A stretch of 57,880 nt of DNA from a virus (taxonomy: Duplodnaviria > Caudoviricetes): positions 1-57,880 of the IMG/VR virus record IMGVR_UViG_3300049473_000108; one strand, written 5' to 3'. Within the stretch, counting starts at the first letter, position 1, and each line of letters opens with the position of its first letter. The notes beneath the pieces were generated by a model that was not told the origin of the DNA, did no database searches, and saw nothing but the letters and a program-made list of their open reading frames with translations. The translations under genes were made by a program, and so were the position numbers. This document shows positions 1 to 57,880 of this stretch, piece by piece.

Positions 1-127
1 TTTATCTCTGGAGGCATTTCCTCAACCAACCCCCATTTGTCCTCTAGTTTCCACATTCGCTCTTGCAGAGCATTCGCCCTATCCTGAGCTATTTTCTGTT
101 CAAGGCGAATGGAAAGTTCCTGGACAT
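1..127. repeat. Terminal direct repeat, copy 1 (identical to 57754-57880); circular contig overlap
   Basis: 1-127 (tttatctctg...cctggacat) is identical to the last 127 nt, and an ORF reads uninterrupted across the junction. Confidence 0.95.
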
Positions 128-224
128 TTTTGGCCTTAGCCCAGCGGTTATCGAATTGAGAGAGAATGCCAAGGAGTACAGATAGAGATATTATTAAGCT
201 CAGAATTAGGCTAAACTTCTTCAC
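1..224 (-). CDS. Junction-spanning ~95-aa protein (GTG at 224, continuing through 57753 to TAA at 57691-57693); N-terminal TM helix plus coiled coil, possible inner-membrane spanin-like protein
   Basis: Manual translation MKKFSLILSLIISLSVLLGILSQFDNRWAKAKNVQELSIRLEQKIAQDRANALQERMWKLEDKWG...IENLRGA*; the stop abuts the ATG at 57690. Confidence 0.7.
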   Translation of the reverse strand, partial: MKKFSLILSLIISLSVLLGILSQFDNRWAKAKNVQELSIRLEQKIAQDRANALQERMWKLEDKWGLVEEMPPEI

Positions 225-237
225 ATTTTCAAGGATT

Positions 238-687
238 TTAATCTGCATCAGCCCATGCTCCGATGCGCCCAGTTGAAAGCCATTGAGTTGAATTGATTCC
301 TACAAGTGTTATCCCTGAGCCTACGGTGGCATCACTGCTGATTTTGTCGCCGTTCGCATTAGTCAAGACTAGAATTCTCTCCGAGCCGTTAGGGTCTATG
401 TCGATATCATAGGCTGCTGTAAGCAGAATACTTACTTTCATGTTGGTCGCAACATCTGGCAGGCTCGCAGTTATTGCACCCGTAGCTCCTGTATTCGTGA
501 AAATGTAATTCCCTGACTTAGCCTGGGTCGCTGTTATCTCAAAATTGGTGGCATTATCGACAATGATTGGCGGTCCTGAGGTGCCTGAATTCTGCGGTGT
601 CCCGCCTACTATCTCAAGCGCCGTCGCGGAGACTTGCAGGAAAAAGAGACTCGCCACCAACATAGTTAGAAATGTTAGCTTTTTCAT
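238..687 (-). CDS. Signal-peptide-bearing beta-rich protein (likely start MKKLTF at 687)
   Basis: GGAGG upstream; hydrophobic N-terminus ending in an ATA-like cleavage site; T/G/D-rich beta-type body. Confidence 0.65.
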   Translation of the reverse strand: MKKLTFLTMLVASLFFLQVSATALEIVGGTPQNSGTSGPPIIVDNATNFEITATQAKSGNYIFTNTGATGAITASLPDVATNMKVSILLTAAYDIDIDPNGSERILVLTNANGDKISSDATVGSGITLVGINSTQWLSTGRIGAWADAD

Positions 688-688
688 C

Positions 689-1270
689 TTATCTCGCCCT
701 CCTCCAGAATGCCTCGAGACCGAAAGTTCTGGCGTTCGTGTTTGTCCACGCAAAGACAAGCATGTCATCATCGTTATAGAACGGAATTGCCTCTGCGTCC
801 GATATCCTCCAGATAACATTTTGGATTGTATTCATGTCCTTGCTATAGACCAGTGCATCATATTCTGCCCCGTCACCTGAATCCACCGTGGCTGTCAGAT
901 TCTCGGCTGTTGCGGAGGCGGCACTAAGATGGAGTTTAAACCCTCCGAACTTGAAGGGAACCCCAGGGGCAACCACTGGCCCTACGGTTTCGGTCCCCGC
1001 AAAGGTCTCAGCCGCATAAGTCCAGCCAAAGGTAAAATCATTCGTGTCAACGGCGAGAAGCTTATGCAGCCCGTCATAGTTCGTACTTCCTCGGATGTAA
1101 ACCTCGCTGTTCACTTTGTAACCGTGCCCCGTGCAGGTCACCTTCACAAGGCCGCCACCCACGTCCACTGCCGCTGCATTATCAAGCACGGTGGAAAGGG
1201 CTCCTGTTCCTGCTACAATGAGCCGTTCTTCGACTAAATAATGCTCATCCCATACTATTGGTGTTGACAT
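689..1270 (-). CDS. Putative virion structural protein
   Basis: 193 aa; VKVTCTGHGY..VYIRGS..YDG small beta module typical of phage tail proteins; follows the ejection protein genes. Confidence 0.6.
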   Translation of the reverse strand: MSTPIVWDEHYLVEERLIVAGTGALSTVLDNAAAVDVGGGLVKVTCTGHGYKVNSEVYIRGSTNYDGLHKLLAVDTNDFTFGWTYAAETFAGTETVGPVVAPGVPFKFGGFKLHLSAASATAENLTATVDSGDGAEYDALVYSKDMNTIQNVIWRISDAEAIPFYNDDDMLVFAWTNTNARTFGLEAFWRRAR

Positions 1271-1271
1271 T

Positions 1272-4200
1272 TTATCCTCCTGTTGCCCTTCGTTTTAGAC
1301 TTTCTGAGGCTGCTTCACTCTTGATTATATTTACTCCTTTCTTGGCCACGGTTGACCAGGAAATGGGAATTCCTTTTTCTCCTAGCTGTCTTTGCCTGTC
1401 GTTATATCTCTCTATCCTATCTTTGAGCGCAAAAAAAGAACCGCCTTCTTTTTTCAGCCTCACCCATTCTTCGACAAACTCATCAGTCATTTTCTTCTTA
1501 GTCGGATAGGTCGTTGCCGTATAAAGGCCCAGATTCCGGGTTATTGTGTCAAAACCATCTATCTCGCCTTGCAGCATGGCGAGGAAGTTCTGGACCTGAA
1601 CGGGCGTAACGCCTCTCAGTTGATTGATTATGTAGGAAGGAACCTGTGACGGGGATATGGCCCACCCTATGCGTCCGCTAGGCGCAACGGTTTTCCAGCG
1701 CAGTCTTCCGCCTTTCCGCTCGCCGAGTTTGTGTTCTTTCGTGGTTGTGAGATAAAGTCCCTTATCATCAAAACCCAGTATCTCATCAAGCGTCGTGAAT
1801 CTCTGTCCCTTCCAATCAGTCCCCGTAAATGCCTCAAATATGGTCCTGAACAATACAGATCCCTTGTTTTTCATGGATCTAAAGGGATGTATTATAAATT
1901 TCAGGGGATCAGTAAAATGTCCAAAAAGGTTAAAATATTTGCGCGCTTCTGTCTTACCACCAAGCAGCTTGTAAATCGGTGTCACGTCTATATACAGCCA
2001 CCTGAAGTACCCAGCTTTCCAGGCCTTTTTGAATCGACTGGTGAAATCATCATCTTTATCCAACAACGAAAGCAGGAAGTTCGTAAGAAGCGTAGCCGTA
2101 AGCCCTTTCGTTATAACTGACGCCCAGAATCTACGGTAAAGCCCAGTCTTTGCTTTATCGCCCGATTTGAAGGACTTCCACATCGTATTGACATTACTTT
2201 CGGTCCAGTCGGGTGCCAATGCAAACAGCCTATAAAGGTGTTGCATGGTTGGATCGCGCTTCATCCTTCCGAGATGCAGACCACCAAAGTCATCGTTTAC
2301 CAGCTCAGCTACCATTTTTGCCCGTTCCTCGGGCTGCATCTCAGGATGCTCTTTCAGTGCATTCCTATACTCGATAAGCGCAGCCTGCGCTTTCAAGCCT
2401 GCTCCGAAATTTCGGAAAAGGAAATCTGCCTGTCGCCGTCTGAGTTCGTTGGCCCAGTCCACAAATTCCTTCCCATACTTACTCTTGCTCAATACGCGCC
2501 CGAAAATGGTATCTTCCTCCTCAAGGATGGACTCTTCCCAGTCTTGCATCCTGCCCAGTGTGAGCCCATTTCTGACAAGTAATTCGATCTCAGGTCTCAT
2601 CTCTTTGATGGCTTTGAGGCCTTCCTTGTACATCCTGAACGGATTCCATTCATAAACGGTCTTGTGCCTAGTCCCGAACAGATAGGAGCGCATGAAGGCT
2701 TGGTGGTGGAAAAATGATGTAAGGAGAATCGTAGATTTAAACACGGCATTGTATTTAGTCAGGGCATCGATTAGCGAGATACCCCCGATTTCCCATCTGC
2801 CTTTCAGCTTCGAGACTCCGAGAATCTTATTCAACTGCTTGGCGACCTCGTCAGGAGCATAAAGCTTCTGCCGTTTCCAAATCGTTCTTCTCTCTTCTAT
2901 TCGGAATTGCCCCGGCTTATCCTGACCCTGTATGAAAAGGTTTGCCTCCTCTTCGCTTTCAAACAGCTTCGTTGCCCTCGTATTTCCTTCCTTTATGGCT
3001 CCCCAAAAAGTCATAACTCGGAAGTCCCTGCCGTATGTACGGGCCTTTCCGCCTTTGATGTAACCCACTGGCGCCCAATAGGTGAAATTCGGATGTTCTA
3101 TCCCGGTATATCCTTCAAGCTGTTTGTCTGAGATGACAGGTTCCCCAGTATCTCTCCATTCGAGCGTTCGCAATTCCTTGACCAGAGCTCTATCTTCAAC
3201 AGTCCGCGCAATTTCATTTTTCAGAAGTTCCAGGTTATTTGACGCCCCAGTGACAAGCAGTTCATAGCCATGCGCCTGACCTTCAAGTATGGTCTCAAAG
3301 ACGCGATGCTTTGCATGTCGGCTGCTCGTCTTGAATTTCTGAAGGACGTCAGTCGAGAGTTTTTTCGGTATCTTCCATGCCCTTGCAACATAGTTGTCTA
3401 TGGTATTAAAAATGACGTTGTTCCCCAGGGCGCGTACTCCCGTTTTTTCATATTCCTCTGAGATGTACTTGGCTATGGCCCTCAGCCCAGGTTCCTGTGC
3501 AACTCTGCGCGTCAGATCTACGATCCGCTTTTGCTCATCAGTCAGATCCCAATAATATTCTTCAAGGTGCTCAGGATTTCTTTTCAAATCGAGGTAGATG
3601 TGAATGGCTTGGTCAATATCCCTTGCCTCGGCATCATACCGCTTTTTACCTAAGGCATCCTTTATAGCATCCTGTATCTTGGAGCATTGAATACTATTAA
3701 CTTGAACGGCCCAATCCTTATTACCGAACCAATCGTCTTTCGCGGTCTCAAAATTCGAGGGCTCCTTGGGCCTGTCTTCTGCCTTTGGGATGTCTCTATA
3801 GTATTTACGGTCATATTCCTTTCCTGCCTTTGCCACTTCTTCCTTGTCGGCTATTTCCTTTAGGGCTGTTTTCACATACTGGGCGGCCCATGCGCTCATT
3901 TCCTCGGGCGTTTCGGGAGGTTTTACCGTAATTGCCCCTGTTTCTTCTTTCAACAGCTTCGTGGCATCCCTCCATACCCGCATCATCAGGCCCCTGATTT
4001 TTTCCCAGGCATTAGCAAACGCGCTTTTCATCCTGCGGGCGAAATCAGAGTATTTTCTATGCCCCTCCCTGATGAAGTCTTTACCAACGGTCACGAGATT
4101 ATCGTATATCGTGCCTTCTTTGGCTTTTGCAAAAGAAATGGCCCCGGTTTCATCCTGAAGTTGGTCAGATAGGATCTTGACGAGGGTGGAGGAAGGTTTC

Positions 4201-7200
4201 CTTGCAGGTTTCCCCCTTACTTCCTTAAGTTGCCAGCGCACCGTCTTTGGCTCTCTATCTCTTATTTTTTCGGCTTCCATCAACGTAGCAACTTGCTCAG
4301 CAGTTTTAGGTGCGGCCTTTTGCGATTTCTCCTCCAGATAGGAGGCCTGCCAATCTAGCCATTCGGAGTCAGATAATTCTGACTTATCTACTATTTCGTG
4401 TGGCTCGGATTTTAGGACGTAGGATTCGTGTTTTTGCCTGCTGAGGCTCCTGGTTAAATAGCGGTCCTCAGTTTCATCGATAATTTGAGCTACGCCTGAT
4501 CTTGACCTTATAAGTTTTGACTGGTGAAGTGCTTTTCTGGCAGGTTCTTTTTTTGCGGGGGGCTTTGAGATTTCCTCGAAATAGTCTCTCAGCTCTTGGT
4601 AGGTTGTTTCCTCGTCTGGATACGTCTGTGCAGAAATTTCAGCATCAAGGCCTTTCTCAGCTCTTGCAATCTGCTTGTCGGTATAGCCTTGGTTTCTGAG
4701 TTCTTGTCGGGCATGTTCGATAGCTCCTTCAATGAATTCCTTTTCCGTTGTGGGTTCAGCAGGAATTCTTGTTATTCTCCCCTTTATATCATTTTCCTGA
4801 GCAGATTTCAAGTCTCTTTCTATAAGTTCAAGGAGATGGTCTTCGTCTCTTACATCGAATCCCTGCTCTCTTGCATCTCTCACCACCACATCAAGGGATT
4901 TGCCGTTTTTCCTTAGGAATCCTGGGGGAATGCCCCTCACAAGTTTCTTTTTGCCTCTGGCATCCGTGGTGTAGATAATGTCCCTTATTTCGCCTGACAG
5001 GATTGTGGGATTAACTCCTCCCGCTGCGGCAATCCAGGGAACTAGGTATTCCTGTTGTGCGGCCTTTTTTCTGCGTGTCTCACGCATCGCCATCTCCGCC
5101 TCAGCCGCCTTTGCCCTCGCCTCTTCGATTGTCACACCGGGACCCTCCATCTCAGGCTTAGCGTGTTCCCATTTTCCGTATTTTGTCACGGGAAAGCCTT
5201 TCTTTCCTCCCTCAAAGAAAGCAAGGACTGCCCCGCTTCGGACCCTTGCAACTCTGTCTATTTTGCCAGTGGTAACTTCCCCCGTTTTCGCATTGGTATA
5301 TTTATACCAGCCGCCTTTTGTTGGCCTTACAGAGATTTCTTTAGCTTCTCTAGGGGATACTTCAGCCTTCGCTGGCTTTTCTTCCTTGACCCTTACCTCA
5401 GGTATTGCTTTTGCCTTTTCTTCGATTCTAGGGGGTATTTTGGCCCTTTCTTTGGCATAGGCAATCATTTCCCTTTGCAACTCAGGATTTTCCCGCCACA
5501 TTCGTTTCCATTCGGTAGTGCCGGGGGTGAGGTCAACATATGGCTTTGCAGCCGCTTTTCTTGCGGCCCTTTTTATTGCCACTCGTTCTCTGGCTTCTTT
5601 CACCGATATCGAAGTTCTTCTGTTCAACTCATCATTAACTGCCACCATTCTTCGGGCATCTTCGGGAGATAGATGCTCAATACCAGCTTCTCCAAATCTT
5701 TGGCGCTCGGGATGGAGTCTATTTAATCGCTCTGTTTCTGCTGCAATTTTCTTATCAAATGCAGCAGATTCGTTCTGCAATTCTTGAATATTCATCTCCC
5801 ACGGTTCTTTTTCCGCTGTGGGCTTGAGCTCAGGATATTCCTCCAAGATCTTAGCGGGAACTGGTTTGCCTTCGGAGAGGGCTTGTTGGACAAATCTTTG
5901 ATGCTCAAATTCTAAGACTGCTTCTGGTGTTTTAAATGTTTTTGTTTTATCTAAAGGCGTAACATATACAACTTTACCCGCGAATTTTCGTGTTTCAACG
6001 GCAATTTGAGTAGGCTTCGCTTTAAACCATTCCTCTCTCGTCATCTCCCATGGCTGCTTTTCTGCTTTGGGTTCAGGTTTTTCAACCTTGACCCTTGCTA
6101 GTTCTGACGGAGGCGGTACCTTCTCTTCAGCAACGACTTCGGGGACCTTTGCAATTTCCTCAGCCTCAGCTTTTGGCCTAATCCCTGTAGGGCCTGCCTC
6201 TACTTCTTCCCATTCCTCGGGCAAAGGCTGATATCGTGCCATTTCCTCAGCTTCCGCTCCGCGTGCTTCCTCTTCTGCGAGCTGCTGACGCAACAATCTG
6301 CGGCCTTCCTCGGACCTTCGCAGTTCCTCTGCTTGGCCAAGCTGCTCCTCAAGGACACGTGCAGATTCCTGGGCTGGCTTGGTAAGGGGGCCTACAACCT
6401 CGGTGAGTTCTATGACCTCCTCTGGCAGAGTTGCCGCTAACCTGTCAATCTCTTTGCCTACGGCATTATCCCCAGGGAAATGTTCCGCCCTTAATCGTTC
6501 AAGCATCGGACGGGTTAGTGCGCCTGCCTTGACATCTTTTTCAACCTTGCTGATAAGTCCTGACTGCTCAGGGGTGAGTGCTTCGAGCAGGTCAATGGGG
6601 GCTTCTTCTTCCACCTCGGGCGCTGTTGGGATTGCTTCTTCCTTGGCTCTTGCCCCTATGTCATAGGCTCGGCTTCCGATTGCGCCTAGCCCTCCTGTAA
6701 CGGTTGTAAGCAGCGTTGTTTGGGGATACTGTTCCTTGGCAGCTTGTGCCAAGCGTCCAAGTCTCGTTTCAGGAACGGGTTTACGCAATCCGGCTTCTGC
6801 CTCGATTGCAGCCTGCCCATATTGAGTGACGGTTTCCTGAGCCTGCTCGCCCACTTGCATTGCCCCGTACTTAGAACCAACGGTTGCCAAGGTGCGTGCG
6901 AACCGGTTTCTTATTGCGGGAATCTTGAGGAATTTAAGAATCGGCAGTTTCCCTACGGGTAGCCTGATAATCTTTAAACCTGCAGCCTGGCCTATCGCCT
7001 CTGGTATTGCCTCCCATAAGCCATAATCTCTGGCCTTGGCCTCGTATTTTTCTCGTATGGAATCCCATTCATTCTCAGTGATTTCCCTTTTTTGATTTTT
7101 GAGACATTCCTGGCTAACCAAATCATAGAGGTCCGATACGAACTGGTCTTTAGCCATACGGTATGCGGCTACTCCAGATGCGGCAGTCCCCGCCGTCCAG

Positions 7201-7880
7201 GCTAAAGCTCTCGCACCTGGCACAGGGACTGCAGCGGTAGGGATGCCAACACCTAAACCCGCAAGCATACTTGTTACGGTGTAGCCAAGTTGTTGGGGGA
7301 GTCGAGCAACGTCTTCAACTGTGATGCCGGGAGCAACCAAGTTTTTAGTTCCGTGTTCTTTTACGAACGCCTCCGAACGCCTTTTGGTGCTTTCAATAAA
7401 TTCATCGGACCAACCTTTCTCTAGGTCGATATCACCTGCTCGAATAGCGGACATGACAGAAGCGGCCATTTCCTCTGGCACACGTAATAAGGCTCTGCCT
7501 AGTGTCTTAAATCCTTTGCCTACGGCATATTCTTTTTCCTGTGCCGCAGCACGCATACCCATAAGCCTTGCCTCTTCAGGCCAGATTTTTTCGTATTCTT
7601 CGGGCGGGGTTTCCTCCCATTCCGGCCCAAGCTCTGGAGGTTTTGCTGGTTGAATTGCGGGCTGTGGTTGCTGAGCAATAAGTCCCATTTGCTGCACAGA
7701 AGGCGTAGCTGGCGCTGTTCGCCTCAGAGGCTGTTGGGCTGGCTTTTCGGCTACACTCGGCTCAAGCCCGAGGATTTCCCTTTGGGCCTCCTCCGGGGTA
7801 AATTCCTCCCATTCAGGCCCTAGACTCTCCGGGGCGGGGATGAATCGTCTATCTCGTGGTGTTAATCCAAGTCCGTTCAT
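1272..7880 (-). CDS. Large internal virion (DNA ejection) protein, 2202 aa
   Basis: Size and position after the nozzle and two other internal proteins; hydrophobic Gly/Ala segment near the N-terminus, charged linker, helical C-terminal region. Confidence 0.75.
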   Translation of the reverse strand: MNGLGLTPRDRRFIPAPESLGPEWEEFTPEEAQREILGLEPSVAEKPAQQPLRRTAPATPSVQQMGLIAQQPQPAIQPAKPPELGPEWEETPPEEYEKIWPEEARLMGMRAAAQEKEYAVGKGFKTLGRALLRVPEEMAASVMSAIRAGDIDLEKGWSDEFIESTKRRSEAFVKEHGTKNLVAPGITVEDVARLPQQLGYTVTSMLAGLGVGIPTAAVPVPGARALAWTAGTAASGVAAYRMAKDQFVSDLYDLVSQECLKNQKREITENEWDSIREKYEAKARDYGLWEAIPEAIGQAAGLKIIRLPVGKLPILKFLKIPAIRNRFARTLATVGSKYGAMQVGEQAQETVTQYGQAAIEAEAGLRKPVPETRLGRLAQAAKEQYPQTTLLTTVTGGLGAIGSRAYDIGARAKEEAIPTAPEVEEEAPIDLLEALTPEQSGLISKVEKDVKAGALTRPMLERLRAEHFPGDNAVGKEIDRLAATLPEEVIELTEVVGPLTKPAQESARVLEEQLGQAEELRRSEEGRRLLRQQLAEEEARGAEAEEMARYQPLPEEWEEVEAGPTGIRPKAEAEEIAKVPEVVAEEKVPPPSELARVKVEKPEPKAEKQPWEMTREEWFKAKPTQIAVETRKFAGKVVYVTPLDKTKTFKTPEAVLEFEHQRFVQQALSEGKPVPAKILEEYPELKPTAEKEPWEMNIQELQNESAAFDKKIAAETERLNRLHPERQRFGEAGIEHLSPEDARRMVAVNDELNRRTSISVKEARERVAIKRAARKAAAKPYVDLTPGTTEWKRMWRENPELQREMIAYAKERAKIPPRIEEKAKAIPEVRVKEEKPAKAEVSPREAKEISVRPTKGGWYKYTNAKTGEVTTGKIDRVARVRSGAVLAFFEGGKKGFPVTKYGKWEHAKPEMEGPGVTIEEARAKAAEAEMAMRETRRKKAAQQEYLVPWIAAAGGVNPTILSGEIRDIIYTTDARGKKKLVRGIPPGFLRKNGKSLDVVVRDAREQGFDVRDEDHLLELIERDLKSAQENDIKGRITRIPAEPTTEKEFIEGAIEHARQELRNQGYTDKQIARAEKGLDAEISAQTYPDEETTYQELRDYFEEISKPPAKKEPARKALHQSKLIRSRSGVAQIIDETEDRYLTRSLSRQKHESYVLKSEPHEIVDKSELSDSEWLDWQASYLEEKSQKAAPKTAEQVATLMEAEKIRDREPKTVRWQLKEVRGKPARKPSSTLVKILSDQLQDETGAISFAKAKEGTIYDNLVTVGKDFIREGHRKYSDFARRMKSAFANAWEKIRGLMMRVWRDATKLLKEETGAITVKPPETPEEMSAWAAQYVKTALKEIADKEEVAKAGKEYDRKYYRDIPKAEDRPKEPSNFETAKDDWFGNKDWAVQVNSIQCSKIQDAIKDALGKKRYDAEARDIDQAIHIYLDLKRNPEHLEEYYWDLTDEQKRIVDLTRRVAQEPGLRAIAKYISEEYEKTGVRALGNNVIFNTIDNYVARAWKIPKKLSTDVLQKFKTSSRHAKHRVFETILEGQAHGYELLVTGASNNLELLKNEIARTVEDRALVKELRTLEWRDTGEPVISDKQLEGYTGIEHPNFTYWAPVGYIKGGKARTYGRDFRVMTFWGAIKEGNTRATKLFESEEEANLFIQGQDKPGQFRIEERRTIWKRQKLYAPDEVAKQLNKILGVSKLKGRWEIGGISLIDALTKYNAVFKSTILLTSFFHHQAFMRSYLFGTRHKTVYEWNPFRMYKEGLKAIKEMRPEIELLVRNGLTLGRMQDWEESILEEEDTIFGRVLSKSKYGKEFVDWANELRRRQADFLFRNFGAGLKAQAALIEYRNALKEHPEMQPEERAKMVAELVNDDFGGLHLGRMKRDPTMQHLYRLFALAPDWTESNVNTMWKSFKSGDKAKTGLYRRFWASVITKGLTATLLTNFLLSLLDKDDDFTSRFKKAWKAGYFRWLYIDVTPIYKLLGGKTEARKYFNLFGHFTDPLKFIIHPFRSMKNKGSVLFRTIFEAFTGTDWKGQRFTTLDEILGFDDKGLYLTTTKEHKLGERKGGRLRWKTVAPSGRIGWAISPSQVPSYIINQLRGVTPVQVQNFLAMLQGEIDGFDTITRNLGLYTATTYPTKKKMTDEFVEEWVRLKKEGGSFFALKDRIERYNDRQRQLGEKGIPISWSTVAKKGVNIIKSEAASESLKRRATGG

Positions 7881-9742
7881 CTCTTTTTCTTCTTTTTCTT
7901 CCTTCTGCGAGTTGTAGGTTCTACTATACCTTGGGCCTTCTGTTCTCCGGGTTGGGCAAATGGACTCTTACCTTCTGTAATCCTTCCCTTCGCATGGTCA
8001 ACTGCTTTCCTATAGACGGCCTGGCCCGTAGGCGTTGTCAACAGGTCGCTATCCGAAGGCGATTTGGTGAGCAAGTAATTTATCTCGTCCTTTGTCAACG
8101 TGGGCACAAGTAAGGGTATCTCGGTCTCGCCTTGCCCAAAATCCACACCAACAGATATTTCAGTTGATACCCCGCCTTGAGCCCTTTTAAGTTCGCCAAA
8201 GTAGCCAGGACCTTTTTCCCTGGGCATCTTCATTTTATAGACAGCGCCACTGGGCGGAGTAATTTCCACTTGTCTGCCATCGGGGTAAAGCTGAATCCAT
8301 TTGTCGGTTTCCTTATTGTGAAAGACCCTAACTCCGGGTTCTGCCTGGGGTTGAAACTTTTCCGAAGGTGGTGTAACCCCTCCTGGGACTTGCGAAGGCT
8401 TGATCGGTTCCTGTTGTGGGGGAAGCACGCGGTTTACGTATTCCTCAATGTAGTCTTGCATATTTGGGATCTCTGACATATCGGCATTCAAGGCCCTTTT
8501 TGCTGTCTCCAGTTCTGCGCCGCGTAGGGTCCCCTCTCGCTCATCGCGCTGGATTATGTACATTTGTCTGCGATTGGCCGCTTCGCGTTCGCCAAATACC
8601 CTATTATATTCCTTAACGGCAGCGCCCCTGATGGCCGCTATATTGCGTTCAGTTAATTCACCTTTTGGCACGTCGGTGAGTCCCTCGACATGGTGGAATT
8701 GATTCTCGGTATCTATCCAGCCCACTCTGCCGTCGGCAAGTTTAACCCAGCTAGCCGCACTTACTGCCGTTGGTTTGCGAGCACCTGGACGTGCCCTTAG
8801 GCCAGCCACTATCTCGCGCTGCTCTGTTGTGGGCTTGGTTATTCCTAAACCATAGAGTTTTGTCATCTCAGGGGACATCGGGGGAGCTGGGCTTCCGTAA
8901 GGAACTATTTCCTTTACTACAGTCCCCTCTTCATTGACCCTGTGTCTGGCTATCCAGTATTTTCCATCCTGTCCTAAATACGGTTTTTCCGTGGCATTCC
9001 TATCCGCTGCTTCTTGCTGTGCCCTGGTGTATTCAGTTCTTTCCTTTTCCGACATGCCACGACCGGCACCAACGCCACCGAACATTGCATTGTATTGCTC
9101 AAGGCTGAGTGTTTGCCTCTGTATCTTGCCATTCTTATCCTTCTGGAAAAGCCTGTAGCCTGTAATGTTGCCTTGTTTATCCTTCAGCACTTCAGGATTT
9201 ATTGCCTGTTGTTCATTGAATGTCCGGATTCCCTCCTGGAGATTCATCATAGTCTTGATGTAGGTCTGAGGCTGTAGAAATGCGAGGGCCTGCATCAGGT
9301 ATTCATCTACTGCCTCCTTGGTATTGCGATGTGGGATGAACTTATCCTTGCCCTCAGGCGTATTGACCTGCACTACAAGTTCCTCGTTTGCCCATGCACT
9401 ACCTGGGTAACCGTAAGCAAATCCGGCCTGCGCCGCTTTTTTGGGCTGATGGATTGCTTTGATTTCTACGCCGTCCGGGATGCGCTTATAGATATTTTGC
9501 AGTCGGGCTAAGGCTGGCTCGTCCTGGCCTTGCTTGTGTAGTTCAAAAGCAGCAGCCAAGTCCTCAAGGCTTTGCTTTTGATTTCTTAGCATCTCGCGTT
9601 CTTCTTCCTGGGCCTTTGCCTCTTTCTCACGTAACCCGAACTGCCTTTCCCAGCGCTCGACATCCCCTGCGCTTTCTATTGCCCTTATGCCAAGGGGCAC
9701 GCCCTGCTGAAATCCCCGTGTCATTCCTTCCCAGAAAGGCAT
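7877..9742 (-). CDS. Internal virion/ejection protein, 621 aa
   Basis: Synteny; Q/E/R-rich helical sequence; basic C-terminal tail; overlaps the next gene (ATGA). Confidence 0.65.
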   Translation of the reverse strand: MPFWEGMTRGFQQGVPLGIRAIESAGDVERWERQFGLREKEAKAQEEEREMLRNQKQSLEDLAAAFELHKQGQDEPALARLQNIYKRIPDGVEIKAIHQPKKAAQAGFAYGYPGSAWANEELVVQVNTPEGKDKFIPHRNTKEAVDEYLMQALAFLQPQTYIKTMMNLQEGIRTFNEQQAINPEVLKDKQGNITGYRLFQKDKNGKIQRQTLSLEQYNAMFGGVGAGRGMSEKERTEYTRAQQEAADRNATEKPYLGQDGKYWIARHRVNEEGTVVKEIVPYGSPAPPMSPEMTKLYGLGITKPTTEQREIVAGLRARPGARKPTAVSAASWVKLADGRVGWIDTENQFHHVEGLTDVPKGELTERNIAAIRGAAVKEYNRVFGEREAANRRQMYIIQRDEREGTLRGAELETAKRALNADMSEIPNMQDYIEEYVNRVLPPQQEPIKPSQVPGGVTPPSEKFQPQAEPGVRVFHNKETDKWIQLYPDGRQVEITPPSGAVYKMKMPREKGPGYFGELKRAQGGVSTEISVGVDFGQGETEIPLLVPTLTKDEINYLLTKSPSDSDLLTTPTGQAVYRKAVDHAKGRITEGKSPFAQPGEQKAQGIVEPTTRRRKKKKKKR

Positions 9743-9754
9743 TTTATTTTCTCC

Positions 9755-10717
9755 TTAATAGAGCGTTTTCTGGGCTAATCCGTAGCCCAGACCACCAGTG
9801 TAAGCTCCTGCTCCGTACCCAAGCGCCGTCCCAGCAAATCCCCAGAAATCATTACCGCCACTGGTTGTCTGCGTGGTCCCAGTGTTATATTTCGCCATGC
9901 CGGGGACGTTGGCTTGAATGGCTTGCCCATAGAGTTGTGCAGCCCTATCAGCAGCGTTCTGGAGCGTATATCCTCCGAGTTGTGTTGCAGCGGTCTGGTA
10001 AGGAGTTGCACTGGTAGCCCCCGCCGCTGTGCTTTCCACACCGGGCAATCCTGTTGCTCTTCCTCGAACACCCATGGCGGTTTGCAAACGACCAAAGCTT
10101 TCTGTCTCTGCCCCGCGTCTTGCCAGGGTCCTCGCCCCTCCGATACTTTTTGCCCGCTGGTAAAGCAAATCTTCCAGGGCTTCTGCCTGCCTGGCCGAAC
10201 CAGGCATAACCCCGGCTCTAGCAAGTTCTCTGCTCATAATGCCTCTTGTGCCAGCATACCCCTGTTCAATGTCAGCCTGGGCTTCTGCCATGCGTTGACC
10301 GACATCCACTCCCTCAAGGGCCTGACGGTAAAACTCTGCGCTAACTGGTGCAGCCTGCTCAAGTTCTGCTAATTGTTGCTGAACAAGGGCCTCTTTCACG
10401 GGTCTGCCCATCTCGATGTCTCGTATTTGTTCTTCAAGGCCAAGGCGCGTTGCTTCCTCTCTTGGAGCTGCAAGTCTCGCCTGCGCCCCATATTCCGCTT
10501 CCATCATCTGCTGATAGTAAGGCAATACCGCTCGGTTTGTGCTGACAAGCTCCTGCTCATAGGGGGCAAAGATATTTTGATAAGTGCCCCATTGCTGTTC
10601 AGCTAGTTGCTGCGACCGCTCGGCAACCGCGGCCATGCGTCTTGCAGCTTCGGGATCTACTTGAGAGACCTGCGTAGTTTCAGTGACGGTTGTTTCTCCG
10701 CCTTTTCCTCCCCCCAT
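9755..10717 (-). CDS. Internal virion (pilot-type) protein, 320 aa
   Basis: MGGGKGG N-terminus, Ala/Gln-rich body and Gly-rich hydrophobic C-terminus typical of podovirus ejection proteins. Confidence 0.7.
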   Translation of the reverse strand: MGGGKGGETTVTETTQVSQVDPEAARRMAAVAERSQQLAEQQWGTYQNIFAPYEQELVSTNRAVLPYYQQMMEAEYGAQARLAAPREEATRLGLEEQIRDIEMGRPVKEALVQQQLAELEQAAPVSAEFYRQALEGVDVGQRMAEAQADIEQGYAGTRGIMSRELARAGVMPGSARQAEALEDLLYQRAKSIGGARTLARRGAETESFGRLQTAMGVRGRATGLPGVESTAAGATSATPYQTAATQLGGYTLQNAADRAAQLYGQAIQANVPGMAKYNTGTTQTTSGGNDFWGFAGTALGYGAGAYTGGLGYGLAQKTLY

Positions 10718-10718
10718 C

Positions 10719-11306
10719 TCAGTTCTCCTTAATGCGGGTTGCGTATGTCAGAACAGCATCCACCCGCTTTTGTTCGTAGTAGTCGTAAATCGCATTGGGC
10801 AGAATGCCCAGGGTAATCATCCCCACCTTTTCACTGAACTTAATGGCGAGCCGATTATTGACAGGCATAAAGCCGATAAGCAGGTCAAAGATTGGTTCCT
10901 GCTCGTATTCAAGACCAAGAAGTTCAGCCAAGCTCCATCTTATCGCTTCGATACTGCCATTTCCCCATAGCTTTTTGAAAAGGCAAAAGTGGATATAAGC
11001 CCTCCTTTGGTTGAAGGAAAACCCATTGAGCCATATTATTCCTGCCTCATTGCCGTCCTTTACTTCCCCGTGAAACAGGACGTAAAATGAGTTCACGTGG
11101 CTCTTGCAGAACTTGACGAAGTCCGCCAGGCACTGCACAGAACCGTCATAGAAAACCTTGTGCACAGAACCTTCCTCTTTCATCCTGCGGTAAAGGCCCC
11201 CAAAATAGAGGTCTGGCAGATTCCGCATACCGTCCTTATCGGTTCGGTAAAGAAAAAGTTGGTAGTCGTCGTTTTTCATCTTAAGCTGTGCAATCATGGC
11301 ACGCAC
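10719..11306 (-). CDS. GNAT-fold acetyltransferase-like virion assembly protein
   Basis: GFMPVNNRLAIKFSEKVGM matches GNAT motif B; position before the ejection proteins as in podoviruses. Confidence 0.7.
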   Translation of the reverse strand: MRAMIAQLKMKNDDYQLFLYRTDKDGMRNLPDLYFGGLYRRMKEEGSVHKVFYDGSVQCLADFVKFCKSHVNSFYVLFHGEVKDGNEAGIIWLNGFSFNQRRAYIHFCLFKKLWGNGSIEAIRWSLAELLGLEYEQEPIFDLLIGFMPVNNRLAIKFSEKVGMITLGILPNAIYDYYEQKRVDAVLTYATRIKEN

Positions 11307-12822
11307 AAAGCCAGGTATTATCTATTCTCACTGCATCCAACCAATCATAGATGAGGGGAGACCAATCAGCCCCTTGGTTTCCTTTAAGGTTGCTAGTGGT
11401 AAAGTCAAATATCGTGTTCATATCGAGAATAAGTATCCTAATGGGCTTACCTATATAGCCTCCCTTGAAATCCGTAATGACGGTACGCTTCGTATTGTGT
11501 GTTATAAATAAGCTGCCCTCGCTAATGTCGGGAGTTGTTTCACCATCTGGAAATTCAATATAACCTCCAGCAACGTCCTTGAGGTACTTTATAGCTACAG
11601 TTTCCGGCATATTAACGCCGCCTCCCGTGGCATTCCGAACATTTTCTAGTCCTCCGTAAATACACCCATTGCCTATGTCTATGGCATACTTTGGTGCCAC
11701 AGCCCCGGCTTTGTTAAGTTCAATAAAATCAAATGCAAAATTGCTAATCGTGTAGTTGCCTGCTCTGTGCATATATATGGCTTTCTCTCCGGAATCGAAG
11801 CCCTTCATTTGGCAATAGAAATTTCTGAGTCCGTATCGTCCAAGATGCTGGTTTTCGGCGTAGATCTCAATGCCGTACTCTCTGCATACACTTGCGTGCA
11901 AGTGGTCGAACATCAAGAAAAACGCAGCCCCACTGCCAGGGTTAATATAAACTCCTTTGTTATTTGCACCGAAGTTGCATTTTCTGAAGTCGCCCACGAT
12001 AAGCTGACCGACCACGTTAAGTCCATTGCTATTGAAATCGTTTGCCACGACCTCCTCGCAAAATAAGAATTCTCGCAGTACAAGTTCCTCGTCTGAAATA
12101 ATTGTAATCCCGTTTTGGCTTGTGCAATTGTTGCCGAGTAAATTCAGCCTCTTAAGTACAAGATATGAAAATCCATCTAGTCTTAGGGCGTCCCGCCCTA
12201 CTCCGAAGATGCTTAGGTCATGAATTTGACTTGACCTAGGTACAGAGCCACCGCTTGTTTTTAGATATATCCCATCGTCCGTGCTCCCATCTCCAAGTAG
12301 ATGCATATAGGCAATCTCAAACCCGTATCCGGTTGCACCTTCAATCGTAATTGCTGGACCTGAGCCATTATTATGCAGGACAGTTCCAGTACCCATACCA
12401 CCAGTGCCGTTAAAACTATCAGCATTCCCCATCAAACGCACGCCATCGTAAAGGAATAGGCCATCGTGGTCGTAATGATTTGAGTCGAGCCATACGACAC
12501 CACCTCCACAGTTCCTAGCCTCATCAATGGCTCCCTGAACCCCTCCATATTTCTCAGGGAAGAAATAATGCTTTCGAGAATGCACTGGAAAAAGTAGACC
12601 AGCGAAGTCATAGGAAGGGTAATCATCTTTCAGTGAACCAAGGTTAATTCCTATCCTGCTCAAGTCCCGCCTCGTCACGGCTCTATCTAAATCTTGGGCT
12701 CGGCCCTCTCTGATCTCGACTCTCTCCTTTATCGCATTGAGGAAGGACAAGAGCGTGGGATCGACATTCTTGACTGTCGATATATCAGGTATGGAAGGAA
12801 GCGCTGTTTCCCTACTCGCCAT
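11281..12822 (-). CDS. Tailspike / pectate-lyase-like parallel beta-helix protein (likely start MASRET)
   Basis: GVQGAIDEA..GGGVVWL, GVRLMG and GTGTVL motifs followed by beta-helix-type repeats. Confidence 0.75.
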   Translation of the reverse strand: MASRETALPSIPDISTVKNVDPTLLSFLNAIKERVEIREGRAQDLDRAVTRRDLSRIGINLGSLKDDYPSYDFAGLLFPVHSRKHYFFPEKYGGVQGAIDEARNCGGGVVWLDSNHYDHDGLFLYDGVRLMGNADSFNGTGGMGTGTVLHNNGSGPAITIEGATGYGFEIAYMHLLGDGSTDDGIYLKTSGGSVPRSSQIHDLSIFGVGRDALRLDGFSYLVLKRLNLLGNNCTSQNGITIISDEELVLREFLFCEEVVANDFNSNGLNVVGQLIVGDFRKCNFGANNKGVYINPGSGAAFFLMFDHLHASVCREYGIEIYAENQHLGRYGLRNFYCQMKGFDSGEKAIYMHRAGNYTISNFAFDFIELNKAGAVAPKYAIDIGNGCIYGGLENVRNATGGGVNMPETVAIKYLKDVAGGYIEFPDGETTPDISEGSLFITHNTKRTVITDFKGGYIGKPIRILILDMNTIFDFTTSNLKGNQGADWSPLIYDWLDAVRIDNTWLCACHDCTA

Positions 12823-12823
12823 C

Positions 12824-14674
12824 CTATTCCTCCGCCGCCTGTATAAGCTCATCTATGGAAGTGGCTATTGCCATCAGATCAATGTCCGAAGTGCCAACTA
12901 CCTCTAGTTCTATATCCTTCCCTGTGTAACCTCCCGGCATCCTGAATATCTCATCGGATTGTATGTTCTTGCTCCATTTCAGAACGCCATCCACATAAAG
13001 CCTGAAATCCACCTCATCATCTGCCACAATCCTGCCCGCATTGAAATTGAAGGGCGAAAAGAGATGAAATACCTTCGATTTCCAAGTATAGGTCAGCTCT
13101 GTTGCGGCTTCTTCCCACGTATAAACATCATAGGAACCAGTATCGGGGTCCTCTATTAGCACATAAAGGTAATCCCCTACCGTGATTACGTCATAAAACG
13201 TTTTCCCGCTGATGGAAAAGTCGATAATCCTCATTTTCTGCATGTTGAGGATAAAACCCGTGGAGGCCCCGCTAAAGAAGGCAAAGTATTTATCATCGTA
13301 GAAAGCGCTCATCAGATTGGCGAGACTCTTGGCTTGCCATTGTTCCTTCGTGAAAAGTTCCCTCGTAAGCAGCGTTCCTCCCTCGCGGCTGACCATAAAG
13401 AGTCCATCGTCAGACGGATAAATAACTCCGCCCTCGGTCGAGACTACGCTTTTAGCTCCTCCAACGCAGGGGCGCTCATAAGGCAAATCCATAAGAGTCA
13501 TGCTTGAGGGGTCCGTGCCCGTAGCATAGTAAGGTACGCCATCCGTTACGGCGACGAGTGTTTCCCCAAAGTGACCCACGCCGACAATATCGTGCCTAGC
13601 CTGGAGAGCGTAACCGTCCGGCCATGCGTAAGGATAGCCAGGCACAGAAAGATAGACCTCGCTGCCCTTGAAACCCGCAAGGATGTTATTGACAAAGAGG
13701 TGCAATCCGGCGAGTTCCTCAGGAGGAGGTTCCCAATCCTCGGTCGCTATTGCCTCGAGGAGCTCATCATCTTCCCGTTTGTCATCGAACCCGTTAGCTA
13801 TGGCATCCTCGATCAGGCAGTCATCGAGGTCTTCTTCCCAATAATCGCCCTCGTTTGGGGCATGTTCGGGCGGAGGAGTGAATGCCTGAATACATTTGTA
13901 TGTTTTGCTCCCATAAGTCACTCGGTCGTCCAGGGAGTAAGCAGTATTTGCCTCATATTCAGGGATGTTATCGGGAGGGTAAGGCACAAGCTGGTACTCC
14001 GCAAGGCTGGTGCCTGTGTTTAGCCGGTAGACTCTAATATGCGTTGCGTTCACCATATCGGCTGGCGGATTTGCAAACCCGCTTAGATGAATGTATTCAT
14101 CCTCCTGCAAATCAACAACATCAGAGGGCGGTGATGGTGCGGATTCCTCCCCCCATCCCGTCACGTAAGTCCAGACATAAGAAATTGACTCCTGGACAAT
14201 GCCATTTCCTTCGCCTTCCCGCACGACTTTCAAAGGCACAATGGGCGCAGGCACACCCAATCTGTAACTTGTAGTGGGCCAGGTGTAAGAAGGTCCTTCT
14301 GTTGCCATATCATAGTTAGTCTGCTTGGGCACGCCATCGCCCGTGAAATAAATGCGAGGCGTGACATCCGGGATGAAGGATTTCACTACATCCACATCTT
14401 CGCCCTTCCAGTTGAGCCATTTATCCACAAGCTTATAGATTGTCTTGGCACCCGCTATAATAACCTGGTCTCCACTGGCAGTTACTTTATCCGAGCCTGA
14501 ATCAATGACGTCCTGGCCCCCTACGTTGAACTCGAACTCCAAATCTCTGAGCGGCTGAATCATGCCGCGCTCGAGTTCGCAGTTCTCAGCAATCTGGGCC
14601 TGATTTTCAGCTAGCAATTTGGGGGAAGTCTTTGGTATCGTCCCCTCAAAATTGGATATTCGGATTACAGGCAC
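12824..14674 (-). CDS. Tail nozzle / tail tubular protein B-like, with an inserted chitin-binding-type module
   Basis: 616 aa; SYVWTYVTGWGEESAPSP, YPYAWP and YTWKSKVF motifs typical of podovirus nozzle/stabilisation proteins. Confidence 0.75.
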   Translation of the reverse strand: MPVIRISNFEGTIPKTSPKLLAENQAQIAENCELERGMIQPLRDLEFEFNVGGQDVIDSGSDKVTASGDQVIIAGAKTIYKLVDKWLNWKGEDVDVVKSFIPDVTPRIYFTGDGVPKQTNYDMATEGPSYTWPTTSYRLGVPAPIVPLKVVREGEGNGIVQESISYVWTYVTGWGEESAPSPPSDVVDLQEDEYIHLSGFANPPADMVNATHIRVYRLNTGTSLAEYQLVPYPPDNIPEYEANTAYSLDDRVTYGSKTYKCIQAFTPPPEHAPNEGDYWEEDLDDCLIEDAIANGFDDKREDDELLEAIATEDWEPPPEELAGLHLFVNNILAGFKGSEVYLSVPGYPYAWPDGYALQARHDIVGVGHFGETLVAVTDGVPYYATGTDPSSMTLMDLPYERPCVGGAKSVVSTEGGVIYPSDDGLFMVSREGGTLLTRELFTKEQWQAKSLANLMSAFYDDKYFAFFSGASTGFILNMQKMRIIDFSISGKTFYDVITVGDYLYVLIEDPDTGSYDVYTWEEAATELTYTWKSKVFHLFSPFNFNAGRIVADDEVDFRLYVDGVLKWSKNIQSDEIFRMPGGYTGKDIELEVVGTSDIDLMAIATSIDELIQAAEE

Positions 14675-14680
14675 CTTGAT

Positions 14681-15055
14681 TTAACCCTTCTCGAGGATGT
14701 ATGCTCTATTGGCGTTTTGCAAAGCCATGGTTCTTAGCATGTGCACAAGTTCGCTGACCGATACATCTGGTCTTGGTCGTGCTTTGCCGTCCTCATCGAC
14801 TTCCAGCATCCCATTTCTGAACGATTCAGTTGCACGCTGGTTGCCTTCTAAAAGGCCAAGCATGGCCCATTGAAAGTCAAAAAGCCATAGGTCAAGACAT
14901 TGCTTCCTGATCTCCTTGGTTAGTGGATCCGCTCTCTTCGATACTGCCATCTCAATCCAGCATGGGCAACCTTCTTCGCCGTTCCAGGACCTTTCCGGAC
15001 ATCCCGATTTGCGAAAGGCTTCAAGACTTCGTATACACGGTTTTTTCATGCTCAA
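14681..15055 (-). CDS. Cys-containing phage protein following tail-fibre gene
   Basis: C..C..CPCW..C pattern and ATESFRNGM motif; translationally coupled. Confidence 0.6.
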   Translation of the reverse strand: MSMKKPCIRSLEAFRKSGCPERSWNGEEGCPCWIEMAVSKRADPLTKEIRKQCLDLWLFDFQWAMLGLLEGNQRATESFRNGMLEVDEDGKARPRPDVSVSELVHMLRTMALQNANRAYILEKG

Positions 15056-15483
15056 TCCTTCGTGGCAGCAATAACCTCTTGATAGTAAGGTGCCGTATTG
15101 GGATCAACGCTTTCTTCAGCGACTTCGGAAGTCGTCATAAGATTCTTGCTGGAATAAGTCCCGGTCTCGGTATATGCCATCCGAATATCGAATCCACTGG
15201 TCCCAGAATAACCTGTACTGTCAATAAAGAGATACGCATCCCCTACCGATCCTATGCCAAGCGGTATCGCGTGGTCGTGCGGGGGGATAACGTGGTCGTG
15301 TGGACTTTGCGGATTGGCAGATCCTCCCGAGGCTGGGGTTCCCGTTGTATAGCAGAGCATTGCACTGTCCTGCCAATCCGTCTTTTTGGTCCAGCCCGTG
15401 GGTGCTGTTGCATTTCCAAAAAGAGCGATTACGCCCGATTCAAAAGCTACGTTAATTCCAAAAAGCTTTGCAATAACTGCCAT
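15052..15483 (-). CDS. Short tail-fibre / collar-domain protein
   Basis: FESGVIALFGNATAPTGWTK, HxH motifs and C-terminal PYYQEVIAATKD. Confidence 0.7.
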   Translation of the reverse strand: MAVIAKLFGINVAFESGVIALFGNATAPTGWTKKTDWQDSAMLCYTTGTPASGGSANPQSPHDHVIPPHDHAIPLGIGSVGDAYLFIDSTGYSGTSGFDIRMAYTETGTYSSKNLMTTSEVAEESVDPNTAPYYQEVIAATKD

Positions 15484-15486
15484 GTC

Positions 15487-16149
15487 TTATACCTCCGCAG
15501 TCACTAAAGCCGGATTAAACAACATCCTGTCGGCGTGGGTTGCAACGCCAACGGCCTGCACTTGGTCACCGCTTCCTGAAGGAGCAGTCTGCGTTAGACT
15601 TCCGGCAGTGGTCGAAGCATAGATGACACCGCCGACTGTCCAGGCCCAGCTATCGTCTCTTGCAAACCCAAAAAGGAGTACAAGTCCGCTATTGTCAGCG
15701 TTGATAGTCTCGGCTGCCATAGCCGCCACTGGCATCGTTGAGGATGCATCTGCGTCCGCTTTCCACCACTTGCCATCTGATTTCATGTAAAGGGCATGAC
15801 CGAAAGAGACATTTTCCCCGACGGTCATGGTGGCTACAGCACCGCTATAACCGTGGTCGCTGGGAGTGGGCCACAGTTCAAGCTCAATCCCCTGGCTTAC
15901 ATCGGCAGCCTTATTGAGCTCCGCAGCAGTGGCCGTGATGTCCGGATCATAGGAAATCTGAACCCAAGTCACAGGATCATGGTCTGTTAAAACCCAAAAA
16001 GAATTGTTATCCGTTTGCAGGGCCACCTTTTTCACGTCGGAGGCCGTCAGTCCGCTTGCGCCCGTCCTGGCCGCAGCATTTGCGTATTCATTGAAATGAA
16101 TCACATGCTGCTCAGCATAAGTAAGCGTCTTATGTTCAACATCAGCCAT
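15487..16149 (-). CDS. Virion fibre/decoration protein
   Basis: GENVSFGHALYMKSDGKWWKADA...GSLTQTAPSGSGDQVQAVG beta-fold motif of phage structural proteins. Confidence 0.6.
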   Translation of the reverse strand: MADVEHKTLTYAEQHVIHFNEYANAAARTGASGLTASDVKKVALQTDNNSFWVLTDHDPVTWVQISYDPDITATAAELNKAADVSQGIELELWPTPSDHGYSGAVATMTVGENVSFGHALYMKSDGKWWKADADASSTMPVAAMAAETINADNSGLVLLFGFARDDSWAWTVGGVIYASTTAGSLTQTAPSGSGDQVQAVGVATHADRMLFNPALVTAEV

Positions 16150-16330
16150 CCGTTAACTCCTTCTTCTCGAAGCAGATGTCTCTTCTTTTGTCGATGATAT
16201 CCCAACCCGAAGTATAGAAGGCAAAACCTTCCTTTTTAAAAAAATCCCGTATCTTGCGCTCAAACGCGATATTTTCTTCTCTCACCGGCAGATGTCCATT
16301 ATCGGGCCAGTATCGGATGTGGAGTTTCAT
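16142..16330 (-). CDS. Hypothetical protein
   Basis: 62-aa ORF overlapping both neighbours. Confidence 0.55.
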   Translation of the reverse strand: MKLHIRYWPDNGHLPVREENIAFERKIRDFFKKEGFAFYTSGWDIIDKRRDICFEKKELTDG

Positions 16331-16656
16331 TCGTCCTCCGACTTCAGATGCCCATTATCGACCAAAAAGCCATAGACCATTTCGGCTAAGCAATCTAAGT
16401 ACTTTTCTCCATCATCGTCCTTAAAATAGTTTCTTCCAGTCAATTCATCGAGAGCGTGAAAGACTTCGTGTATGAAAGTAACTGCTATGGCAGAGTCAAC
16501 TCGTTGACACCCAGAACCGTCCCTGTCATTGATGCGGATTTCCATTGCATACCCATCGCGCTGGCCGTCCGCCTTGTTGAGTTCCTTGAAGTGATACGGA
16601 AAAATCACCTTGTACCAATGGCCACCGATCTTTACTTTCTCAGGCAACTTGATCAT
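16327..16656 (-). CDS. HEXXH zinc metallopeptidase-like small protein
   Basis: TFIHEVFHAL motif; LPEKVKIGG.YKV N-terminus. Confidence 0.65.
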   Translation of the reverse strand: MIKLPEKVKIGGHWYKVIFPYHFKELNKADGQRDGYAMEIRINDRDGSGCQRVDSAIAVTFIHEVFHALDELTGRNYFKDDDGEKYLDCLAEMVYGFLVDNGHLKSEDE

Positions 16657-17324
16657 ACAAATCTCCTCATTCTGACCATCATCGGTCTTTTGGTATACCC
16701 CGTTTGTTTCAGGAGTTTCGCATCGTCTATCGCATTACGGAATAATCCATTGAAGGTAAGCGCAAGGTTCGGGTCATACCAGGGCTGTGCTCGGCGCGAA
16801 AGTAAGTCGGCCCGAGCCCCGTAGCCAATAGTTTCAAAATGGTCGTCATAAAGGAATTGTTGCACGGAACTGCAAGCCCTGTCTGGCTTAAGATTGACCC
16901 GCACTAAGAGGCCGGCATCGCTTTTGACTGAAGGTGTATCGATGAGGTATAACTTCTTATCCTTGTCGAGGTAATAATAAGTTGGTGTCGGCGCGGTTTT
17001 GAACTTCCAGGAACCAAAGTTTATTAAGTCCTCTTGGTTTTCAGAAATGGGATCTAGCGTCACGAACTGGTCGTCACTTAAACCATCTTGCTTGTACTTT
17101 ACGTCATCAGCAGAAATGATTACGCTATCTGAAGGCGCTGTTAACGTGTAGCTTTGCTGGCTGGCAACAATGCTGATGCGAGTCAGTTCGTACGTCCAAA
17201 GAAGCGTATCTTCGCAGAACTTAATGCAAGCATTCCGGACACTGTGCTCTAGTGCAGGAAGAGTTACACCTGGTACGTCCGAAACTACGTCTGGCATCCA
17301 TTCGGAGAGTGCCTTGGTTGCCAT
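16653..17324 (-). CDS. Head-tail adaptor / tail tubular A-like protein, paralog 2
   Basis: Colinear similarity to 17344-18021 (MATKAL.EW, RNACI.FCE.TLLW, QPW..P). Confidence 0.7.
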   Translation of the reverse strand: MATKALSEWMPDVVSDVPGVTLPALEHSVRNACIKFCEDTLLWTYELTRISIVASQQSYTLTAPSDSVIISADDVKYKQDGLSDDQFVTLDPISENQEDLINFGSWKFKTAPTPTYYYLDKDKKLYLIDTPSVKSDAGLLVRVNLKPDRACSSVQQFLYDDHFETIGYGARADLLSRRAQPWYDPNLALTFNGLFRNAIDDAKLLKQTGYTKRPMMVRMRRFV

Positions 17325-17343
17325 ATGCTATTCTCCCTTTCCC

Positions 17344-18021
17344 CTAAGCTACGATCGGCTTTGTCTGGGCCTGTACGGAATCCAATATGTCGCCAGTGGT
17401 CTTCCTTGCCTTGGCTGCTATTATGACATCACTGAAAAGCTTCGCATAGATGACCGCTGTTTCTGGATTAGCCCAAGGTTGTCCTACCCTTGCTAAAAGG
17501 TCTGCCTTTGCACCTGCGCCTATTGCCTTGTAGTAATCGGTATAAAGGAATTCCGGAACAGTTGTGCAACCATGCTCAGGTCTTAGGTTTACTTTTACGA
17601 GTAGGCCTTCGCTGCTCGCCACAGACGGAATTGGATGAAGATGCAAATTCTTGTCAGTGTCCAGGTAATAACCACTTGGTGCCGTTGCACTCTGGAATTG
17701 CCACTGAGTATTGCCTGCATAGAGGTCTTTTTGCGCCTGTGAGAATGGATACAAATATACGAAAGTTGTGTCCGCTGCCGCATCCGCTTTAAATAAGACC
17801 CGCTCCACGGATATGATCTCAGAATCTGAAGGGGCAGTAAGCGCATAACTTTCTTGGTCCTTGACAATACTGATCCGACTGAGTTCTTCTTCCCAGAGTA
17901 AAGTCTGCTCGCAGAAAGCAATGCAGGCATTTCTCGCTGCGCTTTCAGCGGCTGGCATCGGAACTCCCCTGATATCTGGTGCGATTTCTGAAAACCATTC
18001 AGTCAAAGCTTTTGTTGCCAT
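17344..18021 (-). CDS. Head-tail adaptor / tail tubular A-like protein, paralog 1
   Basis: Position between capsid and nozzle genes; paralogous to the downstream gene. Confidence 0.7.
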   Translation of the reverse strand: MATKALTEWFSEIAPDIRGVPMPAAESAARNACIAFCEQTLLWEEELSRISIVKDQESYALTAPSDSEIISVERVLFKADAAADTTFVYLYPFSQAQKDLYAGNTQWQFQSATAPSGYYLDTDKNLHLHPIPSVASSEGLLVKVNLRPEHGCTTVPEFLYTDYYKAIGAGAKADLLARVGQPWANPETAVIYAKLFSDVIIAAKARKTTGDILDSVQAQTKPIVA

Positions 18022-18055
18022 ATTTTACCTCTTTTCCTCCCTTAACTAATGCTTC

Positions 18056-18700
18056 CTATTGCTGCTGCGTTTGTACTCCCAAGGACTGAAGGAATGCATT
18101 TCTATGGTTCATAGCTTTTTGCTCCATCCCAAGACCGCCGATATTCTCGGTGAAGGCACGGTAAAGGATATAGTCCACCAAGGCATCGAGGCAGTTATCT
18201 CTTATGCTCGGTTTGCTGGCTTTCCAAGCTCCCTCCGCGTCATAGGGGATCGTGGTGGGAACCTTGGAATGCTCAATCTCGGCATAGTTCGTCCCATCGG
18301 AAGGAGGGTAAATGTAATAGATTTCCGGATTCTGGGGGTCAGGCATAGCGTTATAGACTACAGCCGTTGCTGTCTCGCTGCTCCAGGATGGGAGAAAAGC
18401 CGCCAGAGATTCCATGACGGTCATAGTGATAGAATTCCCTGGAGTGGTTCCATCTGTACCCATGTTGCGGATAGCCCTGATAAAGGCTATGCCACCGGTA
18501 GGAATAGTTTGTTTGGCGCCTGAAGTGAGCAAAATAGAAACGATAACACTGTAGGCCTGCGGTGCAAGCGAGACGATTTCCCTTTGGCCCTGGTTTGACC
18601 AGTCAAGTAATGTCTCCTGGCTCCAATGGTCCGTATCTACGTCATTGAGCGTGACCTGGATAAGGTTCTCGATTATATGGCCTATGGTGATTGTCGCCAT
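18056..18700 (-). CDS. Head-tail adaptor-like structural protein
   Basis: LND....HWS.E.LL.W.N.GQREI, YYIYPP and ALVDYILYRAF motifs. Confidence 0.7.
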   Translation of the reverse strand: MATITIGHIIENLIQVTLNDVDTDHWSQETLLDWSNQGQREIVSLAPQAYSVIVSILLTSGAKQTIPTGGIAFIRAIRNMGTDGTTPGNSITMTVMESLAAFLPSWSSETATAVVYNAMPDPQNPEIYYIYPPSDGTNYAEIEHSKVPTTIPYDAEGAWKASKPSIRDNCLDALVDYILYRAFTENIGGLGMEQKAMNHRNAFLQSLGVQTQQQ

Positions 18701-18706
18701 CGGTAA

Positions 18707-19018
18707 TTAACGCGCTTTTTTGCCTTTGCGGGCTGTTGCCCTGCCAGCAGCTAAGGCACCCTTGAAGGCAAGTGTTGCCTGCTTCTTTGCCTTGGGACCG
18801 TATTTGCCAGCTAATGCTGCGGCTTTCTTGCCTGCTGGTATCGGTTGTCCTTGCGGGACGCCCAGACTCTCGTGAAGTCCGCCTTTTGTGAAAGCGATCT
18901 GCTTTTGTCCCTTCCTCTGCGGTTGAATAATCTGCGTTCCTCCAGGGCTTACCGTCTTACCTGGGGTCTTTTTTGCCCGGGCCGTTGAGATAAATGGCCC
19001 ACGCTTTGTCTTTGCCAC
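18707..19018 (-). CDS. Small basic phage protein
   Basis: K/R/A/G-rich with GGLHESLGVPQGQPIP motif; GTG start with AGGAG RBS. Confidence 0.65.
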   Translation of the reverse strand: MAKTKRGPFISTARAKKTPGKTVSPGGTQIIQPQRKGQKQIAFTKGGLHESLGVPQGQPIPAGKKAAALAGKYGPKAKKQATLAFKGALAAGRATARKGKKAR

Positions 19019-19044
19019 GTTCGTTTCTCCTACTTAAAAGGCTG

Positions 19045-19524
19045 CTAAACCGTAGCCTTTAGTTGTGTTTTCCTGTGATCGATGGCAATTTTCTTCAATC
19101 TTGCCAAGGGAAGCCTCCGGTCAATATCCACTCCAAAGTGTTCAAGCACATACTGCTCAACTTGGTTCTTTTTGGTCATGCTTCTAATGGAACTAATTTC
19201 AGGGTCGGTTTTAGTCGAGCGAGGCTTTTTGTCGCCACCCTCATCGCCCGCTCGCTGATCAGGCTCAATTTCTGTATCAACCTCATCCAGCACTGGATTT
19301 TCTTCCTGCGTTGCAGGCTCTGGAATCTTTGTGGCCCTATTCCCTTCTTCAGCGAGTTTTTCCGATTTGGTTTTCCGCTGACCGGCCAGAATCTTTGCCG
19401 CATCCTCCTCTGTTATTCGCCGCATATCCATCCTTTTGGCAAGCTCATCGGTAAAGACGTAAACATAGGTTCCCTGCCCGTCAGCATCTATCTGCTGGAG
19501 ATACTTCGGTTTTGCCATCCTCAT
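19045..19524 (-). CDS. Hypothetical protein in head module
   Basis: 159-aa ORF with GGAGG RBS; acidic linker and short C-terminal helical domain. Confidence 0.6.
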   Translation of the reverse strand: MRMAKPKYLQQIDADGQGTYVYVFTDELAKRMDMRRITEEDAAKILAGQRKTKSEKLAEEGNRATKIPEPATQEENPVLDEVDTEIEPDQRAGDEGGDKKPRSTKTDPEISSIRSMTKKNQVEQYVLEHFGVDIDRRLPLARLKKIAIDHRKTQLKATV

Positions 19525-19615
19525 CCTCCCAGTTTGTTGGTTAAAGAGGCGAGGGACGCGGACAGAACCTGCTACGTCCCCCGCGCTTTTTGCCTGGTCT
19601 CACCTACTCAGACAA

Positions 19616-20131
19616 TTAGAAGCCCTTGCAGCCTCTTACCCAGATATCGAAGATTGCAGCGCCTTCGTCATCTGAAGCGTTGAATACGATGTCGATGCTG
19701 CCGTTGGTAATATAGACGTCTTCGTAATACTGAGTGTTAAACGCATCGCCGTCCGCATGATCGAATACCAGGACAGCGGCTGCGCTCAGTGGGCCAGCAT
19801 CAAGCCAGTAATCAATATCCTGCCCGTGCTGGGTCTGTGTTGAACTCTGGACCCCGACATCGATTGTGGTGGCTGTCCCGTCGCCAACGGTGACAACCCT
19901 TACACCCCCGCCTAAGGCATGAAATCCTAACGGCACCCTGAATATCTGAAGGATGTCGCCGGTATCAAAGCCGATGGCGGGCAATGCGGTTCTCACCTCG
20001 CTGACGGCCAGGGGTCCGTTTGCCCCTTTAGCGATTATTGCGGGTATATCGACCCTTTTTCGGAGTACCGCCATCCCGAATGCATCGTAGGGAACGGCGT
20101 ACCCTTCCTTGTAGTAATGATAAGTAGCCAT
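19616..20131 (-). CDS. Capsid decoration / cement protein
   Basis: Directly downstream of the capsid gene; beta-sandwich-like sequence; GGGAGG RBS. Confidence 0.65.
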   Translation of the reverse strand: MATYHYYKEGYAVPYDAFGMAVLRKRVDIPAIIAKGANGPLAVSEVRTALPAIGFDTGDILQIFRVPLGFHALGGGVRVVTVGDGTATTIDVGVQSSTQTQHGQDIDYWLDAGPLSAAAVLVFDHADGDAFNTQYYEDVYITNGSIDIVFNASDDEGAAIFDIWVRGCKGF

Positions 20132-20148
20132 GAAGCTGTCCTCCCTAG

Positions 20149-20174
20149 AGTCGGGGGATTTATGTCCCCCGACT
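20149..20174. terminator. Perfect hairpin between capsid and decoration genes
   Basis: agtcggggga-tttatg-tcccccgact; terminator or mRNA stabiliser. Confidence 0.5.
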
Positions 20175-20192
20175 ATTTTAGTTTCCTACGCC

Positions 20193-21056
20193 TTACTTCT
20201 TTACGTACAGGTCCACGAGCGCCTCGGTTTTCAGGCACTTGTACCCATATACGTTCAAGCCTCTCACGATTGTACCGAAGGTGCTTTCCGAACGCAGGCT
20301 TTCCATGTTGGACATTTGAGCGGCAAAACAGAGGGCGCTCTTATGTCCGCAAAGAATGTGCCAGCATGTGTCGTTCCCATCGGTAACGCTGGTCAGGAGA
20401 TTGGAGATATACAGGGTAAGCCTGTCTATCATCCCGATCCGCCCGTTTCTCAGGGTGCTCGTCCCGTCTCCGGTAAGCGAGGCGTCCTTGAGATCGGACT
20501 TCTTGATCATTCCAGCCATCCAGGGAGGAATGACCATCCAGCGACTTTCCTCTGGCACGTTTTGCTCATCCAGAACCGAACCGCAATCCACCATAACGTC
20601 GAGCACATTGGTTTTGGTCAGCAAAACTGCGCTTCCCGTTGTCCCCATGTTGTAGCTTGAGGACTTGGCCCCTGCGGTTGTCCCTTTATTGCTGGCGTGT
20701 GCGTCCGCATAGACATCAGCCAAGAAACCGGTATCAATGGTTATTTTCATCTGCTGGCCGGCATCATCTGACCATCTGTCCATCAAGGGGATGTCTGACT
20801 GATGCTCGTCGATATCATCGCAAATGAAGTTGAAATACTTGGCCTTGTCTATCACCAGCTCCGTGGTTTCCTTCTCGGGATTCTCGATAACAAGGGACTG
20901 ACCCTTGACGTAATCCCGAATGGTAATGTCGGGAGTCTGGCGGATAATGACCTTATCGCCTTGGTTCTTAATCTCTCCAGCGTAGTCCGTGTTTGAGATG
21001 GCGGCGATAACGGTGGCCGCATAGAACTTGACAAGCAACTTTGAACTCCATATTTC
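20193..21056 (-). CDS. Major capsid protein, exon 2 (EIWSSKLLVKFY...; 287 aa)
   Basis: NTDYAGEIKNQGDKVII, LDEQNVP..RW.V.PP, NGRIGMID and GLNVYG motifs of HK97-fold capsids; no independent RBS or start. Confidence 0.9.
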   Translation of the reverse strand, partial: EIWSSKLLVKFYAATVIAAISNTDYAGEIKNQGDKVIIRQTPDITIRDYVKGQSLVIENPEKETTELVIDKAKYFNFICDDIDEHQSDIPLMDRWSDDAGQQMKITIDTGFLADVYADAHASNKGTTAGAKSSSYNMGTTGSAVLLTKTNVLDVMVDCGSVLDEQNVPEESRWMVIPPWMAGMIKKSDLKDASLTGDGTSTLRNGRIGMIDRLTLYISNLLTSVTDGNDTCWHILCGHKSALCFAAQMSNMESLRSESTFGTIVRGLNVYGYKCLKTEALVDLYVKK

Positions 21057-21704
21057 CTGACAGCATTTATGCTGTTTGGACTATTGCATCAGCTTTCAAT
21101 ATTTTTATAATATTGCGAACTGCCACCTCGCTTAGTCTCTGTGGGTCGGCTTTCATAGCGGATAGTTCCTTTTTGGCGCACAATCGAGCAGCATCAATGT
21201 TCTCATATCCATGCTGCTTAATTTGCTTGCCTCTGAGATTATCAATTACCCAGATAAGAAATTTTGCCTGTTCCTTTTTTAAATACATATGGTTCACGAT
21301 GTTTTGAAGAAAAGGTCGTAAGCGTCTATTTTCAAGTTGCCAATAATAGGCATCATGCCAATTGGGATTGTGGCGTCTCGTTGCACACCATACGTTCCCG
21401 CCATGATTTGCTTGAAGGATATCCAGAATGAATTTACAGGTTTCAGAAAGTGCTATTCTTAATCTTGGACAGATATAGATTGAGACTGATATCTCTCCAC
21501 TAACCTTTTCATATTTGCTTCTTTCAATCTGGAAATCCAAACACCCTTCTCCATCTACTAATCCTGCTATGTACTTCCAAGGTAATCGCTTCATGGATTC
21601 TATCTCCGAACTGCATTTTACCTTTACCGTTCCCTCTGGTTCTGGCACCCAAAGTCCAGTTCCAGTTATTCAGAGGTGGTTTTACATCCCCGAAATTAAA
21701 GGTC
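21057..21704 (-). mobile_element. Group I self-splicing intron (648 nt) in the major capsid gene
   Basis: Exon 1 ends in U and the intron ends in G; P1 aucccu/ggggau; P10 auuuc/gaaau; P3 ccaccuc/gaggugg; P7 gacua/uaguc; P9 acagca-uaaa-ugcugu; splicing restores FIP|EIWS in frame. Confidence 0.92.
21067..21648 (-). CDS. Intron-encoded LAGLIDADG homing endonuclease (likely start MKRLPW)
   Basis: YIAGLVDGEGCL single LAGLIDADG motif; FLQNIVNHMYLKKEQA C-terminal motif. Confidence 0.9.
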   Translation of the reverse strand: MPEPEGTVKVKCSSEIESMKRLPWKYIAGLVDGEGCLDFQIERSKYEKVSGEISVSIYICPRLRIALSETCKFILDILQANHGGNVWCATRRHNPNWHDAYYWQLENRRLRPFLQNIVNHMYLKKEQAKFLIWVIDNLRGKQIKQHGYENIDAARLCAKKELSAMKADPQRLSEVAVRNIIKILKADAIVQTA

Positions 21705-21758
21705 AGGGATAAACGTCCCACTATATTGCGGATATCCCGCTGCAACTCCTACTGCCAT
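21705..21758 (-). CDS. Major capsid protein, exon 1 (MAVGVAAGYPQYSGTFIP)
   Basis: AGGAGGT RBS, ATG at 21758, 18 codons joining exon 2 in frame to give 305 aa. Confidence 0.88.
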
Positions 21759-21780
21759 AACTTACCTCCTAAACAGGGGA

Positions 21781-22791
21781 TTACCTTCCTGCGGCAATTC
21801 CCCTTTGGATTGTTCGTTGAAAATCGTCCGAAATCTTTTGAAACTGCTCCTCGGTTATCCTTCCATGGATCCTGTCAGCGGCTGCCTTTCTCAACTCGGC
21901 GGCGCTAACAACAGGCATTTGCGGTGCCCCCGTATCAAAACCAGCGGGTCCCCTTGGGGCCTCCACCTGGTCCTCGAGTTTCGGGGTTTCCTGGGAAGAA
22001 GTTTCGGAAGGAACAGTCTGCGGTTGCCGTCCGCTCTCCCCTTTCCAGAGGTTCACGATTGCAGCAACCCTTTCGGCGTCTAATTTGTTCTGGGCATCAT
22101 CCAGCAAATCCTGGCGTCGCCTGCCTGAAAGAGTGTCAACTTTGGACAACCATTGCAGCCAGTTCGGGTCAGCGTTGATTTTGGGGGAACCATCATCGCC
22201 AAAAAGATCGGGCACAAGGTCGTCGAGTCTGTCGTAGTATCTTTCCTTTGCTGACTTGATTACGGTTTGCCCGACTGTCTTGAATTCACCCGTAAGTTTC
22301 TGGTTTTCAGCTTTAAGGCCCTGGTTCTCCTTAATCAGCTCGTTGACTGTTTTGACCATCTGCAACATCTCTTCTCCATATCCCTCGAAGTCACCCGCCT
22401 GTAGTTCCTTGACGGCGGGTATCTCTACGGGCTTCTTGCTTTCCTCTTCTTCGCCCTCTAAAGGCTTGGGTTGGGAAGCGATGATGGAATTGAGATGCGT
22501 GACGGTCTGTTGCAGATTGGCTATCTGTTCCCTCAAGCGGGGCATCTCGGCGTTGTACTTGCCTTGAAGAACCTCATACTTCTGCTTGAAGGATTCCTCT
22601 GTTTCCTCTTTCACGGGCTTTTGGGGAGTTTCCTTCTCTTGCGCTTTCGGAACTTCCTCTTTGCCCTTTTCAGGTTCTGGAGCCTGGCCCTGTTTTTCCT
22701 TCTCAGTGCCGGTCTTCCCTGCCTCGGCTAGTTGTCTTTGCTTTTCCTCGGCTTCTTTCGCCTGTTTTTCGATCTTTGCTAGAGTACCCAT
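21781..22791 (-). CDS. Capsid scaffolding protein (likely start MGTLAK)
   Basis: Acidic/charged coiled coil with KQKYEVLQGKYNAE motif; directly upstream of the capsid gene. Confidence 0.8.
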   Translation of the reverse strand: MGTLAKIEKQAKEAEEKQRQLAEAGKTGTEKEKQGQAPEPEKGKEEVPKAQEKETPQKPVKEETEESFKQKYEVLQGKYNAEMPRLREQIANLQQTVTHLNSIIASQPKPLEGEEEESKKPVEIPAVKELQAGDFEGYGEEMLQMVKTVNELIKENQGLKAENQKLTGEFKTVGQTVIKSAKERYYDRLDDLVPDLFGDDGSPKINADPNWLQWLSKVDTLSGRRRQDLLDDAQNKLDAERVAAIVNLWKGESGRQPQTVPSETSSQETPKLEDQVEAPRGPAGFDTGAPQMPVVSAAELRKAAADRIHGRITEEQFQKISDDFQRTIQRGIAAGR

Positions 22792-23100
22792 TGTTTTCCT
22801 CCCTGCGAGTTTCCCAGTTTGGGAAGTGTTCGCGTCTAGCCCGCACCGAGCAAGGAACCCATTTCCTGTTTTCGGAGCAGGGAATAAAAAAGCCCCCCTG
22901 GAACCTAAAGCCAAATCACCCTAGGTCCAGAGAGGCTTTCCTTACGCTTCTGGCTTGGCCTGATCCGCTATCGAGCAGCCCCTGGGTCTGGTGTATTTAC
23001 AATACACTTATGACGCCCAATTGGGCCTCACAGTTTCCCCAGGATTTACCCGCTTGAGGGATGAGGCCGTTATGCGATTATCTGATCTCTATTCACCCCC

Positions 23101-23232
23101 TCAGAGTTTCTCTCCTCTCCTGGCCTTTTTCAGCATACTTACGGTAAACAAAAATCCCCTGATAAGGGCTTCGAAGAGAAGGTCCACTCTGCTTATCAGT
23201 TGCTCAAGTCTTTTGTTGGTCTCGCTATTCAT
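23101..23232 (-). CDS. Small hypothetical protein (43 aa, MNSETNKRLEQL...)
   Basis: Manual translation; fills the gap after 23239-24030. Confidence 0.4.
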   Translation of the reverse strand: MNSETNKRLEQLISRVDLLFEALIRGFLFTVSMLKKARRGEKL

Positions 23233-23238
23233 GCCTTA

Positions 23239-24030
23239 TTAGGCTGACAGCCCGCACTCCCATTCCTTAAGAACGACTGCACCCGCTAGGTCGGTATGGT
23301 TCAAGAAATACATGAACGGCACTATGACTTCGGAGGCATCAAAGGCGAATGCTACCGTTACGGTCGGAGCAGCACCGTCTATTTTGTAGGTGACGTTACC
23401 GCCCAGATCGACATAGATTTCAAGCGTATGTGTTTCCGTATCTTCCCAGTCATCCGTGGTATCCGTACTGGTGGTTCCTCCACCGTTCAGGATGGTCTCA
23501 ATTGTGATGTTCTTGCTGATAACATTCAATGCAGCCATCTCATCGTAATCATCAATGGCTGCTTGGTAGTCCTCCGCCTTTCTGAAACCGACTGCACAAT
23601 CATCCGTCCCTGATACGTCCTCAATGCTGAACTGGACTTTCAAGAAGCAAGCGTCAGTGCCCACTACGAAGGCCATGTCGGAGTTAGCTAGAATACCCTG
23701 GCTTATCTCCACACCATCATCTGCCGTCTGGTCCATGCCAATGTTGAGGCCAGTGGCTCCCATGACCGGCGCAGTAATGGTTTGGGTCCCAAGGATGTGA
23801 AACTCAAACTGGTTGTTCAAGAAGCGCATCAGGTTTTCATGGCCTCCCGTTCCCGTTGCAGCTCCGCCCGCCGTTTTGTTAGCAAAGATTGGCGGATTTT
23901 CAAAGAACTCATGGCTATGCCGTGCTAATACAATCGCTGGGTCAATCAGCGTGCCTAACAAGCCGTTCAACGTGCCAAGATAAAGGCTGTTGATTCTGGC
24001 CTGCCCTATGGTTAATTCCTCGTATCTCAT
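23239..24030 (-). CDS. Putative structural protein with lectin/concanavalin-like beta-sandwich
   Basis: Acidic, beta-rich; THTLEIYVD..GNVTYKIDG motif; AGGAGG RBS. Confidence 0.55.
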   Translation of the reverse strand: MRYEELTIGQARINSLYLGTLNGLLGTLIDPAIVLARHSHEFFENPPIFANKTAGGAATGTGGHENLMRFLNNQFEFHILGTQTITAPVMGATGLNIGMDQTADDGVEISQGILANSDMAFVVGTDACFLKVQFSIEDVSGTDDCAVGFRKAEDYQAAIDDYDEMAALNVISKNITIETILNGGGTTSTDTTDDWEDTETHTLEIYVDLGGNVTYKIDGAAPTVTVAFAFDASEVIVPFMYFLNHTDLAGAVVLKEWECGLSA

Positions 24031-24115
24031 CTCTCAATCCTCCTGTTGTGATTAACTCTCGGAGCTTTACGCCCCTCTCGGACCCTGCCCTATGCAGAAT
24101 CCTCTTGTTAATCGG

Positions 24116-24379
24116 TTAAAGTCTCTTCTTCGTCTCTCTAAGCGAATTCTCTTTCTGGAGAACTTCCCTGGAAGTCTCAATCTGCTCTTCTATCTCGTCA
24201 AGGCACAATGCACAGCCCTGTGTCCTGAACATGGTTTCCCCGCTTAATATCAGGCTTTTCCTTTCCAGCCTTGCACATTGGCCCTTGAGATATTCCCTGA
24301 ATCTTTGGAAATCAGTGTCATAAGTCAGTTTTACAACCGATTCCAGGACTTCATCATATTCGCTTATTGCTTCGAGCAT
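24116..24379 (-). CDS. Small helical protein following portal
   Basis: 87 aa with FRTQG motif; conserved podovirus position. Confidence 0.6.
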   Translation of the reverse strand: MLEAISEYDEVLESVVKLTYDTDFQRFREYLKGQCARLERKSLILSGETMFRTQGCALCLDEIEEQIETSREVLQKENSLRETKKRL

Positions 24380-24380
24380 A

Positions 24381-26429
24381 CTAAACTACTCTTTCACCCA
24401 TTGGCTGCCCCGCAGGAGTTAATGCCTGTGATTGTGCAGTTTGCGGAGCAGGCAGTTGTCTCTGTGGTGGTGGCTGCATAGCAGCCTGTTCTCGTCTCTC
24501 AATCTCTTCCCTTGTCGGCACGATGTCTTCAACAGGCATCTTGAGGTTCCTTACAGCCTCCCTCAGTACCTCTGCCCTTCCCTTTATGCCAACAATCGCA
24601 AAGTCAGTCGGATTATTCGTAGCATCCAGGAATTCTCTCTGGCGTGCCTGAAGCTGTTCTTGAATCACGAGGTATTCACTTGCCCTAGCAACTACGTTAA
24701 TATCCCCTGTCTTGGGTATGTCGTTATCGAACAGCATCACATGGAGCCAATGTTCCCGCACTGCTTCTATCACCGCATCATTGTCGATATTTCTTATCGC
24801 ATCTTTTAGTGTCTTAGAGGCCGCATTGAGCAGCATTGAAAGGCCTGAGGCGGTTTTGCCAGCGCCGCTTACATCCTGCGAACCATAGATATACGCTGGT
24901 ATCCCGCTTTGTTCTGAAGCCTGCTGAAAGTAATATTCGTAGATCCTCATCAACGGCTCAGCGTTCATATTGGGCTGGTAAAAATACACGGCCTGCCGGT
25001 TTCTGCCTTGTTCGTCACTTTTGGTTTTGATAATCTTCCAGGGAAATATGTCCTCAATGTTTTCCCCAGCCTCAACTCTGTCCTTATGCACCTCCACTAA
25101 AGGTCCGCTTGCAAGGCCCATATTATTTACAATCGACCTTGCAGTGGCATTGCATATACGTTGAATGTCTCTCATCCGTTCGGGGACGCCTTTTCCATAG
25201 ATACTATCGTTGGCTTCCTCGAATGAAGCGGAGTAATACGGCCTTCTGCCGAGCGGATGCGGATTCAGACGTGCCATAATCACATAGGGACCGACTTTGA
25301 TAGCGCACACCTGATAATCCATTTCAGGATCGGGAATATCCTTATCCTTCATTCCCCATTCGCGAAGTTTTTTCCCCTGCACTTGGCCCCAGAATCGAAG
25401 CCCGTCTATGGTTGCCTCGGGGTCCCAGCTTTCCTGTGGCCTATCCTCAATTTGCGAGCGCTCGGTGTCGGTCCACAACCAGTCTTTCAGCCCGCCCTCA
25501 CCATACAGGTCGAGCACTGCTCTGATAGACGCTTCATTGCATCCGGGTGTGCCGATGAGGGCAATCAAATCCGATCTTCTGAAGCGTTCGCGCTCAATGA
25601 AATACCCGTCTTGAATCGACCTGGCTCCTGGGCTCGGGTAGGCATCGAATGGGGATAGTCGGTCATATTCGCGCTGCAATGCAGTTTTGACCCTTGGAGT
25701 TGACCTTCCATTATTGCCTTGCTCCCAGACGAGCTTTTTCTTTTTCCTGACCGTAGGGCCTTTCATAAATGCTGCGGGATAGGTGACAAGATCGCGTATG
25801 AATTTCCTTAGCGCGGTATAAAAACCTCCCTCGCGGAAGTCATCCTCGATCCTTCTTTCCTGGACGTGTGCGATTTCCTTTGCCTGCTTCATTATCCGGG
25901 AATGAATCTGTTCCCGTATCTGGTTAATCCTGCCCCTTACATCCTCGACGCTGAGGGCATTAGGACCCTGTGCCATCAGTACCTGAGTGGTCTCCCCGAT
26001 AACCTGTCTGGCGATCTGCATTTCAATGTCATTCGGCAAATCAGGCTCGGGAGTCGGGTCAATTCCCCAGGGCTTTTCACCGGGGGGAAGCATAATATCG
26101 CTGATCCATGCCTCTGCTGCCCTGCATTTCATATTGGTAAGCATCATGTAGATATCGCAGCCACCGAATTTCCTTATCTCTGCCAGGTCTTCGGGGTCAT
26201 ATTGACCCTTTCTCTGGCGAGCACATTGCAAAAGGCGCTGTTCGATGTCCATCTTTGCTATTTTTGCTGCTTCCCAGCAGGTTTGAATATGGGCAGCCAG
26301 GGATAGAATCTCAGGCTTGTTCTGCTCCTTTTTGGCCTGCTCTTTGGCTTTTTCCGTCTCAAGGAGCTGCTTGTTGGATACGACCTGGACCAGACCAACT
26401 CCGACTGCTTCTGTCGCTTGTAAAGGCAT
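24381..26429 (-). CDS. Portal protein
   Basis: 682 aa; YGKGVP..MRDIQ..CNA..R..VNN and GAGKTASGLSML motifs; Gln/Pro tail; follows terminase. Confidence 0.88.
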   Translation of the reverse strand: MPLQATEAVGVGLVQVVSNKQLLETEKAKEQAKKEQNKPEILSLAAHIQTCWEAAKIAKMDIEQRLLQCARQRKGQYDPEDLAEIRKFGGCDIYMMLTNMKCRAAEAWISDIMLPPGEKPWGIDPTPEPDLPNDIEMQIARQVIGETTQVLMAQGPNALSVEDVRGRINQIREQIHSRIMKQAKEIAHVQERRIEDDFREGGFYTALRKFIRDLVTYPAAFMKGPTVRKKKKLVWEQGNNGRSTPRVKTALQREYDRLSPFDAYPSPGARSIQDGYFIERERFRRSDLIALIGTPGCNEASIRAVLDLYGEGGLKDWLWTDTERSQIEDRPQESWDPEATIDGLRFWGQVQGKKLREWGMKDKDIPDPEMDYQVCAIKVGPYVIMARLNPHPLGRRPYYSASFEEANDSIYGKGVPERMRDIQRICNATARSIVNNMGLASGPLVEVHKDRVEAGENIEDIFPWKIIKTKSDEQGRNRQAVYFYQPNMNAEPLMRIYEYYFQQASEQSGIPAYIYGSQDVSGAGKTASGLSMLLNAASKTLKDAIRNIDNDAVIEAVREHWLHVMLFDNDIPKTGDINVVARASEYLVIQEQLQARQREFLDATNNPTDFAIVGIKGRAEVLREAVRNLKMPVEDIVPTREEIERREQAAMQPPPQRQLPAPQTAQSQALTPAGQPMGERVV

Positions 26430-26441
26430 AGTTGCCTGTCC

Positions 26442-26633
26442 TTAGCTTGTCGCTTTTTCCCGTTTCCTGGCTTTTTTGCCCGTAGGCTTCCATCCCCGGT
26501 CAATGCCTTCGAGAAGATTCCTTTGGGCTATTGCTTTGCTCAAAGTTGTATGCTTTGCTTTGACTCCTCCCGGCGTGGAAACTCGATAACCATCGACTTT
26601 CCTGATACGTACTGGCATATCTTTTCTCCTCAA
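26442..26633 (-). CDS. Small basic protein
   Basis: MPVRIRKVDGYRV..TT..KA.AQ..LL phage motif. Confidence 0.55.
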   Translation of the reverse strand: MRRKDMPVRIRKVDGYRVSTPGGVKAKHTTLSKAIAQRNLLEGIDRGWKPTGKKARKREKATS

Positions 26634-26836
26634 ACCTCGTTAAAAATAAACTCGATAAAGCCCTGCATATTCGCTACACGTTCAGCGTTGAAATCGCGCA
26701 AACGCATCGGCGTGTCGTCTTCCGTATGTGCAAACTCTTCAATCCAGCGTTCTGCAACTCTGCACACATCTTGAAGGGCCTTGACATGTTCACCATCTAT
26801 CTCAACTGTTGGATTTTTCTGTACTACGATCGCCAT
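26630..26836 (-). CDS. Hypothetical protein
   Basis: 68-aa ORF in the operon. Confidence 0.5.
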   Translation of the reverse strand: MAIVVQKNPTVEIDGEHVKALQDVCRVAERWIEEFAHTEDDTPMRLRDFNAERVANMQGFIEFIFNEV

Positions 26837-26977
26837 TTTTGTCTCATTATGACCATAAAATAATGCCGAGTCTGCCCCAACATCTTGTGTGCCCCAGTAA
26901 CCTAAATCCTAGATTGTAAATCTTCCAACGAATCTCTTTCGTTATTGACCATTCGGGCCATCTGCATAATTCACACA

Positions 26978-28567
26978 TTACGTCCATCCCCTCGCGCTCG
27001 GCTTTTCTTTGCTGGAATAAGTTTCCCCCATCGGCACCGCTTCCTTGAACTTGTGGGCCACGGCAAGCGTACGGAAGGCATCGGCGGTATTGGAGTTTTC
27101 ATCATGGAGAGGACTGTCACGGTAACATGCTAAGGTTTCATTCCACTCTTTGCGGTACCTCTCAAGTCGGTCTGTGCCTTCCGCAGTAGCCTCTTCATCA
27201 AACCAACAGATTCTTAATACTTGACGCATCTGTTCAATGCCGCTTAGGATTGAGAGTTTTGGCGCCACACGGAACTTGATACCCATCTCCTTGGCAGCAT
27301 CTATTATTGTCCGGCCCGTTTGATACTCGTGTTTTTTGACATCATGGGGAGCCCAATGCTGTCCGTATTCAAATCTCCGCTTTTCTTTTTTTTGAAGCAG
27401 GATATTCCTGTAATGCTCAAGGCCTTCCCCTGAGTTACGGTAAAAATCCACGATATGAATATTGCGACCAATATCCTGCGTGAACCAGATGACATTCTCA
27501 TCATTATATCCAAGATCCCACCATGTATCGACAAGAGCGCCGGATTGAATGGGGACTCGAGTGATTCTACCTTCGTTCCTTATCAATTTGAATTCATTGG
27601 CGAAATATGTCCCTTTCAGAACAATTTCGAAGGCTTCTTCAGGCGTGGAGGGATCTTCCCTTTTCATATCGTCGCCTTGTACGTTCCACTCCTTGACGTA
27701 CCATGCCTTTTGCGCTGCACTCAATTTGATGCGAAGACTCGCTTCCAGCTGCTCGAAATATTCCTTTTGGTAATCGTAAATTACAATGCCGTGAGGATTA
27801 ATGACGTTCTCAGGGTTTCTGAACCATGGAAAGAAAAAGAACTTATAATCCATTTTGGAAAGAACGGCTTGCTTGTTAGCAATCTGCTTTTCGAGGTCCT
27901 GGGCCATCTTGCACATGTCATGGAAATCGCCACCGCTTCCATAGCTTGTAGACTCGATACTGATAACGCCCCCTGCGGTGGGATGCACGGACCGTACTGT
28001 GCCTGTTTTGACCTCCCTCGCCGCTTTGGGGTTCTTAGCGCACATATAGCCGTATTCACTGATGTGAACTCGATGATAGGTGCCGGAACGCCCGGAAGTG
28101 GTAACACGCATTGACGAGCCATTGGCGAAGTAGAGGACTTTGCCGGTAACTTCCTTGGTTAAGGGATTTGCATCCTTGATGAATTGCGGTAAATTCTTAT
28201 AGGCAAAGTGAATTTTGTCGTTGAAAATACGTTCAGCATCGTCTTGCCTGTGGGCTACGATGCAAGCGTGGAGATTGGAATTGAAAAGGCAATCATCGAG
28301 ATAGAGGATGCAGAAAAATGTAGTTACGCCTGGCTGTCGGTGCTTGAGCACGATGTTGCAAAACCAAAGACCGAGATAAAGGATTTTCTGTACGAGATTC
28401 ATCTTGAACTTAATCTTATTAGCCCCCCTATCCACAATCCAATACAGATTATCCAGCCTCCATCTCCGGCTGCCGAGCTTCCGCATCCGTTCTTCTCTGG
28501 CTTCGTCAGTCCAGAGCCAATCGTTTAAACCTTGTTCCGTCTGCTGCTGTGTTGCTAATTCCTGCAT
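26978..28567 (-). CDS. terL: Terminase large subunit
   Basis: VLKHRQPGVTT Walker A variant, HISEYG Walker B, IESTS, WDLG, APHD and HDENSNTADAFR nuclease motifs. Confidence 0.92.
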   Translation of the reverse strand: MQELATQQQTEQGLNDWLWTDEAREERMRKLGSRRWRLDNLYWIVDRGANKIKFKMNLVQKILYLGLWFCNIVLKHRQPGVTTFFCILYLDDCLFNSNLHACIVAHRQDDAERIFNDKIHFAYKNLPQFIKDANPLTKEVTGKVLYFANGSSMRVTTSGRSGTYHRVHISEYGYMCAKNPKAAREVKTGTVRSVHPTAGGVISIESTSYGSGGDFHDMCKMAQDLEKQIANKQAVLSKMDYKFFFFPWFRNPENVINPHGIVIYDYQKEYFEQLEASLRIKLSAAQKAWYVKEWNVQGDDMKREDPSTPEEAFEIVLKGTYFANEFKLIRNEGRITRVPIQSGALVDTWWDLGYNDENVIWFTQDIGRNIHIVDFYRNSGEGLEHYRNILLQKKEKRRFEYGQHWAPHDVKKHEYQTGRTIIDAAKEMGIKFRVAPKLSILSGIEQMRQVLRICWFDEEATAEGTDRLERYRKEWNETLACYRDSPLHDENSNTADAFRTLAVAHKFKEAVPMGETYSSKEKPSARGWT

Positions 28568-28674
28568 TGCTTTCTAATCCGGCTTAGGCCATCCACAATG
28601 GTTGCAATACCATACGCCCTTGATTTGCTTCATCCTCCTCCCGCATCGGGGACAGTGAACACGCTCTAGCTTTG

Positions 28675-29583
28675 TCATTTGATGAATCCATCAGCAAATC
28701 CGTATTCCACGGGTTGTTGCCTTGTGGCACAGTCCAAACGGGCAGGTTTTGATTGCCAATTTAGTTGTGTTTTGACGAAATCCTTTAGCTCTTCAAGGGT
28801 AGTAGGAACAGGTTCTCCTGTCCTGTAAATCCAGACGTTTTTGGGTTCGAGACGCACAAAGAAGACAAGCCCGAACACTGTCACCGGATTCGAGCACTGT
28901 ATCCACACGGCGTAGTTCTCGATAGCTATGTCGCCCTCCACCCTGTCCGGGTCCCAAAATGTGAAAGCGCAGAGGTCATCGATCTCCGCACTCATGTAAA
29001 GCGCCGAATCGAAGGAACTGAAATCTTCAATTTCTGAAGGAATAGCAATAGGAATCCTTCCAAACAGCAAAATATTCCTGAAGTGTTCGGTAGATGTGTT
29101 CACCGGCCAAGGAAGCGGCTCAGGAACTCCGGGGCTAACCCATGAGACCGGATCAAGTTTTGCCCGCCAGCATGGAACGGGCAATCCAATTACATCCTCA
29201 AAGATCTCTTGGCTGACCGGATTCGGCTTCCCCAAAACGTAAAGCCAAAAAAGACGCTCATCCTGGGCGACTCTAAGAACAGCCTGAACATAAGGCACGG
29301 GCTTACCAAGGATAAGATAATACGCAGCATTATTGTCCTTGTCTTTGAGTGCCAAAAACGATTCATTTTCCCATACCTTCTCGCTTTCGGTGAACGCATT
29401 GGAGGGAATTTGAGAGGGGAGAAATATGAGCAGGGAGCCATAAGGCGTTTGGGCATAGGTGCGGTTGTAGTATTCATCGGCATGAACCATCTTCATGCAG
29501 GCACGTCCTGCTAGGATAAGGGCGGCCATCATAAGGGCAAGCATGAAAAAGGACCATATTGCTTGGATGCGGGGTTTCATCAT
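28675..29583 (-). CDS. Membrane-anchored hypothetical protein with two related domains
   Basis: N-terminal hydrophobic helix; internal similarity FWLYVLGKPNPVS / VWIYRTGEPVPTT. Confidence 0.55.
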   Translation of the reverse strand: MMKPRIQAIWSFFMLALMMAALILAGRACMKMVHADEYYNRTYAQTPYGSLLIFLPSQIPSNAFTESEKVWENESFLALKDKDNNAAYYLILGKPVPYVQAVLRVAQDERLFWLYVLGKPNPVSQEIFEDVIGLPVPCWRAKLDPVSWVSPGVPEPLPWPVNTSTEHFRNILLFGRIPIAIPSEIEDFSSFDSALYMSAEIDDLCAFTFWDPDRVEGDIAIENYAVWIQCSNPVTVFGLVFFVRLEPKNVWIYRTGEPVPTTLEELKDFVKTQLNWQSKPARLDCATRQQPVEYGFADGFIK

Positions 29584-30131
29584 GTTCCTTTAGCGTATTG
29601 CTTAATCCCGGCAACCAGGAGGTGCCCGATTCGTCGCAATGCTGCATTGCTGCTCATTATGTCCGCAGTCCGAGGGTTATCTATAAAGCCGACTTCTACC
29701 AGGACAGCGGGCATCTTTGTATATTTCAGCACCTGAAAGGGAGCTTCTTTTATACCCCTGAATTTTTCTCCTGGGAAAAACTCAGCAACGTAACTTTGTA
29801 AATCGGCAGCTAATTTAACGCCGCTAATTGAGCCAGGATAAATCCACATTTCACTTCCTGAAGCTTCTGGCATTCCGGGTTCATCTTCGTCTGGGTCTGC
29901 GTTTGTATGAACAGAAACGAAAACATCCGCCTTCCATTCATTTGCTAACCGCGCACGAGACGAAAGAGGAACGTCGATGTCCATATTGCGCGTCATTGCA
30001 GTCCAGAAATGATATTGCAATCTGTCCTGGGCGAACCGGCATATCTCAAGAACTACGTCTTTTTCCGCTAGGCCCATAAAGCTAGCGCCCGGCTTTCCTC
30101 CACCATGGCCTGGGTCGAGCATGACTTTCAC
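29580..30131 (-). CDS. Endolysin, N-acetylmuramoyl-L-alanine amidase (Amidase_3)
   Basis: LDPGHGG, EKD, FVSVHTNA and PAVLVEVGFIDN catalytic motifs. Confidence 0.92.
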   Translation of the reverse strand: MKVMLDPGHGGGKPGASFMGLAEKDVVLEICRFAQDRLQYHFWTAMTRNMDIDVPLSSRARLANEWKADVFVSVHTNADPDEDEPGMPEASGSEMWIYPGSISGVKLAADLQSYVAEFFPGEKFRGIKEAPFQVLKYTKMPAVLVEVGFIDNPRTADIMSSNAALRRIGHLLVAGIKQYAKGT

Positions 30132-30136
30132 AGCGA

Positions 30137-30259
30137 TTATCCCTTGCTTTTGTATGGAACGCCTAAGGGTCCCTTGCCTTTGCCTCGCCCCAGCCCACGA
30201 CCTTTACCTTTACTGCGAATCTTGGAACCTGGGCAGGGTTTGTTAGTTCTCTTTGCCAT
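30137..30259 (-). CDS. Small Gly/Lys/Arg-rich protein (40 aa)
   Basis: Manual translation MAKRTNKPCPGSKIRSKGKGRGLGRGKGKGPLGVPYKSKG. Confidence 0.45.
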   Translation of the reverse strand: MAKRTNKPCPGSKIRSKGKGRGLGRGKGKGPLGVPYKSKG

Positions 30260-30488
30260 TATCCGAACCTCGGGTTGTGACAATCTTCGTCTCGGTCACA
30301 ATAGTTGTAATGTTCGCAATATCTAGTTTTATTGCTCGTTCCTTTTTGCCTTTTTATACTTAGCCCTTATGCCTATATTCTTTGTGCCGTGGTTATCCAT
30401 GACATAACTGCGCAGTCTCGGTGAATAATCTTCCCCATAGGTTTCCTTTCTCAATCTCTTAGCTTTAGTCCCCCTCATTGCTGCCTGA

Positions 30489-30833
30489 TCATGCCCTTCC
30501 CGGCATCATATGGACTTTGGGCAACACCAAACCGCTAACTAGCTGTTTATACTTGCGATAAAGGTCACCCCGGGGATCGAGAGTAAACATGAAAAAGGGC
30601 ACTGTGCTTTCCTTGACATCCAATAGAATTTCTACTGAATCCAAATAGTTCGTATTGTTATCCAGCTTATCCATGAGCAGATGCAGCTCCCCTTTCTGCC
30701 CTCGTTGGTATCTTATACGGCAAGCCTGGTTGAGCTGGAGGAAACGGGCCCCGTTGCTTTTGTACTGAGCCTCATCGGTCTCACCGATGAACTCGGCTCC
30801 CCCTATTACAACTTGGACGACCTTAACGCTCAT
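30489..30833 (-). CDS. Hypothetical protein (possible Sm-like fold)
   Basis: G.E.IG motif, L..ACRI, and YKQLVSGLVLP C-terminus. Confidence 0.55.
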   Translation of the reverse strand: MSVKVVQVVIGGAEFIGETDEAQYKSNGARFLQLNQACRIRYQRGQKGELHLLMDKLDNNTNYLDSVEILLDVKESTVPFFMFTLDPRGDLYRKYKQLVSGLVLPKVHMMPGRA

Positions 30834-31012
30834 TCTTTCTGACTTACTTTGCCTGCTATTGAAAAGAGTCTGCTGTCTTTATCCGATGGATTGCCTTCTT
30901 TGAGCCATTTGCTCAAATCTCTTATTATGATTTGCGCCAAAGAGGGGTCCACGATAATCCGAACCCAATCCGGGCCCTTTCCAGGTTGTAATAAATATTC
31001 TTGCGAACTCAC
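30830..31012 (-). CDS. Hypothetical protein
   Basis: 60-aa ORF coupled to both neighbours. Confidence 0.45.
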   Translation of the reverse strand: MSSQEYLLQPGKGPDWVRIIVDPSLAQIIIRDLSKWLKEGNPSDKDSRLFSIAGKVSQKE

Positions 31013-31383
31013 TCCCCGTCCTCATCCTCCTCGCAAGGCAACGTTGCGCGAGTCTTGCCATCTATTGCATGGAATAGTTCGACCATTTCCTGAGTAGCAT
31101 CAACGGTGAGGCTGTGTTTTTCTGCGGGGTAGAGATCAAGGAGTTTTTGGGCATCCATGCGGGCGTTTTGCCGGATTTTCCAAGTAATTAGTTGGTCTGA
31201 ATACTGGATTTGCCCTCGCTTGCTGTCATAGAACACCGATTGATGCGTGGCGCTGAGTTCTTCGAGGAGTTTTTGGGCAAGCAAGTCCTCATCAATCCCT
31301 TTTTTGGCAAGCCTTTCAATAGTTTCCTTCCTGACTTGCCTCAGGGCTGCTTGACCGGCAGTGTAATCCGATACTTCAGTCAC
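31009..31383 (-). CDS. Putative terminase small subunit
   Basis: Helical 124 aa with L..KL.EEL.A, W.IRQ.AR.DA.KLLDLYPAEKH; first gene of the late block. Confidence 0.55.
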   Translation of the reverse strand: MTEVSDYTAGQAALRQVRKETIERLAKKGIDEDLLAQKLLEELSATHQSVFYDSKRGQIQYSDQLITWKIRQNARMDAQKLLDLYPAEKHSLTVDATQEMVELFHAIDGKTRATLPCEEDEDGE

Positions 31384-31506
31384 GTCATAAGCTCTACTTT
31401 AGCTAAAGAAGTTTATCGAATCGCTGAAATAACCCTACAGTAGGGCGATTCCATTTGTCAAGTCAGGTAGATATATGAAAAAGGTAGGAAAATAGGGGGA
31501 AAATGC

Positions 31507-31539
31507 TATGAAAATTATATGAATCTTATATGAAAATTA
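31507..31539. repeat. Three tandem 11-bp repeats (TATGAA.. TTA)
   Basis: tatgaaaatta tatgaatctta tatgaaaatta. Confidence 0.8.
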
Positions 31540-31731
31540 ACGGTGCTTTCTTTTCTTCTCCTTGCTAAAGATCTCAAGCCATCTCAGAAACTCATCCCTG
31601 ATCATATAAACCCCTCCACCAGGTCCTTTTATCACTGGCATCCCTAATCTGGCATACTTTCTTGCGGTATCCACGCAGACCTGCGCTAACTCTGCGATGC
31701 GTTTCCATCCTCGGACTATAGGTTCATCCAC
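31537..31731 (-). CDS. Excisionase/MerR-like HTH DNA-binding protein
   Basis: GWKRIAELAQVCVDTARKYARLGMPV...EFLRWL pattern. Confidence 0.7.
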   Translation of the reverse strand: MDEPIVRGWKRIAELAQVCVDTARKYARLGMPVIKGPGGGVYMIRDEFLRWLEIFSKEKKRKHR

Positions 31732-31882
31732 TTGTTATGCCTGATACTCCAGCTTTCCATGTTTTCTATCCGGCTTTCTCGCCTGCGCTTGCGTCAAGCA
31801 TATTAAGACTGTATCTGACAGCCTCAATTTCTTTTAGTTCATGCTCCGCAATCTTTATCAGCTCGGTGAGTTGATGCATTTT

Positions 31883-32914
31883 CTAAGGACTCCTACCCTT
31901 CGGGACTTCTTTCCCAAACCTCTTATCCAATATCCCGTGTATCTCCGCCATCCTCCTTTTATGCTTCTCCATCTGCTCAGGACTGACGGAAGGCAGATGC
32001 TTCTCTGCCAATTCAATCCCCGCTTCGAGCTCTGGCTTTCTCGCTTGGGCTTCTGCCAGCCATCTGTTGATATGCTTCAGGATGCCGCTCTGCGTTTTCC
32101 TTTTCCCGGGGTTGTCGATATTCCACTGGATGCATTTCAGTAGCTCCTCCCCTACGTTTATGCGACGGTAGGTCTTTTTATATTCGGATAGCTTTTCCTC
32201 GGTAAGTTCAAATTGCTTTCCGTTCTCTAATAGGAAAAAGAATTTCATATTTTCTTTTTCTTTATATATTTCTTTTTCTTTTAAGGAATCAGGAATCAGA
32301 GAATCAGGGCGTCTAACTGCACTTGTTTTAAGCCGACTTTGGTTTAACGTTGAGCCGAGTTCGGCTGAAGCTTGAGCCGAACTTAACCTATTATTCTTGA
32401 CCGAATTGCAAGACCGGCATAAAACTTGAAGATTAGTCGGATCATTTGTGCCACCTAGCGATCCTGGTATAATATGGTCGATTGTCAAATCTTCAGTCTT
32501 CCCACAGTAAGTACATTTCCTCCCATCCCTTTCAAAAATTTCCTCTCTCTCCTTTTCGGTTAAACGCTGTGCGGTCAAGTAATCCTTTATTCCCGGTGGT
32601 GGCGGAATTACACTGGGAGCCTCTTTGTAGTGTGGTTTCTGATGCTTTACAAAATTGGGCACATATCCGTAATCCTTACCATTTACGGAATATTTGCCTA
32701 TTAATTCCTTGGTAACTAGCTGATTGAGTAACTCATTTATATCACAGTTGTCGTACGGTAAAACTTCCGCTTTAATCTTCAATGGCCTCCATTCAAATCT
32801 TCCTTCTCGGTCAGCGTAACACCATAATCCAGCAAAAAGTAACCTAGCCAAAAGGTCACATTGTGCAACATCCTCATTATGAAAAAATCCCGGCTTAAGA
32901 TTGCGGGCTCTCAT
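31883..32914 (-). CDS. Phage replication initiator with in-frame HNH domain (likely start MRARNLK)
   Basis: RARNLKPGFF..ARLLFAGLWCYADREGR N-terminus; RDGRKCTYCG..DHIIP..GG....NLQVLCRSCN HNH; DnaD/DnaT-like C-terminus. Confidence 0.8.
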   Translation of the reverse strand: MRARNLKPGFFHNEDVAQCDLLARLLFAGLWCYADREGRFEWRPLKIKAEVLPYDNCDINELLNQLVTKELIGKYSVNGKDYGYVPNFVKHQKPHYKEAPSVIPPPPGIKDYLTAQRLTEKEREEIFERDGRKCTYCGKTEDLTIDHIIPGSLGGTNDPTNLQVLCRSCNSVKNNRLSSAQASAELGSTLNQSRLKTSAVRRPDSLIPDSLKEKEIYKEKENMKFFFLLENGKQFELTEEKLSEYKKTYRRINVGEELLKCIQWNIDNPGKRKTQSGILKHINRWLAEAQARKPELEAGIELAEKHLPSVSPEQMEKHKRRMAEIHGILDKRFGKEVPKGRSP

Positions 32915-33203
32915 TCTTCTTCTTAACCGTCTCTTTTTCGTCTCTGACTTCAACTATCCCTTCAGGCTTGCAAAGGTACATTTTGTCAGCATAATGAATT
33001 ACCGGCGCAGTTTGCCAGGGCTTATGCATAATGCCCATACCCATTCCTTCCGGGTATTGTTCGCAGACATTGTGCTGAGGGAACTCAATGCCTATAAATT
33101 CATTCTCAGAATTTGGGGCCACTTTTATACTATATGATGGTTTTATCTCTAGTTCAATCGTGACTTCGTGGATTCCGCAACTCGTTCTAAATGTTTGCTT
33201 CAT
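32895..33203 (-). CDS. Hypothetical protein
   Basis: 102 aa; ATGA overlap with the RAMP gene. Confidence 0.5.
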   Translation of the reverse strand: MKQTFRTSCGIHEVTIELEIKPSYSIKVAPNSENEFIGIEFPQHNVCEQYPEGMGMGIMHKPWQTAPVIHYADKMYLCKPEGIVEVRDEKETVKKKNESPQS

Positions 33204-33736
33204 GACAAAGTACTTTCTTTAAAAGTTGTAACCTCAAATCTTCCTCTTCCCCAATTTCTTCGCCCACCTATGCCAGAAAATTGGCCCCCTGTTTTTAGTG
33301 CTTCTACTATAGCAGCAGAAGGTACTATATCTGGAAATTGTAGGTCAAATTCCGCTCCCCATTTTGTTGAGATTCGCGCGTACCAATTTAACCTCACTTT
33401 ATTCCTTTCAACATTGGTTCGCTCTTTCACCAACTTTACATTTTTATCAGACATTTCTGGCTTAAAAATAACGAACTCCCATATTTGAACAGATGAATTG
33501 ACATAATCAATTAGCCTCTGCATGGATGTTTCGAGTTTAATCTTTGCAAGCCTTATACCTGAAATGATGCAACCTTTAATTTGTATGCCAGGAAAGCATA
33601 AAGCTCCATCCTGAAAATGTACAGTTTTCATGGCATATTCTTTCTCAGCCTTGTCGCCTTTTCCCGGCTTTTCCTCCAAATATCTGTTGAAATAATAAGG
33701 ACTGAGACCACCTATTTCTAAGTGTATGTTCTGCAT
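33200..33736 (-). CDS. Solo Cas7/Csm3-like RAMP-superfamily protein (178 aa)
   Basis: IHLEIGGLSP first strand, FPGIQIKGCI (cf. IPGSSLKG), C-terminal Gly-rich loop GIGGRRNWGRGRFEV; GGAGG RBS. Confidence 0.75.
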   Translation of the reverse strand: MQNIHLEIGGLSPYYFNRYLEEKPGKGDKAEKEYAMKTVHFQDGALCFPGIQIKGCIISGIRLAKIKLETSMQRLIDYVNSSVQIWEFVIFKPEMSDKNVKLVKERTNVERNKVRLNWYARISTKWGAEFDLQFPDIVPSAAIVEALKTGGQFSGIGGRRNWGRGRFEVTTFKESTLS

Positions 33737-33747
33737 GGTGAGCCTCC

Positions 33748-33807
33748 TGGTTTAGCTTAGGTTAAATCAACATAAAAAAACCCGTCCCATGTGAAACTAA
33801 CGCAAGT
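33748..33807 (-). repeat. Period-5 pentamer block B (12 units), candidate guide-RNA element
   Basis: Minus strand: acttg cgtta gtttc acatg ggacg ggttt tttta tgttg attta accta agcta aacca; position 4 is a pyrimidine in 12/12 and positions 3-4 are YT in 9/12. Confidence 0.7.
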
Positions 33808-33833
33808 CATATTTCTAAGTATATGCTTTGCAT
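33807..33833 (-). repeat. Duplicate of the first 8 codons of the RAMP gene (MQSIYLEI*) with its own GGAGG
   Basis: ATGCAAAGCATATACTTAGAAATA vs ATGCAGAACATACACTTAGAAATA, 21/24 identical. Confidence 0.85.
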
Positions 33834-33850
33834 GGCGACTTCTCCTCCCT

Positions 33851-33905
33851 TAAAATAGGTTAATTTAGGTTAGCAGAGCGCAACTGAAATAAATTCAAGT
33901 GAAGT
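33851..33905 (-). repeat. Period-5 pentamer block A (11 units), candidate guide-RNA element
   Basis: Minus strand: acttc acttg aattt atttc agttg cgctc tgcta accta aatta accta tttta; YT at positions 3-4 in 11/11. Confidence 0.8.
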
Positions 33906-34204
33906 TATTTTTCTGAAAGCAACCCTTGTTTCTTAAGCATCTTTTTCAACTCTTCCCTGTCCTCCGCAATAGACCTACTAATCGCAAAGTCAATCATCTT
34001 ATGCTGACCACTAGTTGCTAAATATTTGTGATACTCCTTAACTGACATTTCTCTGATTCTAAGCCCATCCGTGCCAAAATCCTTTTCCCCTTTCAAGACT
34101 TTATTCAGATCCTGGAGACTTATTTCGGCATTTTCTTTTAATGTATCTTCATACATAACTTCAACCTTTCCCTCGATGTTCGGAATTTTTGTCTTCCATT
34201 GCAT
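33905..34204 (-). CDS. Hypothetical protein directly upstream of the pentamer blocks
   Basis: 99-aa charged ORF whose stop abuts block A. Confidence 0.6.
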   Translation of the reverse strand: MQWKTKIPNIEGKVEVMYEDTLKENAEISLQDLNKVLKGEKDFGTDGLRIREMSVKEYHKYLATSGQHKMIDFAISRSIAEDREELKKMLKKQGLLSEK

Positions 34205-34314
34205 ATTCGCAATTTAGACATGGACTGGGCACTTCACGAATGCTCCCACCAGTAACATGCAAAAAATCCCGCTGCGAAGCATATCAGGCCAACTACGATA
34301 TATGCCCACATTGC

Positions 34315-34947
34315 TTATAACGGCCTATATTTCTGGATTTTCACTACTCTGCCCGCTTTATCCACAAGGAAACCATATTTTTGGCTAAAATCGAACAGGG
34401 CTTTGGTTAATCTTACATCGTGAAGATTGTATTGAAGTAACTCGTCGTATCGTTTTTCCTGATATAACAAAGGTGCCTTCGCTCCATGCCCAATCTTCCC
34501 CATGCCCAAGGTCCCCTCCGCAAGTCCATCAAGTCCGAAAGAACCATCGTGGATTTCTTTTGCCCCGAGTTTTAACTCTGCTTCCGCCACAGTATGGCAC
34601 GCAAACCGACTTTTGACGTATTCCAAAAGCAAATCGTAATTGTACCAGCCTATAGGGAATGCTGTCGAGGATACTACTGCACCACTGGCATAGCCAAGTC
34701 CTCTCTCGTTACCGAGTATTACTCTGCTATCAAACTTAATCCCGTTGAATGTTATCGCGATTTGATTGAGGAGAAGCGATATAAGCTCTTGCCGTCCTTT
34801 CTCGTGCAGAAAGAGGAAATATTGGTTTCTGTTATAGAAGTAGGCTACGCCGGAAGCGAAACCCATTCCTTGCGGATTGTCCCATCCGCCTTGGACATCA
34901 TCAGGTGAAATAGCTACTTCCACATCGTAAACGATTAATTCTTTCAC
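34315..34947 (-). CDS. DEDD 3'-5' exonuclease (RNase H-like, YprB-type)
   Basis: VYDVEV (ExoI), TFNGIKFD (ExoII), YNLHDVRLT (ExoIII). Confidence 0.85.
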   Translation of the reverse strand: MKELIVYDVEVAISPDDVQGGWDNPQGMGFASGVAYFYNRNQYFLFLHEKGRQELISLLLNQIAITFNGIKFDSRVILGNERGLGYASGAVVSSTAFPIGWYNYDLLLEYVKSRFACHTVAEAELKLGAKEIHDGSFGLDGLAEGTLGMGKIGHGAKAPLLYQEKRYDELLQYNLHDVRLTKALFDFSQKYGFLVDKAGRVVKIQKYRPL

Positions 34948-35078
34948 GGTTCACCTATATGCAGCCATCTTTTAAAGAGGGCGGACTCGGCTGTGTTAAG
35001 CCCGCCCTCTCCGAGGAGGTAGGAATGAAGGGAAAGGAGTGAAAGCCTTCATTCCCCCGCGTTACAGTCGCGGCCCTG

Positions 35079-35897
35079 TTATTGCTCTGCAATTTCCTTT
35101 ATCCTCAGATTCCCTGGCACCGAAGGCGGTTCATTCTCAGGTTCAACTTGTGCCTCAGGGGGTGAAACAACCACAAATGACGAGAATACTTTGTTGGAAA
35201 GGCCACTTTCCAGGCCTTCAGTATCATACGCGGTCACAGCATAGTAAAAAATGCCCGGAGTTAAACCGGTTACCAACAGTTCAGTCACATTTTTTACGTC
35301 GACTGCTTCAGCATCGCTCAGGTCTTTGTTATTTCCGTAATAGACTTTATATCCTGCTAAGTCTGACTCTGTATTCGCATCCCAGGCTAAAGTGATGCTG
35401 ACTGTTTCTACATCATCCTCAAGTATATCGATGAAGTCGATGCGTGCATATTCCCCTTGGTCTGCCTTACCGATGATGCTTATTACATCTCCCTGTTTGA
35501 GAGCTATGCCAGTTAAATCCTTCACGGTATAGCTTGACGTATCTGTAGCATCGGCCAAGTCCTCATTTAGAGCCCACATTGAGATAAGAGTTTCGCCGAT
35601 AAACAACGATAGCATTCCGGCGCCGTCTGATTCATCAACATAACCTATTCTAAAGCGATACCTACCGTCAGCTCCCTCAAATGTATAAGTAGCTGTGCCT
35701 GTCCCGTCAGTTGTAGAGACGCGGATTACTTTACCACCCGAGAACCAACTGTGCCCGGTAACATCGACTTTATAGCCACCTAGAGTCATATTTTCTGCCT
35801 CGACTCTGACCTCAGCCATGGCAAATCCTTGGGGAAGAAACATAACAAGAATTGCCGAGATGATGATTAATAGTTTTTTCATAACTCTTTCCTCCAT
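35079..35897 (-). CDS. Secreted protein with CBM6/35-like and fibronectin type III domains
   Basis: Signal peptide ending AMA; VRVEAENM..ARIDFIDI; TLAWDANTESDLAGYKVYYG...YYAVTAYD..GLES. Confidence 0.8.
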   Translation of the reverse strand: MEERVMKKLLIIISAILVMFLPQGFAMAEVRVEAENMTLGGYKVDVTGHSWFSGGKVIRVSTTDGTGTATYTFEGADGRYRFRIGYVDESDGAGMLSLFIGETLISMWALNEDLADATDTSSYTVKDLTGIALKQGDVISIIGKADQGEYARIDFIDILEDDVETVSITLAWDANTESDLAGYKVYYGNNKDLSDAEAVDVKNVTELLVTGLTPGIFYYAVTAYDTEGLESGLSNKVFSSFVVVSPPEAQVEPENEPPSVPGNLRIKEIAEQ

Positions 35898-37636
35898 TAT
35901 TTTATTTCCTTTATCCTCAAATTCTTAGGATTAGAAATCGGTTGTGGCTCTACAATTGGCACCAGCGAAGATACCTCATCATTGAAATCCGATTCCAGAC
36001 CATCTGCATCATAAGCAGTGATGTTCCAGTAATAAGGGCCTCCCGCTGATACATCTGGGAGGATATACTGTGGCTTGTTTGGGTCAGCTAATTCTTCAAC
36101 CAGGATTTGAGCTATGGGCTCACCCTTGGTATATCCCCCCGATTCCAGCGATTGATAGAGCCTGTAGCCGGCTAAATTATCGTCAGGATCGGTTGATGCA
36201 TCCCATTCAAATGTCACACTATATTTCTTTTCCTGCTCTTCCGGCGCTACATAAGGAGGAGGCACAGGATATTCTCCAGCGGCTATGTCTTCTCTCCACG
36301 TCTCAGGCAAGGTGATTTGAAAAATGTCTATTTCGCAGCCCTCATCATTTCCATAACTGCATCCCCATCCACTGGAAAAATACAGCCTTTTTCCATCCCT
36401 TGTTATCTTGCCAAATGGATCATCAACCCCATCAGTCCTTTGGCCTAGAGTATGAGTATGACAAACTCTCCATACTTTTGGAGGAGGATCAGTTCTTGTG
36501 GTGAGCTCCACCAAGTCAATCTCGTGCTGTCCCCATTGAAATGGAACTTCAGGCCAGCGTGGATGATAGCAAGAGTAGACTCCCCATCCAGGGGTAAGAT
36601 GGCAGTTGCCGGAAGCGTGATAACCAGCGTTAGGCTTTTCAACCAGATAGGTGAGTTCCCCTGTTTCCAGGTCCTCCATCGCATACCAGTATTTGCCATC
36701 CTTTATGCTGTATCCGAATATAACTTCCCTCCCTTCGGCGCTAATAGCCATGTCCGCATGGCCCCATTCCAGATTCATATCCCGCAGCATGTTAAGATTG
36801 CGGTCATAAAGCCTATGAGCATCGCCGGTCCAGACATATTTTCCGCTCGGAGACATAGAACAGAATCCGGGATGTCTCCAGCCGGGCTGATCCCATCGTA
36901 ATGTGGCTATTGTCTTTCCGTTATCCTTGCCATAATGATCCTTGTCGTAGACCAATATCCCTGGCCTGGGCCATCTGGTGCCAAGCGTTCTGGCTTCGTC
37001 ATAGGCTACTATCGACCACACCCAATATCTGCTATTGTCAGATGAGTCGCCTTCCTCCCAGAACTCTACAGATTGTACATTCCACTCGCTCCAGTGTGCG
37101 TCTATATCTTCCTGGAAGTTATGGAGCATAGTCATCTGACCATCTTTAAGTGTGCCGTCCTCCTTGAATTCCAAGATGTATTTGTAGAAAGCTTTAGTGC
37201 CATAGCTCATCGTGAAGTAGCAAACATGAGGATCTTGGTAATCCCATCTCACGTCCAATCTTCTTTTCCACTCTACCCATTTAGTCGGTATGCAACCGAG
37301 TTTCTTATAGGGAGGAACTGCCTGCCAGAAGCACCAGCCTGAGTCGTAGCTACCTTGGACAGTAATAATGGTGCCGTCCGCATTCTCGCAGCTATGCTTA
37401 GGGTAGCCAGAATAAAACCATTTTTTGCCTTCGCAGTTATCGAGGACGGAATCAGTTATCCTGACTATCTGAGAATGGAAAATGGGATCAGTATAGATTT
37501 CACCCTTGGCTGGTTTTGAGACGGCGGGGATAGGATAGAAGTTTAGGTCGTCTATGACATAATCGAAAGCGAAAGCCCAAGAGCTAATTACAATGGCTAG
37601 CCCCGCAAGTGCTAGCAGGATCATGGACCTTTTCAT
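35897..37636 (-). CDS. Secreted beta-propeller-like protein with C-terminal Fn3 domain
   Basis: Signal peptide ending AFA; YTDPIF...IVRITD, SPSGKY, TRDGKRLYFSS; FEWDAS..LAGYRLY..YYWNITAYD. Confidence 0.75.
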   Translation of the reverse strand: MKRSMILLALAGLAIVISSWAFAFDYVIDDLNFYPIPAVSKPAKGEIYTDPIFHSQIVRITDSVLDNCEGKKWFYSGYPKHSCENADGTIITVQGSYDSGWCFWQAVPPYKKLGCIPTKWVEWKRRLDVRWDYQDPHVCYFTMSYGTKAFYKYILEFKEDGTLKDGQMTMLHNFQEDIDAHWSEWNVQSVEFWEEGDSSDNSRYWVWSIVAYDEARTLGTRWPRPGILVYDKDHYGKDNGKTIATLRWDQPGWRHPGFCSMSPSGKYVWTGDAHRLYDRNLNMLRDMNLEWGHADMAISAEGREVIFGYSIKDGKYWYAMEDLETGELTYLVEKPNAGYHASGNCHLTPGWGVYSCYHPRWPEVPFQWGQHEIDLVELTTRTDPPPKVWRVCHTHTLGQRTDGVDDPFGKITRDGKRLYFSSGWGCSYGNDEGCEIDIFQITLPETWREDIAAGEYPVPPPYVAPEEQEKKYSVTFEWDASTDPDDNLAGYRLYQSLESGGYTKGEPIAQILVEELADPNKPQYILPDVSAGGPYYWNITAYDADGLESDFNDEVSSLVPIVEPQPISNPKNLRIKEIK

Positions 37637-37874
37637 ATTTTTTTCCTTTCCTTTGATTTACTCCTTTAATCATCTCTGCGATAACGCGGTCTACTGCGCT
37701 TTGGTCCAGCTTTATTTCTGATTGGGGACTCCTCGCGTCCAAAGTCAAATACCAAAGGCCGGACCAGAGCATGAGAGCCTGGAGATCCGCATCTTCGTCT
37801 CGTTGAAGCGCTTTCGTATGTTCATCACTAGATGCGCCAGAAACCTTGCTTTATGCTTTAGTGAATCTATACAC

Positions 37875-37925
37875 TTATGGAGTCCACACCTTTATCTCTA
37901 GTATCGGCTTGTTGTCATCACGGCA
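37875..37925 (-). pseudogene. Orphan duplicate 3' end of the resolvase gene (CRDDNKPILEIKVWTP*)
   Basis: Matches CRDDQKPILKIAVWKP* at 38560-38610, on the other side of the HNH gene. Confidence 0.8.
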
Positions 37926-37930
37926 TCACA

Positions 37931-38572
37931 TCAAAATGCCAAAGATGGTTGAAATGCTCTGCTCAATTTGTTGCTCTTATGTCTATTTTCTGATTTCCAA
38001 AGTGGTTGTAAATTTGAAAGTGACCAGCATTTTCTGAAATCTAAATCAGAGGTTGACTTGTAATTAAAAGCAGAGATCGGAACAATATGATCAAGCTCCC
38101 ATTTGCCATAATTGCTCCATGTCATTCCAAGTTTAAAATGTTTTTCTAGATGTTTCTTTAAATCTTGTAAACTATATCCCAATAGATCAAAATACTTTGA
38201 CTTGCCTTTACTGTTTGCGAGCGTTTCATGCATTCTTCTACTTATGCAGACGCTCAACCTGAACATTGAATCGTTGCTTCTTCTTTTTTTATTGTAAGCT
38301 TTAAGGTATTCATTGACCTTTTTTCTATATTTTCTCTTTGATTCACGTTCTATTTCTCTAACTCTCTCAAGATTGTCCGATCTGTAGCGCTTTTTAGCTT
38401 CTTTGATCTTCTTAGCATTGATCTGCTTATAAGTTTCATAATAAAGTTTCATGCAGGCTTTACACCAACACTGATATACAACTTTTCCACTTTTCCTCTT
38501 TCCTTTTTTAGAAAAGCAGTTAAGAGATTTTAGCTTTTGGCACTTTGAGCACTTTTTCGTCAAGGCTTCCAT
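37931..38572 (-). CDS. HNH homing endonuclease (likely start MEALTKKC)
   Basis: N-terminal CxxC..CxxC; HLEKHF..GMTWSNYG.WELDHIVP..CW...NLQPLW..EN..KSN. Confidence 0.88.
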   Translation of the reverse strand: MEALTKKCSKCQKLKSLNCFSKKGKRKSGKVVYQCWCKACMKLYYETYKQINAKKIKEAKKRYRSDNLERVREIERESKRKYRKKVNEYLKAYNKKRRSNDSMFRLSVCISRRMHETLANSKGKSKYFDLLGYSLQDLKKHLEKHFKLGMTWSNYGKWELDHIVPISAFNYKSTSDLDFRKCWSLSNLQPLWKSENRHKSNKLSRAFQPSLAF

Positions 38573-38823
38573 ACAGCTATCTTTAAAATTGGTTTTTGAT
38601 CGTCCCGACAAAGAATATAACGGTGTTCGCTCAATTCGTGATACATCCAGCCAAATGCCCTTCTGCGTCTTTTGCATGATACCTTTTCGTTGTCTATCCG
38701 AACGTCAGGCTTGCGGCTCATAGGAGTGCGCCCGGCTTCGTGGCCGTAAGCCCTTGCGATGTTGACGACTTCCCTTTCAAAGTTGTCGCCTTTACGTTTG
38801 GGGGATTTGCCGCCCTTGCTCAT
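38560..38823 (-). CDS. Holliday junction resolvase-like PD-(D/E)XK nuclease (start MSKGG)
   Basis: KRKGDNFEREVV, PDV and SCKR motifs of Hjc-like phage resolvases. Confidence 0.7.
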   Translation of the reverse strand: MSKGGKSPKRKGDNFEREVVNIARAYGHEAGRTPMSRKPDVRIDNEKVSCKRRRRAFGWMYHELSEHRYILCRDDQKPILKIAVWKP

Positions 38824-39047
38824 GGGTTTGCCTCTCCCGTTACCCACACAATCCTGATTCCTGGAATTCGCATAAAAACAAGCCTTCCCGTTCTTTTGAA
38901 CCCGAACCAATTTTCAAAAGGATTCCACACATACAAGGCAATGCGGACAATACCGAATACTGGCTTATGTTTGATCGAGCCTAGCTTTAAAATTCGGTTC
39001 ATCTCTACAATTCCACTCCCCTCACATAGTATATCCTCGGCCTCCAT
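38820..39047 (-). CDS. Hypothetical protein
   Basis: 75-aa ORF coupled to the resolvase gene. Confidence 0.4.
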   Translation of the reverse strand: MEAEDILCEGSGIVEMNRILKLGSIKHKPVFGIVRIALYVWNPFENWFGFKRTGRLVFMRIPGIRIVWVTGEANP

Positions 39048-39442
39048 CCTGTCCTTTCCAGAGGAAATACCTCGCCTATCGTCTTCAACATCTCAAAGAT
39101 ATCCCACTTATTGATGGTTACGCTCGCTTGCAGTTCCTTAAACGTGATAGGCCTGGTAAGCAGCTTGAGAAAGGCATAATGGCGCTTGATTCTCGAATGC
39201 CTTCCCCGATGGCCTGCCTTGGAGATGAAGGCTTGCATCTCCTTGTTGCATTCCATGCATTCCCAGTGCTCTATTTTGGCATCGTCAGACATTGGGCTTC
39301 GAGGTCCATAGTGATTGAGGCTGCTCCGCCTCCAGATGCAATAGGATTTCCGGATAGTGGCTTTGATGCGGGGGCAGTAGAAGTAGTCGAGGCTATTGAG
39401 TTGGCTGTTTATGATATGTTGTGCGGGGAGAGGCAATGTCAT
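39005..39442 (-). CDS. Cys-containing protein with possible C-terminal winged helix
   Basis: YFYCP..C..C..C followed by a helix-turn-helix-like tail. Confidence 0.5.
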   Translation of the reverse strand: MTLPLPAQHIINSQLNSLDYFYCPRIKATIRKSYCIWRRSSLNHYGPRSPMSDDAKIEHWECMECNKEMQAFISKAGHRGRHSRIKRHYAFLKLLTRPITFKELQASVTINKWDIFEMLKTIGEVFPLERTGWRPRIYYVRGVEL

Positions 39443-39484
39443 TGATATAGACGGACTTTACTTTATTAAATTAATTTTTGTTTT

Positions 39485-39703
39485 TTATTGTTTTGACTCC
39501 TCAAAGGTCTCTGTGTAATACTTATCCCAGAATTCGGGAGTGTCCTGTTTATCAGTAATATCCTGGAGAATGTATTTGCGGATAGCGTCGGAAACCACTT
39601 GGCTTCGGCTTGTGAAGCGTTCTCGGGCGAGAGCATCAATCATCCTGACGAGTCGAGGATCAAGGGAGATAGAAAATTGCTCTTTATCTAAATTTCTAGG
39701 CAT
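39485..39703 (-). CDS. Ribbon-helix-helix (CopG/NikR-type) regulator
   Basis: FSISLDPRLVRMIDALA....SRSQVVSDAIRKYI. Confidence 0.85.
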   Translation of the reverse strand: MPRNLDKEQFSISLDPRLVRMIDALARERFTSRSQVVSDAIRKYILQDITDKQDTPEFWDKYYTETFEESKQ

Positions 39704-39714
39704 AGGAGGTCTCC

Positions 39715-39987
39715 ATGAGAAAAGTAGCTCTAATACTTATCGCTCTGCTTTTATCCGTGGGTCTGGCATATGGGCAGGATAAGTGGACTGTTGAGCCCAT
39801 GTATCCGGACCTTGTGCCGAATGATGGCTTTCTGGATAAAGGCACGTGGCAAAATCCATATGTAATCAGGGATTTCTTAGGTAATACAAAAGGCACAATT
39901 AAGCCCCTGTACCCGGACTTGCATCCAAATGACGGGTTCCTCGATTCGGGCACTGTGTTTAACCCATGGGTCATCGAACCTGAATAA
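39715..39987 (+). CDS. Small secreted protein with two internal repeats
   Basis: GGAGG RBS; signal peptide; PMYPDLVPNDGFLDKGTWQNPYVI / PLYPDLHPNDGFLDSGTVFNPWVI. Confidence 0.75.
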   Translation: MRKVALILIALLLSVGLAYGQDKWTVEPMYPDLVPNDGFLDKGTWQNPYVIRDFLGNTKGTIKPLYPDLHPNDGFLDSGTVFNPWVIEPE

Positions 39988-40003
39988 CTAATCTCACATT
40001 GAA

Positions 40004-40030
40004 AGGGGAGCGTGTCGGCGCTCCCCTCCT
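40004..40030. terminator. GC hairpin between converging genes
   Basis: aggggagcg-tgtcgg-cgctcccct. Confidence 0.45.
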
Positions 40031-40043
40031 CCTAAAACGACTC

Positions 40044-40256
40044 CTAATCGAGGCCGGGAGCCGTTTTTTGTTGTGGACATAAAAGCTCAGTTAGACTTAC
40101 CAAGCCGCTAGTGGCCTTTTCTATTTTGAACGCATTACTTGCGGATACCGCTTTCCCGTTTACAGCTCGGGAGATAGTAGATTGACTGAGATTATGTTTT
40201 TTGGCGAATGCCAGGCCGCTAAGATTCTGGGTTTCAAGGAAATTTTTTAGATACAT
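40044..40256 (-). CDS. Cro-like XRE HTH regulator
   Basis: MYLKNFL..FAKK..LSQSTISRAVNG...A.KIEKATSG.VS..EL. Confidence 0.85.
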   Translation of the reverse strand: MYLKNFLETQNLSGLAFAKKHNLSQSTISRAVNGKAVSASNAFKIEKATSGLVSLTELLCPQQKTAPGLD

Positions 40257-40263
40257 GAATCGG

Positions 40264-40291
40264 ATTATGCATATTTGATTAAAAATGTCAA
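40264..40291 (-). promoter_or_regulatory. Sigma70-type leftward promoter overlapping a putative operator
   Basis: TTGACA-16 nt-CATAAT ending a few nt before the cro-like ATG; includes TCAAATATGCATAAT. Confidence 0.65.
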
Positions 40292-40297
40292 GAGGAA

Positions 40298-40522
40298 ATG
40301 ATTCCTGAAAGCACTAAGCAGGCCATTATTGCCAAAGCCAAAGAAATGGGCTATGCTGATCATTCTGGCAAAATCTCGCAAGTGGGCATAAATACTACAA
40401 GATTGGCTAAAGATGCTGGCTTAAATCAATCCACTCTCTGGAGATTTCTAAATGGCAAAACCGATATGGGATATAAAAAGCTGCAAAAGCTTTATCGTTA
40501 TCTCGGAATTCCCTACCTTTAA
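40298..40522 (+). CDS. XRE HTH repressor-like protein
   Basis: TRLAKDAGLNQSTLWRFLNGKTDM...LQKLYRYLGI. Confidence 0.8.
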   Translation: MIPESTKQAIIAKAKEMGYADHSGKISQVGINTTRLAKDAGLNQSTLWRFLNGKTDMGYKKLQKLYRYLGIPYL

Positions 40523-40584
40523 AAAAAACATTTCAATAAAATCGAATAGTTAGAGCTGCTCTTGAAACTCCATTCATTTTTTTG

Positions 40585-40612
40585 TTGTGTTTATTATTCA
40601 AATATGCATAAT
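40585..40612 (+). promoter_or_regulatory. Rightward promoter carrying the second copy of the operator
   Basis: TTGTGT-16 nt-CATAAT; TCAAATATGCATAAT at 40598-40612 is the inverted copy of 40264-40278. Confidence 0.55.
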
Positions 40613-40622
40613 AAACCTTAAA

Positions 40623-41117
40623 ATGACAAAGCAAGAACAGTCCAAAAATTCCGAAATCTGTATCTACTGTGCCGAACGGCCCGTCTGGATAAGGACAAGG
40701 AAATTGTGTCGTCCGTGTTATAACAAGCTGTATCGCGAAGGAAAACTCATTCGTATGTCTGACATTAGGCATGTAAAAAAACATTTTAGGACCAAAGGTT
40801 TAAATTCACTTACTTCTCGTCAAATCATCAATCAGTACGAACAACTAGGGGAACTGGAGTTCATTAAGAATTATTTCAATCACAAAAATTGGATCCCCCA
40901 ACCCGCTAACTTTTACCTCGATGGTCTGAAGTATACCCCTGACTTCTATGATGCGGAAAGAAACGTCTTCGTCGAAGTCTCCCGGACAAGGCAAGCTTAT
41001 GGGCAAAACAAGCACAAATATCAATTATTTCGGGAACTGTTCCCTCAACTGAATTTTGAAATCCGCAAGCCTTCTGGAGAACTATTGGATGAAACCACCA
41101 GACAAAAACAACCCTAA
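40623..41117 (+). CDS. Zn-finger plus PD-(D/E)XK nuclease-like protein
   Basis: CIYC..LCRPCY; YTPDFYD....FVEV. Confidence 0.65.
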   Translation: MTKQEQSKNSEICIYCAERPVWIRTRKLCRPCYNKLYREGKLIRMSDIRHVKKHFRTKGLNSLTSRQIINQYEQLGELEFIKNYFNHKNWIPQPANFYLDGLKYTPDFYDAERNVFVEVSRTRQAYGQNKHKYQLFRELFPQLNFEIRKPSGELLDETTRQKQP

Positions 41118-41219
41118 GTTCAGGCCCCCCCGCACTATGGTTTGCAAGGGCAAACGCAAGAAGAAAGAGCGCCCTTTAGCTACCCTGCGGGAGGTGTGGC
41201 CTAAGAAGGAAACAAAAAC

Positions 41220-41402
41220 ATGAAAATGCCCAAATCCGACCTCGGCTACGTAGAAAGGCAATTCAGACAGTGTATCGGTTTAGGCTACTGTAAAGCGTGC
41301 CGTCAATGGGACGCATTGGTACTGCCTCGGCGGATATGCTTTGATTGCCTTAAATTGAGGCTAAAGGATGTCCGAGAAAGGATGCGGAAGGAACGCAAAT
41401 GA
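41220..41402 (+). CDS. Small Zn-finger protein
   Basis: CKAC...CFDC. Confidence 0.5.
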   Translation: MKMPKSDLGYVERQFRQCIGLGYCKACRQWDALVLPRRICFDCLKLRLKDVRERMRKERK

Positions 41403-41500
41403 AAACCATCGAAGAGACTAGAAACTTCTTTAAGGGCCTCCTAATAGCCTCGGCTATATCCTTAGCTTTCTGGCCCCTAATGGGATGGATATTCCTATGA
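41399..41500 (+). CDS. Small membrane peptide (33 aa)
   Basis: MKTIEETRNFFKGLLIASAISLAFWPLMGWIFL; ATGA coupling. Confidence 0.55.
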   Translation: MKTIEETRNFFKGLLIASAISLAFWPLMGWIFL

Positions 41501-41691
41501 TGAAGATAAATCTCCTCCGCAACCTTGGCTGGTCAGGCCAATATTACCTCATCAGCCGAAAAAGGTTTGAACTCCTTGCTGAATCTCATCGCAATTTCGG
41601 AAAGGCGAAAGGGATCCGAGCCTTAAAGGAAGCTGCTTGCAGGAACGTGGCTATTGAGCATTTAATCGCACAACTAAAGGATGAAAAATGA
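41485..41691 (+). CDS. Hypothetical protein
   Basis: ORF coupled on both sides. Confidence 0.5.
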   Translation: MDIPMMKINLLRNLGWSGQYYLISRKRFELLAESHRNFGKAKGIRALKEAACRNVAIEHLIAQLKDEK

Positions 41692-41777
41692 ACATGAAAG
41701 GCGTTGTCATCGCTATGGCAATCAGTCTAGGCCTTTGGGCCTTGATCTTGTGGGCGCTGTTTAAACTGTGGGACTAA
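41688..41777 (+). CDS. Small membrane peptide (29 aa), paralog of 41399-41500
   Basis: MNMKGVVIAMAISLGLWALILWALFKLWD. Confidence 0.55.
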   Translation: MNMKGVVIAMAISLGLWALILWALFKLWD

Positions 41778-41787
41778 GGGAGACAAC

Positions 41788-41940
41788 ATGCTCGAAATCG
41801 TACTGATAGGCTTCGGTTTTGCCTGCTTTTACTTTTTCTATCCCCGTCGCAAAGAGCCGAGAAAATTCAGGAAGGGCGAGCAAGTTCTGGACAATGCCGC
41901 TTTAGGCTTGCTGGCTGGACGCTTAAAGGAGAAAAACTGA
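41788..41940 (+). CDS. Small membrane protein (50 aa)
   Basis: GGGAG RBS; MLEIVLIGFGFACFYFFYPRRK... Confidence 0.5.
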   Translation: MLEIVLIGFGFACFYFFYPRRKEPRKFRKGEQVLDNAALGLLAGRLKEKN

Positions 41941-41941
41941 A

Positions 41942-42181
41942 ATGTCTAAGAAGAAGCGATACATCGATATTTGTAGAGAACGCAATGAGCCTATATTTGA
42001 TTATGAATGCCCTAAATGCGGTTGGAATGCTATCCGCGAGCAGGGACTTAGAACCGGTTATTGTGAAATTGTGGAATCGCAAAAGACTGTGACTGACTTC
42101 GGCCCCGGAGTGGGATTCTTAATAAAGTGCGTTTGTCCGGTTTGTGGCAGTCAATTTGAATACAGTGACGGGGCACCATAA
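41942..42181 (+). CDS. Zn-ribbon protein
   Basis: YECPKCG...CVCPVCG; AAGGAG RBS. Confidence 0.6.
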   Translation: MSKKKRYIDICRERNEPIFDYECPKCGWNAIREQGLRTGYCEIVESQKTVTDFGPGVGFLIKCVCPVCGSQFEYSDGAP

Positions 42182-42308
42182 TGAGCAGCTATCTCACTGT
42201 CGAAATCTACGAAGACGATAAACTAGTCGAAACCAGACAAATCCCGGTTGACGTGCCAACTCCTGTCTTAATCGAAATCCTCCGCCAAGAAGAGGAGCGA
42301 GGAAGAGA

Positions 42309-42629
42309 ATGGAAAGAGAAGACACAATCATCACAATAACATGGTGGAACATACTGAAACTCCTTTGGGTATTCATCGTTACCATTTTCATCGCCTATTC
42401 CTTGCTTATTGACACCGATAATCTGAGAAAGTGGGACATTCAATATCGGCGCGACCAGCTTCAGGAGGAAATCCTGGCACAGCATAACGTCATAAATGGT
42501 AAGCTCATAGAGATACTTACAAAGTTAGCGAAATCGTTGCCTGATTTAGGAGCGCAGCAACCAGATGAACCTGGCGGGCAAGAATCCCAGAGTGCCATTG
42601 ATAAGTCTCATTGGCCATGCCACATATGA
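42309..42629 (+). CDS. Single-pass membrane protein
   Basis: Hydrophobic helix WWNILKLLWVFIVTIFIAYSLLI followed by coiled coil. Confidence 0.6.
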   Translation: MEREDTIITITWWNILKLLWVFIVTIFIAYSLLIDTDNLRKWDIQYRRDQLQEEILAQHNVINGKLIEILTKLAKSLPDLGAQQPDEPGGQESQSAIDKSHWPCHI

Positions 42630-42692
42630 GCTGATGGCAAGGGACTAGCTCTAAATAGCCGAGCAACTGGAGCGATTGTTCTTTGAAATTAT

Positions 42693-42768
42693 GCTGGCAA
42701 GTAGCTCAGATTGCAAGAGCACGGACAGGTTCCGAGGTCGATGTCGTGAATAGGCGCCCTTTGCCAGC
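42693..42768 (+). ncRNA. Degenerate tRNA-like element
   Basis: GCTGGCAA/TTGCCAGC closing stem, TAGCTCAG..GAGC D-arm, CGGA/TCCG stem with short loop, AGGTC; T-arm non-canonical. Confidence 0.45.
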
Positions 42769-42970
42769 GGCGGCCAAATTCTCGGTTAATGGCACCCGCA
42801 CACCGAGTTCGGGTTAAAACCGCTGGCAGAAAATGCCTATAGCCGTGGGGGAGTCAAGCGCAAAGAGACGCACGACGATGATCCTGTGAGGGCAACACAA
42901 GGGAAATTACCTCTCCGTTGTTGCTACGGCAAAGACGGACCAAAGAAACGGCCTCCTTGTGGCATCAAAT

Positions 42971-43135
42971 GGGCTGCGTGGCGTTCTGGGAAAACGCTGA
43001 GCAGCGTCAAGTCGGCTACTTCACCCTTCGTGGTCGCCTTTAAGTAGGTGGACAGTACCGATGCAAGTCGCAGATAGAGAAACTGTAAAGCCAGGCCGAT
43101 GCCGACAAATTAGGTTCGAATCCTGGCGCAGCCCA
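42971..43135 (+). ncRNA. tRNA-like RNA with ~110-nt insertion in place of the anticodon arm
   Basis: Acceptor GGGCTGCG/CGCAGCCC, D-arm GCGT..GG..ACGC, T-arm TTAGG-TTCGAAT-CCTGG; insert contains a closing GTCGGC/GCCGAC stem. Confidence 0.55.
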
Positions 43136-43241
43136 TCAAATCTTTCCCCGCCCTCCGCATAGAGCGGACAGGCCAGATTACAAGCGTGGAAGAGGGTCAA
43201 TAAGCCTGAAGGGCGGGGAAGATAAAATAAGGAGGACCAAT

Positions 43242-43451
43242 ATGTTTTCAATACGCCAAAAGCGCGAGATAGCAGATAAGGTCCAACAGATATTGCGCGA
43301 GACTGAACACCCTGAATTGCCGAAAGGGGAAATACGCTTTCTTCTGCATGTAGAAGGTGCGGAAGCGTGGTCATGGGCTGATATTCGCAATAATGGTGCA
43401 GTTACAAATCCAATCGTAAATCCGTTTAACGAAATACAAGATAAACGCTAA
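43242..43451 (+). CDS. Conserved small phage protein
   Basis: AAGGAGG RBS; MFSIRQKREIADKVQQILRET.HPELP. Confidence 0.7.
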   Translation: MFSIRQKREIADKVQQILRETEHPELPKGEIRFLLHVEGAEAWSWADIRNNGAVTNPIVNPFNEIQDKR

Positions 43452-43540
43452 GATCAGCCGGAAGAGTCCCATTGCCGTGAGGCATGGGCGGGTTTAACTC
43501 CTTTCCCCGTGTGGTGCTCTTCCGGCTTGGAGAAAAAACG

Positions 43541-43780
43541 ATGAAAAGGAACTATCTTAAATACATATCAATCACCAGTAAAGATATAAAAGAGCAACGC
43601 ATAGGTGAGTACATTATCCTATCCGATAGGCCTCCAAGGGTTCCTTATTATGCTGTAAGAATAAAAATCGTTCGATACGAGTCCAGATATATGATGGATA
43701 GACCAGCCCCCCCATTGTTACGGCGGCTTCTTTGTGCCTGCAGGGAGGCAAAAATTATATTTGCGAATGCTATGCAATAA
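43541..43780 (+). CDS. Hypothetical protein
   Basis: GGAG RBS then ATG at 43541. Confidence 0.5.
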   Translation: MKRNYLKYISITSKDIKEQRIGEYIILSDRPPRVPYYAVRIKIVRYESRYMMDRPAPPLLRRLLCACREAKIIFANAMQ

Positions 43781-43835
43781 TCATGGAGCTAGCCTTTGTT
43801 TTACCTGAGTGAGCTCTTCCGGCTAGGGAGGAAAA

Positions 43836-43982
43836 ATGAAATATACTCCAGAGTTTATAAAGGCTTGGGAAAAATATAGTGGCTTAAAATGGGACGAGGA
43901 TCGTCAAGGCGGCTTCAATCTATCTTTCAGGGATTTCAAGGCTGGATGGGATGCCTGCCAAGAAGCAAGGAGAATTAAATAA
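43836..43982 (+). CDS. Small hypothetical protein (48 aa)
   Basis: GGGAGG RBS; MKYTPEFIKAWEKY...FKAGWDA. Confidence 0.55.
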   Translation: MKYTPEFIKAWEKYSGLKWDEDRQGGFNLSFRDFKAGWDACQEARRIK

Positions 43983-44188
43983 TGGGCTTTCTTAGCAGAA
44001 TGTATGGCAAACGAAACAAAGACTTTGTGCAGGGCGTCTTGGTCGGAATAGCTTTTTACCATGATTACGTTGACTGTTTCGGAACCGCCAAAAACATGAA
44101 GGATGCCCTCAAGGAAGCAATAGAGGACTTAGCTGAAAATCCAGAGGATTTCAATATCGAGGAGATATTGGAAAAAGGTTACATTTAG
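43982..44188 (+). CDS. Hypothetical protein
   Basis: TAATG coupling; AAGGAG RBS. Confidence 0.55.
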   Translation: MGFLSRMYGKRNKDFVQGVLVGIAFYHDYVDCFGTAKNMKDALKEAIEDLAENPEDFNIEEILEKGYI

Positions 44189-44289
44189 AGCAATGGATCC
44201 CGAAGAAATATTTTTAATTGGTTTCAGTCTAGGCATGGCAATAACAGCCTTGATGGTGATTGTAGTTATTTTGTTGATGGAGCCGAAAG

Positions 44290-44823
44290 GTGGAATATCT
44301 AAGAGTTAGCACAATTCTTGAGCCTTTCATAGATTGGACCAACATTCCAGTTGACCGGAAGGAATACGCTGCTGAAAGGGGAACTCAAGTCCATCGGATT
44401 TGTCTTGAAGGATTGGCAAGAGGTATATGGATCCCACACATCCCAGAGGATTGCAAGGGCTATGTGAAGAGCTTCGAGATATTCCTGAAGGAAATGGTCG
44501 TTTTAGTAGTCGAAACCGAAATCAGGCTTTATGACAATGACTATGGATACACAGGCCAGCTCGATCTGATATGCCAGATGCTGAACCAGGGAATTGTCAT
44601 CCTAGATTTAAAAACTCCAATCACAAAATACAAGGTCTGGCAGGGAGCTTTGGCTGCATATAAGAATCTTGCAGTAAAGAATGGCTATCCCATTAGAAAG
44701 GCCGGAACATTGCAACTCGATCCAAAAGGGGGAAGCCCAAAAGTAGATTGGTTGAAGGATGAGGCCCAGGCATTTCAGGCATTCTTGTGTGGGCTGCATG
44801 CTGTGAGGTGGTTTAGCAGCTAA
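44290..44823 (+). CDS. PD-(D/E)XK (Cas4/RecB-like) recombination exonuclease
   Basis: RVSTIL, AAERGTQVH, ETEIRL, YTGQLDLI, ILDLKT and LAAY motifs. Confidence 0.8.
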   Translation: MEYLRVSTILEPFIDWTNIPVDRKEYAAERGTQVHRICLEGLARGIWIPHIPEDCKGYVKSFEIFLKEMVVLVVETEIRLYDNDYGYTGQLDLICQMLNQGIVILDLKTPITKYKVWQGALAAYKNLAVKNGYPIRKAGTLQLDPKGGSPKVDWLKDEAQAFQAFLCGLHAVRWFSS

Positions 44824-44830
44824 AAAACGC

Positions 44831-45019
44831 ATGGAAGCATATAAGATATTGACATCGATCCGTCAGATGGCCTGGCAAAGAGCCAAAGGCGAGTTAATGG
44901 CATTCTTGGAGACATTTTGGCCCGAATGCGATAGTAGAGGTCAGCTAGCCGATAATGGCTTTGATGATGCGAAGAACAGGATCGAGAACTTCATCGAAGA
45001 TATGGAAAACAATCTATAA
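44831..45019 (+). CDS. Hypothetical protein
   Basis: 62-aa ORF in the operon. Confidence 0.5.
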   Translation: MEAYKILTSIRQMAWQRAKGELMAFLETFWPECDSRGQLADNGFDDAKNRIENFIEDMENNL

Positions 45020-45041
45020 CGATAAAAGGTAGGAGGAGTTT

Positions 45042-45830
45042 ATGCCTAAATCAGTCAATATAGACTTCAGCGCCATAAGCTCAGGAAAGAAAGACGAAGC
45101 ATTAGCACCAATAGTGCCCGAGGTTACTGTCTTCAACGGCGAGGCCATGCTTATCAAAGTCCCGCAAGCCAAGGCCGCCATTGATGCCTATTATTTCCAG
45201 GCCATCGAAATAAGGGACGGTGCCCTCAGTATAAAGGTTGCGGATGCGAAAACTCGTGAGCAGGCCTCGGAGATGGGAGTCAGGATTAAAAACCTAGTTA
45301 AAGACATAGACCTTGCGGTCGAGAATGTCACGGGGGAGGCAAAGAAATTCGTTTCCGAGATAACTAATTCCGCCAAAAAAATCAAGATCGAGCTAGAGAA
45401 AGGGAAGCATTATCTAGCTGATGAACTCCTAAAAGATAAACAGCGCCAGGATCTTGAGCGCAGAAAGCAAGAAGAGGCAATGCGGAAAGCGGACGAGGCG
45501 AGAAGGAAAGCCCTCGAAAAAGAAGCCAAAAGACTTCATATCGAACCTCCTCCGATAGTAGAGACACCAGCATTGCCAAAAGATACTAAAGAGCAAAGGC
45601 AGACAAGAACCGATGTGGGCGTGAGTTTCGCAAGAGGAAAGTGGACTTACGAACTCTTGGATATAAATCAAGTGCCCCGAGAGTATCTTTTGCCCAAAGA
45701 GAATGGCGCTCTCATCAATCAGAAGATTAAACAGGGATTGCGGGATAAGGTGGATGAGAAAACAGGAAAAACCATTCCAGCTATACCCGGTTTGAAGATT
45801 ATTTATAAAGAGGATATTGCCTTCCGATGA
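45042..45830 (+). CDS. Coiled-coil recombination-module protein (Gp157/Gam-like)
   Basis: Long coiled coil; WTYELLDINQVPREYL and IPGLKI C-terminus. Confidence 0.6.
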   Translation: MPKSVNIDFSAISSGKKDEALAPIVPEVTVFNGEAMLIKVPQAKAAIDAYYFQAIEIRDGALSIKVADAKTREQASEMGVRIKNLVKDIDLAVENVTGEAKKFVSEITNSAKKIKIELEKGKHYLADELLKDKQRQDLERRKQEEAMRKADEARRKALEKEAKRLHIEPPPIVETPALPKDTKEQRQTRTDVGVSFARGKWTYELLDINQVPREYLLPKENGALINQKIKQGLRDKVDEKTGKTIPAIPGLKIIYKEDIAFR

Positions 45831-46381
45831 AAGAAGTTAATGCCACGTCCGAACGATGGCGATATATTCCAGAATTTCCTGATTATGCCATATCAAATAT
45901 CGGCAGAATAATAAGGATAACTAAAGCCCAAGGAACTTATCCTAGCTATGTATATAAGCTTACATTGGATAAAAAAGGATATCAAACAATTTGTCTCACA
46001 AAAAATGGTAAGGAATATGGGAAAAAAGTGCATCAATTAGTTGCTCTTGCATTTTTAGGACCTTGTCCGGATAAGCATGAGATAAATCATAAAGACGGCG
46101 TTAAAGCAAATAATCAACTAAATAATCTTGAATATGTCACTTCAAGTGAAAATCAAAGGCATGCACTTCGCATGGGATTGAAACGGAAACTGCGGGGATC
46201 ACAAAGTGGACATGTGAAATTGACTGAAGCTAAAGTTCTGGAAATCTTGGGCCTCTGGCGATTAGGCTGGCCTATAGCAAATATTGCTAGAGCATTTAAA
46301 GTGGCAGAAAGAACTATTGATCACATTGTTAGGGGCGATAGTTGGAATTGGCTTACTGGAATTAACAAACATAAGATTTAG
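45827..46381 (+). CDS. NUMOD4-HNH homing endonuclease
   Basis: ERWRYIP.FPDYAISNIGRI; VHQLVALAFLG..INHKDGVKANN.LNNLEYVT..EN. Confidence 0.9.
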   Translation: MKEVNATSERWRYIPEFPDYAISNIGRIIRITKAQGTYPSYVYKLTLDKKGYQTICLTKNGKEYGKKVHQLVALAFLGPCPDKHEINHKDGVKANNQLNNLEYVTSSENQRHALRMGLKRKLRGSQSGHVKLTEAKVLEILGLWRLGWPIANIARAFKVAERTIDHIVRGDSWNWLTGINKHKI

Positions 46382-46394
46382 ATAGGAGGCAATC

Positions 46395-47807
46395 ATGACA
46401 AAAGAACTAATAGTACAGGAAAAAATCAATACGGTAAGGAAGTACATCAATCAACCTTATATTCTGGATCAGCTCAAGGCAGCATTACCCTCTTTTCTTA
46501 CGCCTGCACGGTTCCTGCGTGTGTTTTTCACAGCCATGCTCAGGAATCCCGCCCTTTTGGATTGCAGTAAAGAAAGTATGCTCAGCGCCATGATCGAAAG
46601 CGCTCAGCTCGGTCTCGAACCTATATTACGGAAAGCTGCTTTAGTGCCTTACGGAAAAGAAGTGCAATTCCAGCCTATGTATGGCGGATTAATAGATTTG
46701 GCGAGAAGAACGGGCCGAATAAAAATCACTGGGCATGTAGTATATGAAAAGGATGATTTCAATATCGAATACGGAACCCAAGATCGCCTTCTTCATAAGC
46801 CTTATATGGGAAATGATCCAGGTGTGATGATAGGAGCGTATACAGTATGGACTTTCGAGGATGGATTCCAAACCTTTCTTTTTATGCCTGCACATGAAAT
46901 CTACAAGGTGCGAGCCACATCTAAAGCTTGGCAAAAAGCACAGAGAGAGCCTAAGAATCCAAATGCCCAGGAAACGCCCTGGATTCAGTGGGAAGATCAG
47001 CAATGGGTTAAAACGGTGCTCAAAAGGCACAGCAAGCTTCAGCCATGTTCTATCGAAATGGAAAGAGCCGTGGAATTGGATAACCGCGTGGAAGCTGGAT
47101 TATCTCAGACGGATATACTCGGGAGATTGGGTGAAACTGTAACACCGGAAAAGGAGCCAGAATTGCCGGATATAGAAAAGCTGATTGAGGATTTCGACAA
47201 AGCAATGGCAGATATGGACACAGAAAATGTCAATGCCTTTCTGGACTTGGTTGCAGCTACCCAGGAAGATATGACAAGAGACCAAGTTAAAATCGCCGCC
47301 ATGGTGCAGGGGATAGACGGATTTCGCGAATCCTATATGAAATGGCCTGGATATAAGCCGAAGGAAGAGGCAGGAAGGGATAATGAAGATCCCATCCGCA
47401 AGCTCTATTGGAACCTTAAAGGCTCAGGTTTCAGAAAGTTCGTAATGGATCATCAAAGCGCCATTCTTAGCATGGCCCAGGAATACCAGGATGAGATCAG
47501 GCAAAAATGGGAGCGGATATTCCCTAAGGAACTGTATCCGATCGGCAAGATTGAGACTGGAGATGAGATTATACCAGGAACACCGCCGGGAAGTCCCATT
47601 GTCCAAGAATCCGAAGATGAAAGAATACTAAAGCTTGTCGATGGCGCAGAGATTGAGGATCACCTGGGTGGAAAGGCAATATTCGTAAACTGCCCAAACG
47701 AGGCAAAGGGCGAGAAGCGGACGGTAAAGTGGTGCAACAAGAACTGCCGCGAGCGGAAAGGTTGCCCGACATGGAGCAAATACGATGCAGAGAATCTAAA
47801 GGAATGA
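46395..47807 (+). CDS. recT: RecT-family ssDNA annealing protein with long C-terminal extension
   Basis: ALP..LTP.RF, SAQLGLEP, LVPYG, QFQPMYGGLIDLARRTG, VVYEKDDF, PW..KTVLKR. Confidence 0.85.
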   Translation: MTKELIVQEKINTVRKYINQPYILDQLKAALPSFLTPARFLRVFFTAMLRNPALLDCSKESMLSAMIESAQLGLEPILRKAALVPYGKEVQFQPMYGGLIDLARRTGRIKITGHVVYEKDDFNIEYGTQDRLLHKPYMGNDPGVMIGAYTVWTFEDGFQTFLFMPAHEIYKVRATSKAWQKAQREPKNPNAQETPWIQWEDQQWVKTVLKRHSKLQPCSIEMERAVELDNRVEAGLSQTDILGRLGETVTPEKEPELPDIEKLIEDFDKAMADMDTENVNAFLDLVAATQEDMTRDQVKIAAMVQGIDGFRESYMKWPGYKPKEEAGRDNEDPIRKLYWNLKGSGFRKFVMDHQSAILSMAQEYQDEIRQKWERIFPKELYPIGKIETGDEIIPGTPPGSPIVQESEDERILKLVDGAEIEDHLGGKAIFVNCPNEAKGEKRTVKWCNKNCRERKGCPTWSKYDAENLKE

Positions 47808-48289
47808 AACTCCCCTACGCTGAAAGTATAGTAAATCGATTTTGGTTAAAGGTAGATAAGAAAAGTCCTTATGCCTGTTGGGAATGGCGAGGTGCATTGA
47901 GGAATGGATATGGAAATTTAGCAAAAGGATCAAGAGGAAGCGGCACAGAGTATGCACATCGAATATCTTGGCAAATTCATAACGGATCGATTCCGCCTAG
48001 ATTATGTGTTTTACATATTTGTGACAATCGAAAGTGCGTTAACCCCTTTCATTTATTTTTGGGCACAAAAAAAGATAACACTCAAGACATGATTTCAAAA
48101 AGTCGGACAAATGGCCCCGCAGGAGAAAGAAACCATAAGGCCAAATTAAAAAGCAGCGATGTCAAAAAAATTAGGCAGCTTTTTAGTCTAGGAATCACTC
48201 GGGATGAATTGCAATCGATTTATCCGATCATAGATCGATCAAGCCTTAATGCCATTTTGAGAATGGCAACTTGGAAGCATCTAATATGA
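47804..48289 (+). CDS. HNH homing endonuclease (start MKLPYAE)
   Basis: RFWLKVDK..CWEWRG..GYG; AHRISW; VLHICDNRKCVNP.HLFLGT..DN. Confidence 0.9.
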   Translation: MKLPYAESIVNRFWLKVDKKSPYACWEWRGALRNGYGNLAKGSRGSGTEYAHRISWQIHNGSIPPRLCVLHICDNRKCVNPFHLFLGTKKDNTQDMISKSRTNGPAGERNHKAKLKSSDVKKIRQLFSLGITRDELQSIYPIIDRSSLNAILRMATWKHLI

Positions 48290-48711
48290 AATTACCTTAT
48301 GCCGAAAGAATTAATTATTGGATGACCTCCCGCACCTCGCCAGACACCTGGATAGAAAAAGCCAAGAATCAAATCGAGAAACTTGGCGGCAGGATACTCG
48401 CCGAAGGTTTTGGGAAGGATGCGGAAGGAAATGCAGCTTATCTCCTGGGCTTTGAGATACATGGAACCAAATTTAAGGCCATATGGCCCGTACTTCCCAC
48501 GGAAACAGGAAATGAAAAAGCGGCCCGAATACAGGCGGCCACGATGCTTTATCACGATATCAAAGCTAAGTGCATCGAGGCTACGGTGAAAGGCGCAAGG
48601 GTTGCCTTTTTTGAATACCTTTTATTGTCAGATGGAAGGACAGCGGCGCATGCCAGCGAGAAGGAACTATTGGAAGGCATCCCTAAACAACTGCTGATTG
48701 CAGAGGAGTGA
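48286..48711 (+). CDS. Conserved hypothetical phage protein (start MKLPYAE)
   Basis: ATGA coupling; 141 aa. Confidence 0.65.
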   Translation: MKLPYAERINYWMTSRTSPDTWIEKAKNQIEKLGGRILAEGFGKDAEGNAAYLLGFEIHGTKFKAIWPVLPTETGNEKAARIQAATMLYHDIKAKCIEATVKGARVAFFEYLLLSDGRTAAHASEKELLEGIPKQLLIAEE

Positions 48712-48712
48712 A

Positions 48713-49030
48713 ATGAAAGATTTCACAGCAAGGATAGATAAAAAGAGCGAACGCGCTCAAGATTGGGAGCAGATATTCGGCACAGATGAAATCAATATCA
48801 AGTCGCCCATTCCGATACGCGTAAACGTGCCTAATCATCCGAACACATTGGCCTACGAGCTCGACCTAAAGCTTATAACAAAAGAGCAGAAAGCGAGACT
48901 TATAGAGCACATAGCGAGACGTTTTAATATACCGAAGCAGGAAGTCGAAAAGGACTTGGAAAGCATAGGCGTTCCGATACTCACAGACGACGTGATTGTC
49001 ACCGTTCATAATCCACAAAAGTGGATTTGA
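48713..49030 (+). CDS. Hypothetical protein
   Basis: GAGGAG RBS. Confidence 0.6.
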   Translation: MKDFTARIDKKSERAQDWEQIFGTDEINIKSPIPIRVNVPNHPNTLAYELDLKLITKEQKARLIEHIARRFNIPKQEVEKDLESIGVPILTDDVIVTVHNPQKWI

Positions 49031-49095
49031 TGTTGACCCTTTCCCTCCAAAATACTATTCCTACCTTCTATCACCGACAGAAGGAGGGAATAGCT

Positions 49096-50145
49096 ATGCC
49101 CGCCACGATAACGCCGCGTGGTTATATTCGCGTTGTGCATCACGGCTTCGACGGAACCTTGACGGCTTGGAGGAATAAAAAGCTTTCCGAGCACCCCGAT
49201 ATAACCAAAATGCTTTGCGGGCTCTTTAACAGTCTCATCCTCGTGGGTAATTTCAAAGTGGAGGACTGGTTCCCTAAGGAGAGATCTAAAGTCCTTGTTA
49301 AGAATCTCGTCTGGACATGGCTTGGGCATAAGAGGAAAAGGCCGGCCACAATCGAGACGCAAGGCTATGTCCTCAGGCGTTATATCTTGCCAGCGATAGG
49401 GCCAAAAAGCATCAAAGAGCTTACTAGACACGATTTCTGGTGGATAAGAGAAAATCACGGCGATACTGCTATGGCTTTGAGAATACGCCGTGTCGCTCAA
49501 GCTTTCCTCAATTGGTGCTGGCGGGAAGGCATGATGGACAGGCAGCTTTTTCTGCCCACAATTTCGGTACAAAAAAAGCCAACCCCTTTCATCGAACTAA
49601 AGGATAGGCAAAGCATATACACTAGGATTGATGCACGATTTAAAGATGCTTTCCTTCTTAGCCTGGAAATGGGCATGAGAGTGGGAGAAATCGTTGCCCT
49701 CAAATGGGATGCCACAGACTTCGAAAGGGGCCGCATCCGGATCATAAGATCCCTTTCTGGACAGCAAGTTGTCGACATGCCCAAAGGTGGAGACGAAGTA
49801 TGGCTTCCCATGACTGGACGGATTAAGGCTATGCTTCTGAGAAGGAGGCAAGAAAGGAAATCGCACTGGGTATTCCCGGGCATCAGGGGAAACCATATCT
49901 GGCCTTATGATATGAGGCAAGCCTTCAAGAAGGCAGCAAGGGAATGCGGAATGCCCCAGGCCAAGCTGCACCATTGCAGACATTCTTTCGCACAGGACAT
50001 GATAGACGAAGGGCGTTCGTTGGAGGAAGTGAGTGCTCTCTTAGGCCACAGCAGCATCTTGACCACGGAGAGGGCATATAAGGGAAGGGGAATAAGGAGC
50101 TTGGGAAGGATTGAGAGGATAAGAAAACATGAAATATCCAACTAG
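49096..50145 (+). CDS. int: Tyrosine integrase/recombinase (start MPATIT)
   Basis: GMRVGE, PK, HHCRHSFA, LLGH and TERAY catalytic residues; AAGGAGG RBS. Confidence 0.88.
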   Translation: MPATITPRGYIRVVHHGFDGTLTAWRNKKLSEHPDITKMLCGLFNSLILVGNFKVEDWFPKERSKVLVKNLVWTWLGHKRKRPATIETQGYVLRRYILPAIGPKSIKELTRHDFWWIRENHGDTAMALRIRRVAQAFLNWCWREGMMDRQLFLPTISVQKKPTPFIELKDRQSIYTRIDARFKDAFLLSLEMGMRVGEIVALKWDATDFERGRIRIIRSLSGQQVVDMPKGGDEVWLPMTGRIKAMLLRRRQERKSHWVFPGIRGNHIWPYDMRQAFKKAARECGMPQAKLHHCRHSFAQDMIDEGRSLEEVSALLGHSSILTTERAYKGRGIRSLGRIERIRKHEISN

Positions 50146-50380
50146 ATGCAGAATAGTTGACGTGAGCGGCAATGAAGTTTTCCCTGGCTTAACCGCAAAT
50201 ACTCCTGAAATTAGCAAGCCGCATATCGGGAAATTAGGATTAGCTGAAAAAATCAATGACATAGTTCGTATCACACTTGACGATGGTAATCTTTTATATG
50301 GCTATGAATGTTGGTGGGAACCGATAATTCCAGAACCATCCCCGGACAAAGATCCTGAAAGCCTTAATGGGGAGGGTTGA
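50129..50380 (+). CDS. Hypothetical protein
   Basis: 83-aa ORF with ITLDDG.LLYGYECWW motif. Confidence 0.55.
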   Translation: MKYPTRCRIVDVSGNEVFPGLTANTPEISKPHIGKLGLAEKINDIVRITLDDGNLLYGYECWWEPIIPEPSPDKDPESLNGEG

Positions 50381-50401
50381 GAGGATGAGGAGGAAACAGA
50401 T

Positions 50402-50626
50402 ATGTATGAAAAGCGAATAGGCAAGATTTTGATAACATCTGGACTACGCAAACCCAGCAAAAACAAAATTTATCCAACCTGTAAAATATGTGGTGTAAAA
50501 ATAAAAGAGGACGATCTGACAGTTACGATACATAAAGTTGGAGAATATCCCACAGAATTACACAAAAATTGTGCAGGTCGACTAATAGACGTTTTAAAAG
50601 GCGCAGTGATAGGGGCATCTCCGTAA
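50402..50626 (+). CDS. Small Zn-binding protein
   Basis: CKIC...HKNC; GAGGAGG RBS. Confidence 0.55.
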   Translation: MYEKRIGKILITSGLRKPSKNKIYPTCKICGVKIKEDDLTVTIHKVGEYPTELHKNCAGRLIDVLKGAVIGASP

Positions 50627-50738
50627 ATTGGTTCTGAAAGCCGCAGTGGATAAGCACTAATCAAGTCTGTGTTAGTACTGATTTTTTGAGGTAAATTGTT
50701 GATATGGCTAATATTATTTTCAGGAGGGCTTCGGAAAA

Positions 50739-50993
50739 ATGAAAATGCCAAGGGAAAGATATTTGACCGACAATACTTTCAAGACTTTAGTGGACGTAAT
50801 GGTAGCCCATATCCAAGAATGCCATTTCACGCCATCAGAAATGAGGGATGCTGCTATACTCGCCTCGATCATGTATGAAGAAAGATCAATTCGCAAAATA
50901 ATTGTACCTAAAATTCCAGAGGTAATTGAAGAATGCTTAGATGCGCTCCATGAATGGGAAAAGAAATGGCTGAAAGATGGAAAGATAGAATAG
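50739..50993 (+). CDS. Hypothetical protein
   Basis: RY..D..F..LVD...FTPSEMRDAA.LA phage motif. Confidence 0.55.
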   Translation: MKMPRERYLTDNTFKTLVDVMVAHIQECHFTPSEMRDAAILASIMYEERSIRKIIVPKIPEVIEECLDALHEWEKKWLKDGKIE

Positions 50994-51058
50994 ATTAAGC
51001 TGTTGATATGGCTATAGATTTTTTCAGAAAGGCTTCGGAAAAGTAGGGAACTGCCCTT

Positions 51059-51289
51059 ATGGCTAAACTAATAGCAATAGTCCTAACTTTAGCTTTTCTC
51101 ACAGGCTGCGCCCATGGTAATACTGGTCCTCAGTGGGCGGTATGGACCCATTCCGAGGATAAGGAGGAATGCGAGATTAAATCTGTCTTCTGGATGGCTG
51201 TAAGTACGGCGATAGTGATTTACCTGGTTGAAAGGAATCACAAAAGGCACTTACGTGAGAAGAACGTGAGGATCGAAAGGCAGGAGTAA
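51059..51289 (+). CDS. Putative lipoprotein with a second TM helix
   Basis: LTGC lipobox; VFWMAVSTAIVIYLV. Confidence 0.55.
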   Translation: MAKLIAIVLTLAFLTGCAHGNTGPQWAVWTHSEDKEECEIKSVFWMAVSTAIVIYLVERNHKRHLREKNVRIERQE

Positions 51290-51294
51290 ATTCT

Positions 51295-51843
51295 GTGGAA
51301 GATAAAGGAATCAAGTGGCTAAGCGTAAAAGATGAACTACCAGAATCAGGCACGTGGGGCAGTATGAGGGTTCTTGTTTATTCCCCTTTGCGCGGAATAG
51401 AAATAGGATATTTGTGGGGCAATGAATGGCGCACAGATTCCGGCGCAAACATCACCAAAAAGATTACGCATTGGGCATGCCTGCCTCCTAAGCCAGAAAA
51501 GGAGGACTCGGTTATGAACGAAAACTTAATCCCCGGACTTTCCGTCCTTTTACCCCTTAGTGCGGAGAGAAAATTGCTATTAAAAGACATAGCCGAAATC
51601 AAAATGTCCATGCGATTGTCTAATGCTCTTCGATATGCTGGGATACGGTGTTTAGCAGAGATCGTGATAAGAGAACGCTCAGATTTATTGCGCCTAAAAA
51701 ATTTCGAACGTCGATCTCTAAGAGAACTGGAGGCAATACTAAGCAGTCATAATTTAAGTCTCCAGCCTTACGGGAAAGGTCTGAGAATGGCTTTGCTGAG
51801 AAGCATGGGAAAATCAGGCGTTCCAGAGACAAATGAATTATAA
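51295..51843 (+). CDS. DUF551-like domain fused to RNA polymerase alpha-CTD-like domain
   Basis: WLSVKDELP..ITHWACLP.KP; IAEIKMSMRLSNALRYAGIRCLAEIV....DLLRLKNF.RRSL.EL..IL. Confidence 0.7.
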   Translation: MEDKGIKWLSVKDELPESGTWGSMRVLVYSPLRGIEIGYLWGNEWRTDSGANITKKITHWACLPPKPEKEDSVMNENLIPGLSVLLPLSAERKLLLKDIAEIKMSMRLSNALRYAGIRCLAEIVIRERSDLLRLKNFERRSLRELEAILSSHNLSLQPYGKGLRMALLRSMGKSGVPETNEL

Positions 51844-52011
51844 ATCTGGAATATCCCCAACATCGCGCTCGAAAAACCTAATGCGTTCCGCCTCAAACTC
51901 TTCTTTTATCTGCTCCTCCGTCATGCCTGCGAGCCTGGCCTTCTCAAGGTAAATCTGCAACAGTACCTTGGCCGCTTCCGCAGCAGCGGCTGCTATCATC
52001 TCTGCACTCAT
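51838..52011 (-). CDS. Small protein (57 aa) at end of the late operon
   Basis: AGGAGG RBS; MSAEMIAAAAAEAAKVLLQIYLEKARLAG... Confidence 0.55.
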   Translation of the reverse strand: MSAEMIAAAAAEAAKVLLQIYLEKARLAGMTEEQIKEEFEAERIRFFERDVGDIPDL

Positions 52012-52017
52012 AATCTG

Positions 52018-52374
52018 CTAACCTCCTAATGCTACCATCTGATTCAAGATTGCCGTTATTTCCTGCTCCTGTTCTGCACTGGGAGTTTGCCCCATGTCCA
52101 CTATAGTCACATAAGCCGCAATTAATGGCTTGGATTTGGCGAGAAATTCCTTTTTCTTCCTTACCATTTCCTTCTGTGCATCGGTCAAATTTGGCATCAG
52201 GGCCATGGCCTTTGTATCGTCGTACTGTACATTCCACAGATGCATGAAATGAATAGCCTTTTCCTGAGCAGTCATGGGTTTAGTTGTCTGGAACATAGCG
52301 CATCCTGCCAGTGCAGACATGGCAATGAGGCTTAGCAAAAGACCCAGAAGCAATCCTTTTCTTAGTCTTGACAT
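52018..52374 (-). CDS. Lipoprotein, possible spanin component
   Basis: Signal peptide with LAGC lipobox; helical body; next to holin-like genes. Confidence 0.65.
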   Translation of the reverse strand: MSRLRKGLLLGLLLSLIAMSALAGCAMFQTTKPMTAQEKAIHFMHLWNVQYDDTKAMALMPNLTDAQKEMVRKKKEFLAKSKPLIAAYVTIVDMGQTPSAEQEQEITAILNQMVALGG

Positions 52375-52388
52375 TGTATTTGTCCTTC

Positions 52389-52568
52389 CTACTTATTGTT
52401 TTTTACTAGATTCTCACCTACAACCATGCCAGCTAGGGCACCAATGATAGCATTTACATATTGACCCGCTTCGGTGGGCATCCTCCACAGCATGATTATG
52501 GCGAGTGCTAGTAGGGCGATAATGACCTGAGTTTTATCGTCCAACCAGTCGAGAAACATTTGCAACAC
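52389..52568 (-). CDS. Putative two-TM holin (59 aa)
   Basis: GGAGGTG RBS, GTG start; VIIALLALAIIMLW and YVNAIIGALAGMVVG helices; basic tail. Confidence 0.55.
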   Translation of the reverse strand: MLQMFLDWLDDKTQVIIALLALAIIMLWRMPTEAGQYVNAIIGALAGMVVGENLVKNNK

Positions 52569-52588
52569 TTTTTGTCACCTCCCCCCGA

Positions 52589-52786
52589 TTAAAAATTCCC
52601 GATTCTCCACTTAATCAAAAGGATGACCAGGTTCGCGATAATACCGCCTAATATGACAAGCATCAATTTCTGATTATTGTCCCATTTCTTCCGAAGCGCC
52701 TTTACATTCTCCTCACAGGATTCGATTCGGGCTATTAGACCGGAATGAGCTTTGCAAACTGTATTATTAGTCTTATTGGGATCCAT
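52589..52786 (-). CDS. Coiled coil plus C-terminal TM protein (XhlA/holin-associated type)
   Basis: ARIESCEENVKAL then LMLVILGGIIANLVILLI. Confidence 0.6.
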   Translation of the reverse strand: MDPNKTNNTVCKAHSGLIARIESCEENVKALRKKWDNNQKLMLVILGGIIANLVILLIKWRIGNF

Positions 52787-52789
52787 TTT

Positions 52790-53134
52790 TCAGGTCACCG
52801 CCACTAAGTTATCCACAATGAATTTGGCACTGGCTTTTAAAGGGAGATCGCTACCTAGCGCCGAGTCGTATTTAGTATTTACAGTCAGAATGCGAATACC
52901 TTTTGTTTCGCCTGCACTTAAGGCTAAATCGTCCCCCTTGAGCACAATGTCAACGGAAGTGCCTGGAGTTTCGACCACATCTTCCCTGCTATTAATGACA
53001 TTACCATCCTGATCGGTCAGGGTCCATTTGACCTCGTTAGGGGTCGCAGCATTGCCATCTTCGTCTTTAAAACTTGCAGTGACAATGAATGTCGCTTCCT
53101 CCACGGCGTGCGTGGTCAGAAGAACTGTCGCCAT
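52790..53134 (-). CDS. Ig-like / BppU-like structural protein
   Basis: FKDEDGNA.TP..VKWTLTD.DG.VI beta-sandwich pattern. Confidence 0.55.
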   Translation of the reverse strand: MATVLLTTHAVEEATFIVTASFKDEDGNAATPNEVKWTLTDQDGNVINSREDVVETPGTSVDIVLKGDDLALSAGETKGIRILTVNTKYDSALGSDLPLKASAKFIVDNLVAVT

Positions 53135-53158
53135 TTATACCCTCCGTTAGCGCTTCTA

Positions 53159-53719
53159 TTAAGCGCCGTCATCGCTAGCTGAAAGCGTATAGGTTACGCT
53201 CAGGGTATCGTCGTCCTCAACTGGTTTTGATGAGGAGAACTTACAGGAGCAGAATAAGGTTCCACCTCCTGCGGTGTTGCCCTTCGTGCTCGGGGCACTA
53301 CCACCGCCAACCAGGGCTGCCCCATAGATGGTCTTCGTAGCATTGAATGTAAAGACGGCTTTATTTGCGCTATTGGTAATAGACTGACCAGAAGCAGCGG
53401 CTTCAACATATTCAGGCCTTGTTCCTTCATCGTAAGCGGTGCACTCGGTATAGCCCGGGCTGGCGTATGTATGTGTAGCCAAGGGCGTAGTATCGCTTTC
53501 AAAAATGGCAACATACCAGGTAGTGATCTGCGTGGAGGCATGAAACATGATATTGAGAAGAGCATTCAAGCCTTCGTTGACCACTAGGTTTCTGGCTATT
53601 TCGGTCCATTTAATGTTGCCGTATTTATCTCGGCATGTTATGTGAAAGCGGCCCCCGAACAGGGCGCCTGCCCGCAGCCCGAAGATTTGAAGCATTTTGC
53701 CTATAGCCCAATTTTTCAT
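53159..53719 (-). CDS. Tail-fibre-associated structural protein
   Basis: NLVVNEGLN.LL, ITNSANKAVFT and DTLSVTYTLS motifs. Confidence 0.6.
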   Translation of the reverse strand: MKNWAIGKMLQIFGLRAGALFGGRFHITCRDKYGNIKWTEIARNLVVNEGLNALLNIMFHASTQITTWYVAIFESDTTPLATHTYASPGYTECTAYDEGTRPEYVEAAASGQSITNSANKAVFTFNATKTIYGAALVGGGSAPSTKGNTAGGGTLFCSCKFSSSKPVEDDDTLSVTYTLSASDDGA

Positions 53720-53734
53720 CGACGTCCTCCAATA

Positions 53735-54967
53735 CTATTGAAAGTTTATTCCTGGCTTCCTTGCTGTAAAATCAATACCTGGAACCTTGACTCTAAATTC
53801 TATTTTGGCTCCTCTGGCAGAGAGTGTAATGGAGAGTTCGCCTGTCGCCGTGAACCAATACGTAATATCGCCCGTCTTGAATCCGTCTGAAATAGCAGCG
53901 AGAAAGGCCATTAGCGTGCCAAGGGTATCTCCTAAATTCAGCCCGTCCAGAACCTCGACTTCAAAAACATTAGCGTAGTGCGGGGCATCTCCCATAGTTG
54001 CCCCATCAAGGATATTGGCAAGCAGCGCAGCTATTCTCGATGGAACATCCCCTGTTGAAAGGCCGTCACTAAGTATACCTTGAAGTGCAGCGACCTTGGC
54101 GGGAACATCGCTCCCTGTGAGGCCATCACTAAGTTGACCTTGGAATGCCGCTTGTCTCAGCAGAATTTCTCCCATACTCAGGCCATCAGATACCTCAGCC
54201 TCATAAGCCTCGCCTACACCGTAAATACCTTGCCTTATCTGATCTATCTCGTCAGTCGTTAGAAGATCCTTAAAAATTACGACTTCATCAATAATCCCAT
54301 CAAACCCATAAAAATATGAACCACTACTTAATGCGGCCCCTATACAAAAAGCTGCATTTTCAATACTCATTTGCTGCCCCAGATCATCGCTATCAGTATC
54401 CAAACCACCGCTTTGAAGAATGGCTCCGGCGTTATCATCCCATATCCTAGTTTTAACATTTCCCTTGCCATCGCCGCCCCCATCATTATCATAAATTATA
54501 CCAACGTGATACCATTGGCCATCAACACATACGCCTGCGTGTTCAGAGGAAACGTACCTATCGCCATTATCGTATCCAATTAAAACTTCGATTAAATTTC
54601 CACTCGTCATCCTAATACCCCATACCCGTTTTCCGCCGACATCATATTTTGCAACTATGTATTGGGACTGGATGGAGCTTTCTGCCTTAATCCAGAAGCA
54701 CACTGAAAAATCAGGATTGGCTTCTCCACTTTTCCCAGGAAAACCAGAATCTAAATTGGCATCGGCAATACTGAAATATTCGCTATTATTATATTCACAA
54801 TCTGCTGAATAAGTACCCTCTTTCTCATCTTCGCTTCTCGTGACAGTATTGTTGTCAGTCATATCATTGCTGCCCTTTTCATCATCAAGAACACCCGAGG
54901 TAGGCCAATCATTTTCGAACGTGTAGAGAGCTACACAATTTGCATCGCCTGAGAACTTATTCGCCAC
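53735..54967 (-). CDS. LamG/concanavalin-like lectin domain plus six 20-aa repeats (fibre-like)
   Basis: FSVCFWIK, QWYHVGIIYD, FDGIIDEVVIF..LT.DEI; repeats of xSDGLxxGD. Confidence 0.75.
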   Translation of the reverse strand: MANKFSGDANCVALYTFENDWPTSGVLDDEKGSNDMTDNNTVTRSEDEKEGTYSADCEYNNSEYFSIADANLDSGFPGKSGEANPDFSVCFWIKAESSIQSQYIVAKYDVGGKRVWGIRMTSGNLIEVLIGYDNGDRYVSSEHAGVCVDGQWYHVGIIYDNDGGGDGKGNVKTRIWDDNAGAILQSGGLDTDSDDLGQQMSIENAAFCIGAALSSGSYFYGFDGIIDEVVIFKDLLTTDEIDQIRQGIYGVGEAYEAEVSDGLSMGEILLRQAAFQGQLSDGLTGSDVPAKVAALQGILSDGLSTGDVPSRIAALLANILDGATMGDAPHYANVFEVEVLDGLNLGDTLGTLMAFLAAISDGFKTGDITYWFTATGELSITLSARGAKIEFRVKVPGIDFTARKPGINFQ

Positions 54968-54970
54968 GGT

Positions 54971-55420
54971 TTAGACTTCCTCTTCCTCGATAATGAACCA
55001 TTCGTCCCAAATGCCTACCCGCTTTTCAGGTCCTTCATGATGCTGGTAGACCCAGTGGTTGCCCTCGTGTCCATATCCATCGGGGCCAAGTTTTTCCCTC
55101 CATAGCTCAAATTGCAAAATCCAGCCAGGTCCACTGGGACCTGTATAGCCCCCAACGGAAACGTGTATTGGAAATTTGACATCCCTTTTGAAGGTTGCCG
55201 AATCGAAGTCATTCCAACTGTACGCCTGGTCATCGGGCTTAAGACCATATTGGATGTCGGCTAGTGTACTGCCATCAAGGGTTCCCACCGCTGGCGTTCT
55301 TAGTCCCTGGAAATATCGTTTGTACTTCGTGAAAAACTCGGCTTGTTTATTCCTGATAGTGAGAATCATGCTTTCTGCAAAGGTCTGAATAGTTCCGTAA
55401 TTCGGATGCTCGGTAAACAT
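54971..55420 (-). CDS. Hypothetical protein
   Basis: 149 aa; AGGAG RBS; YTGPSGPGW motif. Confidence 0.6.
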   Translation of the reverse strand: MFTEHPNYGTIQTFAESMILTIRNKQAEFFTKYKRYFQGLRTPAVGTLDGSTLADIQYGLKPDDQAYSWNDFDSATFKRDVKFPIHVSVGGYTGPSGPGWILQFELWREKLGPDGYGHEGNHWVYQHHEGPEKRVGIWDEWFIIEEEEV

Positions 55421-55542
55421 AAGCTTTTCTCCTTCCTTGTAATGCCTATAAAAAAGCCCCGTTTTCTCAACGAGGCTTTCAAGCGCTGCCGAGTCCTTCC
55501 CTGCGCTTTAAAAGAGGCAGGAAAAAGTTGATTTCTTTTATT

Positions 55543-57690
55543 CTATAACAAAGGTCCCCACTTCGGAAATCTGATTGCTCCTATGTCATAAAGGCCGTCA
55601 CCGTATTGACTTTCAATTATGACGTTTGAGGGCCAAGCAGAACCTTGGCCAATAGCATTAGGATAACCTGTATTCGTCCCTGCATCTATGCACGGCGAAC
55701 CGGCTTGCAACGTAAAATCTCCACCAACGGGATTGGTGAAGAGGGGATTACCGGAAATATTTGAGCTAAAACCATCTAGCAACTCGTTTGCCTCCTCGAC
55801 TGTATAAAGAGTGCCGTCATCGCTTATCCTGTCCTCAGTTCCGGAGTCATATAGACAGTTGTTCTGAAAAGTGGTATTGGTTATTTCCGCGCCATCCTCA
55901 TTCATATAGAAACCAAGGCCAGCCCCGCTCGTATCATTTTCCAGGAAAATATTATTTTTAACAGTGATAGCGTCGATTGGGTAACTCCAAGCATCGAATT
56001 CAATTCCCGCATCATAAGCGTTATAGAAGCAGTTGCCATAGATATAGAGATTTTTTGCCCTGTAATTTTCTACAGCATAAATGCATAGAGCTGGTCCGAA
56101 GTTATCGCCGTTGACGCTTCGAGTCGTGTCAAAAATATTATAGTAAATATAATTGCCATTAGAAGCCATTTGAGCTGGACCAGAATAGTCATGCATGTAA
56201 TTATATCTGACGATATTTCCGGTAGCTTTATTTTCATATCCAACCACCGAAAATGGTTTGCAGTATAAGGAAATTGGGGCGCTCATATCATTGTATTCGA
56301 TGACGTTGTTATTTACACCTGCGCACGAGGCGTTGGTTCCATACAAACCGATATGGTCATGGCCGAAATCTACTATCGTATTTCCGGAAATCGTGTTATT
56401 CTCGGCAGAATTACAAAAAATTATGCCATCACCATGTGGCTCACCGGAAGCTGGATTCTCTGTTGTCGTCCACTTTCTATCTACGGTATTATTTCGTATG
56501 ATATTATATTCAGCCTTGGTGCTGTCACTATAAGTCAGGTGGTATATACCGTTCAAACCGGCATACTCAAAGATGCAGTTTTCAACTATATTGTAGTCAT
56601 GGCCGCTAAGCGTGTACTGGTAATTGGCTCCGCCGATCACACGGATGTTTTGAAAAGTTATGTAGTCTTGAAGAATGATGGCAGAGTCATCATAACTCAG
56701 TATTTCAACGCCAGGGGATGTATAGGAAGTAGCAGGATTACCGCTCGGGGAATATACGTAAAGATCGTGTGTGCTATCATCAAAGTACCAGCATGACGTC
56801 GCATCAACAGCTCCAGCGTTCGCCGCCTGTTTTTGTCCCGCTCGGTCAAGGAACAAACGGGTTGGCTCTATCCTACATCCATTGGTGTTTTTTATTGTTA
56901 CTGAATCAGCATAGACAATATCACCACTTGTTTCTATCCATAGCCAGAGATTAGCTGTCGTTGCATAAGTTGTCCTGAAAACTAAGGAGGTTTTTGTCCA
57001 ATCTGCGTATTCTGCATAGCTTCCAACCTTTGCGAACCCTGTTCCAGCAATATATAATCTGACCCTAGCTCCTACAGCAGTTTTAAAATACGCTTCGACA
57101 ACATAATATGTTTCAGTCGAAAGACCACTAATGCCCTGAGTAAAACATTTGCTATCTCCATTGGCAGTCAATTTAACCGAATGCAAGCCAGCTTGGACAT
57201 CTACGACCTCATCTTCTACGGTAATATCTGCGCCGGGATCATTCCAATTATCGGGCAAACCGCCTGTCCAGTTTTCAAATCCGCCATTTAGTACATTATC
57301 AGATCCATAGGAGTAAGCCGCTTTCCAGACATTTCCGCCTTGGTCCGACCACATAGCCGAATCGTCCAGAAGTTGGGCCGCATTTATGATCGGAAGGCCA
57401 TCGGCTGGGGTGCCGTAAGCTCCCCAAGTTATCCTGCTTTCCTCAGATATGCCACTGCCATTATCATACAAAGCTTCTCTAAATTCAGAACCATATTTAA
57501 GCAGAATGGAATCGCCAGCATTTAAGGTAAGCGAGGAAGTTTTGGCCAGTGTTTTAAATGCTGTCTCTTCCGATAGACCGTTGTTGGAATCGCTACCAGA
57601 CGCAGAATCGACATAATATGTCGCTGCCCACCCCCATATCGGCATGAGGCAGAGGAAGGCGGTGAGGAGAATGATTGATAGGCGTTTCAT
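55543..57690 (-). CDS. Secreted right-handed beta-helix protein with inserted CBM4/9-like domain
   Basis: Signal peptide; ATYYVDSASGSDSNNG..FKTL; NVLNGGFENW module; Asn-rich PbH1 repeats; DFTLQAGSPCIDAG..DIGA. Confidence 0.8.
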   Translation of the reverse strand: MKRLSIILLTAFLCLMPIWGWAATYYVDSASGSDSNNGLSEETAFKTLAKTSSLTLNAGDSILLKYGSEFREALYDNGSGISEESRITWGAYGTPADGLPIINAAQLLDDSAMWSDQGGNVWKAAYSYGSDNVLNGGFENWTGGLPDNWNDPGADITVEDEVVDVQAGLHSVKLTANGDSKCFTQGISGLSTETYYVVEAYFKTAVGARVRLYIAGTGFAKVGSYAEYADWTKTSLVFRTTYATTANLWLWIETSGDIVYADSVTIKNTNGCRIEPTRLFLDRAGQKQAANAGAVDATSCWYFDDSTHDLYVYSPSGNPATSYTSPGVEILSYDDSAIILQDYITFQNIRVIGGANYQYTLSGHDYNIVENCIFEYAGLNGIYHLTYSDSTKAEYNIIRNNTVDRKWTTTENPASGEPHGDGIIFCNSAENNTISGNTIVDFGHDHIGLYGTNASCAGVNNNVIEYNDMSAPISLYCKPFSVVGYENKATGNIVRYNYMHDYSGPAQMASNGNYIYYNIFDTTRSVNGDNFGPALCIYAVENYRAKNLYIYGNCFYNAYDAGIEFDAWSYPIDAITVKNNIFLENDTSGAGLGFYMNEDGAEITNTTFQNNCLYDSGTEDRISDDGTLYTVEEANELLDGFSSNISGNPLFTNPVGGDFTLQAGSPCIDAGTNTGYPNAIGQGSAWPSNVIIESQYGDGLYDIGAIRFPKWGPLL

Positions 57691-57753
57691 TTAAGCTCCC
57701 TCAAGTTTTCGATTATTTGTCTCCATTCTCTTTCAAGTTGTCTGTACTCATCT

Positions 57754-57880
57754 TTTATCTCTGGAGGCATTTCCTCAACCAACCCCCATTTGTCCTCTAG
57801 TTTCCACATTCGCTCTTGCAGAGCATTCGCCCTATCCTGAGCTATTTTCTGTTCAAGGCGAATGGAAAGTTCCTGGACAT
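57754..57880. repeat. Terminal direct repeat, copy 2
   Basis: Exact copy of 1-127. Confidence 0.95.

Follow-up and report, generated by a model that had tools for sequence, protein, structure and literature searches.

The question raised by this locus is where the major capsid gene of the phage begins. The window, i.e., the whole stretch of 57,880 nt that was analysed, is the complete genome of a 58-kb phage; it has a word depth of 26.7x in a DNA run, and its capsid gene must therefore be functional. The database protein for this contig (P0001) is, however, a 281-aa fragment read from TTG 21038, without the first 24 residues; that automated annotation would truncate the capsid had been foreseen in the initial annotation. 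We consider, with a probability of about 0.93, that the gene is split by a mobile group I intron (648 nt), which carries a homing-endonuclease gene and whose removal by splicing we infer. The consequence for annotation is that automatic gene calling misses such introns, and a similar interruption may lie behind two further entries, P0080 and P0117, which are truncated as well and rank among the top 120 homologues. The exons, the intron and all of its elements lie on the minus strand, and their coordinates are given in descending order.

Exon 1 (21758-21705) comprises 18 codons from ATG, MAVGVAAGYPQYSGTFIP, with the Shine-Dalgarno sequence AGGAGG 7 nt upstream of the ATG. Its final base, a U, is the wobble partner in P1, and past it the frame holds two further codons and then TAA. 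Exon 2 (21056-20193) comprises 287 codons and a stop, and begins EIWSSKLLVKFY... Joined together, MAVGVAAGYPQYSGTFIP and EIWSSKLLVKFY... make up a major capsid protein of 305 aa, with ...TFIP-EIWSSK... across the junction (the hyphen marks the joint, here and below), and the intron is placed between the codons of Pro18 and Glu19. The spliced mRNA is predicted to carry the junction ...UUUAUCCCU-GAAAUAUGG..., giving a product 648 nt shorter than the genomic one. Alignment with intronless homologues, the check that had been proposed together with the split gene, bore the claim out: 117 of the 119 best homologues, the window's own protein excluded, were uninterrupted proteins of 304-312 aa with the same N-terminus as the joined exons, and the FIPEIWS segment was kept in 117 of 119. 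The best 119 homologues were 67-79% identical to the exon 2 product; identity to major capsid proteins of cultured phages was at most 51%, and the nearest cultured relatives were bacterial phages. Related capsid loci were uninterrupted at FIP-E in 76 of the 77 assessable cases, in a set of 80 loci of which 38 were classified by script and the others by eye from a printout.

The identity of the gene as a phage major capsid gene follows from profile match and synteny with the portal gene and a putative scaffold gene. Exon 2 matched phrog_267, major head protein, at 6.7e-58, and PF25209 is the precomputed annotation of the capsid homologues. A portal gene was located at 24381-26429. The 377-aa ORF at 21781-22914, with phrog_13678 (function unknown) as its sole match, would be the scaffold gene by its position directly upstream of exon 1. 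No tRNA genes were found within the window.

The intron (21704-21057) ends with G21057 and has a GC content of 40.4%, compared with 51.3% in exon 2. The exon boundaries, the junction, the terminal G and the helices P1, P10, P3, P7 and P9 all hold as originally proposed, and the group I architecture as such was supported by covariation among 17 aligned sequences, to which the percentages below refer. In P1 (21710-21686) the exon bases AUCCCU (21710-21705) form 6 bp with the internal guide GGGGAU (21691-21686); the splice-site wobble is U21705.G21691, found as U.G in 14 and as C-G in 3 of the 17 sequences, and two P1 pairs were changed on both sides. P10 is read from the sequence as 5 bp between AUUUC of the guide (21696-21692) and GAAAU of exon 2 (21056-21052). 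The 5' strand of P3, CCACCUC (21679-21673), has its partner GAGGUGG (21129-21123) approximately 540 nt away, where it doubles as codons E156, V157 and the first base of A158; 99.2% of cells were paired and four of the seven pairs were compensatory. P7 is formed by G, a bulged A and GACUA (21139-21133) with UAGUCC, the S element (21083-21078), preceded by J8/7 AUGCAA. All P7 cells were paired, two pairs being compensatory, and the second pair was G-C in 17/17 sequences; by analogy with Tetrahymena and other known group I introns this pair would be the guanosine site. P8 (21122-21090) reads CAGUU-CG-CAAUAUU, loop AUAAA, AAUAUUG-AA-AGCUG, its outer six pairs being 98% paired with four compensatory, and the P9 hairpin ACAGCA-UAAA-UGCUGU (21075-21060; 83% paired, six compensatory pairs) holds the stop codon of the ORF in its loop and is followed by CA and the terminal G.

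Two domains which were not named in the initial annotation were located as well. P4 (CUGG/CCAG), the AA loops J4/5 and J5/4 and the P5 hairpin were placed at 21665-21636 from the alignment, with 91.9% of cells paired and four pairs changed on both sides; the Rfam model marks the same elements as P4-P5 in relatives of the intron that lack an ORF. The 5' strands of P6 (GGG) and P6a (CGGU) at 21634-21626 pair with 21150-21143 (100% of cells, three compensatory pairs), and the loop between them encloses the endonuclease gene. Of the peripheral helices that set the subgroups IA, IB, IC and ID apart, no P2, P5abc or P7.1/7.2 was seen by eye in the intron. The locus thus combines the P1 U.G, the terminal G with P10, the P3-P9 core with the P3/P7 pseudoknot, and the P7 G-C pair beside a bulge.

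Nineteen distinct related introns were found in viral contigs. The pattern search of DNA gave at least 119 matches, mostly chance occurrences in unrelated genes, and matches were kept only when the J1/3 motif was present upstream and R and P3' downstream; L074, L115 and L128 were discarded, as their R and P3' were undetectable. The pair count was made on 16 relatives and the window, leaving out the three members with an insertion in the P8 loop (L001, L006 and L090), since these were misaligned in the 20-sequence alignment. Over the 47 proposed pairs, 94.3% of cells were paired and 25 pairs were changed on both sides. In the shuffled control 77.7 ± 0.9% of cells were paired and 0 of 500 shuffles reached any of the five measures, a count not to be read as a probability, the 17 sequences sharing kinship. 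Slid partners were paired in 34-42% of cells, in a control that is biased toward the structure since alignment and structure were built from the same sequences. Judged from the alignment, the shared helices exceed what would be given by chance. In 15 of the 16 script-scored relatives the top or second-ranked G-terminated 3' splice site restored the capsid frame, with a P10 of 3-8 bp, the exception being L006, where neither of the listed candidates did so. Junctions of the window, L009, L010 and L012 were read by hand (L010 holds N, and the 3' exon of L012 is unclear). The lower GC relative to exon 2, and the occurrence of the family at one and the same capsid motif in two lineages that have diverged, are signs that these introns are mobile.

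Scoring with the Rfam group I model was another of the checks proposed at the outset. At gathering (50 bits) RF00028 matched neither the whole window nor the loci of the ORF-less relatives, and at E ≤ 0.1 it gave no match in the whole window. On 1 kb it scored 15.1 bits (E 0.44) over 21292-21059, with the R and S elements, P8 and P9 aligned. The model put P3-P6 inside the ORF; this placement was rejected as wrong, and the P3 and P6 that covary were preferred. Introns that share the core motifs but lack an ORF reached 34.8 bits (E 2e-7) and 41.9 bits (E 1.5e-9), and there the P3-P9 assignment by Rfam agreed with the structure model presented here. The P6a loop of approximately 475 nt, with its ORF, is more than the Rfam model can span.

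The gene in the P6a loop (21594-21067) starts with ATG 21594, comprises 175 codons and ends with TAA at 21069-21067. Its designation as LAGLIDADG gained support from both sequence and predicted fold. The ORF was intact and conserved in all 19 aligned proteins, i.e., the window and 18 relatives; its start ATG was conserved as MKR(L/V)(S/P)WKY in each of them, and in the single motif, YIAGLVDGEGC, whose helix would end on the acidic catalytic residue, residues G11, L12, D14, G15, E16 and G17 were invariant. The ORF fell just short of the gathering score of PF00961 (22.7 bits vs a cut-off of 23.1); among four relatives L001 (24.6) and L006 (26.8) passed, and L009 (22.2) and L061 (16.1) failed. 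A family profile matched I-CreI, I-MsoI and I-CvuI in the PDB at 8e-11 to 1e-4. The AlphaFold2 model (pLDDT 88.7, pTM 0.83) has the elements H6-16 E E H51-64 E E H89-102, in the alpha-beta-beta-alpha-beta-beta-alpha order of the fold, and Foldseek returned I-CvuI (5a74, E 1.1e-8), I-CreI (E ~1e-8) and also I-MsoI with probability 1.00. Profile and model together support a predicted single-motif, I-CreI-like LAGLIDADG endonuclease.

The gene does not end before the ribozyme resumes. Codons 149-175 and the stop, 84 nt at 21150-21067, code at the same time for P6a', P6', J6/7, P7, P3', P8, J8/7, P7' and P9/L9. The coordinates confirm the passage of the ORF through P7, P3', P8 and P7' to a stop in the P9 loop, as first described, and extend it, P6a' and P6' being covered too. 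Invariant residues D150, P151, R153 and L154 coincide with invariant RNA columns of P6'-J6/7-P7, and at residue 157 the amino acid (V, A, K, R, T or S) follows the changes in the 5' strand of P3. As the last 27 codons are the 3' half of the ribozyme core, a translating ribosome would unfold P6'-P9. Competition between endonuclease translation and ribozyme folding, as suggested in the initial annotation, may be expected by analogy with I-TevI (PMC2988022). Directly before the AUG of the ORF there is a small hairpin, GGA...UCC (21607-21595), which contains a GGAG Shine-Dalgarno sequence and might act as a translational brake. In the window it has only 3 bp (-2.4 kcal/mol, minimum-energy fold), and its 3' arm abuts the AUG in the minimum-energy fold of 16 of 20 family members, which is weak evidence for such a brake.

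Such a core raises the first alternative, namely that the intron needs its own LAGLIDADG protein as maturase, or a host factor, in order to fold, given a minimal core that lacks P2, has a short P5 and a short P9 and is overprinted by coding sequence. Its compactness, the coding constraint on its 3' half and the intact ORF in 19/19 proteins are in line with this, and LAGLIDADG maturases are known in bacterial introns, e.g., the Thermotoga 23S intron cited in PMC3984707. Relatives with the same core but without an ORF exist, however (L134-L136), and the core can therefore persist without an encoded protein. The sequence fits this alternative and autonomous splicing alike. We find the need for a helper unlikely, although it is the likeliest of the alternatives.

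RNA was represented by one metatranscriptome run in which 38% of the sampled words were present and from which four short contigs were obtained. No spliced joint was found among these four contigs of that single run, and one contig of 235 nt was unspliced across the 5' splice site (21620-21853), which is compatible with pre-mRNA as well as with contaminating DNA and speaks neither for nor against splicing. A second alternative would have a decayed element, or a free-standing endonuclease gene, breaking the capsid gene and leaving a truncated capsid from TTG 21038 or a defective phage. The lack of a spliced joint in that run agrees with it, and the public gene call is exactly such a fragment; yet exon 1 is intact, has its own Shine-Dalgarno sequence and ATG and matches the homologues residue for residue, all ribozyme helices are intact and covarying, and the genome is complete and was abundant in the sample. 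Moreover, the FIPEIWS segment would hardly be kept in 117 of 119 homologues if the protein could do without it, and we hold a broken gene to be very improbable. LAGLIDADG genes occur also in inteins, some group II introns and archaeal introns. An intein, a group II intron, an archaeal bulge-helix-bulge intron or a translational bypass is nevertheless hardly credible here, since the insert does not continue the frame of exon 1, which meets a stop after two codons, and so is not an intein, 528 of its 648 nt are ORF, so that the six domains of a group II intron would not fit, its flanks pair as P1 and P10 and not as a bulge-helix-bulge motif, the closest cultured relatives are bacterial phages, and ribosomal hops are not known to approach 648 nt. 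For the occurrence of LAGLIDADG in group II introns we refer to Toor and Zimmerly (2002), as cited in PMC3706429.

Under the favoured interpretation, a mobile group I intron in the capsid gene, the capsid pre-mRNA would fold to a compact core of P1 and P3-P9 without P2. An external guanosine would attack after U21705, a position fixed by the P1 U.G wobble, P10 would align exon 2, and the terminal G21057 would then be exchanged, giving the mRNA for the 305-aa capsid protein. The endonuclease, presumably a homodimer, would cut intron-less capsid alleles at the conserved site coding for FIP-E(I/V)W, and the intron would spread by homing, i.e., through repair of the cut allele. Translation of the endonuclease would probably be low or late, as for I-TevI, possibly by means of a hairpin holding the Shine-Dalgarno sequence.

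The intron of the window belongs to a sizeable family which targets the conserved FIP-E(I/V)W motif of the capsid. A wider reading, which we put forward tentatively as possible rather than probable, is that at least 21 distinct group I introns with a LAGLIDADG gene form a widespread family, so far without a name, specialised on FIP-E(I/V)W. Within it the splice site would have moved while core and endonuclease were kept, 11 nt downstream in L078 and L112 with the guide sequence re-written, and probably 7 nt downstream in L010. The C-terminus of the endonuclease would be written by the ribozyme, residue 157 shifting with each P3 compensation, and in three members the ORF would extend inside the P8 loop: in L001 and L006 this extension would be an intact domain rich in Cys, and in L090 a stop shortens it. 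Within the capsid gene family, the first 50 codons would be a hotspot where introns occupy at least four sites. Finally, endonucleases of this kind, directed at the capsid gene, may give a phage a weapon against related phages in the same infection, by analogy with the endonuclease of the PhiPA3 intron, for which this role was shown in the work described in PMC11620839. Relatives of the intron might already be listed in the intron tables of PMC7886860 or PMC12880540.

None of these results overturns current understanding. The intron family offers a clean natural example of RNA-protein dual coding, and because a compensatory change in P3, between strands 540 nt apart, compels amino acids in the tail of the endonuclease to change, co-evolution of ribozyme and ORF is testable on approximately 20 natural variants. 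The most abundant late protein would depend on ribozyme efficiency, and when infections are mixed, their outcome could be biased by an endonuclease directed at a conserved motif of the capsid.

The rarity implied in the initial annotation was overstated, because published capsid-gene introns, one of them with an I-CreI-like LAGLIDADG gene, exist for LittleE and Tuc2009 (PMC3706429) and for crAss-like phages (PMC7886860). Both capsid-gene introns in phages and overlap of ORF and core are documented, and the intron of the window is a new example. The mycobacteriophage LittleE intron, for which splicing was proven by RT-PCR and N-terminal protein sequencing (Pope et al., 2013, PMC3706429), is described there as a capsid-gene group I intron which, like that of the window, has an I-CreI-like single LAGLIDADG gene, in LittleE of approximately 177 aa. 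In that description, however, its endonuclease gene lies on the opposite strand, and is thus neither co-translated with nor overprinted on the ribozyme, and the intron, 819 bp long, sits at another site, the LittleE capsid being of an unrelated lineage that has a delta domain. Major capsid gene introns are also reported from the Delta and Zeta groups of crAss-like phages (Yutin et al., 2021, PMC7886860) and from the major head protein of Tuc2009 (PMC2504315, PMC3706429). These are group I introns with the same annotation trouble as here, but they belong to other phage lineages and, by their descriptions, have apparently different insertion sites.

The overlap has its counterpart in T4 td/I-TevI, where the ORF likewise lies in the P6 loop with its 3' end reaching into the structured core (PMC2988022, PMC3984707), and where I-TevI translation impairs td splicing unless an RNA hairpin sequesters the ribosome-binding site (Edgell, Gibb and Belfort, 2010, PMC2988022; Hausner et al., 2014, PMC3984707). 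I-TevI is, as described there, a GIY-YIG enzyme in a nucleotide-metabolism gene, whereas a LAGLIDADG gene in a capsid gene is found here, with an overlap of 84 nt from P6a' through P9. The homodimeric I-CreI, I-MsoI and I-CvuI are likewise intron-encoded, with a single LAGLIDADG motif and the same core fold, at approximately 20% sequence identity to the window's endonuclease. The host of the I-CreI group is, however, an algal chloroplast rRNA gene and not a phage protein-coding gene, and in the present endonuclease the C-terminal helix (residues 155-174) is dictated by the sequence of the ribozyme.

The major capsid gene of the phage is split by a 648-nt insert on the minus strand (21704-21057). 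Exon 2 (21056-20193, 287 codons) matched the 'major head protein' family phrog_267 at 6.7e-58, with the match beginning only at profile position 43. A database search with exon 2 as query returned 6537 relatives, the best-ranked being the phage's own annotated protein, a 281-aa fragment starting at TTG 21038; automated gene calling does truncate the capsid, as anticipated in the initial annotation. Among the 119 next-best relatives, 117 were 304-312 aa long and had the N-terminus M...YSG(T/N)F(I/V)PE(I/V)WSGKLLVKFY, while P0080 and P0117 were truncated in the same way as the annotated protein. Exon 1, 18 codons long (ATG at 21758, last base 21705), encodes MAVGVAAGYPQYSGTFIP, and this peptide joined to exon 2 gives the N-terminus of the homologues residue for residue. 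An intein was excluded, since reading on in frame from exon 1 leads to a stop two codons later.

The record of 57,880 nt is a complete virus, with an exact 127-nt direct terminal repeat at 1-127 and 57754-57880, and is classed in the collection under direct terminal repeats, 100% complete. The presence of genes for an integrase (49021-50145) and a RecT-like protein (46395-47807) makes it probable that the phage is temperate. The intron site lies within a minus-strand structural module, together with the large terminase (26978-28567), the portal (24381-26429) and, between portal and capsid gene, a 377-aa ORF (21781-22914), which is scaffold-like by position and whose sole family match was phrog_13678, of unknown function. 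A homologue of 'internal virion protein' was found at 12824-14674 (phrog_511, 3.9e-119). A 2202-aa ORF at 1272-7880 (minus strand) had no PHROG match at 1e-5, and neither had the neighbouring ORFs at 7877-9742 (621 aa) and 11281-12852 (523 aa). Elsewhere, a 356-aa ORF (31883-32953, minus strand) matches 'replication initiation protein' in its N-terminal part (phrog_16167, 1.7e-47), has in addition an HNH endonuclease region matched by many PHROGs (~1e-17), and may be a second homing-type nuclease of the genome.

The helices of a group I intron, as proposed in the initial annotation, could be read from the sequence of the insert. P1 joins AUCCCU, the final six bases of exon 1, to GGGGAU, which lies 14 nt into the insert, and has a U.G pair at the splice site. 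The five bases directly 5' of this guide, AUUUC, form P10 with the first five of exon 2; 3' of the guide comes J1/3 (GUAAAA), and P2 is absent. P3 is formed by CCACCUC and GAGGUGG, the latter ~540 nt downstream, P4 by CUGG/CCAG with AA/AA internal loops, followed by a P5 hairpin. P6 and P6a (GGG-AA-CGGU with GCCG-A-CCC) enclose a loop of ~475 nt; P7 is G-(A)-GACUA with UAGUCC, P8 a 33-nt hairpin, and P9 ACAGCA-UAAA-UGCUGU, followed by CAG, the last base of which is the terminal G. The general Rfam group I model (RF00028) did not reach its gathering score on this DNA. On the 1-kb region it gave 15.1 bits (E 0.44), with the R element, P8, the S element and P9 aligned correctly; its placement of P3-P6 inside the ORF was forced and was not accepted. 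Nearly all family members retain an 8-nt block (21611-21618, minus strand; GCAGUUC; consensus of the relatives CGCAGUUC) in the non-coding part of the P6a loop, which varies elsewhere; the block lies just 5' of the hairpin of the ORF. Its pairing with GAAC of P6/P6a might give an alternative fold, or it might act as a promoter or operator.

The intron ORF, used as query, retrieved 13 loci on viral contigs and a motif scan added more, leaving, once chance matches were filtered out, 19 distinct related introns besides the one studied. The 47 proposed pairs were counted on an alignment of 17 sequences, the three with a large P8 insertion being omitted. Standard pairs occupied 94.3% of the cells; shuffled data gave 77.7 +/- 0.9%, and displacing the partners by 1-3 columns gave 34-42%. 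Of the 47 pairs, 25 had changed on both sides. These values are to be read with the structure derived from the same, related sequences and the alignment made by the author. None of 500 shuffles reached any of five measures. The strongest support comes from the two helices bridging the ORF, P3 (99.2% paired, four compensatory pairs) and P6/P6a (100%, three compensatory pairs). P7 was likewise 100% paired with two compensatory pairs, including GACUA/UAGUC to GACUG/CAGUC. An independent check on the structure model is provided by three group I introns that have no ORF, measure ~150-185 nt and interrupt other phage genes (L134:10540-10700, L135:8767-8949 and L136:8420-8580), which carry the same P4-P6-P7 core motifs. 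RF00028 scored L134 at 34.8 bits (E 2e-7) and L135 at 41.9 bits (E 1.5e-9), all three introns staying below its 50-bit gathering score, and Rfam's own alignment of L134 and L135 places P3, P4-P6, R, P8, S and P9 as in our model.

All 19 aligned ORFs share the N-terminus MKR(L/V)(S/P)WKY.AGL.DGEGC, which places the start at ATG 21594 and not at the upstream GTG. A single LAGLIDADG motif is present in the 175-aa product, which scored 22.7 bits with Pfam PF00961, just below the cut-off of 23.1; of four relatives scanned, L001 (24.6) and L006 (26.8) passed, and L009 and L061 stayed below. The family profile matched chains of I-CreI, I-MsoI and I-CvuI at 8e-11 to 1e-4. The AlphaFold2 model (pLDDT 88.7, pTM 0.83) has an alpha-beta-beta-alpha-beta-beta-alpha core plus three further helices, and its best solved Foldseek matches were I-CvuI, I-CreI and I-MsoI (E ~1e-8, probability 1.00). 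The claimed overprinting on the ribozyme core holds: the stretch 21150-21067, which supplies codons 149-175 and the stop, also forms P6a', P6', J6/7, P7, P3', P8, J8/7, P7' and P9. The invariant RNA GACCC.CA..GACUA encodes the invariant peptide D-P-x-R-L, and residue 157, within P3', is V, A, K, R, T or S, following the P3 variant of the intron. Most relatives close this frame with the UAG in the S element; here the different length of P8 shifts the end into L9, where the UAA was read as previously described. From these features it seems that the RNA, and not protein function, has shaped the C-terminal tail. In an uncontrolled count, 16 of 20 family members have a small hairpin, containing or adjoining a GGAG, whose end immediately precedes the AUG; in the present intron it has only 3 bp. 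In L001:1029-1625, L006:3001-3582 and L090:3685-4182 the ORF runs on through the P8 5' strand into a P8-loop insertion of ~150 nt encoding a Cys-rich tail, C..C...H...C..C, with no Pfam match; in L090 a stop cuts this extension short.

The same capsid motif, FIP-E(I/V)W (first hyphen marking the exon junction), is occupied by members of the intron family in two capsid lineages, ...EIWSGKLLVKFY... (the present one) and ...EIWSDE(I/V)IAAYKKNLV.... Out of 80 close capsid loci 77 were assessable, and 76 of these were uninterrupted at FIP-E. In L078:235-883 (-) and L112:6684-7332 (-) the splice site lies 11 nt farther downstream in the conserved motif, following UUUGGU, and the guide is GCCAAA, different from the usual one, with the joined frame still restored. 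In L010:2864-3509 (+) it appears to have moved ~7 nt downstream, as read by hand with an N in the guide. All three share core and endonuclease with the other members. In L153, a family member at FIP-E, the P1 loop is long and P4 is of a variant form. Different introns follow ...NTDYEGE in L174/L175 (~400-1500, with a reverse-strand helix-turn-helix-rich ORF), ...QVWSGKLV in L213 (~540-1500, with a double-motif LAGLIDADG ORF) and ...AAISN in L057. Because of these introns at nearby codons, the first ~50 codons of the capsid family are regarded as an intron hotspot.

The split gene, the RNA architecture with its covariation, the endonuclease fold and the overlap are direct results; splicing and homing are proposed from established biology of group I introns and LAGLIDADG proteins. 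Guanosine-initiated self-splicing would restore a 305-aa capsid mRNA, and the endonuclease, presumably a homodimer, would cut intron-less alleles at the FIP-E(I/V)W site and so lead to homing. Since ribosomes would melt P6'-P9, translation of the ORF would have to be restricted; such an effect has been demonstrated for the T4 td intron with I-TevI (PMC2988022). The GC content of the intron (40.4%, versus 51.3% in exon 2) is consistent with mobility. Of 17 aligned intron-bearing alleles, 14 have U as the third base of the proline codon that precedes the site; among the 38 intron-less alleles classified automatically, this base is G in 28, C in 6, T in 3 and A in 1. One DNA run, probably the source, contains the whole contig, and one metatranscriptome contains parts of it; its four short contigs over the capsid region, one crossing the 5' splice site unspliced, include no exon joint and bear neither for nor against splicing. 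Altogether the initial observation is confirmed and its interpretation supported.

A literature search, with supplementary intron tables outside its scope, gave no account of this intron family or of the FIPEIW target site, and the features of the family may merit a short description. ORFs whose 3' ends reach into the core form a recognised class (PMC3984707, PMC2988022). Introns in capsid genes are likewise known: in the lactococcal phage Tuc2009 (cited in PMC3706429, listed in PMC2504315), and, as group I introns in major capsid genes, in crAss-like phages of the Delta and Zeta groups (PMC7886860). The mycobacteriophage LittleE has an 819-bp capsid-gene intron, probably of group I, which carries an I-CreI-like LAGLIDADG gene as the present one does, and its splicing has been proven experimentally (PMC3706429).

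Follow-up and report, generated by a model that had tools for sequence, protein, structure and literature searches.

VIPR, a class of RNA-guided DNA silencers described some months ago, is composed of a Vipr protein, a vrRNA and vap, and Escherichia phage SUSP1 provides its type II reference (10.64898/2026.04.26.720920, 10.64898/2026.04.26.720927). The text of the first of these reports describes loci that are mostly viral or proviral and lack a CRISPR array or other cas genes, arrays of 9-16 units, and the repeat forms YNNGG, NNNGG, YNNNG and NNNNG, with a guide code of two bases plus one skip; the same text gives disruption of pairing at every sixth position as the behavior of class 1 complexes (10.64898/2026.04.26.720920). 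The vrRNAs are ~100 nt long with tails of ~40 nt, as stated in the text of two of the reports (10.64898/2026.04.26.720920, 10.64898/2026.10.15.759431). In the published systems a vap gene adjoins vipr, each array runs into an invariable 3' tail that has a conserved fold, and the vrRNAs are expressed, co-purify with Vipr and direct DNA binding with a skip of 1 nt. Perturbation of GGY in the SUSP1 system is described as abolishing silencing (10.64898/2026.04.26.720920), and the text of the second report assigns the reading of G1 to H17 and D177, the holding of G2 to R138 and W178, and the pyrimidine pocket to E71, M72, C173, T175 and R179 (10.64898/2026.04.26.720927). Non-canonical VIPR repeats are, like VIPR itself, already in print, with 21 clusters that have non-canonical anchors, of which GAC/NN, CAC/NN, WGT/NN and TGH/NN are named in the text (10.64898/2026.10.21.760802).

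The locus considered here lies in a window of 57,880 nucleotides, the whole of a virus record that is complete and bears direct terminal repeats, where it is flanked by an exonuclease-like gene and a replication-initiator/HNH gene. Among listed sequencing runs the stretch occurs in one DNA run, from freshwater sediment, and in no RNA run. A sequence-only reading of this DNA had pointed to reports, under the name of VIPR, of phage loci that pair a RAMP gene with pentamer repeats; these reports exist (bioRxiv 10.64898/2026.04.26.720920), and against them the locus is an unusual variant of VIPR, in that its protein belongs with Vipr whereas its repeat, with Y and T as the fixed bases, is neither GGY/NN nor one of the relatives that the published text names. 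The features of the locus are the following.

32895..33203, minus strand: 102-aa ORF, overlapping the vipr stop codon by 4 nt; not conserved in relatives.
33200..33736, minus strand: vipr-like gene, 178 aa, an ORF for a minimal RAMP/Cas7-fold protein with the G-loop GIGGRRNWGRGRF.
33713..33753, minus strand: tail B, 41 nt, with an A-rich stretch, AGGAGG (33743-33748), the vipr ATG (33734-33736) and the first 7 codons.
33749..33808, minus strand: array B, 12 units in register NNNYT, the first 11 of which include 10 with T as their fifth base.
33807-33833, minus strand: mini-ORF MQSIYLEI* in unit A, which copies the Vipr N-terminus (the first codons).
33810..33851, minus strand: tail A, 42 nt, which duplicates tail B and includes a GGAGG of its own.
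33852..33906, minus strand: array A, 11 units NNNYT, with YT in 11/11, starting inside the stop codon of the partner gene.
33905..34156, minus strand: partner gene, 83 aa from an internal ATG, conserved and directly upstream of vipr.

In its overall make-up the locus resembles SUSP1 VIPR. It is phage-encoded, it has a homologous minimal RAMP protein in a two-gene core with a small partner, no CRISPR array and no Cas1 or Cas2 were found, and coding-strand arrays of 11-12 units stand beside vipr with a common tail of ~40 nt, giving a unit of ~100 nt. It is unlike SUSP1 VIPR in that the fixed part is a guanine-free (n)-Y-T rather than G-G-Y, that the residues aligned with H17, D177 and W178 of SUSP1 are N, G and R, and that the ribosome-binding site and the opening codons of vipr coincide with part of the tail, which shows no significant fold. 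With the non-canonical arrays, as far as their published text describes them, the locus shares a period of 5 beside a protein of the Vipr fold, an anchor that departs from GGY, and a third anchor place that is usually a pyrimidine and is here an invariant T.

The absence of CRISPR components, claimed earlier for the CRISPR array, cas1 and cas2, holds for the whole 57,880-bp record. Searches there for Cas1 and Cas2 were empty, no CRISPR-like family of direct repeats of at least 22 nt within 120 nt was found, and the 178-aa protein is the single RAMP match, with no second RAMP. With no array, Cas1, Cas2 or second RAMP found, the locus does not fall among class 1 CRISPR-Cas systems, which have a multi-subunit effector and repeat-spacer crRNA.

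The 178-aa ORF and the RAMP motifs quoted for it beforehand are present at 33200..33736 on the minus strand. Family libraries yield weak RAMP signals for the predicted protein: Pfam RAMPs at E 0.0019 (19.1 bits, under the 22.1 cut-off), PADLOC Csm3 at E 6.6e-4, and phrog_4652, a family without assigned function, at E 1.2e-6. An AlphaFold2 model (pLDDT 71.2) has an RRM core, a beta-hairpin at residues 100-122 and a glycine-rich loop at residues 155-164 that is modeled with low confidence. The top Foldseek matches of this model are type VII Cas7 and Csm3 (E 2.9e-5, with 47 matches at E <=0.001), and VIA-align places it on 8yhd_O with Z 11.2 and an rmsd of 3.4 over 159 residues, so that the structure search recovered the RAMP fold that had been called from the letters alone. 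The protein is thus like Csm3, Cmr4 and type VII Cas7 in its RRM core, thumb hairpin and glycine-rich loop (Z 10-11 over ~160 of the 178 residues), but unlike class 1 Cas7 subunits in that its identity to them is 10-18% and its Pfam RAMPs score stays under the cut-off; and unlike the systems that those subunits serve, the locus has no repeat-spacer array and a rhythm of 5 nt, where the published text gives every sixth position for theirs.

The closer relationship is to Vipr. The solved SUSP1 Vipr protein (36pp_D) matches the 178-aa protein alone at E 0.0022, a clade profile of the six closest sequences (A1) at E 8.9e-10 over residues 12-174, and a family profile of 73 sequences that include the 178-aa protein (A8) at E 2.1e-29 over the full length. 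We regard this sequence match as decisive, and by it the 178-aa protein is a homologue of SUSP1 Vipr, a minimal single-RRM RAMP. A scan of 1.84 billion representatives gave 350 relatives at E <=0.001, nearly all of 160-230 aa, and a FastTree phylogeny built from the best 150 of these, a biased sample, puts the 178-aa protein within a clade of 26 representatives with a support of 0.995. In this clade the G-loop reads G-x-R, x being non-aromatic, whereas SUSP1-like proteins have D-W/F/Y-R. Among 6 homologues there are 37 invariant columns, the whole G-loop included, and the protein is intact.

The gap of 168 nt upstream of vipr (33737..33904), read along the coding strand, resolves into a tandem pair of units; a gap of ~170 nt with two pentamer blocks and GGAGG had been noted there. 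Each unit spans ~97 nt and consists of 11-12 five-base units, then AGGAGG or GGAGG, then an ATG with a common stretch. With both arrays written as N-Y-T-N-N, the third base is a pyrimidine in 23/23 units and T in 21/23, and the YT pair is present in 20/23; the counts given earlier for the pyrimidine and for YT were exact on recount. Units 4 and 5 of array B are degenerate and its unit 12 reads AAACC. The 11 consecutive YT of array A form the longest period-5 YT run on either strand of the window, the next being 8, 6, 6 and 6; with P(YT) at 0.13 on the coding strand, about 2e-5 runs of 11 are expected in 2 x 57,880 positions. For T alone, runs in the gap extend to 12 at period 5 but to no more than 3-6 at the other periods among 2-8, and 2 of 5000 shuffles of the gap reach a run of 12 at period 5. 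The rhythm of the arrays is therefore specific to period 5. Tandem Repeats Finder reported no repeat at the tracts, its silence being due to the fact that the units have just two of their five bases in common. There are also no G-phased arrays in the window, whether YNNGG of at least 4 units, NNNGG of at least 5, YNNNG of at least 7 or NNNNG of at least 9, and the earlier label of a divergent NYT/NN variant is apt.

The two units share a handle. A direct repeat of 29 nt (33713-33741 and 33810-33838, 86% identical at a spacing of 97 nt) contains the vipr gene start in unit B and a copy of that gene start in unit A, and the tails as a whole are identical at 32/42 positions. The variable positions of aligned units in the two arrays, by comparison, are identical at 13/33 only. 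A handle that is kept together with variable bases that are scrambled is the pattern of the published VIPR guide RNAs, as the text of 10.64898/2026.04.26.720920 presents them. Between loci, conservation of the tail extends to the AGGAG-like stretch alone, which is also the ribosome-binding site, and on folding, the 211-nt leader is no more structured than its shuffles (z -0.19). Scans for promoters and terminators around the tracts gave no predictions above the level of shuffles, and between 32800 and 34500 Rfam had no match at E <=1.

We examined whether relatives of the protein carry arrays as well, which had been proposed as a check. The large protein collection holds 5 homologues of the 178-aa protein, at identities of 53-56% and 32%, and the clade is rare in that collection. 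Their DNA was located on one virus contig and four metagenome contigs; since L001 equals L002, and L004 and L005 carry the same vipr, these amount to three lineages besides the window. The close clade consists of four lineages, the window included, with vipr 53-56% identical, and is represented by short contigs in three of them; upstream DNA is present in L001, L003 and L004. All three showed T-anchored period-5 arrays, so that the check came out positive in 3/3 related lineages with flanking DNA. These arrays lie upstream of the partner gene (13 units in L001, 18 in L003), between partner and vipr (14 units in L001, 16 in L003, 11 + 13 in L004) and downstream of vipr (9 units in L001, and 11 in L003 up to the contig end), and without exception they are on the vipr coding strand. 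T runs in the remaining five intergenic stretches extend to 13-18 at period 5 and to 3-8 at other periods, and 0-3 of 5000 shuffles reach the period-5 lengths. When the arrays of the window and its relatives are pooled (10 arrays of 9-18 units, 127 units in all), position 5 is T in 126/127, T and C account for 74% and 9% of position 4, which is hence a pyrimidine in 83%, and positions 1-3 are variable. The 11 and 12 units of the window and the 9-18 of its relatives compare with five-base arrays of 9-16 units on the vipr strand in the published systems. In the more distant L087, which belongs to the 26-representative clade and has the loop G-G-R, T alone is fixed, in 16 units upstream and 12 downstream. 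In L001, a 7-bp hairpin and a 22-bp stem with a U-run (z -6.4) come after the downstream array when the coding strand is read, as would suit transcription from this strand. No further relatives were found in genome contigs with profiles A1 and A4, in viral contigs with A6, P0009, P0013 and P0022, or in a phage collection with the 178-aa protein or P0010.

To provide a positive control, 80 D-type Vipr loci from viruses were put through the same unbiased period-5 detector. Its best window had a C-C or C-n-n-n-C phase, the complement of YNNGG, in most of the 80. NNNGG arrays of at least 8 units stand on the coding strand in 62/80 of these loci and on the opposite strand in 1/80, NNNYT arrays stand on the coding strand in 0/80, and NNNNT arrays of at least 11 units occur in 36/80. 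The clade of the window gives NNNGG in 0/4 loci, NNNYT in 3/4 and NNNNT of at least 11 units in 4/4, all on the coding strand, and NNNNT of at least 11 units on the opposite strand in 0/4. Canonical arrays in the control loci abut the vipr start, either directly (L012) or via AGGAG (L044), and the layout seen in the window, where an array leads to a ribosome-binding site and an ATG, is therefore ordinary for VIPR.

The vipr-like gene had been described as solo, and its product is the one RAMP match in the record; the word needs a qualifier, because a conserved partner gene lies directly upstream. The window, L001, L003 and L004, which are all 4/4 of the loci that reach so far, each have this partner (83-86 aa) directly 5' of vipr, with 33-72% identity among the partners; in the window an alternative start at 34204 would give 99 aa. 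Its model (pLDDT 81.1) predicts three helices, and the protein has no family match and no fold match at E <=0.001. It is a candidate vap-like accessory protein, and since it matches no family, it cannot be equated with vap1-6. The 102-aa ORF on the other side of vipr has no family match and no similarity to the ORF in the same place in L005; as it is not conserved in relatives, its membership in the system is doubtful.

How a guanine-free anchor could be held is suggested by the contacts described for SUSP1. In HMMER alignments H17, D177, W178 and R179 of SUSP1 correspond to N17, G158, R159 and R160 of the 178-aa protein, and C173 to S154, a position that is C in most relatives; the alignment of the loop is uncertain, because the G-loop here is one residue longer. 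The third-place pyrimidine is mostly kept in the anchors of L088-L097 and in the non-canonical anchors that the published text names, and the T of T-NN-GG is commonly invariant in D-type arrays (the NNNNT arrays of at least 11 units in 36/80 control loci). Given both, the simplest mapping is [n-Y-U]-N-N, in which the U would occupy the pyrimidine pocket, this having been kept, and the two pockets for guanine would have been rebuilt. A simple code from the tripeptide of the G-loop to the anchor fitted L087, L088, L089-91 and L094, but was dropped because L095 and L097 share the loop D-G-R and differ in their anchors, GGT/NN and RTT/NN, respectively. It is also conceivable, although we think it unlikely, that the anchor has shrunk to one fixed U with a preferred preceding pyrimidine (in L087, to the U alone) and that the guanine pockets have been rebuilt; with three free bases per unit, or four in L087, the guide may then read three bases per protomer by another skipping rule. 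The N-Y-T anchor is not named in the text of 10.64898/2026.04.26.720920 or 10.64898/2026.10.21.760802; the full anchor lists stand in figures and supplements (Fig. S17/S10A), which may include it, so that N-Y-T cannot be called absent from print.

From these data the locus is, in our view, probably a VIPR-type system carried by a phage, with an (n)YU anchor in its guide RNAs. By homology with SUSP1, an operon transcript would carry the arrays, which would be processed to two guide RNAs of ~97 nt, each with 11-12 units and a tail of ~42 nt, encoded just upstream of vipr and on its strand. The 178-aa Vipr homologue would polymerize on these RNAs with one protomer per five-base unit, holding the (n)-Y-U anchor in place of the published G-G-Y; its conserved pyrimidine pocket would most likely receive the invariant U, and the variable bases would be exposed as a guide that is non-contiguous. 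The complex may then, like that of SUSP1, silence a competing mobile element by binding to the double-stranded DNA of that element. As the upstream arrays touch ribosome-binding sites, assembly of the filament could also damp translation of vipr and the partner, which is compatible with a role as guides.

Targets were sought with guides derived from arrays A and B, under three position sets and four skip lengths, on both strands of the window and of all fetched loci. The best scores were 14-17/22 and 18-22/33 against 15.7-16.8 and 21.0-21.9 for controls of shuffled order, and full matches in this DNA were confined to the arrays themselves. The text of the study of SUSP1-type VIPR likewise reports that no self-targets were found (10.64898/2026.04.26.720920), and a missing self-target therefore decides nothing.

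This empty search would also be expected if the tracts were cis-acting 5' leaders only, giving rise to no guide in trans, with Vipr, or some other factor such as ribosomal protein S1 on U/A-rich RNA, binding near the Shine-Dalgarno sequence and setting the translation of partner and vipr. Such a role would suit the position of the upstream arrays, which in the window, L001, L003, L004 and L087 stop 5-15 nt short of an AGGAG and start codon, and it would suit unit A, which has its own ribosome-binding site and mini-ORF. However, the downstream arrays of L001, L003 and L087 have no gene start behind them, that of L001 running instead into a terminator, and the canonical GG arrays, which are shown guides in the papers, likewise abut the vipr start. 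An operator would not need units that differ at their variable positions and keep their tail, and binding by S1 leaves the strict 5-nt phase unexplained, so that we hold a purely leader function to be rather improbable. We give hardly any credence to the idea that the opposite strand supplies the guides, in the form (A-R-N-N-N)n with CCUCC as the handle at the 5' end, so that they would be antisense to the leaders. The period-5 signal is symmetric between strands and would permit this, but the canonical arrays of the control loci lie on the coding strand in 62/80 and on the other in 1/80, the published order of array followed by 3' tail is preserved on the coding strand, and the terminator of L001 is on that strand as well.

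The broken units in array B, two in number, and its degenerate final unit, together with the replacement of the residues that contact guanine in SUSP1, might be taken as signs of a decaying relic, in which arrays that were once G-anchored have since drifted, or in which binding by the protein has been lost. Despite these blemishes T is kept in all but one of the pooled units, across four lineages that differ by ~45% in protein, and drift would not create a new common anchor. The conserved columns and G-loop of the 6 homologues also speak for an intact protein, and at 47% G+C the window is under no strong A+T pressure, and we judge decay to be very unlikely. The setting of the locus between the exonuclease-like and replication-initiator/HNH genes, with no promoter or terminator predicted beyond chance around the tracts, could instead point to a feature at the level of DNA, for instance an element for protein binding or curvature within the replication module, or part of a promoter architecture, unrelated to RNA guides. 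The arrays nevertheless accompany vipr in differing neighborhoods, with a methylase in L003 and unknown genes in L001 and L005, which indicates that the vipr module moves as a cassette; curvature elements have a period of 10-11 bp and not 5, as the text of 10.64898/2026.10.21.760802 has it for its period-10 clusters; and the phase is strand-specific, NNNNT arrays of at least 11 units being present on the coding strand of every own-clade locus and on the opposite strand of none. A DNA element is accordingly, in our estimate, highly improbable, and a VIPR-type system with (n)YU-anchored guides remains the reading that we prefer.

If the preferred reading is correct, this clade has kept the five-base rhythm, the number of units and the tail of VIPR and has swapped both guanines of the anchor for pyrimidine-U, along with the residues that read guanine. 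The joint replacement of anchor and residues suggests how the specificity for an anchor is encoded and that it can be re-specified. Anchors of this kind would be orthogonal to GGY, so that several VIPR effectors could work side by side without sharing guides, and the clade would offer a test case for the two-plus-one reading rule across the VIPR family. For annotation, searches for YNNGG or for G-phased repeats will miss the T-anchored clade. One further NNNYT run in the window, of 8-9 units at 22729, was set aside as a candidate array; a 377-aa ORF of the opposite strand encloses it, and its length is near that expected by chance.

Some of the five-base units that lie beside Vipr genes of other clades on virus contigs are built on the following anchors, the anchor being the fixed bases of each unit.

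Anchors beside Vipr genes of other clades
L094: G-Y-T/NN
L097: R-T-T/NN
L089-L091: A-G-C/NN
L088: T-NN-A-G

The glycine-rich loop of Vipr (G-loop) is nearly identical in L097 and in L095, a further contig of this kind (GLLDGRP.WGRF), yet the anchors of the two differ, with RTT in the former and GGT in the latter.

At 3185-3312 in L001, a contig of a related lineage, a 7-bp hairpin comes after the array downstream of vipr, and behind it stands a perfect 22-bp stem that carries a U-run; this fold has a z-score of -6.4 and was equaled by none of 200 shuffles. The window's own units, in contrast, are without such a structured 3' end. Upstream of the partner gene, the conserved small gene directly upstream of vipr, a period-5 array is present in L001 and in L003, a contig of another related lineage, whereas the window has none. 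The open reading frame of this gene in the window (33905-34204, minus) opens at 34204, but the start in its relatives corresponds to an internal ATG at 34156.

Away from the vipr locus, one further run was observed in the window.

22729-22773, plus strand: 8-9 NNNYT units in a row

This second-longest period-5 YT run of the window falls within a 377-aa ORF on the opposite strand (21781-22914, minus). As the chance expectation for such runs is about 0.05, it is probably a coincidence rather than a stand-alone guide.

The following genes were also noted in the window.

31883-32953, minus strand: replication-initiator/HNH fusion protein, 356 aa (phrog_16167, E 1.7e-47; Pfam HNH_5, E 3.5e-16)
35079-37636, minus strand: adjacent gene pair, 272 aa and 579 aa

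The fusion protein, encoded two genes downstream of vipr, joins an N-terminal phage replication initiator part (phrog_16167) to an HNH nuclease domain (HNH_5). The 272-aa protein, the first of the pair, has a signal-like N terminus and also carries a fibronectin type III domain, as matched by Pfam fn3 (E 4.4e-6).
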